Assembly: GCA_964581115.1 (NCBI GenBank)
Contig: CAZOMY010000010.1
Location: forward strand, 8,764 to 72,763
Reading direction: 5' to 3'
Source of the DNA: an uncultured Ignavibacteriaceae bacterium
GTDB taxonomy: Bacteria; Bacteroidota; Ignavibacteria; UBA10030
DNA: 64,000 bases
The notes below the pieces were generated by a model. The model saw only the letters and a program-made list of their open reading frames with translations, was not told the origin of the DNA and did not search any database. A program made the translations under genes and the position numbers. Numbering within the stretch: the first letter of the stretch is position 1; each line of letters starts with the position of its first letter. Positions 1 to 64,000 of the stretch are shown piece after piece.

Positions 1-643
1 CAAGGTTCGCGATACGCGCGAGGGCCGAGCCTACTCCCACGAACTCGCCCCGTTCAACAAAGCGGTTCAGGACGGTCCCCGACATCGGGACCGTAATAAA
101 ACAATCGTCGAACTTTTTACGGACCAGCTCAAGCTGCAATGCGGCCTGGTCGCGCCGGGCGCGCATGGCCTCGACCTCCTCGGGGCGCAATCCGTTCCTG
201 AGTTTTGCGAGGGCCTGATGAGCCATGGTGGCGCGAAGCTCGGCGTCGTCGAGCTGCTTTTGCGGTATGCTGTTGCTCTGTCGGAGCTCTCGCATCCGGA
301 TCAGGTCACGCTGCGCGCTCTCGTCGGCCGCCTCGGCTTGTTTGAGGTCTTCGTGGCGTGGTCCGGTCGCGGCGAGCCGGTATTGCGCCTCCGCGGCGGC
401 CAGATTCGCCTCCGCCTGGCGCACCTGCAGGCGGTATTCACGCTGGTCGAGTACGAGGAGCGTGTCGCCGGCAGCGACGCGATCGCCTTCGTCGACTCGC
501 ACCGATGCGACCGTTCCTGCAACCTGCGCGCTGACGGTGACATCGGTCGCCTCGATGATGCCGGTGGCTTCAATGGCCGTGCCGTCGCCGTAGCCACATC
601 CGGACAGAGCGATCATGGTGACGATGAGGATGAATGATCTCAT
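1..643 (-). CDS. HlyD/YbhG-family efflux periplasmic adaptor, lipoprotein (3' end truncated by window edge; absent from ORF track)
   Basis: Manual translation from ATG 643, which overlaps the TetR stop (ATGA): MRSFILIVTMIALSGC (lipobox) ... ATGIIEATDVTVSAQVAGTVASVRVDEGDRVAAGDTLLVLD (biotinyl-lipoyl-like half), coiled coil, then FITVPMSGTVLNRFVERGEFVGVGSALARI; open to base 1. Confidence 0.88.
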   Translation of the reverse strand, partial: MRSFILIVTMIALSGCGYGDGTAIEATGIIEATDVTVSAQVAGTVASVRVDEGDRVAAGDTLLVLDQREYRLQVRQAEANLAAAEAQYRLAATGPRHEDLKQAEAADESAQRDLIRMRELRQSNSIPQKQLDDAELRATMAHQALAKLRNGLRPEEVEAMRARRDQAALQLELVRKKFDDCFITVPMSGTVLNRFVERGEFVGVGSALARIANL

Positions 644-1281
644 AACGACCTCTGCGTAGAATGTTGGTTCAAGATCTCTTCGACGGCATGGTAGCGTTCC
701 TCGGCGTTCGACGCCATGGCACCAAGGAAGAGGATGCGAAAGATGCTTCGGAACGCTTCGTCGGGCGCCACCGGCAGCTGAAGGAGCGCCGTCGGATTCA
801 GGATGCCTTGCACCGAATGGAAGAAGACAAGGTAGAATAGCTCAATGTTCACGTCTTGCCGCAGGACACCTTCGTCCTTCGCTTGCTGCATCAGCCGCTT
901 GACCTTTTCAAAGATGTGGATGCGCCTGAACTCTTCGATGTGCTTCCACATTCCCGGAAGGTTGCGGCGGATGTCATCCATGAAAGAGGGACTGATCCGA
1001 TTGGTGACCTGACCTGCGATCGCGAGGATCTCTGCCAGCTTCTGTTCGAAGGTCTTGTTCGACATGATCACATCGTCAATCTGACGGCCGATCCGGCGCG
1101 TCATGAAATCGATGACGCCTCGCAGAAGGTCGTCCTTGCTCGGGAAGAACTTGTAAACGGTCTTCTTGCTCATTCCGAGTGCGGTTGCGATCTCGTCGAC
1201 GGTGACCTTGGTGAAGCCTTTGGAGAAGAACTGATCGCGGGCGTTGACGATCAGTCGTTCTCGCTCATCGGCATCTACCAT
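640..1281 (-). CDS. TetR/AcrR family transcriptional regulator
   Basis: N-terminal HTH ARDQFFSKGFTKVTVDEIATALGMSKKTVYKFFPSKDDLL. ATG 1281 preferred over TTG 1293 because GGAG lies 6 nt upstream. Confidence 0.93.
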   Translation of the reverse strand: MVDADERERLIVNARDQFFSKGFTKVTVDEIATALGMSKKTVYKFFPSKDDLLRGVIDFMTRRIGRQIDDVIMSNKTFEQKLAEILAIAGQVTNRISPSFMDDIRRNLPGMWKHIEEFRRIHIFEKVKRLMQQAKDEGVLRQDVNIELFYLVFFHSVQGILNPTALLQLPVAPDEAFRSIFRILFLGAMASNAEERYHAVEEILNQHSTQRSL

Positions 1282-1294
1282 GTAGTACTCCAAA

Positions 1295-1320
1295 GAAACC
1301 GAATAAGTTCTTTTAGTTTC
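1295..1320. promoter_or_regulatory. Putative TetR operator 1 (GAAAC-N16-GTTTC)
   Basis: GAAACCGAATAAGTTCTTTTAGTTTC, an imperfect palindrome just upstream of the tetR RBS; 15/26 identical to the second site at 1365-1390. Confidence 0.5.
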
Positions 1321-1364
1321 CAGAAGGCCAAGAAAAACGGCCCAGAAATAGGGCCTGCTCGCAA

Positions 1365-1390
1365 GGAACTAATCTCGTTTCTTACGTTTC
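1365..1390. promoter_or_regulatory. Putative TetR operator 2 overlapping the predicted tetR transcription start
   Basis: Minus strand GAAACGTAAGAAACGAGATTAGTTCC; same length and end motifs as site 1; directly downstream of the -10 box. Confidence 0.45.
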
Positions 1391-1391
1391 C

Positions 1392-1420
1392 AATTTACTT
1401 CTTCTCGCGGACGATGTCAA
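1392..1420 (-). promoter_or_regulatory. Sigma-70-type promoter for tetR-hlyD operon
   Basis: Minus strand TTGACA-N17-TAAATT (-35 at 1415-1420, -10 at 1392-1397). Confidence 0.75.
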
Positions 1421-1548
1421 GAGAAATCTTCAAGGGCCTGGACGCTTATCACATCGAGAATCCTACTCCCAAACCTACGCTCTCCGCTCGAACCTAAACC
1501 GATTCATTGCGCATTTCGACTGCAGATTGACACCGAGGCCGGCCTTGA

Positions 1549-1565
1549 CTGGCTCAGTAATTGCT
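1549..1565 (+). promoter_or_regulatory. Sigma-54 (-24/-12) promoter for GH5-CBM6 gene
   Basis: cTGGCTCAGTAATTGCT: GG-N10-GC spacing with TGGC and TTGCT flanks, 42 nt upstream of ATG 1608. Confidence 0.7.
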
Positions 1566-1607
1566 GTACCCGTGGAGTCCTCAGATCACTCGGTTCCCGT
1601 GACAGTC

Positions 1608-3626
1608 ATGCTCACCTACGAACCCACATTTCGAACGGTCTGCTTCGCCGTGATCGCGGCCCTCCTGTCGATGCTCGCCGCCGTTCCGGCCTCTGCCCAA
1701 GGTTACCTCCACGCCTCCGGGCTCTACATCGTCGATGGGTCCAACAATCAGGTCATCCTTCGCGGAATGGGACTGGGCGGATGGCTCGTGCCCGAAGGCT
1801 ATATGCTCGGGACCTCGTCGTTCGCCGACTCTCCCACCGCCTTCAAGAATGTTGTTACACAGCTCGTTGGCGCTCAGAACGCCGAGACCTTCTTCCAGGC
1901 CTATCGCGCCAGCTTCGTGCGAAAAAAGGACATCGACAGCCTCGCGAAGTGGGGATTCAATTCCGTTCGGCTCCCCATGCACTACCATCTACTGACCTCA
2001 GCCCCCGGCGTCTATCTTGAAAGTGGCTTTGCAATCATCGACAGCCTCCTCGATTGGTGTGAGGCCAATCGGATGTACCTGATCCTCGATCTCCACGCGG
2101 CTCCCGGAGGACAGAATACCGGCAACATCAGCGACTACCAAGGGCCTCCTTCGTTATGGGAGAGCACGATCTATCAGGACTGGACGGCCTCGCTTTGGAA
2201 GACCATCGCCGCCCGCTACAAGAACGAGCCGTGGATCGGCGGATATGACCTTCTCAATGAAACGGCCTGGACGTTCCCGACCGGCAACGGTACCTTGCGC
2301 GCGTTCCTGGTTCGGCTGACCGACAGCGTGCGCTCGGTCGACCGGAACCACTTGATCTTCGCTGAAGGCAACTGGTACGCCACCGACTTCAACGGTCTCA
2401 CGCCGGCGTGGGACGCCAATATGGCGTGGAGTTTCCACAAGTATTGGAACGTGAACGATTACAACGCCATCTCGTACCTCCTGACACTGCGCAGCATCAC
2501 TCAACGACCCCTGTGGCTTGGCGAGTCGGGCGAGAACTCCAACCACTGGTTCAGCGAATGTCTGATGTGGATGGAGCTGAACAAGATCGGCTGGTCGTGG
2601 TGGACCCTCAAGAAGATCGAGAGTATCTCTGCGCCCCTTTCTGTCACCAGGACCGCCGGCTTTGACGCGCTCATCCGGTACTGGAGCGGACAAGCGCCGG
2701 CGCCAAGCGTCACCGCGGCCATGAACTACCTGCTGGAGCAGGCCTCGAAGTTCGAATCGGAGAATTGCACACTGCGGCCGGATTATCTCAATGCGCTCTT
2801 TGGATACCCAACTCCGGGCCAGCGGAGGCCGTACGCGCAGCTGAACATACCCGGCACGATACCGGCGGTGCATTACGACATGGGTAAGAATCTTGAAGCC
2901 TACGCCGACGCCGATCACCAGAACGTCGGCGGACCAGGAGGTTCGACGTACAATTCGGGCTGGACGTATCGGAACGACGGCGTGGACATCGAGCGCTCGA
3001 GTGATCCGTTAGGGAACGGATACAATGTGGGATGGACCTCGGCAGGCGAATGGCTGGGCTACACGGTGAACGTGACCACAGGCGGGACGTATGCGATCTC
3101 CGCCAGAGTTGCATCGGCATCGGGAGGTGGGAGCCTGAGCCTCGTGCTCGACGGAGGCGAGTCGATGCCGTTCTTCGTTCCGGCGACCGGCGGATGGCAA
3201 TCGTGGTCGTCGCTTTCCCTTGGACAGGTGAACCTGGCCGCCGGCATGAAGGACCTCCGCGTCAAGGTCCTCACGGCCGGGTTCAACTTCAGCTCGCTGA
3301 GCTTCACCCTCCTCACGTCGGCCGAAGACGGGTCCATGCCCTGGTCGGTCGAGATATCGGCCGCGTATCCGAATCCCTTCAACCCGGAGACGCGGTTCGA
3401 CGTGACGCTCCCTTCGGAAGGTCGCGTGATCCTCACGATCACCGACCTGCTTGGACGCATTGTCCACCGGGAGGACGCCGGCGTACGGCCGGCGGGACGG
3501 CATCCGATCTCGTGGAAGGCGGCGGGGGTGACGTCAGGAGTCTACTTCTACACCTGCGAAGCGTGGCCCGTCGCGCAGGGGATCGCACCGGTGGTCCGGT
3601 CTGGAAAGGTGATCCTCGCCAAATAG
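1608..3626 (+). CDS. GH5 endo-beta-glucanase (resembles subfamily 46) + CBM6 + T9SS type A CTD
   Basis: Signal peptide; GMGLGGWLVPEGYM, FNSVRLPMHY, LDLHAAPGGQ, acid/base YDLLNET, FHKYW, nucleophile WLGESGEN; CBM6-like RNDGVDIE...NVGWTSAGEWLGYTVNV; CTD YPNPFNPET...GVYFY. ATG 1608 chosen because TTG 1527 lies upstream of the sigma-54 motif. Confidence 0.9.
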   Translation: MLTYEPTFRTVCFAVIAALLSMLAAVPASAQGYLHASGLYIVDGSNNQVILRGMGLGGWLVPEGYMLGTSSFADSPTAFKNVVTQLVGAQNAETFFQAYRASFVRKKDIDSLAKWGFNSVRLPMHYHLLTSAPGVYLESGFAIIDSLLDWCEANRMYLILDLHAAPGGQNTGNISDYQGPPSLWESTIYQDWTASLWKTIAARYKNEPWIGGYDLLNETAWTFPTGNGTLRAFLVRLTDSVRSVDRNHLIFAEGNWYATDFNGLTPAWDANMAWSFHKYWNVNDYNAISYLLTLRSITQRPLWLGESGENSNHWFSECLMWMELNKIGWSWWTLKKIESISAPLSVTRTAGFDALIRYWSGQAPAPSVTAAMNYLLEQASKFESENCTLRPDYLNALFGYPTPGQRRPYAQLNIPGTIPAVHYDMGKNLEAYADADHQNVGGPGGSTYNSGWTYRNDGVDIERSSDPLGNGYNVGWTSAGEWLGYTVNVTTGGTYAISARVASASGGGSLSLVLDGGESMPFFVPATGGWQSWSSLSLGQVNLAAGMKDLRVKVLTAGFNFSSLSFTLLTSAEDGSMPWSVEISAAYPNPFNPETRFDVTLPSEGRVILTITDLLGRIVHREDAGVRPAGRHPISWKAAGVTSGVYFYTCEAWPVAQGIAPVVRSGKVILAK

Positions 3627-3748
3627 CTGTCGCATCGTTCCGTGACATGCGAGGTCTGCACACGATGCATGCCGACCTCCTTAACGATACCGCTCCCCTG
3701 CCTCCATCGGTGCGACTGTTCTGCTTCGTTCGAACGGCAGATCGTTCA

Positions 3749-5557
3749 CTACTGCAGATACATGAGCCGGTGGCCTCGCGAGCGATTGCTGCCTTCGAGC
3801 ACTCCGACGTAAATTCCCGAAGCCAGTCGTCGCGAGGCATCGGATGCAGGATCCCACCGAAGCAACGATGTCCCGGTTCCTTCCACTCCTTGCTCACTCA
3901 CCATCCGGCCTAGAAGGTCGTAGACCCGGAACATGGCTTGTTCACCCGCCGGTACGCGCAGGGCCACCTGTGTCGTTCCGTTGAATGGATTCGGATAATT
4001 ACCCAAGATCCTCATGGATTCTTCCGACGGCGCCTCTCCGAGCCCTTCATCGACGCCGGTTCCGATGTAACTCACCATCATGCCATTCAGCAGCGGTCTG
4101 TCAATCAGACCCTGAGCGTGGATGTTGATCATACCGTCGCTCACGTTGGCCAATACGCTTCGCTGATAGGCCGTCCGCCATCCCGAATTCGCATACAGGT
4201 CGAACGCGGTGACAGCGGCATTCCCCTCGACGACGATCGTCGATACCCGTTTTCCGGTCGCCGAAAAGTAGTTCTCGGCCATCATCAACGTGACCATGTA
4301 GATGCCGTTCGGCACGCGGACCGTATACTCGGTGAATCCGGCCAATTCCGTCCGGTAGACGTCTTGATACGTCGTTCCAGTGATCGCAACGCCGGGGAAT
4401 GACCCGGCGGAGCCCTCTGAATAGCCGTACTCAACCCCTGCACCCCACGGCTGGTCGGGCAAGAACGATCCACCGCCAGCGCCCCCCAGATCGATGTACA
4501 CCGGGAAGGCCAACGGCGCCGCCTTGAACGGGACGACCGCCTTCAGCGTCGAGGTGTTCGGGGTCGTCGAGCGGTCCGTGATCCCCGAGATGGCGATCGA
4601 TGAAACGCTCGTGGAAAGCACGCCCGGCACACCCAGCAGTACGGTCCGGCCATCGGACAGCAATTGCGCGGACGTGATCGTGTTCGAAGGGATCAGGAAG
4701 TTAGAGAACGTGGTTGCGGACGTCTCGGTCACCTCCTCCGAGAAGTGGATCCGAACCGCGTCCGTTTCGATGCGTGCCCATAGCGGCGTCGGCGCCACAC
4801 CATCCTGATAGCCCAGCGCGGTCTCAGACGTCAGACACAGGACGAGATTGCCGTCGCGGAAGACCGCGTTCTCGTGGACGAAATCACAGTTGTTGCCGCC
4901 CCATGTGTGAGTTGCCTTGTCCCATCGGGTCTGATCCCATGCGTCGAAGTCGTCGCGCCACTCCGTCGTAAAGTTGTTCCCCGTGCCGGTGTTCCCCCCA
5001 CCGGGCGTGTACGATGCATATCGCACCCAGTCGTAATAAGCGAACGCCGGAAGGACGGCGGCATTCCACTCCCCCGCCCAATCGGGATGGGCGGGCGGCC
5101 AGACATTCATCATGAGCTTCTGCGGTTGGTTCAACGTGGCGATATGCTCCCCCGTCTGCCGGTAGACCTCCACGGAATCGATGAACCACGCGACGTAGTC
5201 GGGGGTCCATTCGAAGCCGTAGACATGGAACTCACGCGCCGTATTGAACGGGACGTAGCGGTGGCTCACGTGGTGCGCCTGACCGGGAGTGATTGTATTG
5301 AACTGCACGTCGTTCGTATACCGGCCCATGATCTCGATGTCGATCTCATTCCACGGGGTCGAGGGATAGGAATCGTTGTACGTAAAGAACGACGTCAGCA
5401 TGCCGCTGCGACCGTTTGCCTTGATGCGGGCCTCGAACCGGCCGTACAGGAACGATTGCTTCGTGCGATACTCGGCGCCTTTGATGCTCTTGCCCTCCAA
5501 CGGCAAGACGAACAAAAAAGAAGCCAGCATCATGCAGATCAGTGCGTGAGTCTTCAT
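3749..5557 (-). CDS. Circularly permuted GH16 lichenase-type beta-1,3-1,4-glucanase + Ig-like + malectin-like domain + T9SS CTD
   Basis: GAEYRT...YGRFEARIK, WNEIDIE (ExDxE), FHVYGFEWTPD; the normally N-terminal DDFD...W...NAVFRDGNLVLCLT follows the core; malectin-like VYRTEL...YTVRVPNGIYMVTLMMAENYF; CTD NYPNPFN...GIYVGVL. Confidence 0.88.
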   Translation of the reverse strand: MKTHALICMMLASFLFVLPLEGKSIKGAEYRTKQSFLYGRFEARIKANGRSGMLTSFFTYNDSYPSTPWNEIDIEIMGRYTNDVQFNTITPGQAHHVSHRYVPFNTAREFHVYGFEWTPDYVAWFIDSVEVYRQTGEHIATLNQPQKLMMNVWPPAHPDWAGEWNAAVLPAFAYYDWVRYASYTPGGGNTGTGNNFTTEWRDDFDAWDQTRWDKATHTWGGNNCDFVHENAVFRDGNLVLCLTSETALGYQDGVAPTPLWARIETDAVRIHFSEEVTETSATTFSNFLIPSNTITSAQLLSDGRTVLLGVPGVLSTSVSSIAISGITDRSTTPNTSTLKAVVPFKAAPLAFPVYIDLGGAGGGSFLPDQPWGAGVEYGYSEGSAGSFPGVAITGTTYQDVYRTELAGFTEYTVRVPNGIYMVTLMMAENYFSATGKRVSTIVVEGNAAVTAFDLYANSGWRTAYQRSVLANVSDGMINIHAQGLIDRPLLNGMMVSYIGTGVDEGLGEAPSEESMRILGNYPNPFNGTTQVALRVPAGEQAMFRVYDLLGRMVSEQGVEGTGTSLLRWDPASDASRRLASGIYVGVLEGSNRSRGHRLMYLQ

Positions 5558-6780
5558 GGGCTCTCCGGGACCTTTCCACCCAACGCCTCAATATACTCTT
5601 TGTTGACGATGGTTCGGTCAAAAGCGCAGTTGCGCAGATACTCATCCAGCGTTGCTCGTGCCTCGGCCTCATTCGGACGGTTGGCTCGCAGGTCCGCATA
5701 CGTCGCTCGCGGCCGCGCCGCGAACCATCGTATCGTCTCCCAACCGGCCGGCCGTTGGATGCTGACGAAACAACTGGCGGCGTCGAGCTTCTTGTAAGGC
5801 CAGAAATGCCATCCGATACGGTGCCGGTCGAGGGTCTCGCGGAACTCTCTGATCCATGCGTTGGTATTCTCTCCCGATTCACCCATATAGATCGGCACGT
5901 GGTACCGGTCGCGGAACTCGAGATATTCCCGGATGACCTCCTCGGTCGGGGCCGTCCAGTACTTGTGGAATGTGTACATGGCCTTCCGGTCGAACGGGGG
6001 ACCGAAGACACGAAAGTTCGAATCCCACTGAGCGCCGCCCAGGATCACAATGTGATTCGTATCCACCTCCCGCACGGCTGCCACGATGCGACGGTACAAC
6101 GGTTCGAGGAGCGGATTCAGGCGCGTTGTATCGGCAAAGTGAGGGATCGGCTCGTTCAACAGGTCGTAGCCGATGACGATCGGCTCGTCCTTGTACCGGC
6201 CGGCGATCGTTCGCCAAAGGTCGATCGTCAGTTGCTGGCTGGATGGGCTGGTCAACAGGAACGGCATGCCCCAGCTGTCATCGATGTTGTCCCCTGTTTG
6301 CCCGCCGGGTGCGCAGTGCATGTCAAGGATCACCAGCAGGCCTTCGTCGCGGCACCAGCCGATGACCCGGTCGAGCATCTCGAATCCCGGTCCGCCCCAC
6401 ACTGTCGGCTCATCCTCGCGGACGAAGAGCCGAAAGTTGAACGGGACGCGGATGCTGTTGAACCCCGTTTTTTTGATGAAGCGGATATCGTGGCGCGTAA
6501 TGTAGATATCCCTGAAGCGTCTCCAGAATTCCACCGCCTCTCCGGGACCGATCAGCTCATTCAGTACACCGTGGATCATCCGAGGAGACGACGCCGTATC
6601 GAACTTGAACATGTAGCCCTCGGGAACGAGCCAATTACCGAGATTCACGCCGCGGAGCAGTAAGGGCTTCCCGCGTCCGTCGATAAGCTCGGAACCCCGA
6701 ACCGTCACAAACGACTGGGCATCAATGGCGCCGGCAGCGACGAGCAGAAGAGCGAAGGCACGGACCATCCTCATGGTCAA
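5554..6780 (-). CDS. GH5 glucanase (resembles subfamily 46), single domain, probably periplasmic
   Basis: Signal peptide; GVNLGNWLVPEGYM, LDMHCAPGGQTGDNID, YDLLNEP, TFHKY, YMGESGEN; no CTD; 4-nt overlaps with both neighbours. Confidence 0.92.
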   Translation of the reverse strand: MTMRMVRAFALLLVAAGAIDAQSFVTVRGSELIDGRGKPLLLRGVNLGNWLVPEGYMFKFDTASSPRMIHGVLNELIGPGEAVEFWRRFRDIYITRHDIRFIKKTGFNSIRVPFNFRLFVREDEPTVWGGPGFEMLDRVIGWCRDEGLLVILDMHCAPGGQTGDNIDDSWGMPFLLTSPSSQQLTIDLWRTIAGRYKDEPIVIGYDLLNEPIPHFADTTRLNPLLEPLYRRIVAAVREVDTNHIVILGGAQWDSNFRVFGPPFDRKAMYTFHKYWTAPTEEVIREYLEFRDRYHVPIYMGESGENTNAWIREFRETLDRHRIGWHFWPYKKLDAASCFVSIQRPAGWETIRWFAARPRATYADLRANRPNEAEARATLDEYLRNCAFDRTIVNKEYIEALGGKVPESP

Positions 6781-9266
6781 TTCCTCAGTGCGATGGACTC
6801 GGTGAACCGGATCAGGCGAGACGAACTACCGACGCGGATCCCGTAGTCGCCGGGAGGCGCCACCCAGTTCTTCACGTGCGTATCGTAGTAGGAAAATGCC
6901 CTCGGTTCCAGCTCGATCCGAATGCTCCGCCGTTCGCCGGGAGCCAGGTCCACCCGTGCAAAACCGCGAAGCTCCTGTCGTGGACGCTCAAGAACCCCTG
7001 AAGGATTAGCAACATAGACCTGCGCGATCTCCGCCCCGGCCCGTTCGCCCGTGTTGACGATATCGAATGTCACTTCAACGCGAGGGGCCGGAAGCCCCTC
7101 CTGAAGCTTGACCCGGAGGTTCTCATACGTGAAGGTGGTATACGACAGCCCGTGTCCGAATGCGAAGCGTGGCTCAATGCCCGCCCGGTCCACGTGACGG
7201 TAGCCCACGAAAACGTCGTCGGTGTACTGCGCAACGCCGGGCTCGTTCGGATAGGTGCCGTACGACGAGTAGTCTTCCCAGCGCTTCAGAAAGCTGGTCG
7301 TCAGCTTGCCCGAAGGATTCACGTCGCCGAACAGGACCTGTGCGATCGCGTGCCCTCCCTCTTGTCCGGGATACCATGCCTCGAGCAACGCCGGCACGTC
7401 GCCGACCCAGTCTTCCATCAACACTGCGGCACCGCTGTTCAGAACGACCACCGTCCGCGGATTGGCGGCCGCAACGGCCTTGATGAGCCGTACTTGGTCC
7501 GCAGGCAACAAGAGGTCGGGGCGGTCGAAGCCCTCACTTTCGAACCTGGCGGAGTATCCCACGAAGAGCACGGCCGCATCGGCCGACCGGGCCGCCGACG
7601 CCGCTTCCTCGATCTTTCCTTTTTGATCCACCGACCACCCGCACCGGACAACGGCACTTCCGCCGTCCTCGTAGTATTCGAGCTTCAGCTCATAGGTCCG
7701 GCCGGCATCGAGGTTCACGCGGACCTTGTGATAGATCTCGGCATGGTTCTTCCAATCGTCGACCAGCATGACCCCGTCGAGCCACAACCGGATCCCGTCG
7801 TCGCTGGAGACCTCCAAGAGGCGCTCGCCGGCAACGTCCGGCGTCAATGTCGCCGTCCAGCGGGCGGAGAACTGATCGGACGGAATGGTCGTGTCCGGGC
7901 TGTCCCCCACCCAATCATGATCGATGAGGGGTTCGACCCGCGTCAGCTTCGGCTTCCCGGCGAGGTTCATGTTGTCGAAGTATTCCGCCTTCCAGCCTTT
8001 GCCGGACATGCCGCCGCCCGGCGTCAATTGCGCCGGGTCGATCGGGACCAGATCCCCTTCGAGCTTGACCCCTTGTGCGAACCGAACGTCGAGGCCTGGA
8101 GCGGCTTCACGGATGGATGCCAGCGGAGAGACGGCCAAGGTCGGACTGACCATGGAGCTCCCCCCGCCGCCGGTCCGCAAGATGTCGGCATTCGGGCCGA
8201 TCACCGCAAGCGACCTCAAAGACGAACGATCGAGCGGAAGGATGGATCCTTCGTTCTTGAGCAGCACGATCCCTTTGGCCGCCGCCTCGCGATTCAGTGC
8301 CTGATGCGCACGGCTCGTGATCACCCCCGCATCGGCCTTCGGAGATGCCTGATCGATCCTGTTGTCCAGCGCCAGGCGCAGGATGCGCGAGACGTGATCG
8401 TCGATCGTCGACTCTTGGACCTCTCCGGAACGAACGGCCTGAAGCAGACTGTCGCCGAAGTGCCTGCCGGTCGGCATCTCCAGATCGAGTCCCGCATTGG
8501 CGGCCGGCGCCACAGCATGTGTCGCCCCCCAGTCGGACATCAGCAAGCCGCGAAATCCCCAGCCGTTCTTGAGGATGTCCAGATTGAGGTGGGCGCCTTC
8601 TGTTGTGTAGGGTCCGTTCAGTCGGTTGTACGAGTTCATCACCGCCATCACATCCGCCTCGCGCACCGATGCTTCGAAGGCCGGGAGGTAGATCTCGCGA
8701 AGCGCCCGCTCACTCACCCGGGCATCGACCGTCTCCCGCTCGAGCTCCTGATTATTGACGGCGAAGTGCTTGACGGTTGCTGCAACACCTTCGGACTGGA
8801 CGCCCCTGATATACGCCACGGCCATCCGCGCCGCCATGAACGGGTCTTCGCCAAAACTCTCGAAGTTGCGGCCACCGTGCGGTACGCGATGGATGTTGAC
8901 GCATGGCGCCAGGAGGACATTCTTGTCCTTCGCTTTCGCCTCTCTCCCGAGCGCTTCGCCCACGCGTCGAACGAGGGCCGTATCCCAGCTGGCAGCCAAC
9001 GCGATCGAAGCCGGGAATGCGGTCGCCCGGCCGGTCCTGACTCCGAGCGGGCCGTCGGTCATGCGAAGTGTCGGGATCCCAAGGCGAGGGATCGCCTTCG
9101 TGTCGAAACCTGTCCCCCCCATCAGGGAGACTTTCTCTTCAAGCGTCAGTCTGGAGAGAAGGTCGGCAATAAGCTTCTCACGCTCGAGAGCCGATGCCCA
9201 CGGTTGGCCAACGGCCGCGATCGAGAGAGCGATGGTCAGCGCCAAGGAACGAAGCAAGGCTTTCAT
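6777..9266 (-). CDS. GH3 beta-glucosidase with PA14 insertion and Fn3-like C-terminal domain
   Basis: TDGPLG, GRNFESFGEDP, KHFAVN, nucleophile MSDW, PA14 (GWKAEYF...FSARWT...SSDDGIRLWLDG), SEGFDR, FVGYR...FGHGLSYTTF; signal peptide, no CTD. Confidence 0.93.
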   Translation of the reverse strand: MKALLRSLALTIALSIAAVGQPWASALEREKLIADLLSRLTLEEKVSLMGGTGFDTKAIPRLGIPTLRMTDGPLGVRTGRATAFPASIALAASWDTALVRRVGEALGREAKAKDKNVLLAPCVNIHRVPHGGRNFESFGEDPFMAARMAVAYIRGVQSEGVAATVKHFAVNNQELERETVDARVSERALREIYLPAFEASVREADVMAVMNSYNRLNGPYTTEGAHLNLDILKNGWGFRGLLMSDWGATHAVAPAANAGLDLEMPTGRHFGDSLLQAVRSGEVQESTIDDHVSRILRLALDNRIDQASPKADAGVITSRAHQALNREAAAKGIVLLKNEGSILPLDRSSLRSLAVIGPNADILRTGGGGSSMVSPTLAVSPLASIREAAPGLDVRFAQGVKLEGDLVPIDPAQLTPGGGMSGKGWKAEYFDNMNLAGKPKLTRVEPLIDHDWVGDSPDTTIPSDQFSARWTATLTPDVAGERLLEVSSDDGIRLWLDGVMLVDDWKNHAEIYHKVRVNLDAGRTYELKLEYYEDGGSAVVRCGWSVDQKGKIEEAASAARSADAAVLFVGYSARFESEGFDRPDLLLPADQVRLIKAVAAANPRTVVVLNSGAAVLMEDWVGDVPALLEAWYPGQEGGHAIAQVLFGDVNPSGKLTTSFLKRWEDYSSYGTYPNEPGVAQYTDDVFVGYRHVDRAGIEPRFAFGHGLSYTTFTYENLRVKLQEGLPAPRVEVTFDIVNTGERAGAEIAQVYVANPSGVLERPRQELRGFARVDLAPGERRSIRIELEPRAFSYYDTHVKNWVAPPGDYGIRVGSSSRLIRFTESIALRN

Positions 9267-9320
9267 GTCCATTCGGAGTGTGGAATGCGATCGGAACGAT
9301 GTGCGGTCGAGCGTTGCATC

Positions 9321-12300
9321 TCAACGGGTCAGCACCAACTTCTGCGTTCGTTGGAAGGCCCCTGCCCGCATCCGACAGAGGTAGACACCCGACGGTCGAC
9401 CGGAGGCATCCCACGCCACGAGGTGCGTGCCCGCAGGACGAACGCCGTTGACGAGCGTGGCGACCGGCCGACCCAGCAGATCGAGGATATCGATCGAACA
9501 CTCGCCGGTGAGCGGGAGGTCAAACCGGACCATGGTGGCGGCATTGAAGGGGTTTGGATATGGCGCCGAGAGACGGTACGCGCCCGGCACCGTCATTCCA
9601 TCCCGTCCGACGCCGACCGGTGTCGAACCATGGACCTCGAATTCGAACAGCGAGTAGCCGAACGTGGTCCCGCGCTGCAAGCCCAACATCATGATCTTCC
9701 TCGCTGTCGCGTTGACGGCGACCCGGTCGAGACCGCCGTCGCCGTTCGTTTCGTGGTGGACCTCGACCCAGGCGCCGATGCCATCGCTGATGCTGATGAT
9801 GTATTCCTTTCCGTACGCCCATTCCCAGTAGAGCGTCACATCGTCAACATGGAATAACGCCCCCAGGTCGACAATGAATGCTTGCGGGTCGCTGAACGAC
9901 GAAGACCAGCGCGTCCCCATGTTCCCATCGACGGCCTTCTCCGGCCCGTACGTACTCCCTTCCATCGAGGTGGCCGAGGCGGTCTTGTAAAGAGCCAGGT
10001 TCGGCTTGGCCGGCTCATGCACGCGCAGGGTCCGAGAACCCGAGTTGTTCCCCTCCTGAGCTTCATCAACCAGGCCGTCAGGGTCGATCGTGGCCGTCAG
10101 TGTGTACTCGCCCGCATGGGCCGGAACCCAGGCCGCTCCGCCCGATGGACCGACGGTCGCCTCAATGAAGCCCATGCCACCCGGGGGGATCGAGCGGACC
10201 GGTGTCACGCTCCAGCCGACGATCGCGCCGCCGACAGAGAACTCCACCTTCAACGGCAATCCCGCAAGCGTGGGCGCGGCGCCGATGTTACGGACCGTTG
10301 CGATACAGATCACGCTTTGGCCCGGTTGCGGGTAGGCCGGGACCGTTCGGATGTGTCCAAGGACAAGGTCGGGCTTTGCGGTGACGTTCAGGACCTCCAG
10401 GTCACCACGAAGCGGCAGTTCGTTCGACGCGGGACCGACCAGGATACGATAACGTCCGGGTTCGACGGTGAACGCATTCAGGAATTCATCGAAGTAGTAC
10501 AACTCCTCGCTTCCGACCGTGAACGACGCCTCGGCGGACTGTCCGGCCGGTACCACAACGCGGGCAAAACCCTTCAGTTGTTTGACGCTGATCGAATGTG
10601 TCGTCGCCGAATCGCTGATGTAGAGCTGGGCGACCGCTTCGCCGTCGCGGGACGACGTGTTCGTGATGGTGCACCTGACGGTCGCCGAGCCGCCCGGCAC
10701 GATGGTGGACGGCGTGATCGTCAGATCGCTGTACGAGAACGACGAATAGCTCAGCCCGTGCCCGAAGGCAAATCGAGGCACCTGGCCGGTCTTGTCGAAC
10801 CAGCGATAGCCCCCGCCGTGATCGTCGGTGAAATCGTCGTTCCACGCGGGCATCTGCCCGTCGTTGAGCGCGATGGTGACCGGAAGGCGGCCGGAGGGAT
10901 TCGTGATGCCGAACAGGATCTCCGCCAGCGCCGTCCCGCTCTCCTGACCGGGATAGAACGCGTACAACAGGCTTCGGATGTTTGCGATCGAGCGACTCAA
11001 ACCGCACACCCCGCCGCTGTACATCACAACGACGATGTTCGGGTTCTCGGCCGCCAGCGCGTTGATCAGGTCCTGCTGCTTGCCCGGAAGCTCCATCGAC
11101 CCGCCCACCCGGTCGAAACCTTCCCCCTCCTGCGATGGATCCAGGCCGCCGACGAAAACGACGACATCGGCCTGCTTTGCGAGAAGCCGCGCCGCCGGAA
11201 AGCCGGACGTGTCGGTCGAGTGAATCTCACACCCTTTGAGATAGTCGACCTTTGCCTCGCCCAGGTAGGCCTGCAATCCCGCCAACGGCGAGACTGACGC
11301 GGCAGGATCGACCCAGGAGCTTCCACTTCCGTCGGTGCGGCAGACGGCTGCGTTGGGACCGATGAGTGCGACCTTTGCGACCGCAGCAGCGCTCAATGGG
11401 AGGAGCGGTCCTTCGTTCTTCAGCAATACGATCGATTTACGAGCGGCCTCTTCACACAATCGTCGATGCTCTTGGCTGTTGACGTCGGACGGGTCGCCGG
11501 CAGGCAGGTAACCCCACACACCCGAGAGCAGCTTCGTCCGAAGAAGATTGCGCACGGCCTTGTCGATCGTTGCAATTGAAATGGCACCGCTTCCTACGAG
11601 CGTCGCCAGTTGCTGGCCGTAGAGATTCGACCCCATCTCGAGGTCACAACCGGCCTCAATGGCCTTCTCGGCGCTCCAGATCGAACCCCAATCGGAAACG
11701 ACAAAATGCGGAAAGCCCCAGTGTTCCTTCAGGATCGTGGTCAGAAGCGTGGAGTTCTCGGCGCACTTTTCTCCGTTGATCAGATTGTAGGCGTTCATCA
11801 CCGCGAAGGCCCCGCCGGCTTGGACGGCCATTCGGAACGGAAGGCCGTTATGCTCCTCCAGCGTTCGGCGTGAAGCGATGATGTTGTTCGTCAGCCGGCC
11901 ATTCTCGCGGTGGTTGGCGGAGAAATGCTTGATCGTGGCCAGCACGGGCTGCGACTGGATGCCCTGCACAACCGCCGTGGTGATGCGGGCGCAGAGATAT
12001 GGATCCTCCCCTCCTGTTTCGGGGCTACGTCCATTGCGCGGATCGCGGTCGAGGTCGAGCGCCGGTCCGAGCGCCATGCTTCTCCCTTTTCCGCGGAATT
12101 CCTTCCCCATCGCCATACCGACACGATACGCCAGCTCTGGGTCCCACGTGGCGGCCATTCCGATGCCGACAGGGAATGACGTCGCCAACCCGTTGCGGAC
12201 GCCGTGCGGTCCGTCGTCCATCAGAAACCCGGGGATCCCCAATCGCTGATTGTCGGCCGTGTTCATGTTCCCTTCGCCGTGCAGCTGAAGGATCTTTTCC

Positions 12301-12416
12301 TCCAGCGACATCTGGCCCAAGACGGCGTCGATGCGTTCGTCCAGCGTCTGGGCGATGGCAATGGGAGAGGCGAGCGCCATACCGAGCGCCGCGATGCGAA
12401 CGATGAAGCGAGCCAT
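9321..12416 (-). CDS. GH3 beta-glucosidase + CARDB + CBM32 (F5/8 type C) + T9SS CTD
   Basis: DDGPHG, KHFSAN, VSDW, FGHGLSYS; CARDB KPDLV...ATVRNIG...ATIDPDGLVDEAQEGNN; CBM32 NLALYK...AVDGNMGTRWSS...YSLFEFEV; CTD YPNPFNAAT...GVYLCRM. Confidence 0.92.
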   Translation of the reverse strand: MARFIVRIAALGMALASPIAIAQTLDERIDAVLGQMSLEEKILQLHGEGNMNTADNQRLGIPGFLMDDGPHGVRNGLATSFPVGIGMAATWDPELAYRVGMAMGKEFRGKGRSMALGPALDLDRDPRNGRSPETGGEDPYLCARITTAVVQGIQSQPVLATIKHFSANHRENGRLTNNIIASRRTLEEHNGLPFRMAVQAGGAFAVMNAYNLINGEKCAENSTLLTTILKEHWGFPHFVVSDWGSIWSAEKAIEAGCDLEMGSNLYGQQLATLVGSGAISIATIDKAVRNLLRTKLLSGVWGYLPAGDPSDVNSQEHRRLCEEAARKSIVLLKNEGPLLPLSAAAVAKVALIGPNAAVCRTDGSGSSWVDPAASVSPLAGLQAYLGEAKVDYLKGCEIHSTDTSGFPAARLLAKQADVVVFVGGLDPSQEGEGFDRVGGSMELPGKQQDLINALAAENPNIVVVMYSGGVCGLSRSIANIRSLLYAFYPGQESGTALAEILFGITNPSGRLPVTIALNDGQMPAWNDDFTDDHGGGYRWFDKTGQVPRFAFGHGLSYSSFSYSDLTITPSTIVPGGSATVRCTITNTSSRDGEAVAQLYISDSATTHSISVKQLKGFARVVVPAGQSAEASFTVGSEELYYFDEFLNAFTVEPGRYRILVGPASNELPLRGDLEVLNVTAKPDLVLGHIRTVPAYPQPGQSVICIATVRNIGAAPTLAGLPLKVEFSVGGAIVGWSVTPVRSIPPGGMGFIEATVGPSGGAAWVPAHAGEYTLTATIDPDGLVDEAQEGNNSGSRTLRVHEPAKPNLALYKTASATSMEGSTYGPEKAVDGNMGTRWSSSFSDPQAFIVDLGALFHVDDVTLYWEWAYGKEYIISISDGIGAWVEVHHETNGDGGLDRVAVNATARKIMMLGLQRGTTFGYSLFEFEVHGSTPVGVGRDGMTVPGAYRLSAPYPNPFNAATMVRFDLPLTGECSIDILDLLGRPVATLVNGVRPAGTHLVAWDASGRPSGVYLCRMRAGAFQRTQKLVLTR

Positions 12417-12467
12417 GTTCGGTGTTCGTCCGATACTGAGGCCGGCCGCGTCGTCAGAACGGGCCGG

Positions 12468-13307
12468 TCACTTGCGCCGGAAGACGCGCACGTAGTCGAT
12501 GGTCATGCGCTGCGGGAAGACCGTGAACTCGTCGGTATTACCCGGCCAGTTGCCGCCGACGGCGACATTCAGGATCATGAAGAATCGCTTGTCGAACGGA
12601 GGTCCGATCGACGCCTGATAGTACTTCACGTCATTTACATACCAACGGATCTGCGTGGAATCCCACTCGAGCGCGAAGACATTGAAGCCGCCCGCAAACG
12701 TACCGGCTGGAAGCGTGTAACTGCCACCCGACTGCTGACGGGTCGCCGGCGACGTTCCGAAATGGATCGTCCCGTAGGTCTTCCACGGCTCGTGCCCGAG
12801 CAGTTCCATGATGTCGATCTCGCCGCTAGAGGGCCATCCGCCGTATTCGGAATCGGTCGGCATCATCCAGATCGCGGGCCACAGTCCTTTGCCGTAAGGG
12901 AGCTGGGCTTTGATCTCAAATCGTCCGTAGCGCCAATCCCCCTTGAGTCGTGTGATCATTCGGGCCGACGTGTATTGTCGCGTGAGGTACGGTTCCTTGC
13001 GGGCCTGAATGACCAACGATCCGTCCTCGATGAACGAATTCTCGGGCCTTGCCGTGTAGTACTGGAGCTCGTTGTTGCCTCCACCGTAATCGTTGACCTC
13101 GTGGGTCCACTTCGTGGAGTCGATCCTCGGACCCGAGAATTCGTCGTTCCACACCAGCATCCATCCGGCGGGCGTAGGTATCGTATCGTTCGGAGCACCG
13201 GGCTCGCCGCTTGTCGGCGAGGACTTTTCCTGACAGCTCAGAATGGCGATGGCAGCCCCCGCAAGGGCGCCGGTCAGCGAAACGCTTCGTCTCATGATCG
13301 CATTCAT
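12468..13307 (-). CDS. GH16 laminarinase-type endo-beta-1,3-glucanase, lipoprotein
   Basis: Lipobox ILSC; LVWNDEF, GNNELQYY, YTSARM, GLWPAIWMMP, WPSSGEIDIME (ExDxxE beta-bulge type), LNVAVGGNWPG. Confidence 0.93.
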   Translation of the reverse strand: MNAIMRRSVSLTGALAGAAIAILSCQEKSSPTSGEPGAPNDTIPTPAGWMLVWNDEFSGPRIDSTKWTHEVNDYGGGNNELQYYTARPENSFIEDGSLVIQARKEPYLTRQYTSARMITRLKGDWRYGRFEIKAQLPYGKGLWPAIWMMPTDSEYGGWPSSGEIDIMELLGHEPWKTYGTIHFGTSPATRQQSGGSYTLPAGTFAGGFNVFALEWDSTQIRWYVNDVKYYQASIGPPFDKRFFMILNVAVGGNWPGNTDEFTVFPQRMTIDYVRVFRRK

Positions 13308-13367
13308 CGATGTGCTATGTGTGCCGTGCGTGCCTCAGGTGTCTTCTATGGCGCGTATGCTCGAACG

Positions 13368-15203
13368 CTACAGCGGCCACTGGACCGATGGCGGCAACTG
13401 GCGGACCCAATCCCACAACGGCAGGAGCATCGGGGCGCCGTTCATCCATCCGCCGAACCCGAGGTAGCGGCGCGTGAACATCGGCACCGAGGTAAGTGCG
13501 GTGCGCTTCACCGCGTCGGCCTCGACGCGCACCCGGCGTCGCTGCGCGAGGTCGGCGATATAAGCATTGACTCGCTCGTGACCGATGCGGTCCTTGACGC
13601 CGGACCCAAGCACTCGCGTCAAGTGCTCCCCGCGAAGGCCGTGCTCCGTTGCCCGAATGCCCAAAACACGTGCGACCACATACCCTCCATCCACGGCCAA
13701 CGGTCCGATCACAGCACCCGAGTCGGCCAACAGGGCATGAAATCCGACCATCGGGTCATCGACCGGGTCATACCAATCCGACGAGCCATCCGACTGGATC
13801 CGCGACGAACGTGTGGGACGCGAGTCGGCGAGTTCGTCGATCGACGCACCTTGCTGCACAGCCGCTGCGAGTCGCTTCGCCTCGACGGGGTCTTTCGTCC
13901 AGACCTCCTGTGTTCGGACTGAAGCCTTGCCTCGGAGCTGGCCGCGGCGCGCCACCAACTCATCGACGAGATCATTTCTCGTGACCGCGACCGTCTCGCG
14001 GATGGACCGGATCATCTCGCCCGCCGCCCAATACTCATTCCAAGCGCGGAGGTCGGATCGAACCGAGGGATCCGAGATCATGCCGCGCGCGCGCGCTTCC
14101 CGCGCAAGGTACTCTCCGGCCGCGACGCGTTGAATCTGCTCATTCAAGCGATTCCAGAACCGTAGGCCCTCGGGCTGGTCGCTGATGAACGGCTCGTAAC
14201 GGAACATCTCCACGACCTGGCCGACCGTCAGATCATCCCCCTCCATCACGACCAGACTTTTCGAGCCGGCATCACCCAAGCGAGCATGCAGGACATCAAC
14301 CATGTCGGAGGTCAACTCAAACCCGGACGGTCGGCGATAGCGGGCCGTATCTTCGAGCCAGAGACGGGAGATCTCGCCGGCCAGCCGAAAGAACGACGCC
14401 GAATCCGATCGCGCCCGTTTTCGGGCGAGCGACTGACGATAGTATCGCTCGGCCTCGCGACCATCCAGACGCGACTGAAGCAGACGCCCCGCCGCTCGTC
14501 GCTGCTCTTCGTCCGATTGCTTGGCCGCCAACGGATTCGGCACCCGTTCCAGCAACTCGAGTACCACCCAACGATTGTCCGTCATGCGATGGGGCCGAGA
14601 GATTCCCGAGACGCCGATCTCGTACACGAGTCGTTCCAGCAGCGTGTCCGTCATGCCGAAGGAAGCGGCCACAGTATCGCGGTCGAGGATCCGAAGTCCG
14701 CCGGTCGACATGTCGACTGACGCTGATCGACGCAACCGGGCAGCAAGCGAATCCGCTTCGCCGCGGCTCTGGAGAACATACAATACGACTGTTCGATTCT
14801 CCCGGTAGCGCCGGAGTGCCTCTCCCGCTTCAGCTTGGGTCGGACGTGAGCGTCCCGCGACCTCGCGACGGAACAAGGCGTCACGCTGGAGCACGTTCTC
14901 CAACCCCCATCGTAGCAGATCATACCGGCGATCCCCGGTCAGGCCTCGAACCGTCGCTTCAGTCGCCAGCAGTCGCTCGGCAATGAGCGCCGAGACCGCC
15001 TGCGACCGTACAGAATCGAGGGTCGACGGTCGTATCGGGCCGGGCCACGGCATCAGTTCAACGCGTGCGCGCATATCCCGAGCCAAGATCGGCTGGTCAT
15101 CCACCCAAGCCAGCGTATCCAGCGCCAAGGTCGGGATCATCTGGCCAGTGGCCGATCCGATAAGGAGGCCGGCGACCAACGCCGATGAGCACACGCGCTT
15201 CAT
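13368..15203 (-). CDS. SurA/parvulin-like periplasmic protein (two SurA-N-like halves, degenerate PPIase domains)
   Basis: Signal peptide; DTLAWVDDQPI...SALIAERLLATEATVRGL, second half LTVGQV...RVAAGEYLAREARARGM; rotamase-like EAKRLAAAVQQGASIDELA...GAVIGPLAVDGGYVVARV. Confidence 0.6.
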   Translation of the reverse strand: MKRVCSSALVAGLLIGSATGQMIPTLALDTLAWVDDQPILARDMRARVELMPWPGPIRPSTLDSVRSQAVSALIAERLLATEATVRGLTGDRRYDLLRWGLENVLQRDALFRREVAGRSRPTQAEAGEALRRYRENRTVVLYVLQSRGEADSLAARLRRSASVDMSTGGLRILDRDTVAASFGMTDTLLERLVYEIGVSGISRPHRMTDNRWVVLELLERVPNPLAAKQSDEEQRRAAGRLLQSRLDGREAERYYRQSLARKRARSDSASFFRLAGEISRLWLEDTARYRRPSGFELTSDMVDVLHARLGDAGSKSLVVMEGDDLTVGQVVEMFRYEPFISDQPEGLRFWNRLNEQIQRVAAGEYLAREARARGMISDPSVRSDLRAWNEYWAAGEMIRSIRETVAVTRNDLVDELVARRGQLRGKASVRTQEVWTKDPVEAKRLAAAVQQGASIDELADSRPTRSSRIQSDGSSDWYDPVDDPMVGFHALLADSGAVIGPLAVDGGYVVARVLGIRATEHGLRGEHLTRVLGSGVKDRIGHERVNAYIADLAQRRRVRVEADAVKRTALTSVPMFTRRYLGFGGWMNGAPMLLPLWDWVRQLPPSVQWPL

Positions 15204-15306
15204 TGGTTCGATCCAGTGGCGAGATATGGGATGCGGCTCATGCTCAGATGGTAGCCGCCAAACGCCTCATCCGCAATGACCGCGCCTGTCTTCCTCACAT
15301 CCATCG

Positions 15307-17304
15307 TCATCGGATCAACACCGCCTTCTGTGTCGAGGTCTGATCGCCCGTCGTTAGCCGCATAACGTACACGCCGCTGGAACAGCCCCCCGCGTCCCAT
15401 GAAGTATGGTGAATGCCGGCCGGCAGATCGGCATCGACCAGACGCCCCACTCTTCTCCCAAGCAGGTCCAGAACTTCGATCGAGACATGGGCCGCGTTCG
15501 ACATCCGGAAGCGGACGTTCGCACACGGATTGAACGGATTCGGAAAGACCGGGTCCAACCGACATTCCCCGGGCACGTCGGACGGGCGACCGATCACCCC
15601 CGTGGAACTCGTTTCACCCGCAAGCACCCCAGCGACGAAGACGAGCGGCGCGTTCCAATTGATCGCGATCTCGTTCGACGCGTAGCTGTCCTGGTCATCG
15701 ACGTACCACATGGCTGGCGGATCGGCGTCCGAGAAACGGGACGCGAGTTCGAGGTCGCCTCCGAATTGGTTGGGGCCGCCGACTAGTAGCCCTGGAACCG
15801 GCTCGGCCACGCCGTCGGATATCGACGGTCGATGATGCGGCGCCATCGGACGATGCGTCCCGATGCCGGTCACAAAGGTCATGGCGTGTGGATTGACTCC
15901 AAGCACGTAATGCAACTGGTCTTCGGCTGCATCCCGGTAGGCGCTGGCTCCGACCTCGCGAGCTGCCACGAGCAGAAGCAAAGCATGATTCAAGGCGTCC
16001 GAATTGCTCCCCCACACGAACTCGCCCGGAACGAGCGTCAGATGAAGTCCGCTTGCCGATCGCCTCGCAACCAAAGCATCGGCCACGGACGTGAGTGACG
16101 ACCTTAATTCGCCGACAATGCCGTCGTCGCGGGGTCGGTCCGTGGTCAGATAGGCAATGTGAGCCAGGTCGGTGACGAACGGCCATGAGAGCTTCGTGCT
16201 GAACAAACCCCGCGCCGACGCGTTAAGAACGTAGAACAGCTCGTAGTCAGACCCGCCCGTCGCGGCGAATAGCTCGGCCGCGGCCCAAAGTCGCTCGTCG
16301 CGGTCGTCGGTATCTCCGTAGACCCCGGTGGATGTCCCCGACGGATTGGTAAAACCACCAAGGGGCACGATCGAGGGGTGGGAAGCGAGAAATGCCCACG
16401 CGCTTTCGGCAGCTGCACGGCATGTCGCGGCGAAGGTCGCGTCGTACGACTGGTACGTCGCCGAGGCTCTCGCCATCACGGCCGCGAAGTCGCCCGTCGC
16501 CGTCGACGATATCTGGTAAATGTAACGCGCTCCGGCGTCGTTCTGCGGCATAACGAATGATTCGAACGCCGGTTTGGTCAGCTTCGTGAACACTCCACCG
16601 TTGCCGGCCTGCATCTTGAGCATCCATTGCAGTTCGAACCGCACTTCGTCGAGCAGGTCGGGAATGCCGTTGCCGCTCTCCGGAATGCCGAGGTTGTCCG
16701 CGGAGAAGCGCTCCGGGTAGAGGTCGTACGCCAACAACAACGTGCCCACCGTGATCCCGGCATTGACGACGTACTTGCCGTAGTCCCCGGCGTCATGCCA
16801 TCCGCCCACGGCGTTGACGGTGCCCGACGATTCTGCCGTCGCATGGAACGTCGCGTCGCCGGTGTGGCAATAGCCGTGAAGATACCAGCCGGCATGCGCG
16901 AACGGCAGTGAGACGCCGCAGCGCTGGTAATAGAAGCCTTTTAGAGCTGCCCGGATCACACGATCAAAGACCGTGTCGGCCACGATGAAATCGGGCGAGA
17001 CGTCGTTCAGGCTTGTGCGCACGCGATATCGGCCCGGCGTCGAAACGGAGGAAAGATCGCCGCGCCGGATGTTCCAACCCGTCGCCGGGTCCGCCGATCT
17101 CCAGAGATTGAATGCGCCTCGCAGAACGACATTCCCGCTCACGACCTCCTCGACGAGGAAGCTGTCCGCAGCCGAATGAACGAAGACGAACTTGGACGCG
17201 GACGGTCGATAGCCCGCCTGATCGATGAGCACTTGGCCGGCCGCCGGTACGGCGATCGCGGCCAAGAGCGGCACGAGAAGTTCGTATCCCTTCAGCGTCC
17301 TCAT
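15307..17304 (-). CDS. GH9 endoglucanase with N-terminal Ig (CelD_N) domain and T9SS CTD
   Basis: IDQAGYRP, FYYQRCG, GGWHDAGDYGKY, PDLLDEVRFEL, DERLWAAAEL, PHHRPS, YASNEIAINWNAPL; CTD FPNPFNP...GVYVMRL. Confidence 0.95.
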   Translation of the reverse strand: MRTLKGYELLVPLLAAIAVPAAGQVLIDQAGYRPSASKFVFVHSAADSFLVEEVVSGNVVLRGAFNLWRSADPATGWNIRRGDLSSVSTPGRYRVRTSLNDVSPDFIVADTVFDRVIRAALKGFYYQRCGVSLPFAHAGWYLHGYCHTGDATFHATAESSGTVNAVGGWHDAGDYGKYVVNAGITVGTLLLAYDLYPERFSADNLGIPESGNGIPDLLDEVRFELQWMLKMQAGNGGVFTKLTKPAFESFVMPQNDAGARYIYQISSTATGDFAAVMARASATYQSYDATFAATCRAAAESAWAFLASHPSIVPLGGFTNPSGTSTGVYGDTDDRDERLWAAAELFAATGGSDYELFYVLNASARGLFSTKLSWPFVTDLAHIAYLTTDRPRDDGIVGELRSSLTSVADALVARRSASGLHLTLVPGEFVWGSNSDALNHALLLLVAAREVGASAYRDAAEDQLHYVLGVNPHAMTFVTGIGTHRPMAPHHRPSISDGVAEPVPGLLVGGPNQFGGDLELASRFSDADPPAMWYVDDQDSYASNEIAINWNAPLVFVAGVLAGETSSTGVIGRPSDVPGECRLDPVFPNPFNPCANVRFRMSNAAHVSIEVLDLLGRRVGRLVDADLPAGIHHTSWDAGGCSSGVYVMRLTTGDQTSTQKAVLIR

Positions 17305-17381
17305 ACGAGCTCGGGCGATGTTCCTTGAACAACAACGGCGGCCCCATCAGCCGCCGCCGGTCATTGGCCTCACCTTGCTCC

Positions 17382-18359
17382 TCACAGTGTGTGTGGGCTG
17401 GCCTGGAGCTCATTCCAGATCAGCGCACCCGCTCCCAGGACGGCCGTGTTCCCATCGGGAAGTCCGGACGGAAGAACAGCCACTTTGTCCTTGAAGATGT
17501 TCAAGACGTTCGCCTCCAGATACCGTTTGACCGGCTTCAGCAGGAGATCTCCGGCGGCGGCCACGCCTCCGACGAGGATGATCGCCTGAGGGCTGAGATA
17601 CGCCACGGCGTCGGCCAGGCTGGTTCCAAGCCATCGAGCCGTCCGGTCGAACGTTTCGAGCGCCAGCCGATCACCCCGCCCGGCCGCTTCGGCCACCTGC
17701 TTCGCCGTCAGGTCGTTGAACGGGATCTGGCGCAATTCGCTTGCGTCCATCGTCGTCGCGATCAGTTCATATACGGTCCTCCGAACGCCATTCGCCGAGG
17801 CGTACGCCTCGAGACAACCGCGCCGGCCGCATCCGCACTCGCGTCCGTTGCGTTCGACGATCGTGTGGCCGAGCTCACCGGCGAATCCATCCGCCCCGTA
17901 GATGAGCTGCCCGTTGGCGACGATGCCGCTCCCCAGGCCGGTCCCGAGGGTGACGACGATGAAGTCCTTCATCGACCGAGCCGCACCGAACAGCATCTCG
18001 CCCAAGGCGGCGGCATTCGCATCGTTCGTGACGGCTACCGGTACCTTGAAATGCCGGGAGAGCTCGCCGACGACGTCGACGTGGTCCCAACTGAGATTGG
18101 GCGGCTGCTCGATGGTCCCGCGATAGTAGTTCGCATTCGGCGCGCCAACGCCGATGCCCATGAGCTCCCACGAGCCCGACAGGGAGCGCCCAAGGTCGGC
18201 GGCGGCCTTCTGAACCCGGTTGAACAGAAGCGACGCAGGCTGGTGGGCATTTGTGGGGATCGACGTCTCGCCCATGAGCCGGCCGGCCGGATCCACAAGG
18301 CCAAGGACGGTGTTCGTTCCGCCGATGTCGATGCCGAGGCACAACCCCTTGGAATTCAT
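17382..18359 (-). CDS. glk: ROK family sugar kinase (glucokinase)
   Basis: LGIDIGGT, GIGVGAP, TNDANAAALGE, TLGTGLGSG, GELGH, CGCGRRGCLEAY. True start 18359; the track's upstream extension is an off-frame read of the transporter gene. Confidence 0.92.
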   Translation of the reverse strand: MNSKGLCLGIDIGGTNTVLGLVDPAGRLMGETSIPTNAHQPASLLFNRVQKAAADLGRSLSGSWELMGIGVGAPNANYYRGTIEQPPNLSWDHVDVVGELSRHFKVPVAVTNDANAAALGEMLFGAARSMKDFIVVTLGTGLGSGIVANGQLIYGADGFAGELGHTIVERNGRECGCGRRGCLEAYASANGVRRTVYELIATTMDASELRQIPFNDLTAKQVAEAAGRGDRLALETFDRTARWLGTSLADAVAYLSPQAIILVGGVAAAGDLLLKPVKRYLEANVLNIFKDKVAVLPSGLPDGNTAVLGAGALIWNELQASPHTL

Positions 18360-18382
18360 CGACGACTGTCCGCGCTGATCGG

Positions 18383-19693
18383 TCAGGCGTGCGCGAGCGC
18401 CGGACGATGTCCGCGGGCTCCGTAGTATGCGATGTAAGCGTAGCACAGGACAGGAATGATGAACGCCGACTGAATGCCGATCGAGTCGGCCAGTACGCCC
18501 TGCAAAACAGGCACGATGGCGCCGCCGACGATCGCCATACACAGGATCCCCGAGCCCTGGCCGGTGTGACGTCCCAGTCCATGGATCGCAAGCGTGAAGA
18601 TGGTCGGGAACATGATGGAGTTGAACAAGCCGACCGCGAGGATCGCCCACATCGAGACGTGACCCGTCGAGAGGATCGCGGTGATGACCAGCATCATCAC
18701 CGCGACGGCATGGATGGTCAGAACCCTTCCCGGAGCGACGGAGCGCATGACCGCCGATCCGATGAAGCGACCGACCATGGCTCCGCCCCAGTAGAATGAG
18801 ACGTAGCGACCCGCCTCTGCTACCGACATGTCGCCGATCGACGGCTGGCTGATATAGTTTACCAGGAAGCTTCCGATGGCGACCTCCCCGCCGACGTAGA
18901 CGAAGATGGCGATGGCGCCCAGGACGAGGTGACGGTACCGCCAGGCGCTCGGATGCAGATGGTCCTGATTGTGCCCGCTCTCCGACGCCGCCTCGGACGC
19001 TTCGACCCGCGGAAGCTTGAACAGGCCGAAGACGAACGCGACGATCAGCAATGCCGACGCCAGGCCGATGTATGGATTCTGGACCGACGCCGCCTCGGCC
19101 GCCCGGTACGCCTCGACCTCCACCGCACTCATAACGTTCAATTCCGCCGGCGTCTTGACGGCGTTCGAGAGGATGATCCACGAACCGAACAAGGGCGCCA
19201 CGGTGGTGCCGAGCGAATTGAACGCCTGCGTGAGCGTCAGACGGCTGCTGGCGGTCTCGGGCCGGCCCAAGATGGCCACGTAGGGATTCGCCGCCACCTG
19301 TAACAGCGTGATACCCGACGCGAGAATGAACAACGCGATGAGAAAGATCTCATACGATCTCTCCCCCGCCGCCGGGTAGAACAGGATGCAGCCGACGGCC
19401 GCCGTCACGAGGCCGACGATGATGCCGGCCTTGTAGCCGAACTTTTCGACGAACCAACCCGACGGCAACGAAACGACAAAATACGCCGTGAAGAAGCTGA
19501 ATTGAATGAGCATCGCTTGGGCGTAGTTCAGGTCGAACACCGCCTTGAGGTGCGGAATGATGATGTCATTGAGACAGGTCAGAAAGCCCCACATGAAGAA
19601 GAGCGACGTGAGCACGGTCAACGCCGGCGTATAGTTTGCCGACGGCGGTACGTCGACCATCTTCGTGGGTGTCGTGCCGGGGGTCGAGGCCAT
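18383..19693 (-). CDS. gluP: Glucose/galactose (GluP/FucP-type) MFS transporter
   Basis: [70 protein letters not shown]; about 12 TM segments. Confidence 0.93.
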
Positions 19694-19766
19694 ACAGGTC
19701 TGGTGTGGATCGGAATGGGTTCAGGTCTTCCGGGCAAGCCCGGCGTTCATGAGATCTGCCAGCAAC

Positions 19767-21566
19767 TCAATACGTCAATCCGAAACCGAATGGGAACAAC
19801 GGATCGGCTTTCGCGTCGCCGATATTGATCGGGATCTGGCCCATCGAGCGGGGCCATGAATGGGGCAGCTTTCCGTTCGGCGCGACCACACCGAACAGGA
19901 CGTCCGTCACCCCTGCCCCCTCGGAACCCGGGAGCCATGCCGCCACCAACGCGCTGCATTTTGGGAGGATCTCGTCGACGATCAACGGACGCCCCGACAG
20001 CAACACCACCACCGTCGGCACGCCGGTCGCATGAACGGCATCGATCACGGCGAGGTCTCGGGAATGCAGGCGAAGGTCGCTTCGGTCTCCGAACATCTCG
20101 GCGTACGGCTCTTCGCCCACAACGACGATAGCAACATCGGCACTGTCGGCCCCCTTGCCGTCGGCCGAGTACGTCACGGTGGCGCCAAGGCCGACGCTTT
20201 GCTCGACGGCGTGCAGGATGGTCGTGCCGCCGGTCAGCCGGCGTCCCTCTCTACCCTGCCAGTCGATGGTCCATCCGCCGCACTGTCGTGCCATGTCATC
20301 GGCGGCACTGCCGGCCACGTGGATCTTTCCGGTCAGCTTCGAAAGCGGGAGGACCTTGTTCGCGTTCTTCAGCACGACGACCGACTTCTGGACGGCCGTG
20401 CGGGCCACGCGACGATGCGCTTTCGAACCCACGGACTCCAGACCCGCCTCCGTCGGCGCCTTCCGGTCGACAAGACCCATCTCCATTTTGACCGTCAGGA
20501 TGCGGCGGACGGCGTCGTCGATGCGCGACATCGGAACGGCACCTTTTTTGACGAGCTTCGTCAGTTCCGTGACAAACTCGATATAGTTGTTCGGTTTGTC
20601 AGGTCCATTCGGGATCATCACCATGTCGATTCCCGCGTTGATCGAGGAGGCGATCTGTTCGGGGTACGTGCCGGGAAGCTGATCGATGGCGGCCCAATCC
20701 GACACGATGAAACCCGAGAATCTCAGCTCGCCCTTCAACACGTCGGTCATGAGGTACCGATGGCCGTGCAGCTTCGAGCCGTTCCAGCTGCTGTACGACG
20801 CCATGATCGAACGGGCTCCAGCCTTGATGGCATCGATGTATCCTGGAAGATGGATCTTCCGCAGGGTGGCCTCGTCCATCTCGGTGTTCCCCTGGTCTTT
20901 GCCTCCTGTCGTCCCGCCGTCGCCGACATAATGCTTTACGCAGGCAAGCGCCGATGTCGGCGCTGCAAGATCGGCGCCTTGCATGCCTCGGACATACGCA
21001 GCTCCCAGTTGCCGTACGAGTTCTGGGTCCTCTCCGAAACTCTCGTACGTCCGGCCCCACCGCTCATCTCGTGCCACCGCGACGCAGGGGGCAAAATCCC
21101 AATTGATGCCGGTGGCCAACATCTCGGCGGCCGTCACGCGGGCGACCGCTTCCACGATGCCAGCATCGCGCGTCGCACCCAGGCCCACATTGTGCGGCAT
21201 GATCACGGCATCCGTCAGATTGTTGTGGCCGTGGACGGCATCAACGCCAAGCACAAGCGGGATCTGCAGCCGGGTCTTCGAGGCCAGCGCCTGCAATTCT
21301 CCCGAGACGCGGAGCCAATGGGCGGCCGAAACCTCCGGTAGCTCGGTATTGCCCCCCCAGAGAACAGAACCGAGCGCATACGTCGTGACGTCCTCAAACC
21401 GCCCCTTGAGGGCATCGTAGTCGGCCTGCGTCATCTGGCCGACCTTCTCTTCCAGCGTCATGCGCTTCAGAAGTTCATCGACGCGCTGCGGGACCGATTG
21501 CGCGAGCGTGAGGCTGGATGTGCACGCGGCCATCAGAAAGGTCCGGCGAAGGATTCGATCGATCAT
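19767..21566 (-). CDS. GH3 beta-glucan glucohydrolase (exo-1,3/1,4-beta-glucanase type)
   Basis: EEKVGQMTQ, DAVHGHNN, RWGRTYESFGE, KHYVGDGGT, IVSDW, CGGWTIDWQG, GEEPYAE, LFPFGFGL. Start MIDRILRR at 21566 with signal peptide. Confidence 0.92.
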   Translation of the reverse strand: MIDRILRRTFLMAACTSSLTLAQSVPQRVDELLKRMTLEEKVGQMTQADYDALKGRFEDVTTYALGSVLWGGNTELPEVSAAHWLRVSGELQALASKTRLQIPLVLGVDAVHGHNNLTDAVIMPHNVGLGATRDAGIVEAVARVTAAEMLATGINWDFAPCVAVARDERWGRTYESFGEDPELVRQLGAAYVRGMQGADLAAPTSALACVKHYVGDGGTTGGKDQGNTEMDEATLRKIHLPGYIDAIKAGARSIMASYSSWNGSKLHGHRYLMTDVLKGELRFSGFIVSDWAAIDQLPGTYPEQIASSINAGIDMVMIPNGPDKPNNYIEFVTELTKLVKKGAVPMSRIDDAVRRILTVKMEMGLVDRKAPTEAGLESVGSKAHRRVARTAVQKSVVVLKNANKVLPLSKLTGKIHVAGSAADDMARQCGGWTIDWQGREGRRLTGGTTILHAVEQSVGLGATVTYSADGKGADSADVAIVVVGEEPYAEMFGDRSDLRLHSRDLAVIDAVHATGVPTVVVLLSGRPLIVDEILPKCSALVAAWLPGSEGAGVTDVLFGVVAPNGKLPHSWPRSMGQIPINIGDAKADPLFPFGFGLTY

Positions 21567-21657
21567 GTGTGGCTCCGATTCGCTGATGACATCCGTAGAC
21601 CCGGGTCGACCGTCAGGACGCCGGGAACCATGCGATAGTACTTCGGTCGTTCCGGCG

Positions 21658-22677
21658 TCAGAACTGCACGCCGAGGGTGATCTTCTGAACGCTGGCCAGG
21701 CGCGCAAAGTCCTGGTACGCGTAATCAAGGCTTAACCGCACATTGCCGATGACATACTGACGGACACCCAGGCCGAGCGCCAGGCCTTCCTCCGAGTCGG
21801 CAAGGAAGAGGGTCTTGTATCCTCCGCGTACATACAGCACGTCGTTGAACTGGAACTCGCCTCCGACATTCACGCTCTCGAAATCGTCGCTGGGGTGCTG
21901 TGCGTCGGCCGCGAGCGTCAGATGGCCCACCTCGCCCATCGGCAGGTCGTAGGCCAAGCCGACGCGAAAGTTGAGAGGAAGCTCCCATTCCTCCGTGGCC
22001 AACTGGGCGGGGATACGGCCGTTGTTGCCCGAACCCGACGGGTCCGGGTCATAGAGCACCAGCGCGTTGTTCCCCTGCATCTGTATCTTCGTCCCGAAGT
22101 TGGAGATCGACATGCCGAGCGTGAACCCTTCGAACGGCGTGCGGTATTTGACGCCAAGGTCGATGGCGAAGGCCGTCGCGCTCATCTTCCAGATCTTCTG
22201 GTGGACGAACTTCGGCGTGAACCCGATGGCGAATGCGTCCGTCAACTTGATGCCGTACGACAATCCCACGGCCAGGTCGGAGACCCCGAACACCTCTCCC
22301 GTCCCCTCCTGACGCTCGACGGTCGTCACCGCCATGTCGCCGATGTTCGACATCGTCACGCTGAAACCGACAACCCCGATCGGTCCGGCCGAGACCGTCG
22401 CACCGACGTAGTTGTAGGTGATATCGGCGATCCACGAAGTATTGTCGACCAGGAATCCAATGCCCTCGAGATCTGCAAGGCCGGCGGGGTTCCAGTAGAG
22501 GGCCGACGGGTCATTGACCACGGCCACGAACGCCCCGCCCATGGCCATGCCGCGGGCTCCCTGCGCGATCGAGAGGAAGGTCGCGGCGGTCGTGCCGCGC
22601 TTCGAGACATTCTGCCCCACGACGGTCGTGCCGACGGCGATGAGGCCCAAGAGCAATCCGAGAACGATCCGTTTCAT
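21658..22677 (-). CDS. PorV/PorQ-like outer membrane beta-barrel
   Basis: Signal peptide; GTTAATFLSIAQGARGMAMGGAFVAVVNDPSALYWNPAGLA N-terminal motif; alternating beta-strands; ends in aromatic GVQF. Confidence 0.85.
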   Translation of the reverse strand: MKRIVLGLLLGLIAVGTTVVGQNVSKRGTTAATFLSIAQGARGMAMGGAFVAVVNDPSALYWNPAGLADLEGIGFLVDNTSWIADITYNYVGATVSAGPIGVVGFSVTMSNIGDMAVTTVERQEGTGEVFGVSDLAVGLSYGIKLTDAFAIGFTPKFVHQKIWKMSATAFAIDLGVKYRTPFEGFTLGMSISNFGTKIQMQGNNALVLYDPDPSGSGNNGRIPAQLATEEWELPLNFRVGLAYDLPMGEVGHLTLAADAQHPSDDFESVNVGGEFQFNDVLYVRGGYKTLFLADSEEGLALGLGVRQYVIGNVRLSLDYAYQDFARLASVQKITLGVQF

Positions 22678-22684
22678 GTTCGCC

Positions 22685-25600
22685 TCACTTCACGATCGCG
22701 AATTTACCGACATGCTCGCCGACTCCGGGGGCTTCGACGTGGTAGATGTACAGACCGTAGGCGACCTCCATCCCGTCGTCGGAGATGAGGTTCCAGGGCA
22801 ACGATCCATCCATCGGCGACGAGTTTTTTCGAAGCGTCGCGACGAGTCCGCCGCTCACGGTGTAGATGCGCACCGTACATTGGGCCGGGAGGTTCTTGAA
22901 CTCGATCTTGCGTTCGCCCCGCCCCGTCACATACAACGTACGCCGCTCCCACGACGCGGTTGCGATGTAAGGGTTCGGCACGACCGCGATCCGGTCAAGG
23001 CCGTTTTTGGCGCCCTCAAGGTCGGTCCGCGAGCCGCGCGTCGTGAACTGGAACTCGTCTCCCGTCAGGAAAGGCCGGAGCGTCTTGATGAGATACCGGT
23101 CGTCCGGTTGAGGATAAAGCGTGTCGGCTCCGAACGGCCGGCCGTACGTCAGCTTCCACGTGAACTTGAAGTTCGACGGACTGACGAATTGCTCCAGCAC
23201 CCGGATCGTGTCTCCAATGCTCAACGTGTTTGAACCGTCGATGTCGTGCACGATGAATTTCGACCGCCCGCCCGTCCACAGGTTGGTGACGGTGAAATTG
23301 ACCGGCATCAGGGGATACTTCGACGCTGGTGCATTCAACGCCGTCGTGTCGACCACATGGTCGAACCACTTGATCTCGTAATCGGTCGGCCATGCCACGG
23401 CCCGCGAGGTCACCGTCATGTCGCGCGCCACGCGCATGAACAGGTTGCTGCGGCCGACCACCCATCCGGTCGCGGAGTCATTCAGCACCACGGCGGTGTC
23501 ATTGGCCACCGACAGCACCATTCCGTCGAACGGCGGCGAGAACCGTCCGGCCCCGATGTTGGCACTATCCAGGCCCCGATACAGCGTGTCCGTCACCGTT
23601 CCGGTCGTTCGGAACAGATCATACGATCGTGTTCGGTAGGCAGGAACGGTCGAATCGGCCTTGAAGCGGACGGTATACCGAGCCCCGTCGATCACCTGGC
23701 TCGGGTCAAGGATGATCAGACCGAGCGAGCCAGTACCGAGGCCGGAGGTCACCCGTTGAAGATCCCCCTCTGCCGTCGGCGGCTGGTAGCCGGCGGCCGG
23801 TCCGTTGGGAGTCACGACCGCACAGTTGATATCGATGAACTTGAGCGAGCCGGCGAAATCCTCCGTGATGATCTTGGTGCACTCTGTCGGCTGCAGCCCT
23901 TTTGTGCCCCGGTTCGGATCACCGGTGTCATACGAGACGAGGGCATAGTAGTAGCGAACGCCGTTCAGGACGGTCGTGTCGATGTAGGAGTGGACGAGAC
24001 CGGTGTTGGAGCCCCGCCAGAAGCTCGCGCCGTTGATCCCCACAGGGTCAGGTCCCGCGATGCTGTCGACGATGTCCCACTGAGCGATCGGCTTCCAGTA
24101 CTTGCCGGATCCCTTGGAATCCGTGATGATCTTGATATCGTTGAATTCCGCCTCCGTACTCCGGTACAGAAGATACCCCTCGAAATCCCTCTTATAGCCC
24201 TTCGAAGGGTCGCTCGGATCCTGGAGACCCATGAAGCGGTCCACGGAGCGTTCCGCCGTGTTGTCCCAGTAGAGGAACACGCGGCCATTCCCCGGTACGG
24301 CGGTCAAGCGCGGCGTGAAGGGCGGCTTGGAGAAGTTGTAATTGGCGTTATAGATCTCCTGGACCGTTTCCTTGTTGAAGATCAGGTCATCGAGGTTCTC
24401 GCCGAGAGCGAGAGCCATGGAGAAGCGCTCCCGCCTCCCTTGCCGGAGCGGGAACGGCCCCGACGAAAAGGTCATGCTGATGTTCGTGTTGGCAATGGCC
24501 GTGTCACGGAATCCGCTGTTCATCTTCTGCCAGATGATCTCGTCATTCTTCGGCCAGCCGCCCGACGGTCCCTTGTCGGCCAACGCCCAGATCGCCGCCG
24601 AAGAGAGACCGATCTGGTCCGACTCATCCTTGTCCGTCTGATCGAAGTTCGGTTCGCCCGTCGTCGGAACGCCGTCTCCCTCCCCCGGATCCGGCCCGGA
24701 GTACTGCAGGTCGGTCGGACCGACGCCGTCCCGTCCCAGGTCGTCGTTCAGCGGCTCACCGGGATCCCATGTTCCGCTGGCATTCAGATCGGTGAAGGAC
24801 ACCCAGTCGTTGTCATTGTCAAGGAGGTCGTCGCGGCGTTCGTCGATCATGCCGTCTTCGTCGTCGTCGAGCCCGTTCAGGGCATTGCCGGGGCTCTCGA
24901 GGTAGGCGTAGCCGACGTAGCCCGTTTTCCAGTTGTCGGGCACCCCCATGCCGCTGGTATTCCATGCGTAGGCCAGGTCCAAGAGCGAGTTGTACCGTGC
25001 GCTGTTGCCTGATGCGCTCGGTCCGCCCACACCGGGGTCGGTGTAGAAGCCGAAGCAGGTCGAATCGTAGTCCCAATCGGAGATGTTGACGATGTCGTAG
25101 TGCCAGAAGATGATGTCCTCCGCCAGAACGTGCGACCACTGAAAGCCGCGCACTTCGACGCGGAATCCGAGACCTCCGCGGGCGGAATCGCCGGCGACCG
25201 GATAGTAGAGGAATGGCGGCCGCGTGAACTCACGGTCTTTCGAGTCGTCCATGACGAAGAAGGTCTCCAGGTCGGAGTTCGTCACGCCCCGTCCGAAGTA
25301 GCCGTACCAATGACCGTTCCATGATGGGTCAAGGCCAAGCGCCGACGGCCAGAACCGAGGGAACGTGGACGTGTCGCGGTTGACGGCCGGGGTGGGCGTG
25401 GGTCGACGGCTGGGGTTGTCGTATCCCGGCACCGGCTGCAAGACCCACTCCATGCCCGTAACCGGGTCTCGATCGACCTCCTCGCGGTATGCCGACAGAA
25501 TGGGAGAGATGATGTTCCCGTTGCCGGGAGCGATCGTGCGCGCACCGATGAGAACGGCGACGCCGTCCATGTACGAGTGATTCGTCCCCTTGGGCCACAC

Positions 25601-26131
25601 CACCGACGGCTGGAAATTCCATTTAGCCACTTCGCCGTGGTTGTAGAACAACGTCGAGATGAGGTTGCCGTTCATGACCCCCTCTCGACGGGCCGTCACA
25701 TCGCCCAGCCGGTCTGCGCGGTAGACGATCGTGCTCGGGTCGAGCACGACATCGCCAAAGGCCGTCACCCGCACCGGTCGCGGAACCGTCGAGGAATTGC
25801 TCGTGAACGTGACGGACGCGGTGTCCAGACCGGCTTTGCGCGGACGCCAGGTCATCGTCACCTGAAAGGAGTCTCCCGGCGCGATGACGGCGAGAGCGGG
25901 ACCGAGCTTGAGGGCGAAGTTCGATGAAGCCGCTGCGGAGATGGTCAGCAGACCCGAACCGGTATTCTTCACGAACAGCTGGGTCGAGGCGATCGGCTGA
26001 CCCACCCTCACGCTCCCGAGATGGAGGGAATCGGAGTTCGGCGTCAGGACGGGTTGTGCCACGGCGGACGTCGCGCCGGCAAGGAGGAGTGCGCACACAT
26101 GCGTTCGGATCACGGTCAGCTCCTGGACCAT
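22685..26131 (-). CDS. Large secreted protein of unknown function: Ig-like (ASH-type) domain, conserved core, acidic Ca-binding-like repeats, Fn3, atypical CTD
   Basis: Signal peptide (start ATG 26131 or GTG 26113, which has AGGAG); DSLHLGSV...LFVKNTGSGLLTI Ig domain; GNLISTLFYNHG core; DDDEDGMIDE/DNDND repeats; PRLTAVPGNGRVFLYW; C-terminal IAVVPNPY...IEFKNLP...IRIYTVSG-like...GLYIYHV...KFAIVK. Confidence 0.85.
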   Translation of the reverse strand: MVQELTVIRTHVCALLLAGATSAVAQPVLTPNSDSLHLGSVRVGQPIASTQLFVKNTGSGLLTISAAASSNFALKLGPALAVIAPGDSFQVTMTWRPRKAGLDTASVTFTSNSSTVPRPVRVTAFGDVVLDPSTIVYRADRLGDVTARREGVMNGNLISTLFYNHGEVAKWNFQPSVVWPKGTNHSYMDGVAVLIGARTIAPGNGNIISPILSAYREEVDRDPVTGMEWVLQPVPGYDNPSRRPTPTPAVNRDTSTFPRFWPSALGLDPSWNGHWYGYFGRGVTNSDLETFFVMDDSKDREFTRPPFLYYPVAGDSARGGLGFRVEVRGFQWSHVLAEDIIFWHYDIVNISDWDYDSTCFGFYTDPGVGGPSASGNSARYNSLLDLAYAWNTSGMGVPDNWKTGYVGYAYLESPGNALNGLDDDEDGMIDERRDDLLDNDNDWVSFTDLNASGTWDPGEPLNDDLGRDGVGPTDLQYSGPDPGEGDGVPTTGEPNFDQTDKDESDQIGLSSAAIWALADKGPSGGWPKNDEIIWQKMNSGFRDTAIANTNISMTFSSGPFPLRQGRRERFSMALALGENLDDLIFNKETVQEIYNANYNFSKPPFTPRLTAVPGNGRVFLYWDNTAERSVDRFMGLQDPSDPSKGYKRDFEGYLLYRSTEAEFNDIKIITDSKGSGKYWKPIAQWDIVDSIAGPDPVGINGASFWRGSNTGLVHSYIDTTVLNGVRYYYALVSYDTGDPNRGTKGLQPTECTKIITEDFAGSLKFIDINCAVVTPNGPAAGYQPPTAEGDLQRVTSGLGTGSLGLIILDPSQVIDGARYTVRFKADSTVPAYRTRSYDLFRTTGTVTDTLYRGLDSANIGAGRFSPPFDGMVLSVANDTAVVLNDSATGWVVGRSNLFMRVARDMTVTSRAVAWPTDYEIKWFDHVVDTTALNAPASKYPLMPVNFTVTNLWTGGRSKFIVHDIDGSNTLSIGDTIRVLEQFVSPSNFKFTWKLTYGRPFGADTLYPQPDDRYLIKTLRPFLTGDEFQFTTRGSRTDLEGAKNGLDRIAVVPNPYIATASWERRTLYVTGRGERKIEFKNLPAQCTVRIYTVSGGLVATLRKNSSPMDGSLPWNLISDDGMEVAYGLYIYHVEAPGVGEHVGKFAIVK

Positions 26132-26135
26132 CTTC

Positions 26136-28859
26136 TCAGAAATTCCACGTGACACCCAACCGTACCTGGCGCGGTGCCGAGAACGAGGCTGGGTTGTTGA
26201 CATACTCGTCGATCGTGTTCAGGCCGATGATCCGGCCTGCGAGGTACGTGTAAAGGTCGATATTCGCTCGTCCGCTGGCGGTATTGACGCCGTACTCGTT
26301 CTTCGTGTCGAGCAGGTTGTACACGAGCGCGAACACGGTGAGATCCACCGGGCCGAACGAGATGGTCTTTTCAGCCCGTAGGTCGACGTTGAAGGTCGTC
26401 GGTCGGGTGCCGCCGTTCTCGAAACGGAGGCCGTTCGACACGCGTACATCTTCGGTGTATGGGAAGCCATTCCCGTACTGTGCGATCAGGCCGACGTTCC
26501 AGTCGCCCGGGTCGCCCACCGTCACCGAGACGTTCAGCGTCGAACGCTGGTCCCAGTCGAGCGGCACGACCTTCTTGTTGGTTTCGGTGGGCGGATCGGT
26601 CTGGTTGTTGTAGTACACGGCATACGGGTCGGAAGCGTTCCCCTCGGCGATCTGATAGGTGTAATCGGCCCGTACACTGAAGCCGCCGATGAAACGCCGC
26701 TCGAGGCTCAGGATGAACCCCTTCACGTTCGCATAGTCTCGATTGATGAAACGCGAGAACCGGAAGCCTTCGTAGGTGCTCAGGATCTCCATCCCGAGCA
26801 GATTGCGGATGTCCCGATAGTAGATGGTGAAATCGAGACCCAACTGACCGAAGAGCACCTGCTGCAATCCGAGTTCGTACATCACCGTTCGCTGCGCTTC
26901 GAGGTCCGGATTGCCGAGAATGCTCGAAAGGTTGTCGCCCTGGTTGACGAGATAGTTGGAGTTCAGGTAGAGGTTCTCGAAACTCGGGATCTGGAAGAAG
27001 TGCCCATACGAGAAGTGGATGATCCCTTCGTCGGTGATCGGGAACGATACACCGAGCCGTGGACTCACCTGGACCTTCGGCGTCGTCTCTTTGACACGAC
27101 CGGCGTTCGGAAACTCCGGGTTCCCCGACGGGTTACGCAGGTCGAGTGGATACGACGCGTTCGGGTTGAAATAGTCCACCCTCACACCTGCATTGATGAT
27201 CATGATATCGAATTCGATCTTATCCTGCGCGTAGGCGGAGAATTCGTACGGCTCCTTGAAGTAGAGCGTGTGGCCCGACGTGCCGACATCCGGATAGCCG
27301 ATCTCAAAGAGGAGGGCCCCGGTACTGTCCGTCAGCACGGTGTTTCGGTTCAGGATCGTCTTCCAGTGGTTGTAGATCTCGTGCATGCGTCCCTCGATGC
27401 CGATACCGATCTTGTGGTGGGCATCGAGCTGGGACGAAAGCGACCACTGACCGATCCACGACCGGGTGTGACGGTCGTAGCGGTCGGAGGCCTGTCCGCC
27501 TGAACGGAAGGTGTAGTTCGAAATGGGCGTTCCCTGCGAGGGGTCGACATACCGGGGGTCGAACTCGTCCTCGTACACATAACCCTTGTAGTCGAACTGA
27601 TTGTACGATGCCTTGAAGGTCTGGTAGGTATTCGCCGTCGGAGAATGGGTGACCTGGAATGACGAGACCCAGTTCGTCCGGTAGTGGTTCATGATGCCGT
27701 CGGGCGTTCGGGAGAATCCATGATCATAGTACTTGTTCCAGTGGTCCTCCCACAGCAGACTCCCGCTGAACTTCAGATACCCCAGGCTGTACGAAAGCTT
27801 CCCGTTCGCCGTGGTGCGCTTCGTGGGATTCATCGGGACATACGCACCGTCTCCGGAGTGAGGGATGATATAGACCGGATCGCCGTTCGGCAACAGGATC
27901 GCATTGCCGATCGGGTCGCGCAGCTGGTACGGCGAACGGTCCGATGTTCGGAACACACGACGGCCGTACAAGTAGCCGTCGTCCTGGTATGCGCGCAGGC
28001 TGCCGAAGAACGAGAATCCGCCGGCGATCGGGCCGCTCAGGCTTCCCTGAATGTTGGCCGTCCGGAACGGATCGACCTGTATCAGGTTCATGTAGGTGGA
28101 ATGGTGCGACGTGATGTAGTCGCCCGCATACATCGACAGGGAGCCGTGGAAATCCGAGGCCCCCTCCTGTGTGACGATATTCACGACGCCCGACATTGCC
28201 TGGCCGTACTCCGCGTTGAAGGTGCCGCTGATGACCTCCATTTCGCGGATCGTCGTATTGTCGACCTCGACGCTCATGCGGCCGTTGAACGGGTCGACCA
28301 CCGAGACGCCGTCGATGAGGTACGCCACTTCGTTCGACCGACCGCCGCGGAAATGGCCGCCGACGACACCCGCCTGAATGTTGACCACCTGGCTCAGGTT
28401 CTCCGTCGGGATGCGCTTGAGGTCGTCCGCCGAGAGTGTCACAGAGCTCGACGTCAGGTCCTTCTGGACCAGCGGCCGCTCGGCTCGGACGATGACCTCC
28501 TGTCCTTCGATCGCTTCCGCCTGTAACTTGGCGTCGACGCGGGTGGTCTGGTCGATACGTACCTGCACATTCGTCACCGTCGTCCGGCGATAGCCGACGT
28601 AGCTCACCACCACTTGATACACCCCGGGAGGGATGTTGTTGATCGTGTAATGTCCGTCGACGTCGGTCGTCGTTCCCAGGGTCGTACCGACCAGCAGAAC
28701 ATTCGCACCGACGAGCGGCTCGCCCGTCGTGTCGTCGGTGATCGTGCCGGCGATCTTACCGGTCGTGCCGCCCAACACCAGGGCGGGTATCAGCAGGAGC
28801 ATCCACAGCAGACCGGCGGCGCGGCCGCCGCGCTCGAAGTGGCGTCGGAAGGGATTCAT
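26136..28859 (-). CDS. TonB-dependent receptor (carboxypeptidase-regulatory-like N-domain + plug + barrel), not SusC-type
   Basis: GTTGKIAGTITDDTTGEPLVGANV; plug HFRGGRSNEVAYLIDGVSV...MEVISGTFNAEYGQAMSGVVNIVT; barrel SPRLGVSFP...FSYGHFFQ; terminal PRQVRLGVTWNF. Confidence 0.93.
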   Translation of the reverse strand: MNPFRRHFERGGRAAGLLWMLLLIPALVLGGTTGKIAGTITDDTTGEPLVGANVLLVGTTLGTTTDVDGHYTINNIPPGVYQVVVSYVGYRRTTVTNVQVRIDQTTRVDAKLQAEAIEGQEVIVRAERPLVQKDLTSSSVTLSADDLKRIPTENLSQVVNIQAGVVGGHFRGGRSNEVAYLIDGVSVVDPFNGRMSVEVDNTTIREMEVISGTFNAEYGQAMSGVVNIVTQEGASDFHGSLSMYAGDYITSHHSTYMNLIQVDPFRTANIQGSLSGPIAGGFSFFGSLRAYQDDGYLYGRRVFRTSDRSPYQLRDPIGNAILLPNGDPVYIIPHSGDGAYVPMNPTKRTTANGKLSYSLGYLKFSGSLLWEDHWNKYYDHGFSRTPDGIMNHYRTNWVSSFQVTHSPTANTYQTFKASYNQFDYKGYVYEDEFDPRYVDPSQGTPISNYTFRSGGQASDRYDRHTRSWIGQWSLSSQLDAHHKIGIGIEGRMHEIYNHWKTILNRNTVLTDSTGALLFEIGYPDVGTSGHTLYFKEPYEFSAYAQDKIEFDIMIINAGVRVDYFNPNASYPLDLRNPSGNPEFPNAGRVKETTPKVQVSPRLGVSFPITDEGIIHFSYGHFFQIPSFENLYLNSNYLVNQGDNLSSILGNPDLEAQRTVMYELGLQQVLFGQLGLDFTIYYRDIRNLLGMEILSTYEGFRFSRFINRDYANVKGFILSLERRFIGGFSVRADYTYQIAEGNASDPYAVYYNNQTDPPTETNKKVVPLDWDQRSTLNVSVTVGDPGDWNVGLIAQYGNGFPYTEDVRVSNGLRFENGGTRPTTFNVDLRAEKTISFGPVDLTVFALVYNLLDTKNEYGVNTASGRANIDLYTYLAGRIIGLNTIDEYVNNPASFSAPRQVRLGVTWNF

Positions 28860-28870
28860 AGGATCGGCGG

Positions 28871-28906
28871 AGAAAAGAAAGGGGCGCACCGGGGTGCGCC
28901 CCTTTC
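28871..28906 (-). terminator. Intra-operon intrinsic terminator/attenuator
   Basis: 14-bp perfect inverted repeat GAAAGGGGCGCACC-NN-GGTGCGCCCCTTTC followed on the minus strand by TTTTCT; 8 nt after the stop at 28915. Confidence 0.75.
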
Positions 28907-28914
28907 CGGGTTGG

Positions 28915-31419
28915 TCACTTCACGAGCAGCATCTTCCGGATGGCGGCGTTGGCTCCCGCCTCCAGCCGGAGGAAGTACACGCCGGATGCGATCGAGCGAC
29001 CCGACCGGTCGGCGTTGAACGTGACGACATACGAGCCGGCGTCCTGCGTGCGGTCGACCAGCGTCTCGACCTCGCGGCCCATCATGTCATACACCCGCAG
29101 ACTCACAGGACCCGACGTTGGAACGCTGTAGCGGATCTCCGTGGTGGGGTTGAACGGATTCGGATAGTTCTGGCCCAGCTCAAACGACGTCGCAACGTCG
29201 CTCACCTGTTCGACGCCGACCGTCGAGGACTTGTCGCCGATCCAGGTGTAGGTCCAGTAGAACATGTCGCTCCACGAGTTGTCGTTCGTCAGCGTCGAGT
29301 AGCACATGATGCCATCGCGCGTCGCCTTCGTGTCGCGGTCGTTGATGGCGAAGTCGATCGGGATGCGCATGCCTTCCACCGGCGAGAAGAGCGCGTCGCC
29401 GGCATGGAGCGCCGCCAGGTCCGTCCAGCGGATGCGCGCTTCAGACACGTAGCCCGGCGAAAGCAGCTTCTCCGTCCAAGCATAGTCGGCGCTGATGGTG
29501 TCAACCCGCTTGCCGCCGTTGTCGAGCCAGATGCGGTGCTTCGAGAACCGGAGGTGATAGTCCGGGGTCGCGCCGCGCGTGTAGCCTGAATGCCGCTTCC
29601 CGCGCCAGTCATACAAGCCCACGAAGATATCGGCGCAATCCTGCTCGTAGTCCGTCGCACCGATATCGACCAGAACGACGTCGTCGGTGACGTCGAAAGC
29701 GACATAGAGATAGGTCGCGTCCATGGCGACATAGGCCGTCGCCGACAGGTCGTTGTCGCCCGTGATCGGGAAATTCGGCACGGCATGCGCCGTTCCCGAC
29801 ACCGTCGACAGGACGAACGGCGTGATCGTCGACCATTCAGACAGATCGCCGTCGGCCGTAAAGGTCGCTGGACCCGTCTTCGAGATCGTCGGCACGCCTT
29901 TCGCCAGCGTCGTCACCGGGGTCGTCATGATGACCGGCGAACTCTCGTTGCCGGCCGGGTCCTTCGACACGACGCCGTAGTAGTAGGTGAGATTCGCATC
30001 GGTCTTCGGAACGCGGAGCGGATGCGTCGCCACCGCGCTGGTAATGTTGTACGGCGGCAGGTCTTCGACTGTCGAGTCGTCGACGGCGGTCCACGGATGG
30101 TCGGCGAAGTACACGTTGTAGCGAATGCCCGGCTCGTTCGGGACGTCGTTCCAGGTCACCAGATTGACGTAGCCGGTGCCCGCGCCCGCAAGGCCTGAAG
30201 GCGCATCCGGCGGAATGACGTCAAACTCGGGCGCCCCGGTCCACAGGTCGGTGATGTAGATGACCTTGCCTGCGATGCCGGAAGCTTCGGCCATGATGCC
30301 GAACGTGTTGACGTTCGACGAGTCAAAGCCCGTCGTGCCGTCCTGATAGACCATGTTTCGGAGGGCAAAGATGTAGTCGTGCCATGCACCGTCGGCGGTC
30401 GGGGTGAAGACCACGCCGACCTTTCCCTTCTGGCTGGGATCGCCCAGACGCGGAGACTCGAACTGAACGCGAAGCGCGCCGACCCCTGCTTCAGCCTTCA
30501 TCTTGAACTTGAGGCTGTCCTTCACCCAACCGCCGGCGAGGTTGAAACCGGGGTTGATGTCGAAGCCGATACCCGTCCAACCGTTGCCCCATTCGTTGCC
30601 CTGCGTCCACTTGATGGCGTTCGTCTTCGGCAACGGACCGGCGTTTAACTCGAGCGTGATCGATGATTGGCCCCAAGCCCACTTATTCGTGATCTGCGGC
30701 GAATAGTCGCGACCGTTGAACATAACGGCCGGCACCGCCCGCAACCCGAACCGCTGGAAACCGTCCAGCTTGAATTCGAGCGAGTCGGCCGGGAGGTTGG
30801 CACCCGGGTCCCAGCCAGAAGTCACGAACGCGATCTTCCAGCCGACGATCTTGTCGCGGTCGAACTTCTTGTTGTTGTAGGTGAAGCCGCCCCAGTTCGT
30901 CGGGGCGTAAACAAAGCCGGCGTCGCTCGGGACCGTCGAGCCGTCCGAGACCCGCTCGGTCAGGGGGATCTTCAGATTGACCCAGTCGCTCACGGCATCC
31001 AGGATCGTCGCGTTCTCATACAGCCAGTCCTCTCGCGTACCATCCGTCGAGTCGACGAGGTGGATGCGCATGACCATATTCGCCGGGATCTTCGGCGCTT
31101 CGGTCACCTTGATCCAGATGCTGACGGAATCGCTGATGCTGATGTCGACCACGGTACCGCTCGGCCAGCGCGCCTCGATCTGCGAGAAGGAACCCCATCC
31201 ATGGAACGCACCAATGGCCGTCCGGATGTTCGTCGAAGCGATCCCCTCCTGCTTGTCGGCGAGGTCTTGCGTCATCCTGATGTACGTCGGAGCCCCTTCC
31301 GACGCAAAAAAGAATGCCGAATCGGGATTCGGGGTATCAAAGGACTCGATGACCGTCTGGCCGAATGCCGGAACGGCAACGAGCGCCATGATGACCAGTA
31401 GGAACTGTAGCATCCGCAT
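28915..31419 (-). CDS. Non-catalytic T9SS cargo with two galactose-binding-fold/CBM-like domains, Fn3-like and CBM9/DOMON-like sugar-binding domain
   Basis: Strong RBS AAAGGAGA; signal peptide; aromatic-rich jelly-roll-like segments; DVIPPDAPSGL Fn3 start; ADGDLSEW...DLSATAYVAMDATYLYVAFDVTDD CBM9-like; CTD QNYPNPFNPTT...SGVYFLRL. No GH catalytic motif recognised. Confidence 0.75.
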   Translation of the reverse strand: MRMLQFLLVIMALVAVPAFGQTVIESFDTPNPDSAFFFASEGAPTYIRMTQDLADKQEGIASTNIRTAIGAFHGWGSFSQIEARWPSGTVVDISISDSVSIWIKVTEAPKIPANMVMRIHLVDSTDGTREDWLYENATILDAVSDWVNLKIPLTERVSDGSTVPSDAGFVYAPTNWGGFTYNNKKFDRDKIVGWKIAFVTSGWDPGANLPADSLEFKLDGFQRFGLRAVPAVMFNGRDYSPQITNKWAWGQSSITLELNAGPLPKTNAIKWTQGNEWGNGWTGIGFDINPGFNLAGGWVKDSLKFKMKAEAGVGALRVQFESPRLGDPSQKGKVGVVFTPTADGAWHDYIFALRNMVYQDGTTGFDSSNVNTFGIMAEASGIAGKVIYITDLWTGAPEFDVIPPDAPSGLAGAGTGYVNLVTWNDVPNEPGIRYNVYFADHPWTAVDDSTVEDLPPYNITSAVATHPLRVPKTDANLTYYYGVVSKDPAGNESSPVIMTTPVTTLAKGVPTISKTGPATFTADGDLSEWSTITPFVLSTVSGTAHAVPNFPITGDNDLSATAYVAMDATYLYVAFDVTDDVVLVDIGATDYEQDCADIFVGLYDWRGKRHSGYTRGATPDYHLRFSKHRIWLDNGGKRVDTISADYAWTEKLLSPGYVSEARIRWTDLAALHAGDALFSPVEGMRIPIDFAINDRDTKATRDGIMCYSTLTNDNSWSDMFYWTYTWIGDKSSTVGVEQVSDVATSFELGQNYPNPFNPTTEIRYSVPTSGPVSLRVYDMMGREVETLVDRTQDAGSYVVTFNADRSGRSIASGVYFLRLEAGANAAIRKMLLVK

Positions 31420-31452
31420 ATGCGGTCTCCTTTGAGACAGTGAAAGGGTGAT

Positions 31453-31469
31453 TGCAGATTGGCTGCCAG
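31453..31469 (-). promoter_or_regulatory. Sigma-54 (-24/-12) promoter of the 14-gene locus
   Basis: Minus strand cTGGCAGCCAATCTGCA, GG-N10-GC; predicted start near 31442, about 23 nt before ATG 31419; a sigma-54 activator is encoded 260 bp upstream. Confidence 0.75.
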
Positions 31470-31732
31470 GAGCGCCGACGGCCTGTTGACTGGCAGCCGG
31501 GGACCACCTCCAAGACCGGCTGTGGAATCAATCTTCGTACCACGCTGAGTTGCCTGTTTTCCGTCAACAGAGGGGAATGCGACGGCGATAGAGAGCAAAA
31601 AATTATCGGAACAATAATATCCCTTCCCGCTACCAACAGCGTGGATCCGCCTTCGCAAGGAGGCCGAATCCTCAAGAAATGAACGAATTGAACGTTTATG
31701 AAGGGTGGACCGTGCTGTGGACCCGACAGGGA

Positions 31733-33193
31733 TCAGGACTTGAGCCCCAAGTCCTTGCACATTCGATGATAGTTCGGGGGTGCCAGGCCAAGTTTCTTCG
31801 CGGCCTCGGCATCGGAAGAGGAATTCGACCGGACAAACTGGAAATACCGGAGACGGAACAACCTCTCCATCTCACGCAACGGCAAAAGATCGTCCGTACT
31901 GCTGAAAGCAATAGTGTGCGGGCTGTCTGGCGGGGGGATCGCAGGGGCGAGGGAGAGGTATTCCGACACGATGTCGGCCGTGATCACCGACTCGCCCATC
32001 AGCAGCAGGCGCTGTACGACATTCTTGAGCTCGCGCACATTGCCCGGCCAGGCGTAACCGGCGAGCACGCGGTGGGCGCCGTCCTCCGTCATCGGCGCAG
32101 GCACGCCCATGTCGAGGCTCATCTGGCGGACAAAATGTTCCCACAAGACGGGAACATCCTCTTTCCGGTCCTTGAGCGATGGAAGGTGGATCGGCACGAC
32201 GTTCAGACGATAGAACAGGTCTTCGCGGAATCGACCGGAGGAGATCTCGTTCTGAAGGATCTTGTTCGTAGCCGCAATGATCCGGACATCGACCTTGGTA
32301 CGGTGTGTCCGTCCGATCTTTTCGATCTCGCCGTCCTGCAACACCCTCAGCAGCTTGACCTGCGCCGGCAATGGGAGCTCGGCGACCTCGTCAAGAAAGA
32401 TCGTTCCGCGATGGCCCGCCTCGAACAGGCCGATCTTGGGACGGTCGGCTCCCGTGAAGGATCCCTTTTCGTGTCCGAACAGTTCGCTCTCAACAAGATG
32501 ATCGGGAATGCTTCCGCAATTGATCGGCACATAGTTCTCCAGCCGGCGGCCGCTCTGATAATGGATCTGCGATGCCACGAGTTCCTTCCCCGTGCCCGAC
32601 GCGCCGCTGATCAAGACGGAGGCATCGGTTGAAGCCACCTGGCGGACCTGCGCCCGGACCTTTTGGATCGCAGGCGAGACGCCGATCAACCGCGTGCGAG
32701 CCAGCACCTCCTCGGCATTACGGACCAGTTTGCCTTCGGTTCGGTCCTGCTCGCGTCGCAGCCGGCGTTGTTCCGCTGCGTTGACAATGCTGAGGATAAA
32801 ATCCGTCGGCTGATAGATCGCCTCCTCAATGTCGGTCGGATACTTCGTGCAATACCAGAACGCACCGGACTTGAGAAGCCGGTTGGCGAACTCATAGTCG
32901 GTGATGTTCACCGTCATCTTGGTGATGACGATGATGGGCAGCGACGGTTGCCAGCGTTTGATCTCGCGAATGAGCGCCTCGCCCATCACACCACCCGCGA
33001 TCTGCATGTCCATGATGACGACGTCGAGGTTCTCCCCTTCCGCACGAACGAGGTCGATCGCCGCGTCGCCATGCGACACGACCTGCCGGATCTGCAGCTG
33101 TTCGGCGAAGGGCTGCAGCGTACGGCGGACGCGGCGCACGTCGAAAGCCTCGTCTTCGATCAGCAGGATCCGTACCGGGTGGGCGACGAGCAT
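31733..33193 (-). CDS. Sigma-54-dependent response regulator (NtrC/NtrX-like: REC + AAA+ + HTH)
   Basis: ILLIEDE, VIMDMQ (phospho-Asp), Walker A GASGTGKE, ESELFGHEKGSFTGA, Walker B IFLDEV, RFREDLFYRLNV, WPGNVREL, C-terminal AAKKLGL. True start 33193. Confidence 0.93.
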   Translation of the reverse strand: MLVAHPVRILLIEDEAFDVRRVRRTLQPFAEQLQIRQVVSHGDAAIDLVRAEGENLDVVIMDMQIAGGVMGEALIREIKRWQPSLPIIVITKMTVNITDYEFANRLLKSGAFWYCTKYPTDIEEAIYQPTDFILSIVNAAEQRRLRREQDRTEGKLVRNAEEVLARTRLIGVSPAIQKVRAQVRQVASTDASVLISGASGTGKELVASQIHYQSGRRLENYVPINCGSIPDHLVESELFGHEKGSFTGADRPKIGLFEAGHRGTIFLDEVAELPLPAQVKLLRVLQDGEIEKIGRTHRTKVDVRIIAATNKILQNEISSGRFREDLFYRLNVVPIHLPSLKDRKEDVPVLWEHFVRQMSLDMGVPAPMTEDGAHRVLAGYAWPGNVRELKNVVQRLLLMGESVITADIVSEYLSLAPAIPPPDSPHTIAFSSTDDLLPLREMERLFRLRYFQFVRSNSSSDAEAAKKLGLAPPNYHRMCKDLGLKS

Positions 33194-33210
33194 ACGCGAA
33201 TGGGGATCGT

Positions 33211-34713
33211 TCAGGCCGTGAAGGCGAAGGTGAATCGGGCGCCGCTTCCCGGGATGTTCTCTGCATTCAGCGACCACCCGAGACGTTGGGTGGCGATCTC
33301 GTGAGCGATGAAGCAGCCGTAGCCGGAGTGTTCCTTGGATCCTTGGGGCGCGGCGCTGACATGCTCCAGGAACAGCCGCTGGATGCCTCGGACGTCGGGC
33401 TGAAGCAGTTCGTTGCGGATGCCACGGCCATTGTCCTCGACGACGATCGTGGCCTGCCGGGAGGATGCGTCGTAGGTTGTGCGCACGTGCACCACGACGC
33501 CTGCAACGCCCGCGTGGTCGAGGGCGTTCTGGAGCACCGGTTCGACGATCTCCCACAGGACATATTCATTGACGGCGACGCAAGGCAGGTGGGGGTCGAG
33601 GTCGAGGTCGAACCGGAACGTGGAGGTTCCGCCGGCGACACGGCGGAAAATGTTGTCGACCAAGAATCGAAGGACCTCGTTGATGTCGGTCGAGAACATC
33701 GGCCCGCGCACGGTCTGGATCGGCGGGTCGTACCATTTCATATCATAGATGACGCGGGCAATGAAGCTGGCGTACTTGCCGATGCGATACCGCACCTCCT
33801 CCATGTTGGCCACGGTCATCGAGCGGAGATCTTCCTTGATGAAGCCTCCGATCTTCTCAGCCTTATGGTGGGCATGATAGATCCTCTTGGCGAAGATCGT
33901 CTCTTTTTGATGATGGATCTCATCGGCCAGATGGCGCTTCTGCTCCTCGAACAGCGCCTGGAGGGCGTCGTTCCGCTCGCGGAGCGTGCGCGTCGACACC
34001 ACGTACATCCCAAGAAACCCTATGAAGATCAGGCCGGCATAGACCAGCGCCGTCTGGTCGTTGATCGCCGAAAGGGCGCCGGTCAAGAATGAGAGGTCGG
34101 GGGCGCTCTTCATATAGACGGCCCCGGCAAACTCACCCTGCGGCACAAAGGGCACGAACACGTGAAAAGCCCCGAGGTCATCGACCACGGTGGTGATCTG
34201 CTCCCGATGGCGCAGACGCGGCTCCAGCATGCGGTACCATCGCAAGGCTTCGGCATGCGCGACCGTATCGCTCCGAACGTGTCCCCCCTCGCGGTACAGC
34301 AGCTCGAACAGCTCTTGCCCGTCGTCCACGATCGCGAGTCCCTCCGGCCCTCGGATGAGAATGCAGACACTCTGGACGTTCTTGTCGAGCAACTGTTGGC
34401 TGAAGATGATGTTGAACTCCTGCACGATCTGCAGGGCCCGGTCGTCGCTCATCGACTGTCGCGTCGGGTGCGATTCGAGCAGCAGTTCGATCGACGTGGC
34501 TGAAAGGTTGGCGATGCGTTCGGCGGCGTCCTGTCGGTACCACTGCTGGGTCTGGTCGAACACGTCGTGGAGCGCGCTTTGGTTCAGGAACAGGACGATG
34601 ATTTGAAAGCCGATCAACACCAACAGCAGAACGGTGAGATGGCGGATCTCGAACCGGTATTTGCGCAGCGGATGCAGGAGCGCTGCGAAACGGGCCTGGA
34701 AATCGGGCCTCAT
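33211..34713 (-). CDS. Membrane sensor histidine kinase with periplasmic domain and atypical H-box
   Basis: Two TM helices flanking a ~190 aa periplasmic domain; HATPase VLQNALDH, VEDNGRGI, HSGYGCFI; H-box region reads RIYHAHHKAEKIG. Confidence 0.8.
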   Translation of the reverse strand: MRPDFQARFAALLHPLRKYRFEIRHLTVLLLVLIGFQIIVLFLNQSALHDVFDQTQQWYRQDAAERIANLSATSIELLLESHPTRQSMSDDRALQIVQEFNIIFSQQLLDKNVQSVCILIRGPEGLAIVDDGQELFELLYREGGHVRSDTVAHAEALRWYRMLEPRLRHREQITTVVDDLGAFHVFVPFVPQGEFAGAVYMKSAPDLSFLTGALSAINDQTALVYAGLIFIGFLGMYVVSTRTLRERNDALQALFEEQKRHLADEIHHQKETIFAKRIYHAHHKAEKIGGFIKEDLRSMTVANMEEVRYRIGKYASFIARVIYDMKWYDPPIQTVRGPMFSTDINEVLRFLVDNIFRRVAGGTSTFRFDLDLDPHLPCVAVNEYVLWEIVEPVLQNALDHAGVAGVVVHVRTTYDASSRQATIVVEDNGRGIRNELLQPDVRGIQRLFLEHVSAAPQGSKEHSGYGCFIAHEIATQRLGWSLNAENIPGSGARFTFAFTA

Positions 34714-36014
34714 TTGAGCAACACCGTGTTCGTGCGGACCATGGCGTCGGCCTGTCGGAGAGCGTCGTCGACGGCCAGCTCACCCCGGATCGCACGGTGG
34801 AAGTAATGCGAGACGACGTCGGACGTGCGGGTGTAGTCGACGATCATCGGTCGGTGAAAGCCGCGCTGGACGAGTCCGTGGTAGAAGGAGAGTTCGGGAT
34901 GCGCAACGATCAGGCTCGAATCGCGATACACCTCCGAATGGACCGGAATGAAGCCGCTCCGTACGAACAGGAGCCGCTGCGAGCGTGGGGCTTGAAGGAA
35001 TCTGATGAATTCAACCGCCTCGGCCTTCTTCAACGAAGCACGCGAGACCATCAGGTTCCATCCGCCGAACACCGACCGCGAAGCGCCGCCTCGGCTGTGC
35101 GGCAGGGGCGCCCGTCCCACCGAACGAAGCTTGGCCGTGTCCGGGTAGAACCCGGCGAAGTTCTCGATAAAATTCGGCCACCCTCGCACGAAGACGGCGT
35201 CGCGGTCCAGGAAGTACCGATAGCTTTGATTCTCGTCGAAGACGGTCGCCTCCGCCGGCGTCCACCCCTCCTGCACGAAGCGTATAAGACGTGCCAGAGC
35301 AGATTTCGCCGCCGGTACTCTCATATCGAGCCTGTTCCGATCGAGATAGGTGCTGTCGTCTCCCATAGCTTGTTCAAGGAAGCAACAGACCAGGCCTTCG
35401 TAGGCCTTGGCAGGGTAGAGAAAGAACGGGCGATGCTCGTACCCCATGCGCCGGCGCAGCGCATCCAGTTCGTCCCATGTCATCCCCTCCTGCAATCGCC
35501 GCTCGACCGCCGCGCCGTCGGGCAGGCTTCGAATGAGGTCCCGCCGATAGTAGAGGAGCCCGACGTCGAGATACATCGGAGCCGCGACGAGCGTGTCGCC
35601 GACGATGCACGAGGACAGCGCCGTGGCCATGAACTTGTTGCGCTCGTCGGGAGGAAAGTAGGCGTCGAGCGGCTCTCCCCACCGGGCGAACCTTGAGACC
35701 CAGATCAGGTCCACCGCGAACACGTCGAGCTTCTCGCTCTTGCTGCGCAGGGAGCGCGCAAGCAACTCCTTGCGCTCATTCGTCGAGAATTTGTCGAATG
35801 GCAGGTCGACCGGCACCACTTCGATCCGGCCGGCATAACGACGGTTAAACTCGGCGATCAGCTCGCGATGAGCCTGCGAGATATGGTCGGCGTAGTAGAC
35901 GCGAACCGGATCGGAGCCGTTGGCCGGGCCCAATGGAGGTCGGAGGTACGCGTTCAGGGCCAGCAACAGCGCAAAGCTGGCCGCCACGAGCAGGGCAAGG
36001 TTCCTCAGCCGCAT
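34710..36014 (-). CDS. Extracellular sugar-binding protein (ABC SBP family 1 fold) with no ABC permease/ATPase nearby
   Basis: LDVFAVDLIWVSRFA, DVGLLYYRRDL, TWDEL, YEGLVC, AVFVRGWP, SVFGGWNLMVS, EAVEFIRFL; ATGA overlap with the kinase. Confidence 0.88.
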   Translation of the reverse strand: MRLRNLALLVAASFALLLALNAYLRPPLGPANGSDPVRVYYADHISQAHRELIAEFNRRYAGRIEVVPVDLPFDKFSTNERKELLARSLRSKSEKLDVFAVDLIWVSRFARWGEPLDAYFPPDERNKFMATALSSCIVGDTLVAAPMYLDVGLLYYRRDLIRSLPDGAAVERRLQEGMTWDELDALRRRMGYEHRPFFLYPAKAYEGLVCCFLEQAMGDDSTYLDRNRLDMRVPAAKSALARLIRFVQEGWTPAEATVFDENQSYRYFLDRDAVFVRGWPNFIENFAGFYPDTAKLRSVGRAPLPHSRGGASRSVFGGWNLMVSRASLKKAEAVEFIRFLQAPRSQRLLFVRSGFIPVHSEVYRDSSLIVAHPELSFYHGLVQRGFHRPMIVDYTRTSDVVSHYFHRAIRGELAVDDALRQADAMVRTNTVLLK

Positions 36015-36056
36015 GGGCAGGCCTGTTCAAGATCGGACGTCATCGGCGTTCGTCGA

Positions 36057-37337
36057 TCACCGTCGGCCGCGACCCGTCGCTGGCTTCTTGGTGGGAGGCC
36101 TCACGGCACGGCGGGACGGTGATGCCGATCGCCTCGCCCCCATACCCGCCAGGATCGCCACCACATGCTCCTGCATCGGAAGTCCGGGCACGATCACCTC
36201 GCCCGATGGCGAAATGACGACGTCGATCTCGCTCCGAACCCCGAACCGGTCGCGCAGATAGATGCCCGGCTCGATCGAGAAGGAGGTCGACGGCAGAATG
36301 CGCCGTTCATCGTGTGTTTCAAGGTTGTCCATGTTGGCGCCGTTGCCGTGGATCTCTTCGCCGATCGAATGGCCGGTACGATGGACGAAGAAGTCTCCGT
36401 AGCCGTGGGCCGCGATGTACCTTCTCGCGGCGTCGTCCACCTCGTACCCGCAGATCGGCTGCTTCTCTGCAAACCGCTTGCGGACGAGCGCCAGGGCCGC
36501 ATCCCTTCCACCCTTCACCACCTGGAAGACCTTCTCATACTCGTCGGGAACCGTCTCGCCGATGAACCCCGTCCACGTGATGTCGGCATACACCGCTCGC
36601 GCTTTCTTTTTCTTCGCCCACAGGTCGAGAAGAACGAAGTCGCCTTTCTTGAGCGGGCTGTGGACCTCTTTGGTCGGTTCGTAGTGCGGATTGGCGCTGT
36701 TGGCGTTGACCGAACAATTGGGGTCGCTTTCGGTATGGAGGCCCCGCTTCTTGAACTCGTCGAGCATGTATTGCTGGACGTCGTATTCCGTGGTCTTCTT
36801 GCCCGCCGCGATGCGGTCGCGGATGAACCCGAATACTTTGTCGACGATCTCGCGCAGATGCTTCGCGGTTACGGCGTTGTCCTTCATCTGCTCGTCATCC
36901 CAGACCGCCTCGAAGGCCGCTACCAGGTTGGCCGACGATACGACCTGTACACCTGCCGATCGAACGAGCTCCACGGTGCCGGCGTCGACGGTGGACACGT
37001 ACGGGATGGCGCACTGCGGCGAGTATTCCATGGCCACATTCCTCGCACCGGCAAGGATCTGCTTCAGGCCCTCTGCCAGCGACGGCCAGCTCAGATAGAC
37101 CGTCTTCAAGCCCGGTGCGGTGTCAAGGTTCCATTCCTCGATACGGTGGACAAGCTTGCGCGGCTCACCGTTGGCCGGAATATAGAAGAAGTACCGCCGC
37201 GTGCACATGATGTGCTTCGGCAGGTCCAGTAACCGCGTGGCGAACACGTTCGACCCGCGGAAGTTGTAGAGTAGCCAACCGTCGAGGCCCTCGGAGCGGA
37301 GAACCCTCTGGATCTCCTGAATTCTAGCAGAGGTCAT
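36057..37337 (-). CDS. M24 family (Xaa-Pro) metallopeptidase
   Basis: LLDLWAK, YADITWT, HRTGHSIG, FSIEPGIY, RSEIDV; start MTSARIQ at 37337. Confidence 0.9.
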   Translation of the reverse strand: MTSARIQEIQRVLRSEGLDGWLLYNFRGSNVFATRLLDLPKHIMCTRRYFFYIPANGEPRKLVHRIEEWNLDTAPGLKTVYLSWPSLAEGLKQILAGARNVAMEYSPQCAIPYVSTVDAGTVELVRSAGVQVVSSANLVAAFEAVWDDEQMKDNAVTAKHLREIVDKVFGFIRDRIAAGKKTTEYDVQQYMLDEFKKRGLHTESDPNCSVNANSANPHYEPTKEVHSPLKKGDFVLLDLWAKKKKARAVYADITWTGFIGETVPDEYEKVFQVVKGGRDAALALVRKRFAEKQPICGYEVDDAARRYIAAHGYGDFFVHRTGHSIGEEIHGNGANMDNLETHDERRILPSTSFSIEPGIYLRDRFGVRSEIDVVISPSGEVIVPGLPMQEHVVAILAGMGARRSASPSRRAVRPPTKKPATGRGRR

Positions 37338-37351
37338 TGGTATACCCTTTT

Positions 37352-37437
37352 GATTGCGGATTGCGGATTGGCGATTTCGGATTATCATAGGAGGACTTCC
37401 GCCGATAATCTGAAATCCACATTCCGCAATTCGAAAT
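37352..37437. repeat. Inverted pair of degenerate heptamer arrays (GATTGCG/GATTTCG units)
   Basis: Left arm GATTGCGGATTGCGGATTGGCGATTTCGGATTATC; right arm GATAATCTGAAATCCACATTCCGCAATTCGAAAT; 17-nt spacer. Confidence 0.75.
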
Positions 37438-37499
37438 GATCCAGTACAAACACTGAAGCCCAGGATTTCTCCCGGGCTCCAATGTAATCCGTCTTCTTC

Positions 37500-38660
37500 T
37501 TACTTCCCAGCAGGACTTTCCGATGTCGTCACCGCTTCGGCCGGCACGGGCGTCTTGCGGTGCGACGGGCGCTTCTTCCGCATGTACTTTCGCTCCACCG
37601 GATGTTGCTCCGGCCATTCCTCTTCGACGTCCGGATAGGTGAAGATGTCGTACTTGTAGTTGCGGAGGATGATGTCCTTGCCGTTGCGGCCCAGCACATA
37701 TTGCGGCAGGAGCGGGATCTTGCCGCCTCCGCCCGGCGCGTCGATCACGTAGTAGGGCACCGCCAGCCCCGACGTATGGCCGCGGAGCTTGTCCATGATC
37801 TCGAGCCCAACGCGCACGGGGGTTCGGAAGTGGTTGGTCCCCTTGGTCAGGTCGGCCTGGTAGATGTAGTACGGCCGGACCCTCATTTTGAGCAGCTTCC
37901 GATGGAGCTCGAGCATCACATCGGGGTCGTCGTTGACCCCCTTCATCAGCACAGCCTGGTTGCCCACCGGACAGCCGGCGTCGGCCAGCATCGCACAGGC
38001 CTTCTCGGCCTCGGGTGTGCACTCCCACGGGTGGTTGAAATGCGTGTTGACGTAGATGGGATGGTACTTCTTGAGCATCTTGACGAACTTCGGTGTGATG
38101 CGCTGCGGTAGAACGCAGGGCATCTTCGTGCCCAGCCGGATGATCTCCACATGCGGTATGGCGCGAAGACCGGCCAGCACGCGCTCGAGTGCGTAGTCGG
38201 TGACCATCAGCGGGTCGCCGCCTGAAAGGACGATGTCGCGGATCTCGGGATGCGCCGCGATGTAGTCGAGGCCTTGCTGGATCCACTTCGCATTGATCTT
38301 CGTCGAGTCGCTCACCTTCCGCTTGCGGGTGCAGAAGCGGCAGTACATGGAGCATTGACTCGTGATGAGGAAGAGCACGCGGTCGGGATAACGGTGGGTG
38401 ATGCTCGGCACCGGGCTGTGGGCGTCCTCGTTGAGCGGATCTTCGGGCGCGCCGTCATCCTCCAGCTCGACGGCGTCGGGAATGCACTGCAGCCAGATGG
38501 GATCGCCCGGATATCGGATGAGGCTCAGATAGTACGGGTTGACCCGAATGTGGAAGAACTTGTTCAGCTTTTCGGCGGTCGAGGTGTCGAACCCGAATCG
38601 CTCGACGAGATCCTTGCCGCTATCCACGCTCTGACGCAGCATTTCCTGCCAGAGTTCCAT
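37500..38660 (-). CDS. kamA: KamA-family radical SAM enzyme, lysine 2,3-aminomutase
   Basis: HRYPDRVL, CSMYCRFCTRKR (CxxxCxxC), LSGGDPL, HFNHP, NQAVL, PYYIYQAD, RGHTSG, VIDAPGGGGK (PLP lysine and both substrate-binding Asp positions kept). Confidence 0.9.
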   Translation of the reverse strand: MELWQEMLRQSVDSGKDLVERFGFDTSTAEKLNKFFHIRVNPYYLSLIRYPGDPIWLQCIPDAVELEDDGAPEDPLNEDAHSPVPSITHRYPDRVLFLITSQCSMYCRFCTRKRKVSDSTKINAKWIQQGLDYIAAHPEIRDIVLSGGDPLMVTDYALERVLAGLRAIPHVEIIRLGTKMPCVLPQRITPKFVKMLKKYHPIYVNTHFNHPWECTPEAEKACAMLADAGCPVGNQAVLMKGVNDDPDVMLELHRKLLKMRVRPYYIYQADLTKGTNHFRTPVRVGLEIMDKLRGHTSGLAVPYYVIDAPGGGGKIPLLPQYVLGRNGKDIILRNYKYDIFTYPDVEEEWPEQHPVERKYMRKKRPSHRKTPVPAEAVTTSESPAGK

Positions 38661-38683
38661 ACCGGGGGAACGTCCTCCTTCCG

Positions 38684-39208
38684 TTACAGGTGTTTGGTGT
38701 AGATGACCAGGTCGTCGTCCGGGGCGTAGTAGCCGCGGATCCGGGCCGTCTCGTCATACCGATGGCGGCGGTAGAAGCTCCGCGTCGGCTCATACTTCGG
38801 CAGCGATGAGGTCTCGACGACGATGAGCGTCCCTCCGCTCGCTGCAATGCGTCGTTCACAGTGTTCCAGCAGTGCCGACCCGATCCCACCACCGTGGCAT
38901 GTCGGGTCGACGGCGATCCAGTACAGATCGTACGTCGAGCGCGTCATCGAAGTGTGACCGTAGCAGTAGTAGCCGCGTACGGTCCCGCCTTCGTCCTCGT
39001 ACGTCGCCAACAGATAGTCGGTCTGCGACGGATCGTTGACGGAGGCGTCCATCAGTTCGAGCGCCACCTCCACCTCTTCGTCTCGGAACACACCGGTGGC
39101 CTCGAGGATCCTTCGCAACGGCTCACGGTCCGATCCCCGAAACTCCCGGATGAATCCTTTCGTCCGGACGACCTTCTCAGCCGCCACCGTCGATGTCAGC
39201 TCAGCCAT
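38684..39208 (-). CDS. GNAT family N-acetyltransferase
   Basis: YDLYWIAVDPTCHGGGIGSALL acetyl-CoA motif A; VETSS...TRSFYRRHRY. Confidence 0.9.
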   Translation of the reverse strand: MAELTSTVAAEKVVRTKGFIREFRGSDREPLRRILEATGVFRDEEVEVALELMDASVNDPSQTDYLLATYEDEGGTVRGYYCYGHTSMTRSTYDLYWIAVDPTCHGGGIGSALLEHCERRIAASGGTLIVVETSSLPKYEPTRSFYRRHRYDETARIRGYYAPDDDLVIYTKHL

Positions 39209-39281
39209 TTGCTGATCATCCGCCACGAAGTGGCCGCTTTGCGGCGATCGACAATCTTCAATCCGAAATTCCCTCTCGACC

Positions 39282-40376
39282 TCACGGAGTCCTTTCCCAA
39301 GCGTACTCCACGATCCTTCCGATGATCTCATTGAAAGACAGCCCGTAAGCGCGGGCCGAGCGCGCAAAGCCAGCGTCGTCGGAGATGTCCGGGTTCGGGT
39401 TGACCTCGAGGATGTGGAGATTCCCTTTCGCATCCAACCGCATGTCCACGCGGCCGTAGTCGCGAAGGTTCATCAGCTTGTACGCCTTCAACGCGATCTC
39501 TTTCGCCCTGAGCTCGGTCTCTTTGGGAATGTCGGCGGGACATACGCCCTTCGTGCCAAGGTATTCCGGCGTTCCTTCCATCCACTTCGCGGCGTAGCTC
39601 ACGATCTTCGGGTAGTCTTCCGGAAGGCCGGAGAAATCGATCTCGGAGATCGGCAGGACGATCGGCCGCTTGTTCCCCATGATGGCCACGTTCAATTCCC
39701 GACCCACGATGTATTCTTCCACGAGGGCCGGCTGGTCGAATGTCTGAAAGATGTAGCGAATGCGCTTCCGCAGCGCAGGGATCGAATCGACGATCGAATT
39801 GTTGTCGATGCCGACGCTCGCATCCTCGCCCGACGGCTTCACGATGACCGGGAACCGGAGATCGAAATCTTCGAAATTCAGCGTGCTCGAATGCTTGAAC
39901 AGCGCGAACCGCGGCGTCGGAAGACCGTGTGCCGTCAGGATCTCCTTCGTGCGGAACTTGTGCAGACATGTCCCAAGCGCAAACGCCGAAGCGCCGGTGT
40001 ACGGAACGCCCATCAGCTCGTAGAGCCCGGCCACGTGCATTTCGTGGATCGACTCGTTCCCGACCGATTCGCACAGGTTGAAGATGATATCCGGCTTCGA
40101 CTCCTCCAGAAAAGCGATGAGACGCTTGATGTCGCCATTCATATTGAAGAGCGACGACCGGTATCCACAGTCTTTGAGGGCCTGCTCGACATGCTCCCGT
40201 TCCTCGAGCACCCCCACCTCGGACAGATCGATCGCAACCTGGGCCGCCTTTTCCTTCATTTCGGCGTGCGTTGGAATTGCCTTCAATTCCCCGGTCTCGG
40301 AGACGTATTTTCGCCCGTTGAGCGTCTCGATTGTCGGTTCATTGAAAACAACGGCTACATGCACCTTTTTGGCCAT
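39282..40376 (-). CDS. D-Ala-D-Ala-ligase-like ATP-grasp ligase (copy B)
   Basis: IIFNLCES, VPYTGA, LHKFRTK, FPVIVKPSGEDASVGI, LVEEYIVGRELNV, SYAAKW, YGRVDMR, ILEVNPNPD; lacks the canonical Ddl GGxSxE N-terminus. Confidence 0.88.
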   Translation of the reverse strand: MAKKVHVAVVFNEPTIETLNGRKYVSETGELKAIPTHAEMKEKAAQVAIDLSEVGVLEEREHVEQALKDCGYRSSLFNMNGDIKRLIAFLEESKPDIIFNLCESVGNESIHEMHVAGLYELMGVPYTGASAFALGTCLHKFRTKEILTAHGLPTPRFALFKHSSTLNFEDFDLRFPVIVKPSGEDASVGIDNNSIVDSIPALRKRIRYIFQTFDQPALVEEYIVGRELNVAIMGNKRPIVLPISEIDFSGLPEDYPKIVSYAAKWMEGTPEYLGTKGVCPADIPKETELRAKEIALKAYKLMNLRDYGRVDMRLDAKGNLHILEVNPNPDISDDAGFARSARAYGLSFNEIIGRIVEYAWERTP

Positions 40377-40456
40377 GGCTCTTCCCGCAAGTTATTGGAG
40401 GATGGTGCGTTCGGTCCGACGTTCTCTGCCGGAAGTTGAGCGTTCGTCGGCAGGTG

Positions 40457-41569
40457 TCATGATGGCAAGGAGTTGTGGCGTCCGATGCGGACCAAGGCCG
40501 CGTCCAGCACCATGTTGATCATCCGATCGTAATCGATGCCCGCCGCGCGGGCCGCCTGCGGAAAACAGGAATGGTCGTCGGGGTTGGGAAGGATGCCGGG
40601 AAGAGGATTCAACTCTATCAGATTCGGCTCGCCCGCCGCGTCAAGTCGCACGTCAATGCGGCACCAATCGCGGCAGCGCAAGAGTCGGTACGAACGCTTG
40701 CAGAGATCAATGATCTTCTGTTCGAACGCAGGAGAAAGCTTCGCAGGACACTCGTGAACGTCGAGCGGCTTGTCAAGTGTATCCCACATCCACTTCGCCT
40801 CGAACGACCAGATCGGATTTGCGCCGTCCGGCAGATCGTCGAATTTGATCTCGACGATCGGCAGGACGCGAAGGTCTTCGCCGTTGCCGATGAGGGCCAC
40901 GGTGAATTCCCGTCCGGTGAGGAATTGTTCGATGAGGGCCGGTTCGTGGTAGCGCTCGGTCACGCGGCGCACCTCCGCTTCGAGCTCCTGCGGCGTGCGC
41001 ACGACGGAAGAATTCATGATCCCTTTGCTCGAACCTTCGTGCAGCGGCTTGACGATCGACGGAAGCGGAAGGTCGAGTCCGACGAGATCATCCACCGAGT
41101 CGACGACATGGAACGCGGGCGTAGCGACACCATGATACGCCAGCACTTCTTTTGCGCGCGACTTGTCGAGACAGATGCCGAGGGTCAACGGGTCGGACCC
41201 GGTGTACGGAATGCCCAGCATCTCCAGCATGGCGGGGATCTGCGCCTCGCGCGAAGGACCGCGAAGCCCCTCGGCGATGTTGAACACGATGTCGGGCTGG
41301 AGATCGGCGAGTGCGTTGAAGGCGTTACGATCCGCTTCGACGAGACTGACACGATGGCGCTGTTCCAGGGCTGATTTGACGGCGAGAATGGTCTCTTCGG
41401 TGTCCCATTCAGCGTATGTGTCGTCTCTCGTGAGGAGGGCGCGAGCCGTCTCGACATTCGTCGAGTCGTGAACTCGCGGCGAGGTCGGCGTCGCTTCAGC
41501 AACCGAAGCGATCGGTGCAGATTCGTGCTTGATGTTGTAGACGAGAGCGACGTGCAGTGCGGTACTCAA
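40457..41569 (-). CDS. D-Ala-D-Ala-ligase-like ATP-grasp ligase (copy A)
   Basis: IVFNIAEG, IPYTGSD, LDKSRAK, IVKPLHEGSSKGI, LIEQFLTGREFTV, SFEAKW, WCRIDVR, IELNPLPG; TTG start, position uncertain. Confidence 0.88.
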   Translation of the reverse strand: MSTALHVALVYNIKHESAPIASVAEATPTSPRVHDSTNVETARALLTRDDTYAEWDTEETILAVKSALEQRHRVSLVEADRNAFNALADLQPDIVFNIAEGLRGPSREAQIPAMLEMLGIPYTGSDPLTLGICLDKSRAKEVLAYHGVATPAFHVVDSVDDLVGLDLPLPSIVKPLHEGSSKGIMNSSVVRTPQELEAEVRRVTERYHEPALIEQFLTGREFTVALIGNGEDLRVLPIVEIKFDDLPDGANPIWSFEAKWMWDTLDKPLDVHECPAKLSPAFEQKIIDLCKRSYRLLRCRDWCRIDVRLDAAGEPNLIELNPLPGILPNPDDHSCFPQAARAAGIDYDRMINMVLDAALVRIGRHNSLPS

Positions 41570-41663
41570 GCAGCGCTATCAACCTCGTGTTGGTGAACGA
41601 TCGTCGCGTCCGACTTCCTGTCAACCGCCGGGCAGGCCGTCATCGACGCTCAACGTTGATACT

Positions 41664-41691
41664 AATATAAGGGTTTGACATCCGTTGTCAA
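41664..41691 (-). promoter_or_regulatory. Sigma-70-type promoter of the ligase-ligase-GNAT-kamA operon, overlapped by palindromes
   Basis: Minus strand TTGACA-N16-TATATT; TTGACA-N5-TGTCAA dyad over the -35; TCAACGTTGA (41650-41659) near the predicted start. Confidence 0.6.
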
Positions 41692-42071
41692 GTTTTTCTG
41701 ACCTCGAGCGAGCTCCGAGCGAGTCCCGAACTCATCCATCGAGACGAGTCGAGGAGCGAGTCGACCCTCGACGTTGCTCGGGTCGACCCCAAGCATTCGA
41801 GGGGTCGAAAGGTCAGCTGCCGTCCACCATCCGACCGACTTCAGTCGCGGACGATCACACCTCCCCCCATCGTACGACCTCCGACCCGAGATCGTCCGAC
41901 GATGATCGATCACGATCGAGAGACGACGGATCGGACCGACGACGGCCCGGTCGAAGACGGGACGATGGCTAGACTTGACGACGAAGAGTCGAACGGGTAA
42001 CGAACGGTGGACCGGAGCACGCGGAGAGGAGGATGACGAAGCGGTAAGGCGTTGACGGGCGGTCGGAGGAC

Positions 42072-44255
42072 TCAGCCGACCGATCCCAGATCGAAGAGGT
42101 CTCGGTAGTTTTCCTCGAAATGTGTGCGAATTTCGCTATGCTCAGGCTTACGAAGGTGCGGATCGGCCTCGACGATCCTTCCGGAGAGGACACGAGCCCG
42201 TTCGAGAAGCTCTCGATCCCTGATCGGGTCGGCCACGGTCAGTATGGGGGCACCGCTCTGACGGGTGCCGAAGAACTCCCCCGGTCCACGAAGCTCCAGG
42301 TCCACCTCCGAGATCCGGAAGCCGTCGGTCGTCTCTTCCATGGTCTTCAACCGACGGATCGCCCGGTTCTCCTCCGCCTTCTGCTGCGCAGGGTCCAGCC
42401 CCTTGAGGCTTCTATGATAGAGTGGGGCATTGGAGATCAGGATGCAATAGGACTGGTCGGCCCCCCTCCCCACCCGGCCGCGCAACTGGTGAAGCTGCGA
42501 CAACCCGAACCTCTCGGCATTCTCCACGATCATGACTGTCGCGTTGGAAACGTCAATGCCGACCTCGATGACGGTCGTCGAGACCAGGACATCGACCCTT
42601 CCCTCCTGGAGGTCCCTCATAACCGCCTCCTTCTCCTCCGAGGTTTGCCGGCCGTGTAACAGCGCCAGCCGAAGCCCCTTGAGCGGACCTTCGCGCAGGT
42701 CTTCAAACGCCACCGTGGCCGCTTTCAGATCGACCTTTTCCGACTTTTCGATAAGGGGGAACACAACATAGGCCTGTCGTCCCCGGGCCACCTCATGACG
42801 GACGAATTCGTACACCTTTCCCTTCTGTTCCTCCGTCCTGATCGCCGTCCTGATGGGACGCCGGTTGGCCGGCATTTCATCGATGGTGGAGATGTCCAGG
42901 TCGCCGTAGATCGACATCGCGAGGGTTCTGGGGATCGGCGTGGCGGTCATGACAAGCACATCCAGGTCGATCCCTTTCTTTCGAAGCGCCGCCCGCTGTT
43001 CTACGCCGAATCGGTGCTGTTCATCAATGACAGCCAGACCCAGGTCGGCGAACTCCACCCCCTCTTCTAACAGTGCATGCGTCCCGACGACCAATTGGGC
43101 GATTCCACGCCGGATGTCCTCGAGAATATCCCGCCTCAGACGTTTCTTCTGCCCTCCAACGAGCGTCCGCACCTGGACCCCCAGCCCTTCGGTCATTCGC
43201 CGCAGCGTCCATGCATGTTGCTCTGCCAACACCTCCGTGGGGGCCATAAAGGCCGCCTGGGCGCCATGGTCGATCGCGCGCAGACAGGCCAGAAGCGCCA
43301 CGACCGTCTTTCCGCTTCCAACATCACCCTGCAGGAGGCGGTGCATCGGTCGGGGCGATCGCATGTCGTCAGTGATCTCGGCGAGCACTCGCTTTTGTGC
43401 GGAGGTGAGTTGATAGGGCAGCAAAGCGAGCAAGCGATCAGCCAGCGGGGTCGGACCGTCAAAGCGGCGTCCGGGGCGCGCGGCAGTGGCCACCCGACGC
43501 AGATGCATCATCAGTTGAATGAAGAACAGCTCGTCGAAGGCCAGCCGCTTTCGCGCTTCGGCCAACGAGGTCCATGAGAGCGGAAAATGGACCTGTTCGA
43601 CGGCGCGATGGATCGGGAGGAGGTGCTCGGAGCTGATCAGAGTCGAGCCGAGTCGTTCGGGAATGCATGTCGGGACGCGAGGCAGAGCGTTCCGCATCAC
43701 GCGCCTGATCCCACGACTATCGAGTCCGACGGCGGTCAGTTCGGCGGTCGAAGAGTATTTGGGGATGATGGCGCCGGTGTTGAACAGCTTGCCCCAGTCG
43801 GGCTCGTCTTCCTCGGAGCTGGCCAGACGGTCGAACTGCGGATGGATGAATTGCGGCCGACCCAGCCGATCGAGCGTCGGGACCGCCGAGAGGGCCAACA
43901 CCTCTCCTTCGGCGAACGCATCCTTGAGCCACCGGTAACCCTCGAACCAGACGCAGGTCAGCGTTCCGGTCCCGTCCGAGACGCTCAGCAGGAACATCAT
44001 CCGGTGGGTCGTCCTGGTCTTTCGAGCTTCGACCTTGATAACGTTCCCAACGACGGTGACATCCGGCGCGTCGGCAACGGACCTGCGGAGGTCCCGAATG
44101 CTGATGATGCGGCTGCGGTCGAGATAGTCGAACGGGAATCTGAGCAGGAGATCGCGGACGGACCGGATCCCGTGCTTCTGAAGGACCTCCGCCCGACGCG
44201 GACCGATGCCTTTGAGGTACTGGAGGTCAGACGATGTTGAAGACTTTGCGATCAT
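42072..44255 (-). CDS. recG: ATP-dependent DNA helicase RecG
   Basis: LKGIGPRR, RLAFDELF, LLQGDVGSGKT, MAPTEVLAEQH, IDEQHRFG, MTATPIPRTL, LHQLRGRVGRG, DLELRGPGEFFG. Confidence 0.98.
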   Translation of the reverse strand: MIAKSSTSSDLQYLKGIGPRRAEVLQKHGIRSVRDLLLRFPFDYLDRSRIISIRDLRRSVADAPDVTVVGNVIKVEARKTRTTHRMMFLLSVSDGTGTLTCVWFEGYRWLKDAFAEGEVLALSAVPTLDRLGRPQFIHPQFDRLASSEEDEPDWGKLFNTGAIIPKYSSTAELTAVGLDSRGIRRVMRNALPRVPTCIPERLGSTLISSEHLLPIHRAVEQVHFPLSWTSLAEARKRLAFDELFFIQLMMHLRRVATAARPGRRFDGPTPLADRLLALLPYQLTSAQKRVLAEITDDMRSPRPMHRLLQGDVGSGKTVVALLACLRAIDHGAQAAFMAPTEVLAEQHAWTLRRMTEGLGVQVRTLVGGQKKRLRRDILEDIRRGIAQLVVGTHALLEEGVEFADLGLAVIDEQHRFGVEQRAALRKKGIDLDVLVMTATPIPRTLAMSIYGDLDISTIDEMPANRRPIRTAIRTEEQKGKVYEFVRHEVARGRQAYVVFPLIEKSEKVDLKAATVAFEDLREGPLKGLRLALLHGRQTSEEKEAVMRDLQEGRVDVLVSTTVIEVGIDVSNATVMIVENAERFGLSQLHQLRGRVGRGADQSYCILISNAPLYHRSLKGLDPAQQKAEENRAIRRLKTMEETTDGFRISEVDLELRGPGEFFGTRQSGAPILTVADPIRDRELLERARVLSGRIVEADPHLRKPEHSEIRTHFEENYRDLFDLGSVG

Positions 44256-44280
44256 CGATCTGTTCCGCCGATGTGGAGGT

Positions 44281-44370
44281 GACCACGAAGAGCACGAAGC
44301 CACACGAAGAAATGATGCGACAGCTGAATCTGCAAAAAATCACTCCGTGCTCTTGGTGCCCTTCGTGGTT
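44281..44370. repeat. Inverted doublet of 9-10-mer tandem units (CACGAAG / CTTCGTG)
   Basis: GACCACGAAG AGCACGAAG CCACACGAAG, 33-nt spacer, CTCCGTGCT CTTGGTGCC CTTCGTGGTT. Confidence 0.75.
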
Positions 44371-44371
44371 C

Positions 44372-46042
44372 CTATTTGAGATCAGCACGTCGCTCGTACA
44401 CCACCCGCCCCCCAACGATCGTCACATCGACCTTCACATTCTCGATCTTCACCGGATCGATCGAGAAGATATCATCGGACAGCACGACGATGTCGGCAAG
44501 CTTGCCGGGGGTGAGGCTTCCTTTCTCGTCCTCCTCGAAGGCCGCGTAGGCGTTCGTGAGCGTATAGGCCTCGACCGCTTCGGCCACGGTGATCTTTTGC
44601 TCGGGGAACCATCCACCCGGTGTCGCTCCGTCGATCGTCCGGCGCGTGACGGCCGCGTAAATCCCCAGCAGCGGGTCGAGCGGACCGACGGTCCAGTCGC
44701 TGCCGAAGCTCAACTTGATGCCGGCGTCGAGGAAGGAGCGGAAGGGATAGGTCGTGCGGCAACGCTCGTGGCCGATCCGCTTCTCCGCCCACCGACCGTC
44801 ATCGATGGCATGGTAGGGCTGTGCCGATGCGATGACGCCGAGCTGTTCGAATCGGACAAAGTCCTTGGGATGGATATGTTGGGCATGTTCGATGCGGAAT
44901 CGCCGGTCCCACGCAGGATTCTCGCGGCGGATCCTCTCAAAGAGGTCGAGCATGAGACTGTTGGCGCTGTCGCCAATGGCATGGATCGAAAGCTGCAGTC
45001 TCGCCTTATCGGCCGCGAACGCCCACGTCTCGAGCCGGCCGTCGAGGACGATATCGCTTGGGAGGCCCCGCGTCGATGGGTCGGAGTCGTACGGCCTGTA
45101 GAACAGCGCCGTCGAGGAACCGAGCGAGCCGTCGGCGAATGCCTTGAGCGATCCCACGCGGATCCATTCGTCGCCGAAGGGCGCTTCGAGCCCTGCATCG
45201 GCCAGCGATTTCCATTCTCCTATCGGTATGCGGCAATGGAATCTTGCCGTAAGATTTCCAGCGCGACGAACGGACTGATAGGCGCGGATATGGGCGCCCG
45301 TCGAGACATCCTGGATCGAAGTGACGCCGAACCGTCGTGCCTCGGCCAAAGCCAGCAATGCCGCCTCAACCAGTTCCTCATGCGTCTCGGCGGGCATGAC
45401 GCGATAGACGAGCGTCATGGCTTCGTCTTTCAAGATGCCGGTCGCTTCGCCGGTCAGGGGGTCGCGGACGATCGAGCCGCCAGGAGGGTCGGGCGTCGAC
45501 TTCGTGATACCGGCGAGCTTGAGCACGTGCGAATTCGCCAGCGCCATATGCCCGTCGTATCTATTCACAAAAACGGGCGTCGAGCCCGTGACCGCATCGA
45601 TCAGCTCTTTGGCCGGCAGAGGACCTCCGGGCCATGCGTCATGGTCCCAATCGCCGCCCGTGATCCATCTTCCAGGATGCTTCGCGGCCCGTTCACCGAT
45701 GCGGCGGGCAAACTCCTGCGGCGTCGCCGCGTTGCGAAGATCGACCGACTGCAGCTGAAAGCCGCCGGTCATGAAATGCGTGTGATTGTCGATGAATCCG
45801 GGAAGCGTTCGACGGCCTTTGAGGTCGATCACCGTTGCGTTCGGGCCGGCCATCGCCCGAACGTCAGTGTTGGACCCGACAGCCAGGATCCGGTCCCCCG
45901 CGACCGCGATTGCCTGGGCCTCGGGTCGAGAAGGGTCGACGGTCCAGATCTTGCCGTTGACGAGAAGGAGGTCGGCAGGTTTTGGCTGGCCAAGGACGAT
46001 GGTCGATGCCAGGAGGAGGGTTGTTGCACGTCGAACAAGCAT
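44372..46042 (-). CDS. YtcJ-like amidohydrolase (amidohydrolase 3 family), secreted
   Basis: RBS GGGAG; signal peptide; LPGFIDNHTH, RYDGHMALANS, LKAFADGSLGS, IHAIGD, RIEHAQ, FGSDW, GSLTPGKLADIVVL. Confidence 0.92.
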   Translation of the reverse strand: MLVRRATTLLLASTIVLGQPKPADLLLVNGKIWTVDPSRPEAQAIAVAGDRILAVGSNTDVRAMAGPNATVIDLKGRRTLPGFIDNHTHFMTGGFQLQSVDLRNAATPQEFARRIGERAAKHPGRWITGGDWDHDAWPGGPLPAKELIDAVTGSTPVFVNRYDGHMALANSHVLKLAGITKSTPDPPGGSIVRDPLTGEATGILKDEAMTLVYRVMPAETHEELVEAALLALAEARRFGVTSIQDVSTGAHIRAYQSVRRAGNLTARFHCRIPIGEWKSLADAGLEAPFGDEWIRVGSLKAFADGSLGSSTALFYRPYDSDPSTRGLPSDIVLDGRLETWAFAADKARLQLSIHAIGDSANSLMLDLFERIRRENPAWDRRFRIEHAQHIHPKDFVRFEQLGVIASAQPYHAIDDGRWAEKRIGHERCRTTYPFRSFLDAGIKLSFGSDWTVGPLDPLLGIYAAVTRRTIDGATPGGWFPEQKITVAEAVEAYTLTNAYAAFEEDEKGSLTPGKLADIVVLSDDIFSIDPVKIENVKVDVTIVGGRVVYERRADLK

Positions 46043-46159
46043 GGCGACTCCCTGAACGTTCGAGCGCCAAAGTACCGACAAGCCGACCCAATTTCAAACG
46101 GGTTGAACATCTCAAGAAGGTGGAGTACGTTTCCAAACAGACAAACTGCAGGTCAACTC

Positions 46160-46660
46160 ATGACACGACGTCCATTCATCTTCACGATCCTGTCCCTCGC
46201 ATCGACGGCCATCCTTTCGGCCCAGCAGGTGGAGGAACCGCCGATCCCTGTGATGATCGTCTGCCCGTATCATGAGGATAGTCTGCGTCGGGCGTACGAG
46301 TCAGACTTCGCGATGGACGGCAACCCCCAGCGCCATCAGTTGGACTCGGTCAGCCTCCGTGCCATTCGGGCTGCTACGGACATGTCGGCGCAGATGGAGC
46401 GGTCGTTCACATTCTTGTATCTCCTTCTGGCCATCCTGGCCCTGACTTCGATCGCCGCCCTTCGTGTGGCCTATCGGCTGAGGTCGGAGTTGCAGGACCT
46501 GCGTCGGTCACAGCACGTTCCGACTCTCTCGTTGCCCGCTCCCGTGGTCGTCGATTCGTCGCCGCTTCGCAGCCCAAGCCGGAAAAACTCAAGACCGAAA
46601 CCCACCCAACGACCGTCCAAGGTCAATCGATCTTCAGGGCGTCCCCGTTCCCGTCGTTGA
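46160..46660 (+). CDS. Hypothetical membrane protein (signal peptide, one TM helix, Arg/Ser/Pro-rich tail)
   Basis: MTRRPFIFTILSLASTAILSAQQ; TM FTFLYLLLAILALTSIAAL; fills the gap divergent from the amidohydrolase. It is the last 166 aa of the 808-aa track ORF. Confidence 0.65.
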   Translation: MTRRPFIFTILSLASTAILSAQQVEEPPIPVMIVCPYHEDSLRRAYESDFAMDGNPQRHQLDSVSLRAIRAATDMSAQMERSFTFLYLLLAILALTSIAALRVAYRLRSELQDLRRSQHVPTLSLPAPVVVDSSPLRSPSRKNSRPKPTQRPSKVNRSSGRPRSRR

Positions 46661-46684
46661 AGACGGCGAATCATCCGTACCTAC

Positions 46685-46710
46685 AATTGTAAATTGTACA
46701 ATTTACAATT
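46685..46710. repeat. Perfect 26-bp AT-rich palindrome
   Basis: AATTGTAAATTGTACAATTTACAATT equals its own reverse complement; 7-bp internal period. Confidence 0.9.
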
Positions 46711-46911
46711 TCGAGCGAGACGGATTCCCTCTTTGCAGCAGTTTTTCGGCACATCACGCGCTGGCACGGGAGTGGTGCATCCATCGGTGCCGAAGTGTGA
46801 AGTGGTCGGCCTCTTGGTCCCTCGTGGGTCTATCCAGGAGTAGGTTGCGCAGGCGAATCGTCTCGGATCACCTTTAGGGTTGAAAGGCGCCGCGAACGTT
46901 CGCCCAGGAAT

Positions 46912-46951
46912 AGAAGGTCCGGTCTCCCCCCCCCGGACCTTCTTTTTTTTT
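46912..46951 (+). terminator. Intrinsic terminator
   Basis: AGAAGGTCCGG-N10-CCGGACCTTCT followed by a run of 8 more T. Confidence 0.85.
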
Positions 46952-46973
46952 GCTCTCTTTGGACCCAAAAAGT

Positions 46974-47058
46974 GAACGCAGATGAACGCTGAAAAAAGAG
47001 GATGACCGCTGATCTTTGATCTGCGTCCATCCCTTCCTTCTGCGTCATCAGCGTCCCC
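46974..47058. repeat. Inverted cluster of 9-mer units (AACGCAGAT / ATCTGCGTC)
   Basis: GAACGCAGATGAACGCTGA...GACCGCTGAT versus ATCTGCGTCCATC...TCTGCGTCATCAGCGTC. Confidence 0.65.
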
Positions 47059-47130
47059 GCTTCTCCCGATAGAACGACGAACGCCGACTTCTGCCGGCGT
47101 TCTTGTGTACCCATCGAGGACGTGATGCGA

Positions 47131-48006
47131 TCAGTTGACCAATCTCACGGTCGCGAGTTTACGTTCTGCAACAGACCGCAACGATGACAGGGGATGCTCG
47201 TTGACGATCCGCTCGTACGCATTCCGCGCCAGATCCCGGCGACCCATGCCTTCGAAGACCTGACCGAGCATCAAGATCGCTGCCGTGCGCTTGTCCGACG
47301 CGACATCGCGGCTGACGGGCTCGAGGGCCAACCTTGCGCCGACGAGATCCCTCAGTTGGAACCGACTCACGCCCTGCCAGAATCGGCAGTTGTCGGCCAA
47401 CGACGGCTCGACCGGTGCCTGCAGGGCCTTGCCGAACATCACCTCCGCCTCGTGATACTTGCGCTGTTGATAGGCGCCGATCGCGGCCGCATACAGCGAC
47501 CGGACGGAGGCGCGTTCACGCGGTCGGCGTCGCCCGACCGGCGATGTTGATGCAACCGGCGCCGGATGACCCCGTTCGGACATCAGTCGGACCTGCTCGA
47601 TGATCTCTTCCAGCCGGAGATTCTGTTCGCGGATCAAGGCAAGCAGCGCTTCCTCGCCGGGCGTCAGATCTCGCCGCCGTTCGCTCACGACCTCGGCGAC
47701 GTCCTGACGCGCTTCGATCGCGGCGAGCCGGCGCTCCAATTCGGCCATGCGGCGACCCTGCTCGCGCATCATCTGACGCAGCATCGGCTCCATGCCGCCT
47801 GTCGCTTCTGATGGCACAGTGAACTCCGGAATGACGGCCCCCTCCGCTTCGCGTTCGACCCGCGCCACGCGGACCGGATCAAAGTACTCGTCGCCGCCCT
47901 GGTCAGGCTTCGACGACGAGCAACCGCCAAGCACCGCGACAGCCAATGCCAGAAACAAGGAGAATCGGAGTTGACATGTCGCGAAATAAGGGAATCTCAG
48001 GATCAT
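47131..48006 (-). CDS. TPR lipoprotein, YbgF/CpoB-like (coiled coil + TPR)
   Basis: Lipobox LGGC; coiled coil MAELERRLAAIEARQ; TPRs YAAAIGAYQQRKY...ADNCRFWQG...AAILMLG...AYERIVNEHP. Confidence 0.75.
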   Translation of the reverse strand: MILRFPYFATCQLRFSLFLALAVAVLGGCSSSKPDQGGDEYFDPVRVARVEREAEGAVIPEFTVPSEATGGMEPMLRQMMREQGRRMAELERRLAAIEARQDVAEVVSERRRDLTPGEEALLALIREQNLRLEEIIEQVRLMSERGHPAPVASTSPVGRRRPRERASVRSLYAAAIGAYQQRKYHEAEVMFGKALQAPVEPSLADNCRFWQGVSRFQLRDLVGARLALEPVSRDVASDKRTAAILMLGQVFEGMGRRDLARNAYERIVNEHPLSSLRSVAERKLATVRLVN

Positions 48007-48052
48007 CTTAACGACCTCCATTCGCGATCAAACGCTGAGCAAAGTTCGATCC

Positions 48053-50017
48053 CTATCGAAGCAGCACCATGCGTACGACCCGAGCCTGGCCGTCGACAAC
48101 CAACCGGGCGAAATACGTGCCGCTCGGGAGCCCGAAGCCGTCGAATACGGCCTGGTGATCTCCCGCCTGAAACTCTCGTTGCTCCACGATCGTCGCCACT
48201 TTTCGACCCAGCATGTCCCTCACGTCAAGCGTTACGACTTCCGATCGAGCCAGTCGGAACGGAATGACCGTCGTGGGGTTGAATGGATTGGGATAGTTCT
48301 GCAGCAGTTGTATCCGATCCGGCGTGAGCAAATCGGATGAGCCTGCACCCAGCACGGCGTCGCCGAGATAGGCGCGGACCGCAAGATTGTAGCCGGCTCC
48401 CCAATTGTTTGGATCCTCGAAATTGTACCATTGCAGACCTGAACCGGCGTCATAGTACGAGGAGGAGCGCGACGTTGGATTCGCGCCATCATCAGCCACG
48501 AACTGTAACGTGTCGCCGGCTGTGCCTACCACCTCGAACACGACGTGGAAGTTCACGCCGTTGGTCATCATGAGACCCAACGAGGTCAGGTCCACTTCAT
48601 TGAACACGCCCGTCGTCAACGATGAGAACGGAACCAGCACCGACGGACCTTGTTGTATGTTCGGGATCCCGCCCAGACTGCCTGGCTTGTCCGAAAAGAC
48701 TGACACCTTCAGCGAGCCGTTTCCTTGAACCGCGACCGGAGCGCCGTTCAGCCGGAAATCGACCTTGAGCAACGGTGCGGTACGCCCGGGCGTGAAGCGC
48801 ACGGCATATTTCAGGTCGTCGTACTCCGAAGGCAGCCGAAAGACATATGCGAGCGCACCATGATATTGCAGGACGGCAGCATCGCCCGGCGGCGCCGCAT
48901 TGTTGGCGACGAGGCTCGCGGTCGTCGAGGCACCGGCAGAGACCGACACCCCCACTCGAGCCGAGGACGTGTCGCTCAGCGGATCTCCCGATTCGCCGGC
49001 ACCGTTGAAGTATTCCGGCGATACCGGAGTGATGAACGACAGCCCAGACAGGTCGTCCGCATACGGGCCGACGCTCGATCCGCCGGTGAACGACGTACGC
49101 ACCGGCTCGATCTTCACCCAGTAGGTCCCCGGTGGAAGTCCCGATATCGCATAATTCCCCGTTCCCTGCTGAAGGTAATCCGTCACGGTCGAATACTGAC
49201 CCATGAGCGAGTCGGCAATGTTGATCGCCACGACCACGGCCCCGCGGACAGGAGACAGGTCCGACCGTGTCACCGAACCGGAGATCGTTCCTGTCGTTGA
49301 AGCGAAGGACGCATCAGGGTACAATCTTGATACGGAGACAATGTCGTCGGGATTGAGCGTGGCCAGTTGCGTATCGTCATCCGACGATGTGGGGTACATC
49401 GTCGGCAGATAGACGTCGTCAGCGGCATTGCCGTTGCCGGCCAGCGTGGCATTGACCTGCGTGTGGTCGAGTCCGATGAAGTGGCCGAACTCATGGACGA
49501 AGGTCGACGTGAATTCGGCCTCCGTGAACACCGTACCGGCCATCGTGCCGTTCATGACGGCATGACCTTCGACGAAGAATCCTTCATTCGGACCGCTCAG
49601 CGCGTACGACGAGCCGGCGAATCCGATGACGTTCGACGAAGCTCCTTCGCCCACGATCGCGTCGATGATCGACCCGTCATGGTCGAAAATGATCGGGTTC
49701 AGCCCGTCGGAGAAGTTGCCAACGTATGAAGCGTAGTTCGCCGCCGTTACATCGACCGACAACGAATCGCGCTTGAACGTGATGACGGCGGTCGGCACAT
49801 CCTGCCAGACTTGAAAGCTCGCCGCGGCGATGTTCTGCGCCACGGCCGACGAGAATCCGCCCATGGGGCCCTTGTCGAGATGATACACGACCGGCTGCGT
49901 CGTCCGGTAGCGAACGGGGACGCCTTTGTGCACGCTGAGCGGACCGCCCGCGTACAGCTTGAACGCGGCACACGCCAGGGTCGACGCCATCAGCGCTGTG
50001 CGAATGCGGCTCGTCAT
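48053..50017 (-). CDS. Metzincin (matrixin/M10-like) metalloprotease + carboxypeptidase-regulatory-like domain + T9SS CTD
   Basis: HEFGHFIGLDH (HExxHxxGxxH), Met-turn PTMYP, LNPDD; GTISGSV...GAVVVA...GNYAISGLPPGTYWV; CTD QNYPNPFNPTT...SGTYFARL. Confidence 0.9.
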   Translation of the reverse strand: MTSRIRTALMASTLACAAFKLYAGGPLSVHKGVPVRYRTTQPVVYHLDKGPMGGFSSAVAQNIAAASFQVWQDVPTAVITFKRDSLSVDVTAANYASYVGNFSDGLNPIIFDHDGSIIDAIVGEGASSNVIGFAGSSYALSGPNEGFFVEGHAVMNGTMAGTVFTEAEFTSTFVHEFGHFIGLDHTQVNATLAGNGNAADDVYLPTMYPTSSDDDTQLATLNPDDIVSVSRLYPDASFASTTGTISGSVTRSDLSPVRGAVVVAINIADSLMGQYSTVTDYLQQGTGNYAISGLPPGTYWVKIEPVRTSFTGGSSVGPYADDLSGLSFITPVSPEYFNGAGESGDPLSDTSSARVGVSVSAGASTTASLVANNAAPPGDAAVLQYHGALAYVFRLPSEYDDLKYAVRFTPGRTAPLLKVDFRLNGAPVAVQGNGSLKVSVFSDKPGSLGGIPNIQQGPSVLVPFSSLTTGVFNEVDLTSLGLMMTNGVNFHVVFEVVGTAGDTLQFVADDGANPTSRSSSYYDAGSGLQWYNFEDPNNWGAGYNLAVRAYLGDAVLGAGSSDLLTPDRIQLLQNYPNPFNPTTVIPFRLARSEVVTLDVRDMLGRKVATIVEQREFQAGDHQAVFDGFGLPSGTYFARLVVDGQARVVRMVLLR

Positions 50018-50571
50018 GGCTTCACCTCGCGCACCAGCGCACGAAGTCGGCCGGTGAATCCCTCAAAGTCGTAGGAACCCTCTCGATCGGGCGCCAAGGA
50101 TGTGCGTGCGGAGGTCTTCATCAGGTCGGCCGTTCGCGCCACCTGGGTGACTCGCTTGCCCGTACGTGACTCTCGAACGCGAAAGACGCCCTGCCCCAGA
50201 CCGACAGGGCTTTGAAAACCTGCTTGCTTCGAAGCGGGATAGAGCAACAGGATCACCTCTTCCCCCATCGCCAGCCGCGGCAAGTCGGGCGTCGGCGTGA
50301 CGATCCCGTCCACCGTCCCCCCGAATTGTTTGTAGCGCACGGTCGTCGACGGCGCGCCGTAGAAGTTCTCGCGCACCTCGACCGTCGTCCAGGTGGCCGG
50401 GAGACCCGTGCGTGGATCACGGCCGGTCTCGGTTGCAACGACGCGGCCGTGGACGACGACGCCGGCCTGCCTGACCATCCGCTCGAGACTTAGGGGGATC
50501 GACCTCTGAGCCGGCGCGGAGACGGTCAGTGCCAAGGTGAGAGCTGCAACGATGAGTGGCGGATATCGCAT
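50014..50571 (-). CDS. Small secreted protein, probable OB/NTR-like fold, coupled to the protease gene
   Basis: Signal peptide; LSLERMVRQAGVVVHGRV...TTVEVRENFYG...QFGGTVDG...GEEVILLL...VGLGQGVFRV; ATGA overlap with the protease start. Confidence 0.75.
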   Translation of the reverse strand: MRYPPLIVAALTLALTVSAPAQRSIPLSLERMVRQAGVVVHGRVVATETGRDPRTGLPATWTTVEVRENFYGAPSTTVRYKQFGGTVDGIVTPTPDLPRLAMGEEVILLLYPASKQAGFQSPVGLGQGVFRVRESRTGKRVTQVARTADLMKTSARTSLAPDREGSYDFEGFTGRLRALVREVKP

Positions 50572-50575
50572 GCGG

Positions 50576-52210
<1,635 letters not shown>

Positions 52211-52232
52211 TCACAAAGAGGTGAACCGTTGA

Positions 52233-52267
52233 GAATGCGGAATGCGGATGTGCGATTTCGGATTATC
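52233..52267. repeat. Second copy of the GATTGCG-type heptamer element
   Basis: GAATGCGGAATGCGGATGTGCGATTTCGGATTATC, 31/35 identical to 37352-37386; contains the kdsB stop codon. Confidence 0.8.
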
Positions 52268-53021
52268 GAGGTGGTCCGACCTGCCTCAGAAGGGCCATGA
52301 CCCGAGTGACGTCTTCGGGAGTGTCGATCGGAATACTATCGAACTTCGTGACGGCCGTACGGATACGATAGCCGGCCTCGAGAACGCGCAGCTGCTCAAG
52401 TCTTTCCACTCGCTCCAGACGACCCTCCGGAAGCGCTGCGAAGATCCTGAGAAACTCCCGGCGAAAGACATAGATACCGATGTGCTTGTACAACAATCCC
52501 GACAAGATCCAACGGCTGGGGTTCGACTCGTCCCGCACATGCGGGATCGGTGAGCGGCTGAAATACAGGGCATCGCCGTTCGCAGCCACGGCCACTTTGA
52601 CCACCGACGGATTCACCACGTCGGCAGGATCTTCGATGGGACGGATGAGCGTTCCCATCGATACATCGGCGCGATCGCGCACGACCGCCACGGCGGCGTC
52701 GATCATCTCCGGCGCGATGAGCGGCTCGTCTCCCTGAATGTTGACGAAGATGTCTCCTGAGATCTGTTCAGCCACCGCCGCCACCCGGTCGCTGCCGCTC
52801 CGGATGTCGGGCGAGGTCATTACGGCTTCGGCACCGTCGGCACGCACGACGGCCGCAATGCGTTCGTCGTCGGTCGCAACGACGATGCGCTTAACACTCT
52901 TCGCCCGGCGTACGCGGTCGACGACTCGCAGGACCATCGGCCGGCCCAGCAGGTCGACGAGCGGCTTCGCCGGAAGCCGGGTCGACGAATATCGCGCGGG
53001 AATGACGCCGACGACGGTCAT
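52263..53021 (-). CDS. kdsB: 3-deoxy-manno-octulosonate cytidylyltransferase
   Basis: IPARYSSTRLPAKPL, SGSDR, VNIQGDEP, ALYFSRSPIP, HIGIY, LEQLR, IDTPED. Confidence 0.97.
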   Translation of the reverse strand: MTVVGVIPARYSSTRLPAKPLVDLLGRPMVLRVVDRVRRAKSVKRIVVATDDERIAAVVRADGAEAVMTSPDIRSGSDRVAAVAEQISGDIFVNIQGDEPLIAPEMIDAAVAVVRDRADVSMGTLIRPIEDPADVVNPSVVKVAVAANGDALYFSRSPIPHVRDESNPSRWILSGLLYKHIGIYVFRREFLRIFAALPEGRLERVERLEQLRVLEAGYRIRTAVTKFDSIPIDTPEDVTRVMALLRQVGPPR

Positions 53022-53311
53022 TTGTCGCCGATGACCTTCGGTACCTTGAAGAATTCTTCGGTCCGGGCGGGAGCGTTCGCCAAGGCCTGCCCGACCGAAA
53101 GCCCGGGCTTCACTTCATCCCGCCGGAGCACGTTCTCCGTCTCGATGACCTGAGCCAGCGGCGCCACGGACGACGTGTCGAGGGTGTTCAACTGGTCAAT
53201 ATACGCCAGGATCGTGTTGAGCTGGTCCGTGAACTGCCGCTTCTCGTCATCCGAGAACGACAGCCGGGCCAACGAGGCGATGTGTTCGACATCTTTGAGC
53301 GTGACGGACAT
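53018..53311 (-). CDS. gatC: Asp-tRNA(Asn)/Glu-tRNA(Gln) amidotransferase subunit C
   Basis: DVEHIASLARL, LNTILAY, LRRDEV, LANAP...FFKVPKVI. Confidence 0.96.
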   Translation of the reverse strand: MSVTLKDVEHIASLARLSFSDDEKRQFTDQLNTILAYIDQLNTLDTSSVAPLAQVIETENVLRRDEVKPGLSVGQALANAPARTEEFFKVPKVIGDK

Positions 53312-53314
53312 GTG

Positions 53315-53398
53315 GATGAAAGGTGAAAGGTGAGTGGTGAATGGTGAATGGTAAATGGTAAATGGTAAATGGTAAATGGTGAATGGTGAATGGTGGAA
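53315..53398. repeat. Heptamer tandem array (GGTRAAT) x12
   Basis: gatgaaa ggtgaaa ggtgagt ggtgaat x2 ggtaaat x4 ggtgaat x2 ggtggaa, counted directly. Confidence 0.95.
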
Positions 53399-53413
53399 GG
53401 TTGTTTCTGGCCT

Positions 53414-53480
53414 CTGACCCCTCGGCTCCGCTCGGGGCTAGTTTTTGACCTCTGACCGCTGGTCTCTGACCGCTGATCTG
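53414..53480. repeat. REP-like palindrome followed by CTGACCN heptamers
   Basis: CTGACCCCTCGGCTCCGCTCGGGGC, then tgacctc tgaccgc tggtctc tgaccgc tgatctg, which encode the plsC C-terminal tail. Confidence 0.65.
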
Positions 53481-54208
53481 TTCACCCTCTCTTCTTTTCC
53501 GCTCTGGTCCCGATAGTGCTTTTCAATTTGCGCCCGCACCTCGGCCATCAGCGCCAGCTCTCCTTCCTTCCCTTCCCGTCCTGCCGTTGTGATCTCAGGA
53601 GAAAGTACGATCTCGATCTCGGAGGATCGGATGTTCAGCGAGCCCTTGCGAAGGATTCCGAACGTGCCGTTGATCGTAACGGGAATGACCGGCACGCCCG
53701 ACTTCGCGGCCAGCGCGAACGCTCCCCGCTTGAAGGGCTGTAGCGACCCCGTGGTCGTGCGGGTGCCCTCAGCATAGATCAGCACCGACTTGCCTTCGCG
53801 AATCGCCGCCGCCGAACGCTCAAGCGCCGCGTTGGCCTCCCGGGCGTTTTCACGGTCGATCATGATGTACGGACTGATCGCCAGCATCCAACCCCAGATC
53901 GGAACGCGGCTCAGCTCTTTCTTGAACATGATGTGAACGTCATCGGGGATCGCGTCGAGCGCCGCCATGATGTCGAACATGCTCGCGTGATTCGCCGCGT
54001 AGATGTACGTCTGGCCTGGACGCACATACTCGGCCCCGACGAGCCGCGTTCGAATGCCGCAAATGCGGAGGACGCCTGTGGCCCATCGACGCGCATGCCG
54101 GTGGAACCATGAGACGTTCCGATCGATGAGCAGCGCGACCAAAATGATCAACGACATCAGGAGGGTCCAAAGGGCCGACAAGCCCACTTTGACGGCGGCC
54201 GAGATCAT
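53438..54208 (-). CDS. plsC: 1-acyl-sn-glycerol-3-phosphate acyltransferase
   Basis: ANHASMFD, FKKEL, IDR, YAEGTRT, FKRGAF, PVIPV. Confidence 0.93.
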   Translation of the reverse strand: MISAAVKVGLSALWTLLMSLIILVALLIDRNVSWFHRHARRWATGVLRICGIRTRLVGAEYVRPGQTYIYAANHASMFDIMAALDAIPDDVHIMFKKELSRVPIWGWMLAISPYIMIDRENAREANAALERSAAAIREGKSVLIYAEGTRTTTGSLQPFKRGAFALAAKSGVPVIPVTINGTFGILRKGSLNIRSSEIEIVLSPEITTAGREGKEGELALMAEVRAQIEKHYRDQSGKEERVNRSAVRDQRSEVKN

Positions 54209-54420
54209 GATCGACCCGCGGCAGCGATCGCCGGCAAAGAGATCCGGATTACGGAGAATCGCGACGGAGGGTTGGCAAAAGGGGACGGTGAACCGATGCT
54301 GCGGACAACACGAACACTACCGGGCGGTGGGAACCCGAAGAGCATGCAACATGACGGACAGGGGTGAATGCCGGGATGGTTTATCCAAGATAGCCACCCG
54401 CGGGCTCAAAAACAACGGCA

Positions 54421-55374
54421 TCATTCGAGTACGCGGAGTCGGACGATCGACGCGGTCGAAGCAGAATCCACGCCGGAGATGAAGCGCGTCAATGCCAGGT
54501 GTGGCCCCCGCACTTGGACCACTCTCAGAGAGGCCACCTGTCGCGAGCGGTCTCCCTCGATCTGGAGAACAGGGAGCACCTGGCCTTCGCGCACGCCATC
54601 ATCGGTGCCCAGACTGATGAAGGCATCGTTCCCCTCGATGAACACGATCTTTCCTTCGACCACCCGCTCGCGAAAGTCGATGGTAAGGGAGTCCGACCAG
54701 CCCCTTTCGCTGTCCCCCCGGACGCGGTGGGAGGCCAGACCCGGGATCCTTTCAAGCAGTTCGTCGGAGAACCTTCGGGCCGCTTCCAGGCAGGCCTGAC
54801 CGATGACGGTGCGGGTGAATTCCTCGCTTCCGAACCGGATCGCATTCAGGTCGCGGAATTCCACCGTTCGTTGAGTCGGCTTTCCCAGGAGCGTCCAAGC
54901 CAGCGACCGGTCGGCGAATTCACCGCTCGTTTCGCCGCGCGCCACAACCAGCAGGTCCCCCGAGCGTTCAAGCCGATCCAGATCGATCACTTCGTATGCG
55001 ACGCTAACCTCACCCTTGAACGCCTCATAGCCGCCGACGGCCGGCTGACCCGTTACGAACCGGCTGACGTCGAATACTTCGACACTGCCCCCGACGAGGT
55101 ATTTCACGCCGAATCTTTGTCGAATCTGCCGCCAGAATTTGACGTCGTCCCACGACGGCATCGGGCGCAGGTCTTCGCGAAATGCTCCGACGACGGAGAC
55201 CGAGACTACCGAGAGACGCTGTTCGGCCCTGAGAAAGGCGCCCAGGTAGCGCGGCATCTCGATCGCCGGGTCCCACGATCCCTCGAAATCGCTGTGGTTC
55301 TCGAACCGAATGAACGCGACCCCGCGTGTTTGCGACGAAGCCTCTGCGGCGAGCAGAAGGAGAAGGACCACCAT
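54421..55374 (-). CDS. Secreted CsgG/TolB-N-like protein with FlgT-C-like C-terminal domain
   Basis: Signal peptide; VAFIRFEN...KYLVGGSVEVFD...AYEVIDL; C-terminal GKIVFIEGNDAFISLGTDDGVREGQVL...VASLRVVQV. Confidence 0.6.
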   Translation of the reverse strand: MVVLLLLLAAEASSQTRGVAFIRFENHSDFEGSWDPAIEMPRYLGAFLRAEQRLSVVSVSVVGAFREDLRPMPSWDDVKFWRQIRQRFGVKYLVGGSVEVFDVSRFVTGQPAVGGYEAFKGEVSVAYEVIDLDRLERSGDLLVVARGETSGEFADRSLAWTLLGKPTQRTVEFRDLNAIRFGSEEFTRTVIGQACLEAARRFSDELLERIPGLASHRVRGDSERGWSDSLTIDFRERVVEGKIVFIEGNDAFISLGTDDGVREGQVLPVLQIEGDRSRQVASLRVVQVRGPHLALTRFISGVDSASTASIVRLRVLE

Positions 55375-55553
55375 ACGAATGGTGCGAACTCCCCTCCCCC
55401 CCCTCGAATCAAGAGAGTGTTTTGAAGAGAAAGGAACCCCGCGAGCTCCAAAGGCGCGATCAGGTTCGACGATGTGATGATGGTTCATTTCACTCGGATC
55501 AATGCAACAGCCGTAACGGACGACCGCACGAATTCCTTGACTCCACTCCTCGG

Positions 55554-55593
55554 TTCCTCCACTACCCTATTCCTCCATGACTCCGCTACTCCA
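55554..55593. repeat. Degenerate octamer array x5
   Basis: ttcctcca ctacccta ttcctcca tgactccg ctactcca, just after the namZ stop. Confidence 0.6.
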
Positions 55594-55619
55594 TCCGCCG
55601 AGCTCCTACCCTCCCGATC

Positions 55620-56870
55620 TCAATCGTACAACAGATATCGCTCCCGCTTGATCATGAAGGGAGCCCGGGCCTGATCGAGGCGGCTGACGATCTCATCGGG
55701 CTCCATGCCGGCGGCCAGCCAGCGGCGCACATCGTAGGTACCGACGACCTTGTCAAACATCTGTAATCGCTCGGGCTTTGCGCGTTCGAAGATGTTCCAG
55801 TTCGGGTAGACTCGAAGCAGCGCCGACAGAATGTGCAACTGCACCTGCGTCATATCAAGGCGCGCGCGGTCATGCACATGCACCTGGACGCCTTCATACC
55901 GGATGCCGCTGGTGTCAAAATAGAAAGGCTTGTACCACATCGGCCGGAAGACGACGCCCGACAGGTTCTTCGAGTTAAGGTATGCGGCCAACTCTCCCCC
56001 CTTGACCCATGGGGCGCCGATCAGTTCGAACGGCAGCGTGTATCCGACACCCTGATTGGCCGTTCCGAGCTCTCCCAGCAGACCGGTCAGGACGTAGTGG
56101 ATGGTCGTGTGTGCGTGCGGAACATGGGGTGACGTCGGCACCCACTCGAGGCCCGTGTCATCCCACCACATCGATCGCTTCCATCCATCCATCTTCACCA
56201 CCGTCAGGCTACACTTTCGCCCTCCGTTCAGCCACCCCTCGCCGTTGACCATCTCGGCCATCTCGCCGGCCGTCATTCCATATACATACGGCACCGGATA
56301 CGCTCCCACGAACGACTTGTGCTTTGGCTCGAGCATCGGACCGGTGACGATGAGCCCCGTCAGCGGATCGGGACGGTCGAGAACGACGAATGCGATGCCA
56401 GCTTCGGCCGCCGCTTCCATCGCCAACCCCATCGTCGAAATGTACGTGTATGAACGAACGCCGATATCCTGGATGTCATAGACGAGGACGTCGATCCCCT
56501 TCAGCATCTCGGGCGTCGGCTTCCGCGTCTTTCCGTAGAGACTGTAGACCGGCAATCCGGTCGCGCGGTCATTGTAGAATTCGACATACTTGCCGGCCTC
56601 GACGTCGCCGCGGACGCCGTGCTCCGGACCGAACAGCGCCACGAGTTGGACCCCCGGAGCGTTGTAGAGGATGTCGATCGTCGACGTCATGTCGTACGAG
56701 ATGCCGGTGGGATTCGTGATGAGCCCCACCCGCTTGCCGCGAAGGAGGTCGAAATTGCGCTCGCGGAGTACGTCGATCCCCGGCTTGACGGGCGGTTCGG
56801 CGGGTACTTCGGCCAGCAACGGCAGGTCGTACGCCGCTAAGCACCAGAACAGCAGGAGCATGGTTCGCAT
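55620..56870 (-). CDS. namZ: Exo-beta-N-acetylmuramidase NamZ (DUF1343/YbbC)
   Basis: VGLITNPTG, LFGPEHGVRG, SLYG, DIQDIGVRSYTYISTM, VLDRPDP, GMTAGE, WVPTSP. Confidence 0.92.
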   Translation of the reverse strand: MRTMLLLFWCLAAYDLPLLAEVPAEPPVKPGIDVLRERNFDLLRGKRVGLITNPTGISYDMTSTIDILYNAPGVQLVALFGPEHGVRGDVEAGKYVEFYNDRATGLPVYSLYGKTRKPTPEMLKGIDVLVYDIQDIGVRSYTYISTMGLAMEAAAEAGIAFVVLDRPDPLTGLIVTGPMLEPKHKSFVGAYPVPYVYGMTAGEMAEMVNGEGWLNGGRKCSLTVVKMDGWKRSMWWDDTGLEWVPTSPHVPHAHTTIHYVLTGLLGELGTANQGVGYTLPFELIGAPWVKGGELAAYLNSKNLSGVVFRPMWYKPFYFDTSGIRYEGVQVHVHDRARLDMTQVQLHILSALLRVYPNWNIFERAKPERLQMFDKVVGTYDVRRWLAAGMEPDEIVSRLDQARAPFMIKRERYLLYD

Positions 56871-56871
56871 G

Positions 56872-57510
56872 TCAGGCCCCTTTCTCGTTCTGCGCCCGCG
56901 CAGCCGAGAATTCGATGGCGACGAACAGGCCGATGATCACGAAGGCGGTGATCCAGCCCAGAATCGACGTCGGACCTTCGAAGATGAGGAGGAGAATGAA
57001 GATGAGGAACGCCAGTCGAGAGGCGCGAAGCACGTCTTTCATGGTCTCAGCCCTTGAGGTTGATGCCTTAGGGACAGCAGAGAGGACCGGTCCACCTTCC
57101 ACAAATGGCAATGGCCGGCCGTCCACTTCCCAATTCTTGATCCGGGACAGGTCGCTACACAACGTCAGAAAGCGGGCAAATGATTCCTCGTCGGCCTGCA
57201 GGTACGACTGCACGAAACGGTCGCGCGGTCCGGTCGGAGCTCTCTCGAGAACGGTCCGGAGCAACGTCATCGTCCGTTCGACGCCCGCCTGGAATTCTGT
57301 TGCCATCTGGTCGAATCCCCCGGCCCCGCGGCCGATGCGCCGCATCACCTCTTGTGAACGAACGAGGAACTTGGCGTGAAAGCAAGCATCGAGGAACGGC
57401 TGCGCCATCCCCTCGGAAGCCCGTTGCAGGAGAAGCGTCAGTGCCTCACGGTCCGAGAGAGGTCCTTTGCCGTCGGTCTCGAGAGCGGTCAAGAGATCAG
57501 GTATCGTCAT
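56872..57510 (-). CDS. Hypothetical protein with two C-terminal TM helices
   Basis: Helical N-terminal region; TM pair LAFLIFILLLIF / ILGWITAFVIIGLFVAI; GTAT/ATGA-style coupling to both neighbours. Confidence 0.7.
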   Translation of the reverse strand: MTIPDLLTALETDGKGPLSDREALTLLLQRASEGMAQPFLDACFHAKFLVRSQEVMRRIGRGAGGFDQMATEFQAGVERTMTLLRTVLERAPTGPRDRFVQSYLQADEESFARFLTLCSDLSRIKNWEVDGRPLPFVEGGPVLSAVPKASTSRAETMKDVLRASRLAFLIFILLLIFEGPTSILGWITAFVIIGLFVAIEFSAARAQNEKGA

Positions 57511-58358
57511 AAAGAGATGCGCAATGCAATGAAAACGAGCACAGCGAACGTTCCGCTCAGATAGATCGCACGTATCGCGTTTCGGGGTCGCGCCGTCGTC
57601 GGGTCGAGCAGGCGGACGGTCGAAGCAAGGATGGCGACGTCCATCACGCCGATCGCGACGAGATAGACGGGGTCAAGACGCCCGATCAGGAACGGCGCAA
57701 GACTCAGGACGACGAGCGATCCGAAGATCGCTGCGCTGACGTACATCGCTGCAGCGCGTCCATGCACGATCGCCAACGATCGGGAGCCGATCAAACGGTC
57801 CCCCTCGGCGTCCATCGCGTCGGCGGCGATCTCTTCACCCAGATCGAGCAGGAAGGCGATCGCACCGAACCACCAGACGAGCCATTCGTCCGTCCGCCCA
57901 ACCGAGATCCCGCCGAAGACAAACGTCACCCCGACGGAGAATGCGACCATGAGGTTCCCTGCGAGCCCTGAACGCTTGAACCGCCAGTTGTAGAGGATGC
58001 CGATCACCCAGACAACGAAGGCGAAGCCGAGGGCAACGGGCGACAGCACCGCGCTCAGTGCCAGACCTGACGCAGCGACGACCAGCGACAACACGATCGC
58101 CTGACGGGGTGTGACGGCGCCGGACGGCAACGGCCGATGCGGGGCGTTCACCCGGTCGACCTCCAGATCGAAAACGTCGTTCAGGATCAAAGCCGTCGCT
58201 GAGATACAAAAGATGCTCGCGAACCCGAGCGCGACCGTGGTCCATCTCGGCAACTCACCGAGAGCCAGGATCTGTCCCAGCACCACGCACAGCCCCGCCG
58301 TGAGCGGCAACTCCAACCTGAACAGCCGGAACATCCCTTCGATCGATGCTCGGATCAT
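57507..58358 (-). CDS. UbiA-family prenyltransferase (DGGGP-synthase-like)
   Basis: LNDVFDLEVDRVNAPHRPLPSG (NDxxDxxxD), second motif GEEIAADAMDAEGD; multi-TM. Confidence 0.88.
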   Translation of the reverse strand: MIRASIEGMFRLFRLELPLTAGLCVVLGQILALGELPRWTTVALGFASIFCISATALILNDVFDLEVDRVNAPHRPLPSGAVTPRQAIVLSLVVAASGLALSAVLSPVALGFAFVVWVIGILYNWRFKRSGLAGNLMVAFSVGVTFVFGGISVGRTDEWLVWWFGAIAFLLDLGEEIAADAMDAEGDRLIGSRSLAIVHGRAAAMYVSAAIFGSLVVLSLAPFLIGRLDPVYLVAIGVMDVAILASTVRLLDPTTARPRNAIRAIYLSGTFAVLVFIALRISL

Positions 58359-58424
58359 GATGCGAAGATCTGATCGACGGCCACTGACCTCTCGCTTTCC
58401 CCGGCAGTGTCGTGTCGAGTCCTT

Positions 58425-58517
58425 CCGATGATCACTGACCCCTCCACTCGCTTCGCTCGCTCGGGGTCGCTCGGGGCATGCCGCTGATCACTGATAACCG
58501 ATCACTGACAACCGACT
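58425..58517. repeat. REP-like element embedded in a CTGATCA-type heptamer array
   Basis: CTGACCCCTCCACTCGCTTCGCTCGCTCGGGGTCGCTCGGGGC, then ctgatca ctgataa ccgatca ctgacaa ccgactc. Confidence 0.7.
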
Positions 58518-58526
58518 CTCTCTTCC

Positions 58527-59111
58527 TCAATCCTTCATCGCCCAGACCCTGAGGAGTCGCTCGAGATCCTCCTCCGCAATCTTTGGCATCTCGTATGCCC
58601 CCGCCTTCATCCTTTGTCGCGCCGCTTCGAACAACGACACGGCACAGGCGACGGAGACATTCAGACTCTGGATCATCCCGAACATCGGGATCATGACCGA
58701 TCCATCGGCCTCAGATGCCGCTTCGTCGGAGACGCCCCGATGTTCGTTACCGAACACGAAGGCGGTGGGTCGGGTCAGGTCGAGGTCGTAGAGCGACCGG
58801 GCCTGCGAGTCGAGCCGGGTGGCATAGACGGCGAATCCTTCGGACCTCAGGCGAGCGTAACATTCGGCGACCGAGCGGTGCGAGGTGCGCTCCACCCACT
58901 TGCGGGCGCTGGCCGAACTTTTGGCCCCGATATCGGGGAACGACTCATGCGTATAGACCAGATGCACGCCCAGGACCCCCACAGCGTCGCACGAGCGGAG
59001 CATCGCGCTGACGTTGTGCGGGTCGTGGATGTTCTCCATGACGACGGTCAGGTCGGGCTGTCGACGCCTCAAGGCCGCGCGCAGCTTCGCAAGGCGCTCG
59101 TCGGTCCTCAT
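58527..59111 (-). CDS. trmH: tRNA (guanosine-2'-O)-methyltransferase, SpoU/TrmH family
   Basis: RRRQPDLTVVMENIHDPHNVSAMLRSCDAVG, FGNEHRGVS, IPMFGMIQSLNVSVA; true start 59111. Confidence 0.93.
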   Translation of the reverse strand: MRTDERLAKLRAALRRRQPDLTVVMENIHDPHNVSAMLRSCDAVGVLGVHLVYTHESFPDIGAKSSASARKWVERTSHRSVAECYARLRSEGFAVYATRLDSQARSLYDLDLTRPTAFVFGNEHRGVSDEAASEADGSVMIPMFGMIQSLNVSVACAVSLFEAARQRMKAGAYEMPKIAEEDLERLLRVWAMKD

Positions 59112-60043
59112 GCGTGCTCCTCGGGGATCTCGGCCCCGCTGCCGCGAAGCTGGAGGACCAGAACGGCTGAGAGGATCAGCACTCCGCCAAACACCTGAGT
59201 CGCCGAGACCGTCTCGCCCACCATGATCCACGCCGCGACGATCGCCACGATCGGCTCGAGCGTTCCAACGATACCGACGGCCGAGGCCTCCAAGCGATGC
59301 AGGCTGTATGCGAAAAAGCTGTATGGAAGCAGGACCGATAGGCACGAGAATAGGAGAAAGACAAGCCAGTCGTACGGTGTGTAACCCTCGGCGGCGAGCA
59401 CCCACGGGGGCTGGACCAGCAGCCAGAAGACCGTCGCGACACCGAACAGATACGTCAGCACCGTCCATTGTGAATATCGTGCGAGGAGCCGCTTGCTGCC
59501 GACAATCATCACGGCAAAGCAAACGGCCGAGCCCGGACCGCTCACGATCGACCATCCGGGAAGCGCGAGCGTTGCTCCCTCGCCTTTGACGGCAAGGTAG
59601 CAACCGACCAGGGCGAGCGCGAGCGCTCCGACCTTCAGGATGGAGCCCTGCTCCTCCTTTCGGACAAGGACCATGTAGAGCATGACGAGCGCCGGCGCCG
59701 TGTATTGAATGAGGATGGCCGCGGCGACGCTGGCTTCGCTGACCGTCAAGTAGTAGGTGTAGTTCGTCATAGCGACGCCGACGATCCCCAGCGCGATGAA
59801 GCGCGGGAGGTCACGACGTTGGATGCGGAAGACGCGACGATCGCGCCACACGAACCAGGCTGAGAGCAGGAGGAACGCGAAGGTCGGCCGCATCTGCGTG
59901 ATGATGAGCGGCGTGTACTCGCGCTGGAACAGGAACTTGGCAAGACCTGCGGAACTGCCCCAGAGCGCGACGGCAACGATCATGGCCAACGTGCCGGAAA
60001 GCGCGTTCCGACGAACGTCAATTGCGGGAACGGTCGATGTCAT
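59108..60043 (-). CDS. EamA/DMT family transporter
   Basis: Ten hydrophobic segments in two repeats; ALWGSS, ILIQYTAP, GTLEPIVA. Confidence 0.92.
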   Translation of the reverse strand: MTSTVPAIDVRRNALSGTLAMIVAVALWGSSAGLAKFLFQREYTPLIITQMRPTFAFLLLSAWFVWRDRRVFRIQRRDLPRFIALGIVGVAMTNYTYYLTVSEASVAAAILIQYTAPALVMLYMVLVRKEEQGSILKVGALALALVGCYLAVKGEGATLALPGWSIVSGPGSAVCFAVMIVGSKRLLARYSQWTVLTYLFGVATVFWLLVQPPWVLAAEGYTPYDWLVFLLFSCLSVLLPYSFFAYSLHRLEASAVGIVGTLEPIVAIVAAWIMVGETVSATQVFGGVLILSAVLVLQLRGSGAEIPEEHA

Positions 60044-60551
60044 CCGCGAGCGTGCGGTAGTAGCGCGCCTGCTCCTCGTCGCCCGTCATTTCACAGAGAT
60101 AGGCCAGACGCAACAGGACAACCTTTTTGTTCCCGACGACGGGAAGGCCTGAGCGCAGGAACGACAAGAGCTGTTCGACGGGAGGAATGTTGAGGTCGGG
60201 TTCATAGCAATCGGCGGCATTGACGTACGGCTCGACCTCCTCCGGCTTCGTCTCCGCCGCCTTGCGGTAGTAATGCAGGGCCAGCTCGAAATTGTCGTAT
60301 GCTGAATACGTCACCTCAAAGACGCTGGCCAACCATAGGAAGACATCATAAGCGAGGTCGGCGTGCTCCTTGGCCAACCGCTCGCCGAACAATCGTACTT
60401 CGTCGGGCGAGAGGGCGTTGTTCCAGAACAGCAGACGGTAGAGCTCAAGGTCCTTCACGCCGGCTTGAAGCGCCTCCTCAAAGGCGTCAAAGATGACGTT
60501 GAAGTCATCCGACGTGGAAAAGATCGAACGAAGTTCCTCGAGTGAGCGCAA
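60018..60551 (-). CDS. Hypothetical helical/TPR-like protein
   Basis: All-alpha pattern, ALHYYRKAAETKP; co-oriented in the operon; TTG start uncertain. Confidence 0.65.
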   Translation of the reverse strand: MRSLEELRSIFSTSDDFNVIFDAFEEALQAGVKDLELYRLLFWNNALSPDEVRLFGERLAKEHADLAYDVFLWLASVFEVTYSAYDNFELALHYYRKAAETKPEEVEPYVNAADCYEPDLNIPPVEQLLSFLRSGLPVVGNKKVVLLRLAYLCEMTGDEEQARYYRTLADDIDRSRN

Positions 60552-60628
60552 GGCGACGTCCTTGGTCGGCGGCGTGTGGCCACAACGTAGCCACTACAGG
60601 CCGCAGTTGCAATGCGGCCCGAGGACCG

Positions 60629-63600
60629 TCAGCGAATAAGCGTCACTTTGCGGGCCAACCGCCGTCCGCCGGCCTCGAGCACGATGAGGTACGTGCCCGA
60701 AGGCATGCCGCCGGCCTCCCAGGTCGTCATAAACGTCCCCGGGGGACGGGGCCCTACCATCAGGTCGGCCACCGACCGTCCGAGCAGATCGAAGACCCGC
60801 AGGCGGACTTCGGCCGCCTCCGGCAACATGAACCGGACCATCGTGCTGGGATTGAATGGATTAGGATAGGGAGCGAGCAGAGCGGCCTCGGCGGGAACAG
60901 AGCTCGCGTTATCCACGTGCGTGATCGGGCCTGAACCGCCTGATTCGGCATAGCGCCGGGCGAATTCGCGGACATACTGTCGCGCCAGCGGCCCCGAATG
61001 GATGATCAACGTGTTCTCGTCGTTGTCGGTCTCAGCCGACGACGACCAGTTGTGACTGCCGGTGATGGCGATCGGGTCACTCGCATCGTGGAACGGGTCG
61101 ACGACGCCATACTTGTGGTGGAAGTCTCCCAGAACCACTCCGTGTCCGGCCTTAAGGACATCCACCCCCGCCGATTGCAGAGGCACGAATTCCGAACCCG
61201 AATCGGTCGTGTTGTCGATGATCCCCCGGACGATCACGCCGGCGTTGCGTCGCGCGATCAATTCCATAGCGATGTCATCTCGCGTGAAGCTGAACAATCC
61301 GAACATGGCGTTGTGGTCGGCCGAATGCAGGGCCCGGATGATCGCCGCCGACGTCCGGTCGGATGGGCTGAAAAAGACCTCGACCTTCCGTCCTCCGACG
61401 ATGGTCCAGTGGGGGGTGTCGTCACGCTTGGTCGGTCCGAATCGCGCCGCGGAGGCGTTCGGGACGTCCGTGGAGCTTCCGAACATCTCATCGAACTCCT
61501 TGGTGTAGATCGACGCCAGCGACCGGTCCTGAATGAAGAGTGCGTTCTGCGCGTCGCGATACGTCCCGGCGTCCGTCACATTCCACGACCCCGTCACCAC
61601 CCAATCGTCCGTTGCATCCTCCGTCCCGCGGCCGTCAAAGACCCAGAACTTGTTGTGCATGCCCGAACCGGTGCTGACGACCGTTCGCTTCAAGACCGGG
61701 ATGCCGGCGTTGATGAGCGTGCTCAAGGGCACGGTCGTCGCCCGGTCGTGGAACACGACGCGCACAGACACCCCTCGGGACTTCGCCGCCACAAGCGAGT
61801 CTGCCACCCTCCCGGCAATGTCGTTCGCCAGCGCTGAAAAATCGTCGAACGAGTAGAGTGCGACGTCGATGGAATGGGTCGCCGCTGAGATTCGCTCGAG
61901 CAACTTGGCACCAAGATCGACACCGCCTTCAGCCGATTCAGCGAACGGCAGCGACGCTTCCACGGAATGGTTGAAATACAGCAGCATCTGTCCGCTGCTG
62001 GTCGACGATGTCGTCACGACATAGGCAGGCCCCGCGTCGCTCGTTCCCGAGGCATTCGCCGAGATAGCATAGTAGGTGTAGATCCGACCGGGCATGAGAC
62101 CGGTCACCATTGCGACGTGGTCCGTCGTCTCTCCGAGCATCGAAACGGAATCGCTCATCGCGTCGGAGGACCCATACAGCAGCTTCGTGCTACCGTCCGT
62201 GACCGTCGACCACCTCACCCTGAATCCGGTGTCAAAGAGGGAATCGACCACGGGGGTCGCGGAGATCTGGGGTCCCGGCAATGCCACCAGGTCAGCTGAG
62301 GTCCTCGGGATCAGTTGATACCGTGCCTGGTACTGGCCCAAGACACCGGTCGCATGGAGCGCGCCTGCAGGGATCGTGAGTCCGACAAGGGCCGATCCGG
62401 CCGGGATCCGAACGTCAAGTTGATTGACGCCGTCGGAGATCTGGTAGGTGGTGTTGCCGGCGAAGCTGCCGGACTGCACGAAGCGGACCTTCTCGAAGCG
62501 GACAAGCATCCCCTCGAAGGGTTCGGCCGCTTGCGGTAGGGTCAGCGTGCGGGCCGACGGCAACGGATGACCTGAACCGAAGGACCAGACACTGTCGATA
62601 TTCTTGATCTCCTGCAGGTTGTTGAACACGTCCATCGTTCCACGCACCTCGACGGAATCCCCCACGAGAAGACCGTTCGTCATCGGATCGTACAGTGCGA
62701 TCCCGCCCGTCGCGTCCTGGAGGTAGACCGTGTTCGTCGTCCCAGGCTGGACGTAGGTGACCAATCCTCTCACCCGCACGATACTGCCGACGGCGTATCC
62801 CCGGGCAACGCTCATGTCGATCCAGGTCTGGTTGGGGGCCGGGTCGCTCACGCCGACATCGCCGAACGACCTCGGCATGAGGCGGTAAGAGCCGTTGAAC
62901 TCATTCACGACGCCGACAACGTTCACAGAGTCGGCAGGGATCGGCGTGCCGGGAATGTTCGAATCCTTGTCAATGCGCACCTGGAAGGCACCGGACGGGT
63001 CGCCAGCCTGATACGTGCTGTCGACCCCAGCACCAAAAGCCCCAGCCTGGAAGAACTTCACCCGGTCGATGCGCACCAGCTTCGACTCGTGGATCTCGCC
63101 AAGATCCTCCGCGCGGATGCGGAGCGGGACAACGGGAGGACCTGCTGAGGTCACGCGCAACGAATCGGTCAGCGGGTCGATCTCGAGCAGACCGTTGAAG
63201 TCCTTCAGTGCCCCTTCCACCTCCCACACGTCGCCCGGCTTCGCGCGCTGGCTGAAGGTGTTGTTGAAGACAGCCAGTCCGGCCGACGTATCCTGCAAGT
63301 AGGCGGGCGATCCGAACTCACCGCCGACCGTGACCGTGCCTCGAACGCGTACGATCGACCCCGTTCCGAGCGTCCGGGCTTGGGCAATGGGAATGACACC
63401 GGAAGCGAACGTCAGGTTCTGAGGCGCGCTCATGGCGTTGCCGCTCGTGTCGGCGACGCTGGAAACGGTCAGGGTGTAGACTCCCGGCGCCATCGGGGAG
63501 GTTGTGAGGAGCACCCTTGAGCGGTTGGCGACATCGCGCGAAGCGTTCATGACCGTTGCGCCACCCGACAGAGCGTAGTTGGCCGTCAATGATGACGAAG

Positions 63601-64000
63601 CAGAATCCAGCGATTCGGTGAACTGGAGCCGAAGCGAAGTGTTGGTGAGGACCTTCAACGACAGGACCGCCGGGGCTTCGGTATCGGGACCTGCGCTCGG
63701 TGTTTCAATCGGGCTGGCCGCGTTCTGCGGCTGTGGAACATCGCGCAGAAGGAAGTCGACGCCGTTGTCGTTCGAATCGTAGCCATTGCCCAGCTCAGAG
63801 TCTGCCATGAGCATCGAAGCCGTCGTCGAGGATGACCGGGCCTTTCGTTCAATCGATTTCGGGTTACTGGACGTGGTCCCAGCGGCCGTGAAAGGCGTGC
63901 CCTCAAGCCCGAGAGTGTTGGCCGCATCCCAAGCAACCAGGTCGATCACCTGGTTTGTCGCCGTGTTGAAGATGCGCACGACGGCACGGTTGCTGCTGTT
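60629..64000 (-). CDS. T9SS multi-domain PLD-superfamily enzyme (lamin-tail-like, Ig, tandem OB folds, Fn3, two HKD domains, CTD); 5' end outside window
   Basis: Frame open to base 64000; VIDLVAW...SIERK...DSNDNGVDF (LTD-like); two OB-fold pairs (IVRVRGTV...YLQD); HKD motifs HNKFWVFD and HHKYGVVD, each followed by GSxN; CTD YPNPFNPST...SGTYLI. Confidence 0.88.
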   Translation of the reverse strand, partial: NSSNRAVVRIFNTATNQVIDLVAWDAANTLGLEGTPFTAAGTTSSNPKSIERKARSSSTTASMLMADSELGNGYDSNDNGVDFLLRDVPQPQNAASPIETPSAGPDTEAPAVLSLKVLTNTSLRLQFTESLDSASSSLTANYALSGGATVMNASRDVANRSRVLLTTSPMAPGVYTLTVSSVADTSGNAMSAPQNLTFASGVIPIAQARTLGTGSIVRVRGTVTVGGEFGSPAYLQDTSAGLAVFNNTFSQRAKPGDVWEVEGALKDFNGLLEIDPLTDSLRVTSAGPPVVPLRIRAEDLGEIHESKLVRIDRVKFFQAGAFGAGVDSTYQAGDPSGAFQVRIDKDSNIPGTPIPADSVNVVGVVNEFNGSYRLMPRSFGDVGVSDPAPNQTWIDMSVARGYAVGSIVRVRGLVTYVQPGTTNTVYLQDATGGIALYDPMTNGLLVGDSVEVRGTMDVFNNLQEIKNIDSVWSFGSGHPLPSARTLTLPQAAEPFEGMLVRFEKVRFVQSGSFAGNTTYQISDGVNQLDVRIPAGSALVGLTIPAGALHATGVLGQYQARYQLIPRTSADLVALPGPQISATPVVDSLFDTGFRVRWSTVTDGSTKLLYGSSDAMSDSVSMLGETTDHVAMVTGLMPGRIYTYYAISANASGTSDAGPAYVVTTSSTSSGQMLLYFNHSVEASLPFAESAEGGVDLGAKLLERISAATHSIDVALYSFDDFSALANDIAGRVADSLVAAKSRGVSVRVVFHDRATTVPLSTLINAGIPVLKRTVVSTGSGMHNKFWVFDGRGTEDATDDWVVTGSWNVTDAGTYRDAQNALFIQDRSLASIYTKEFDEMFGSSTDVPNASAARFGPTKRDDTPHWTIVGGRKVEVFFSPSDRTSAAIIRALHSADHNAMFGLFSFTRDDIAMELIARRNAGVIVRGIIDNTTDSGSEFVPLQSAGVDVLKAGHGVVLGDFHHKYGVVDPFHDASDPIAITGSHNWSSSAETDNDENTLIIHSGPLARQYVREFARRYAESGGSGPITHVDNASSVPAEAALLAPYPNPFNPSTMVRFMLPEAAEVRLRVFDLLGRSVADLMVGPRPPGTFMTTWEAGGMPSGTYLIVLEAGGRRLARKVTLIR

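Follow-up and report, generated by a model that had tools for sequence, protein, structure and literature searches.

What might a lysine 2,3-aminomutase, an N-acetyltransferase and two relatives of D-alanine-D-alanine ligase (Ddl, EC 6.3.2.4), encoded side by side in an uncultured Ignavibacteriaceae bacterium, be making together? The genes form one run, lig1, lig2, GNAT and KamA, on the minus strand (41569-37500) of the window, the whole 64,000-nucleotide stretch that was analysed. The earlier note had placed four ORFs here, and the gene calls agree with it, as do the families assigned by Pfam and NCBIfam. Both lig1 (40457-41569, 370 a.a.) and lig2 (39282-40376, 364 a.a.) encode Ddl-like ATP-grasp ligases, of subfamilies 1 and 2, that match Pfam Dala_Dala_lig_C (E = 1.6e-32 and 3.1e-35, respectively); the start codon of lig1 is TTG, with GAGG 12 nt 5' of it. 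They are followed by the gene for a small GNAT N-acetyltransferase (38684-39208, 174 a.a.), the start of which was taken from the gene call on identical public contigs; an alternative, longer ORF reaches 39433 and would overlap lig2. The last gene encodes KamA, a lysine-type 2,3-aminomutase that depends on radical SAM chemistry and PLP (37500-38660, 386 a.a.).

The cluster had also been credited with its own promoter. A sigma-70-type element, TTGACA-16 nt-TATATT with 11 of 12 consensus matches, is indeed located at 41691-41664 on the minus strand and precedes the lig1 start codon by ~95 nt. Across eight lineages, with lig1 proteins 61-89% identical to that of the window, nothing upstream of lig1 was conserved except the promoter block AAAAACTTGACAAC...TTATATT. 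At the other end, an M24B Xaa-Pro-dipeptidase-like peptidase gene (36057-37388, minus strand; Pfam Peptidase_M24; match to PDB 5XEV, E = 2.5e-80) probably has its true start near 37337, since homologues align from about residue 18-23. It lies downstream of KamA in just 19 of 61 related loci, and is only possibly associated with the four-gene module.

KamA passes the KamA-family model TIGR00238 (297.2 bits vs a cut-off of 199.2). Its best-scoring equivalog model is the AblA model TIGR03820, with a score below but close to the cut-off (461.3 vs 525.4 bits); the EpmB model gives 231 bits. In the alignment with lysine 2,3-aminomutase from Clostridium subterminale (PDB 2A5H, E = 1e-119), KamA retains CSMYCRFC, R134, D293, D330 and K337. 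The QAD motif corresponds to D293 and IDAPGGGGK to D330/K337, so the lysine-binding Asp residues picked out earlier in these two motifs are present. Of the 9 other lineages examined, 8 share R134, D293, D330, K337 and the Cys triad with the KamA of the window. With the family-level score, the CxxxCxxC motif, the PLP lysine, and Asp293 and Asp330 for the epsilon-ammonium group of lysine, the enzyme has the features of a lysine-specific KamA, and the conversion of L-lysine to beta-lysine is well supported.

Public annotations call both ligases D-alanine-D-alanine ligase. Neither reaches any curated NCBIfam Ddl cut-off: the best model, NF002378 (cut-off 243), gives 186.8 bits for lig1 and 161.1 bits for lig2, and the remaining Ddl/Van models are further below. 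The two proteins are 33% identical to each other. Foldseek searches with the AlphaFold model of lig1 (pLDDT 78) returned the three-domain Ddl fold, the top matches being all Ddl (22-27% identity, TM to the target about 0.8). We then compared 165 lig1-type and 132 lig2-type sequences in DdlB numbering, using a DdlB sequence of which residues 68-305 agree with PDB alignments and the positions of E15 and H63 are presumed. K97, K144, E180, K215, R255, D257, E270 and N272 are invariant or nearly so in both types, and both enzymes look catalytically competent by these residues. The D-Ala site set (GGxSxE loop, H63, S150, Y216, S281 and L282), on the other hand, is intact in neither lig1 nor lig2. 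H63 is replaced by Glu in every lig1-type sequence (165/165); lig1 keeps S150 (as S/T) and S281, and its Desulfovibrio-like clade shows Y216E and L282D. In lig2, Y216 has become Trp in 132/132 sequences, together with S150A, S281A and L282G. The motifs SFEAKW/SYAAKW and NPLPG/NPNPD, noticed before, were confirmed; their counterparts in E. coli DdlB are YEAKY and NTSPG, respectively. The claim that the GGxSxE start is lacking was right as far as the GG loop goes, which has given way to Asn and an insertion covering lig1 residues 15-53, a disordered stretch of its AlphaFold model. At the position of DdlB SAERE (Glu15), however, an acidic AE[WF]D remains. Taken together, the sub-cut-off scores and the altered pockets bear out the view that these are not ordinary Ddl enzymes; the lig1 and lig2 types are old orthologous groups with pockets unlike Ddl and unlike each other.

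The GNAT exceeds the Pfam gathering scores for Acetyltransf_7 (39.5 vs 27) and Acetyltransf_1 (33.5 vs 20.7), and among solved structures it is closest to the uncharacterised PDB 2R7H (E = 3e-30, full length). Its best curated match, RimI, reaches 42 bits against a cut-off of 86.4 and is followed by other generic GNATs; the streptothricin acetyltransferase models were not significant (Sat3, E = 0.056; STAT, E = 0.13). No match to the AblB model, which we take to be TIGR03827, was listed at E<=0.001 or E<=1. The analogy with AblA/AblB drawn in the earlier note thus holds for KamA, but not for the GNAT. A frequent accessory gene encodes a GNAT fused to an acetylpolyamine-amidohydrolase (APAH)-like deacetylase domain of the histone-deacetylase fold, the best solved relatives of which are acetylpolyamine amidohydrolases (E about 1e-64).

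A neighbourhood survey had been proposed as a check on whether the genes are conserved together, and they are. All four are adjacent in 61/61 Ignavibacteriota-like genome loci with enough flank, a clustering far beyond chance, and, in a distant clade, in 21 of the 27 loci with enough flank. Within the phylum, plain vertical inheritance accounts for some of this conservation, because the Ignavibacteriota synteny also takes in recG. The same set in a different order was found in Nitrososphaerales, Desulfovibrio mangrovi, the 2R7H-type organism and other lineages, and the module is also present in many metagenome lineages; the earlier statement that the arrangement occurs in other anaerobes was thereby borne out, for example by Desulfovibrio. 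The archaeal assignment derives from a contig whose lig1-type protein clusters at 90% identity with one labelled Nitrososphaerales archaeon. A literature search returned no paper on this cluster and, as the earlier note had anticipated, no assigned product.

Fusions and variants of the module bear on how its enzymes may be ordered. We found KamA-lig1 fusions (P0256 and P0351), a lig1-KamA fusion (P0310), lig2-GNAT fusions (L083, P0353 and P0366) and, among 150 cluster representatives, 17 lig1-lig2 fusions; a structure model of a natural fusion, which bears on the ligase heterodimer suggested in the earlier note, had a pTM of 0.50. The pairing of KamA with lig1 and of GNAT with lig2 suggests a step order, and the lig1-lig2 fusions fit ligases that act as a pair. 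Minimal variants with KamA and lig1 only (L127 and L165) fit lig1 acting first, on beta-lysine. The ligases have KamA, GNAT and recG as neighbours, and no mur or fts genes were present nearby. Some loci have stress-type neighbours, namely Kef/Na-H exchangers (L083) and GrpE-DnaJ (L087). In L085, a gene for a peptidase of family S58, which includes beta-aminopeptidases, adjoins a tandem ligase, with no KamA within 8 kb. A PlsC-like acyltransferase in place of the GNAT (L088) and an MFS transporter after KamA-lig1 (L127) would rather suit a product that is exported or linked to lipid.

We consider it somewhat more probable than a coin toss that the four enzymes constitute a beta-lysine module yielding a small N-acetylated beta-lysine di-/tripeptide-like metabolite, likely a cytoplasmic stress or compatible solute. 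KamA would supply beta-lysine from L-lysine, and lig1 would use it directly and, in the manner of Ddl, join it in an amide bond at the expense of ATP, with an acyl-phosphate intermediate. Beta-lysine would most likely serve as the acyl donor: the acidic residue in the place of DdlB Glu15 would hold its beta-ammonium, and the Glu found invariably instead of His63 its epsilon-ammonium. A carboxylate-bearing amine, gripped by the retained Ser281 equivalent of lig1, may be the partner. These substrates are deduced from the residue changes. A second amide bond could then be formed by lig2, with its differently lined pocket, and a remaining primary amine, probably that of an epsilon-type side chain, might be acetylated by the GNAT. 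In some lineages, the APAH-like enzyme may take the acetyl group off again. The order of the steps and the nitrogen that is acetylated are guesses, and we infer, as the earlier note did, that the product is an acetylated beta-lysyl di-/tripeptide.

Several known systems share parts of this logic. The AblA/AblB route to N-epsilon-acetyl-beta-lysine operates in methanogens and has also been proposed for Pelobacter carbinolicus (PMC3543383). Like that route, the cluster is compact and pairs a lysine-type 2,3-aminomutase, with all of the residues for lysine and cofactors, with subsequent acetylation by a GNAT. It differs in its KamA, which is below the AblA equivalog cut-off, in its small, 2R7H-type GNAT and in the obligatory presence of two ATP-grasp ligases, so that its product must contain as many as two additional amide bonds. 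The synthesis of NAGGN by Ngg (GNAT plus ATP-grasp) and AsnO likewise combines acetylation with an ATP-grasp peptide bond to give a small capped peptide osmolyte, and the NAGGN operon is accompanied by a peptidase gene, a companion role that the M24 gene fills in some of our loci. The homology is at the superfamily level only (the GNAT segment vs the Ngg model TIGR03103, E = 0.19), the building block would be beta-lysine rather than glutamine, and the cluster has two separate ligases and no amidotransferase. A solute role leans on analogy with N-epsilon-acetyl-beta-lysine and N-acetylglutaminylglutamine amide, and on a few neighbouring genes. In pyrrolysine synthesis, the radical SAM enzyme PylB rearranges lysine and the Ddl-related ATP-grasp ligase PylC couples the rearranged amino acid to an amine. 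The logic is the same, but PylB is not a KamA-family aminomutase, our module has two ligases and a GNAT with no PylD equivalent, and a search of PDB sequences (E<=1e-5) did not bring up PylC as a relative. Finally, in streptothricin and blasticidin S (BlsG/BlsI) biosynthesis, a beta-amino acid made by a 2,3-aminomutase becomes amide-linked, BlsI being an ATP-grasp ligase, and streptothricin resistance relies on a GNAT (STAT/SAT) that acetylates the beta-lysine amine. These pathways belong to actinomycete secondary metabolism, and their clusters have many more genes, with NRPS-like enzymes for streptothricin, unlike a four-gene module that is phylum-wide and crosses domains.

One alternative takes lig1 and lig2 for D-Ala-D-Ala (or D-Ala-D-X) ligases of peptidoglycan synthesis, ordinary or auxiliary, with KamA and GNAT nearby by accident or for cell-wall modification. 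It has the sequence and fold matches and the public annotations on its side, including the three-domain fold and the full ATP/Mg/acyl-phosphate catalytic set shared with DdlA, DdlB and VanA. We regard it as very improbable, given the failure of both ligases at every curated Ddl cut-off, their 22-33% identity to Ddl, the altered GG loop and pocket (H63E, Y216W/E, L282), the fusions to KamA or GNAT in several lineages, and genomic partners that do not include mur or fts genes. The full module occurs, moreover, in a Nitrososphaerales archaeon, a group not known to have murein; a cell-wall role is therefore unlikely, and the cell-wall modifier that the earlier note had listed among possible products is disfavoured. 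Equally hard to credit is a reading in which KamA begins lysine catabolism, as it does in the lysine-to-butyrate pathway of anaerobes, amid unrelated housekeeping genes. Fusions occur and the ligases are constant partners of KamA, which points to a biosynthetic unit, and the called genes around the cluster, judged from the gene calls, included no beta-lysine 5,6-aminomutase or downstream lysine-fermentation genes.

Two other readings keep beta-lysine as the substrate. The ligases might couple beta-lysine units into a short polycationic oligo-beta-lysine that either stays in the cell as a polyamine-like cation or is exported as an antimicrobial. Acetylation by the GNAT and deacetylation by the APAH-like enzyme would then switch how charged or toxic it is, on the model of streptothricin self-resistance. 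This is a minor but real possibility: the extra acidic residues at both lig1 substrate sites (H63E throughout; Y216E and L282D in the Desulfovibrio-like clade), the polyamine-type deacetylase, the transporter in L127 and the S58 peptidase in L085 would all suit it. Two ancient ligase subfamilies kept everywhere, however, are easier to reconcile with two different bonds than with iterative polymerisation, the core module has no conserved transporter, its universal and syntenic presence across a whole phylum would be unusual for an antibiotic, and L085 lacks a nearby KamA. Less probable still, and in our view improbable, is the attachment of beta-lysine to a side chain or terminus of a protein by an ATP-grasp ligase, functionally comparable to EpmA/EpmB on EF-P or RimK on ribosomal protein S6, with the GNAT and deacetylase acting on the protein as well. 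KamA relatives do serve EF-P modification, the best curated match of the GNAT, although well below its cut-off, is the protein N-acetyltransferase RimI, and the APAH-like domain has the histone-deacetylase fold. Against this, KamA scores much nearer to AblA than to EpmB, Ddl-type ATP-grasp enzymes work on small molecules and the close structural neighbours here are all Ddl, the deacetylase is nearest to small-molecule amidohydrolases, and the loci contain no conserved candidate target protein. The module is also present in an archaeon, and archaeal aIF5A is modified differently from EF-P.

As for the acetylated beta-lysyl peptide that we favour, it speaks against a solute role that the module occurs in freshwater, soil and groundwater MAGs and is therefore not tied to saline habitats; by analogy, a cytoplasmic stress or compatible solute is still the most likely role of its product. 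Many bacteria, and archaea in some cases, have the four genes linked and at times fused, which indicates that they probably cooperate in making a small, acetylated beta-lysine peptide-like product.

Four minus-strand ORFs occupy window positions 41569-37500, separated by intergenic gaps of 80, 73 and 23 nt. They encode two paralogous Ddl-like ATP-grasp ligases, lig1 (40457-41569, 370 a.a.) and lig2 (39282-40376, 364 a.a.), a GNAT (38684-39208, 174 a.a., with the start taken from the gene call on two public contigs encoding an identical lig1) and KamA (37500-38660, 386 a.a.). The ligase and KamA motifs quoted in the earlier note, which had proposed an acetylated beta-lysyl di/tripeptide pathway, were all found in these ORFs, and no terminator was detected within the operon on the coding strand. 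A near-consensus promoter, TTGACA-16-TATATT (41691-41664, minus strand), was the only conserved block upstream of lig1 when eight related lineages were compared. The 500-nt spacer that separates lig1 from its upstream neighbor recG (41570-42071) stands out for its length in so gene-dense a window, and relatives conserve no part of it but the promoter. We found no riboswitch or known RNA upstream, as scanning 36000-42300 against Rfam at E<=1 returned a single chance-level match, and no conserved leader structure, as the alignment fold of six 5' leaders gave zero predicted pairs.

KamA is followed downstream by genes for an M24 peptidase, a solute-binding protein and a histidine kinase, and by a long ORF (31733-33556) whose sequence suggests a sigma-54-dependent response regulator. 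The last three, at 31733-36014, share the strand of the M24 gene, and the solute-binding protein and kinase genes also occur in L003 and L004, the loci of the two closest relatives. In a greedy non-overlapping pick of window ORFs of at least 200 a.a., 33 of 36 lay on the minus strand. An 808-a.a. plus-strand ORF (44234-46660) is almost certainly an artifact of high GC content; it overlaps a minus-strand ORF (44372-46081) that is the counterpart of an Amidohydro_3 gene called at the same relative position on public contigs.

KamA passed the cut-off of the KamA-family model and scored highest against the AblA lysine 2,3-aminomutase model (461 bits, slightly below the cut-off of 525), with lower scores against the glutamate, arginine and EpmB models. 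It aligned with the solved Clostridium subterminale enzyme (PDB 2A5H) at E=1e-119, retaining the CxxxCxxC motif, Arg134, the PLP lysine, Asp293 and Asp330. In the Clostridium enzyme, the two aspartates grip the epsilon-ammonium of lysine. By homology, KamA is securely predicted to be a lysine-type aminomutase and, because of these scores, the 2A5H alignment and the retained residues, beta-lysine formation is the best-supported step of the pathway. In a separate locus, L084, a lig1-KamA fusion (7171-9258) preceded by an aminotransferase gene has Gln in place of Asp293 and a GGGGK loop that is shortened, so that the substrate of its aminomutase may be something other than lysine.

The two ligases matched only Ddl-type models and structures, at 22-33% identity and under every curated cut-off. 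The AlphaFold model of lig1 (pLDDT 78) has a complete three-domain Ddl fold with a disordered insertion at residues 15-53, and no solved structure nearer than Ddl was found, the top 50 Foldseek matches all being Ddl. In a natural lig1-lig2 fusion, both modules were modeled as well folded (pLDDT 86) around a disordered linker (pTM 0.50). lig1 and lig2 are 33% identical to each other and represent two old orthologous groups. A Nitrososphaerales contig encodes one ligase 47% identical to lig1 and another 44% identical to lig2, and the same split was seen again in other lineages. Since the ATP, Mg and acyl-phosphate residues are invariant across 165 lig1-type and 132 lig2-type sequences, both ligases should be catalytically active. 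Their predicted substrate sites diverge from Ddl and from one another. These positions are numbered on what we take to be E. coli DdlB, a reference whose residues 68-305 match PDB alignments and whose N-terminal part, with Glu15 and His63, lies outside them. In lig1, His63 is always replaced by Glu, the Glu15 position is acidic, Ser281 is retained and Tyr216 becomes Trp or Glu; lig2 has Ala at positions 150 and 281 and Gly at 282, with Trp invariably replacing Tyr216.

According to Pfam, the acetyltransferase is a generic small GNAT, and it gave no match to AblB even at E<=1. It aligned end to end with PDB 2R7H (E=3e-30), deposited as a 'putative D-alanine N-acetyltransferase'. A protein 99% identical to 2R7H is encoded in the KamA-lig-lig-GNAT operon of L093, and for this reason the deposited name probably derives from the adjoining genes annotated as Ddl. 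Further relatives of the GNAT are named from Woeseia, Gammaproteobacteria and Planctomycetota.

The closest relatives are metagenome-assembled genomes labeled Ignavibacteriaceae, Ignavibacteriales or 'Bacteroidetes'. A search with lig1 gave 80 genome loci, which hold to the order lig1-lig2-GNAT-KamA wherever the contig permits, and all four genes are present in every locus with enough flank (61/61). The full set also occurs in a Nitrososphaerales archaeon, in another lineage with a lig1-lig2 fusion, and in both Desulfovibrio mangrovi and the 2R7H-type organism, where a sigma-54 activator adjoins it. With the Desulfovibrio-type lig1 as query, a metagenome scan yielded 80 further loci, mostly ordered KamA-lig1-lig2-GNAT; of the 27 with enough flank, 26 have KamA, 24 lig2, 21 the GNAT and 21 all four. 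A search of 1.84 billion cluster representatives revealed a far wider family, with 1361 clusters at E<=1e-30; ordinary Ddl scores close to this threshold and is counted among them. The best 150 representatives comprised 101 single lig1-type proteins, 17 lig1-lig2 fusions, 21 tandem ligases of other kinds and 3 KamA fusions of either order. Ligase-GNAT fusions also occur, and on one contig two proteins, KamA-lig1 and lig2-GNAT, make up the complete pathway. Taken together, gene order and fusions show the four genes to be tightly and anciently linked. There are also loci with KamA and lig1 only, one with an MFS transporter next. In L088 (1793-6213), a PlsC-like acyltransferase after KamA substitutes for the GNAT, and a gene for a 103-a.a. 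zinc-ribbon protein (Zn_ribbon_8) stops one base short of the first ligase start.

A 585-a.a. fusion of a GNAT and a histone-deacetylase-fold domain recurs within the operon or directly after it, in 7 of the 27 metagenome loci that have enough flank, as well as in additional loci. The best solved relatives of its deacetylase domain are acetylpolyamine amidohydrolases (E about 1e-64), a likeness suggesting that an aliphatic primary amine is acetylated and deacetylated. The fusion is highly conserved (L095, the D. mangrovi locus, 9629-11386; also L098, L106, L116, L118, L120, L135, L148, L153, L155, L161, L167 and L169), with 55-64% identity across its loci, and the pairing of an acetyltransferase with a deacetylase on one chain is odd. 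Peptidases differ by locus and none is core: M24 in the window (too rare for a core member, with 19 of 61 loci), M3 in both L091 and L127, and S58 in L085. In the last, the S58 gene, of the DmpA/BapA beta-aminopeptidase family, directly follows a tandem ligase (8001-11432; a divergent module, then a lig1-type module) with no KamA within 8 kb.

In the Desulfovibrio-type operons, which adjoin a sigma-54 activator gene, two GGAAC-N6/7-GTTCC palindromes precede KamA (L093, 5311-5470; L095, 5294-5575; L091, 6350-6600). A sigma-54 -24/-12 element was matched in L095, TGGCATATCTGTTGC, and can be made out by eye in L091, GGCACGGTGTTTGCA. The activator and palindromes look like a dedicated regulator with putative binding sites. 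Neither the palindromes nor a sigma-54 promoter was found 5' of lig1 in the window, and both are confined to Desulfovibrio-type loci.

We infer that lig1 acts directly on beta-lysine, on account of the KamA fusion, the minimal KamA-lig1 loci and the extra Glu in the predicted acyl-donor site. lig2 would then form a second amide bond and the GNAT would cap a free amine, giving a small N-acetylated, peptide-like beta-lysine metabolite. A rival explanation is that the ligases, whose matches are all of Ddl type, have true Ddl activity. A role in the cell wall is unlikely, given that the module occurs in an archaeon and that the ligases fall short in the tests for Ddl membership. No canonical ddl was found elsewhere within the 64-kb window. 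A role of KamA in lysine catabolism is improbable, as its fusions and steady partnership with the ligases speak for a biosynthetic unit.

Two other rivals are less likely than the main reading: the product could be an oligo-beta-lysine polycation, or the module could modify a protein. For the small metabolite, the physiological role we favor is that of a compatible or stress solute, given the parallels with N-epsilon-acetyl-beta-lysine and NAGGN and, in two loci, neighboring genes for ion transport or chaperones; this is the weakest part of the proposal.

We found no study of this cluster in the full-text literature, a coverage outside which subscription-only journals fall. The enzyme families are already known, as is the logic of aminomutase, ATP-grasp ligation and GNAT capping. 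It is possible, if on balance doubtful, that the module makes a kind of natural beta-amino-acid peptide not described before, either a short oligomer of beta-lysine or an N-acetyl-beta-lysyl di- or tripeptide, which would serve as a general stress protectant or polyamine-like cation across Ignavibacteriota, Desulfovibrionaceae, Planctomycetota and ammonia-oxidizing archaea. On this reading its ligases would be the first of the ATP-grasp type devoted to a beta-amino acid, 2R7H would gain a function and beta-aminopeptidases might gain natural substrates. Desulfovibrio species are culturable and genetically manipulable, and the question is directly testable because the module occurs there with a candidate sigma-54 activator and upstream sites; its distribution is wide and cross-domain, and it has tractable hosts. 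The ligases are currently mis-annotated in bulk as D-alanine-D-alanine ligase. If the prediction holds, two new substrate specificities would enter the Ddl branch of ATP-grasp enzymes, the orphan structure 2R7H would be accounted for, and a compact four-gene module across Bacteria and Archaea would be the source of a new beta-lysine conjugate, one more entry among the few known beta-amino-acid solutes.
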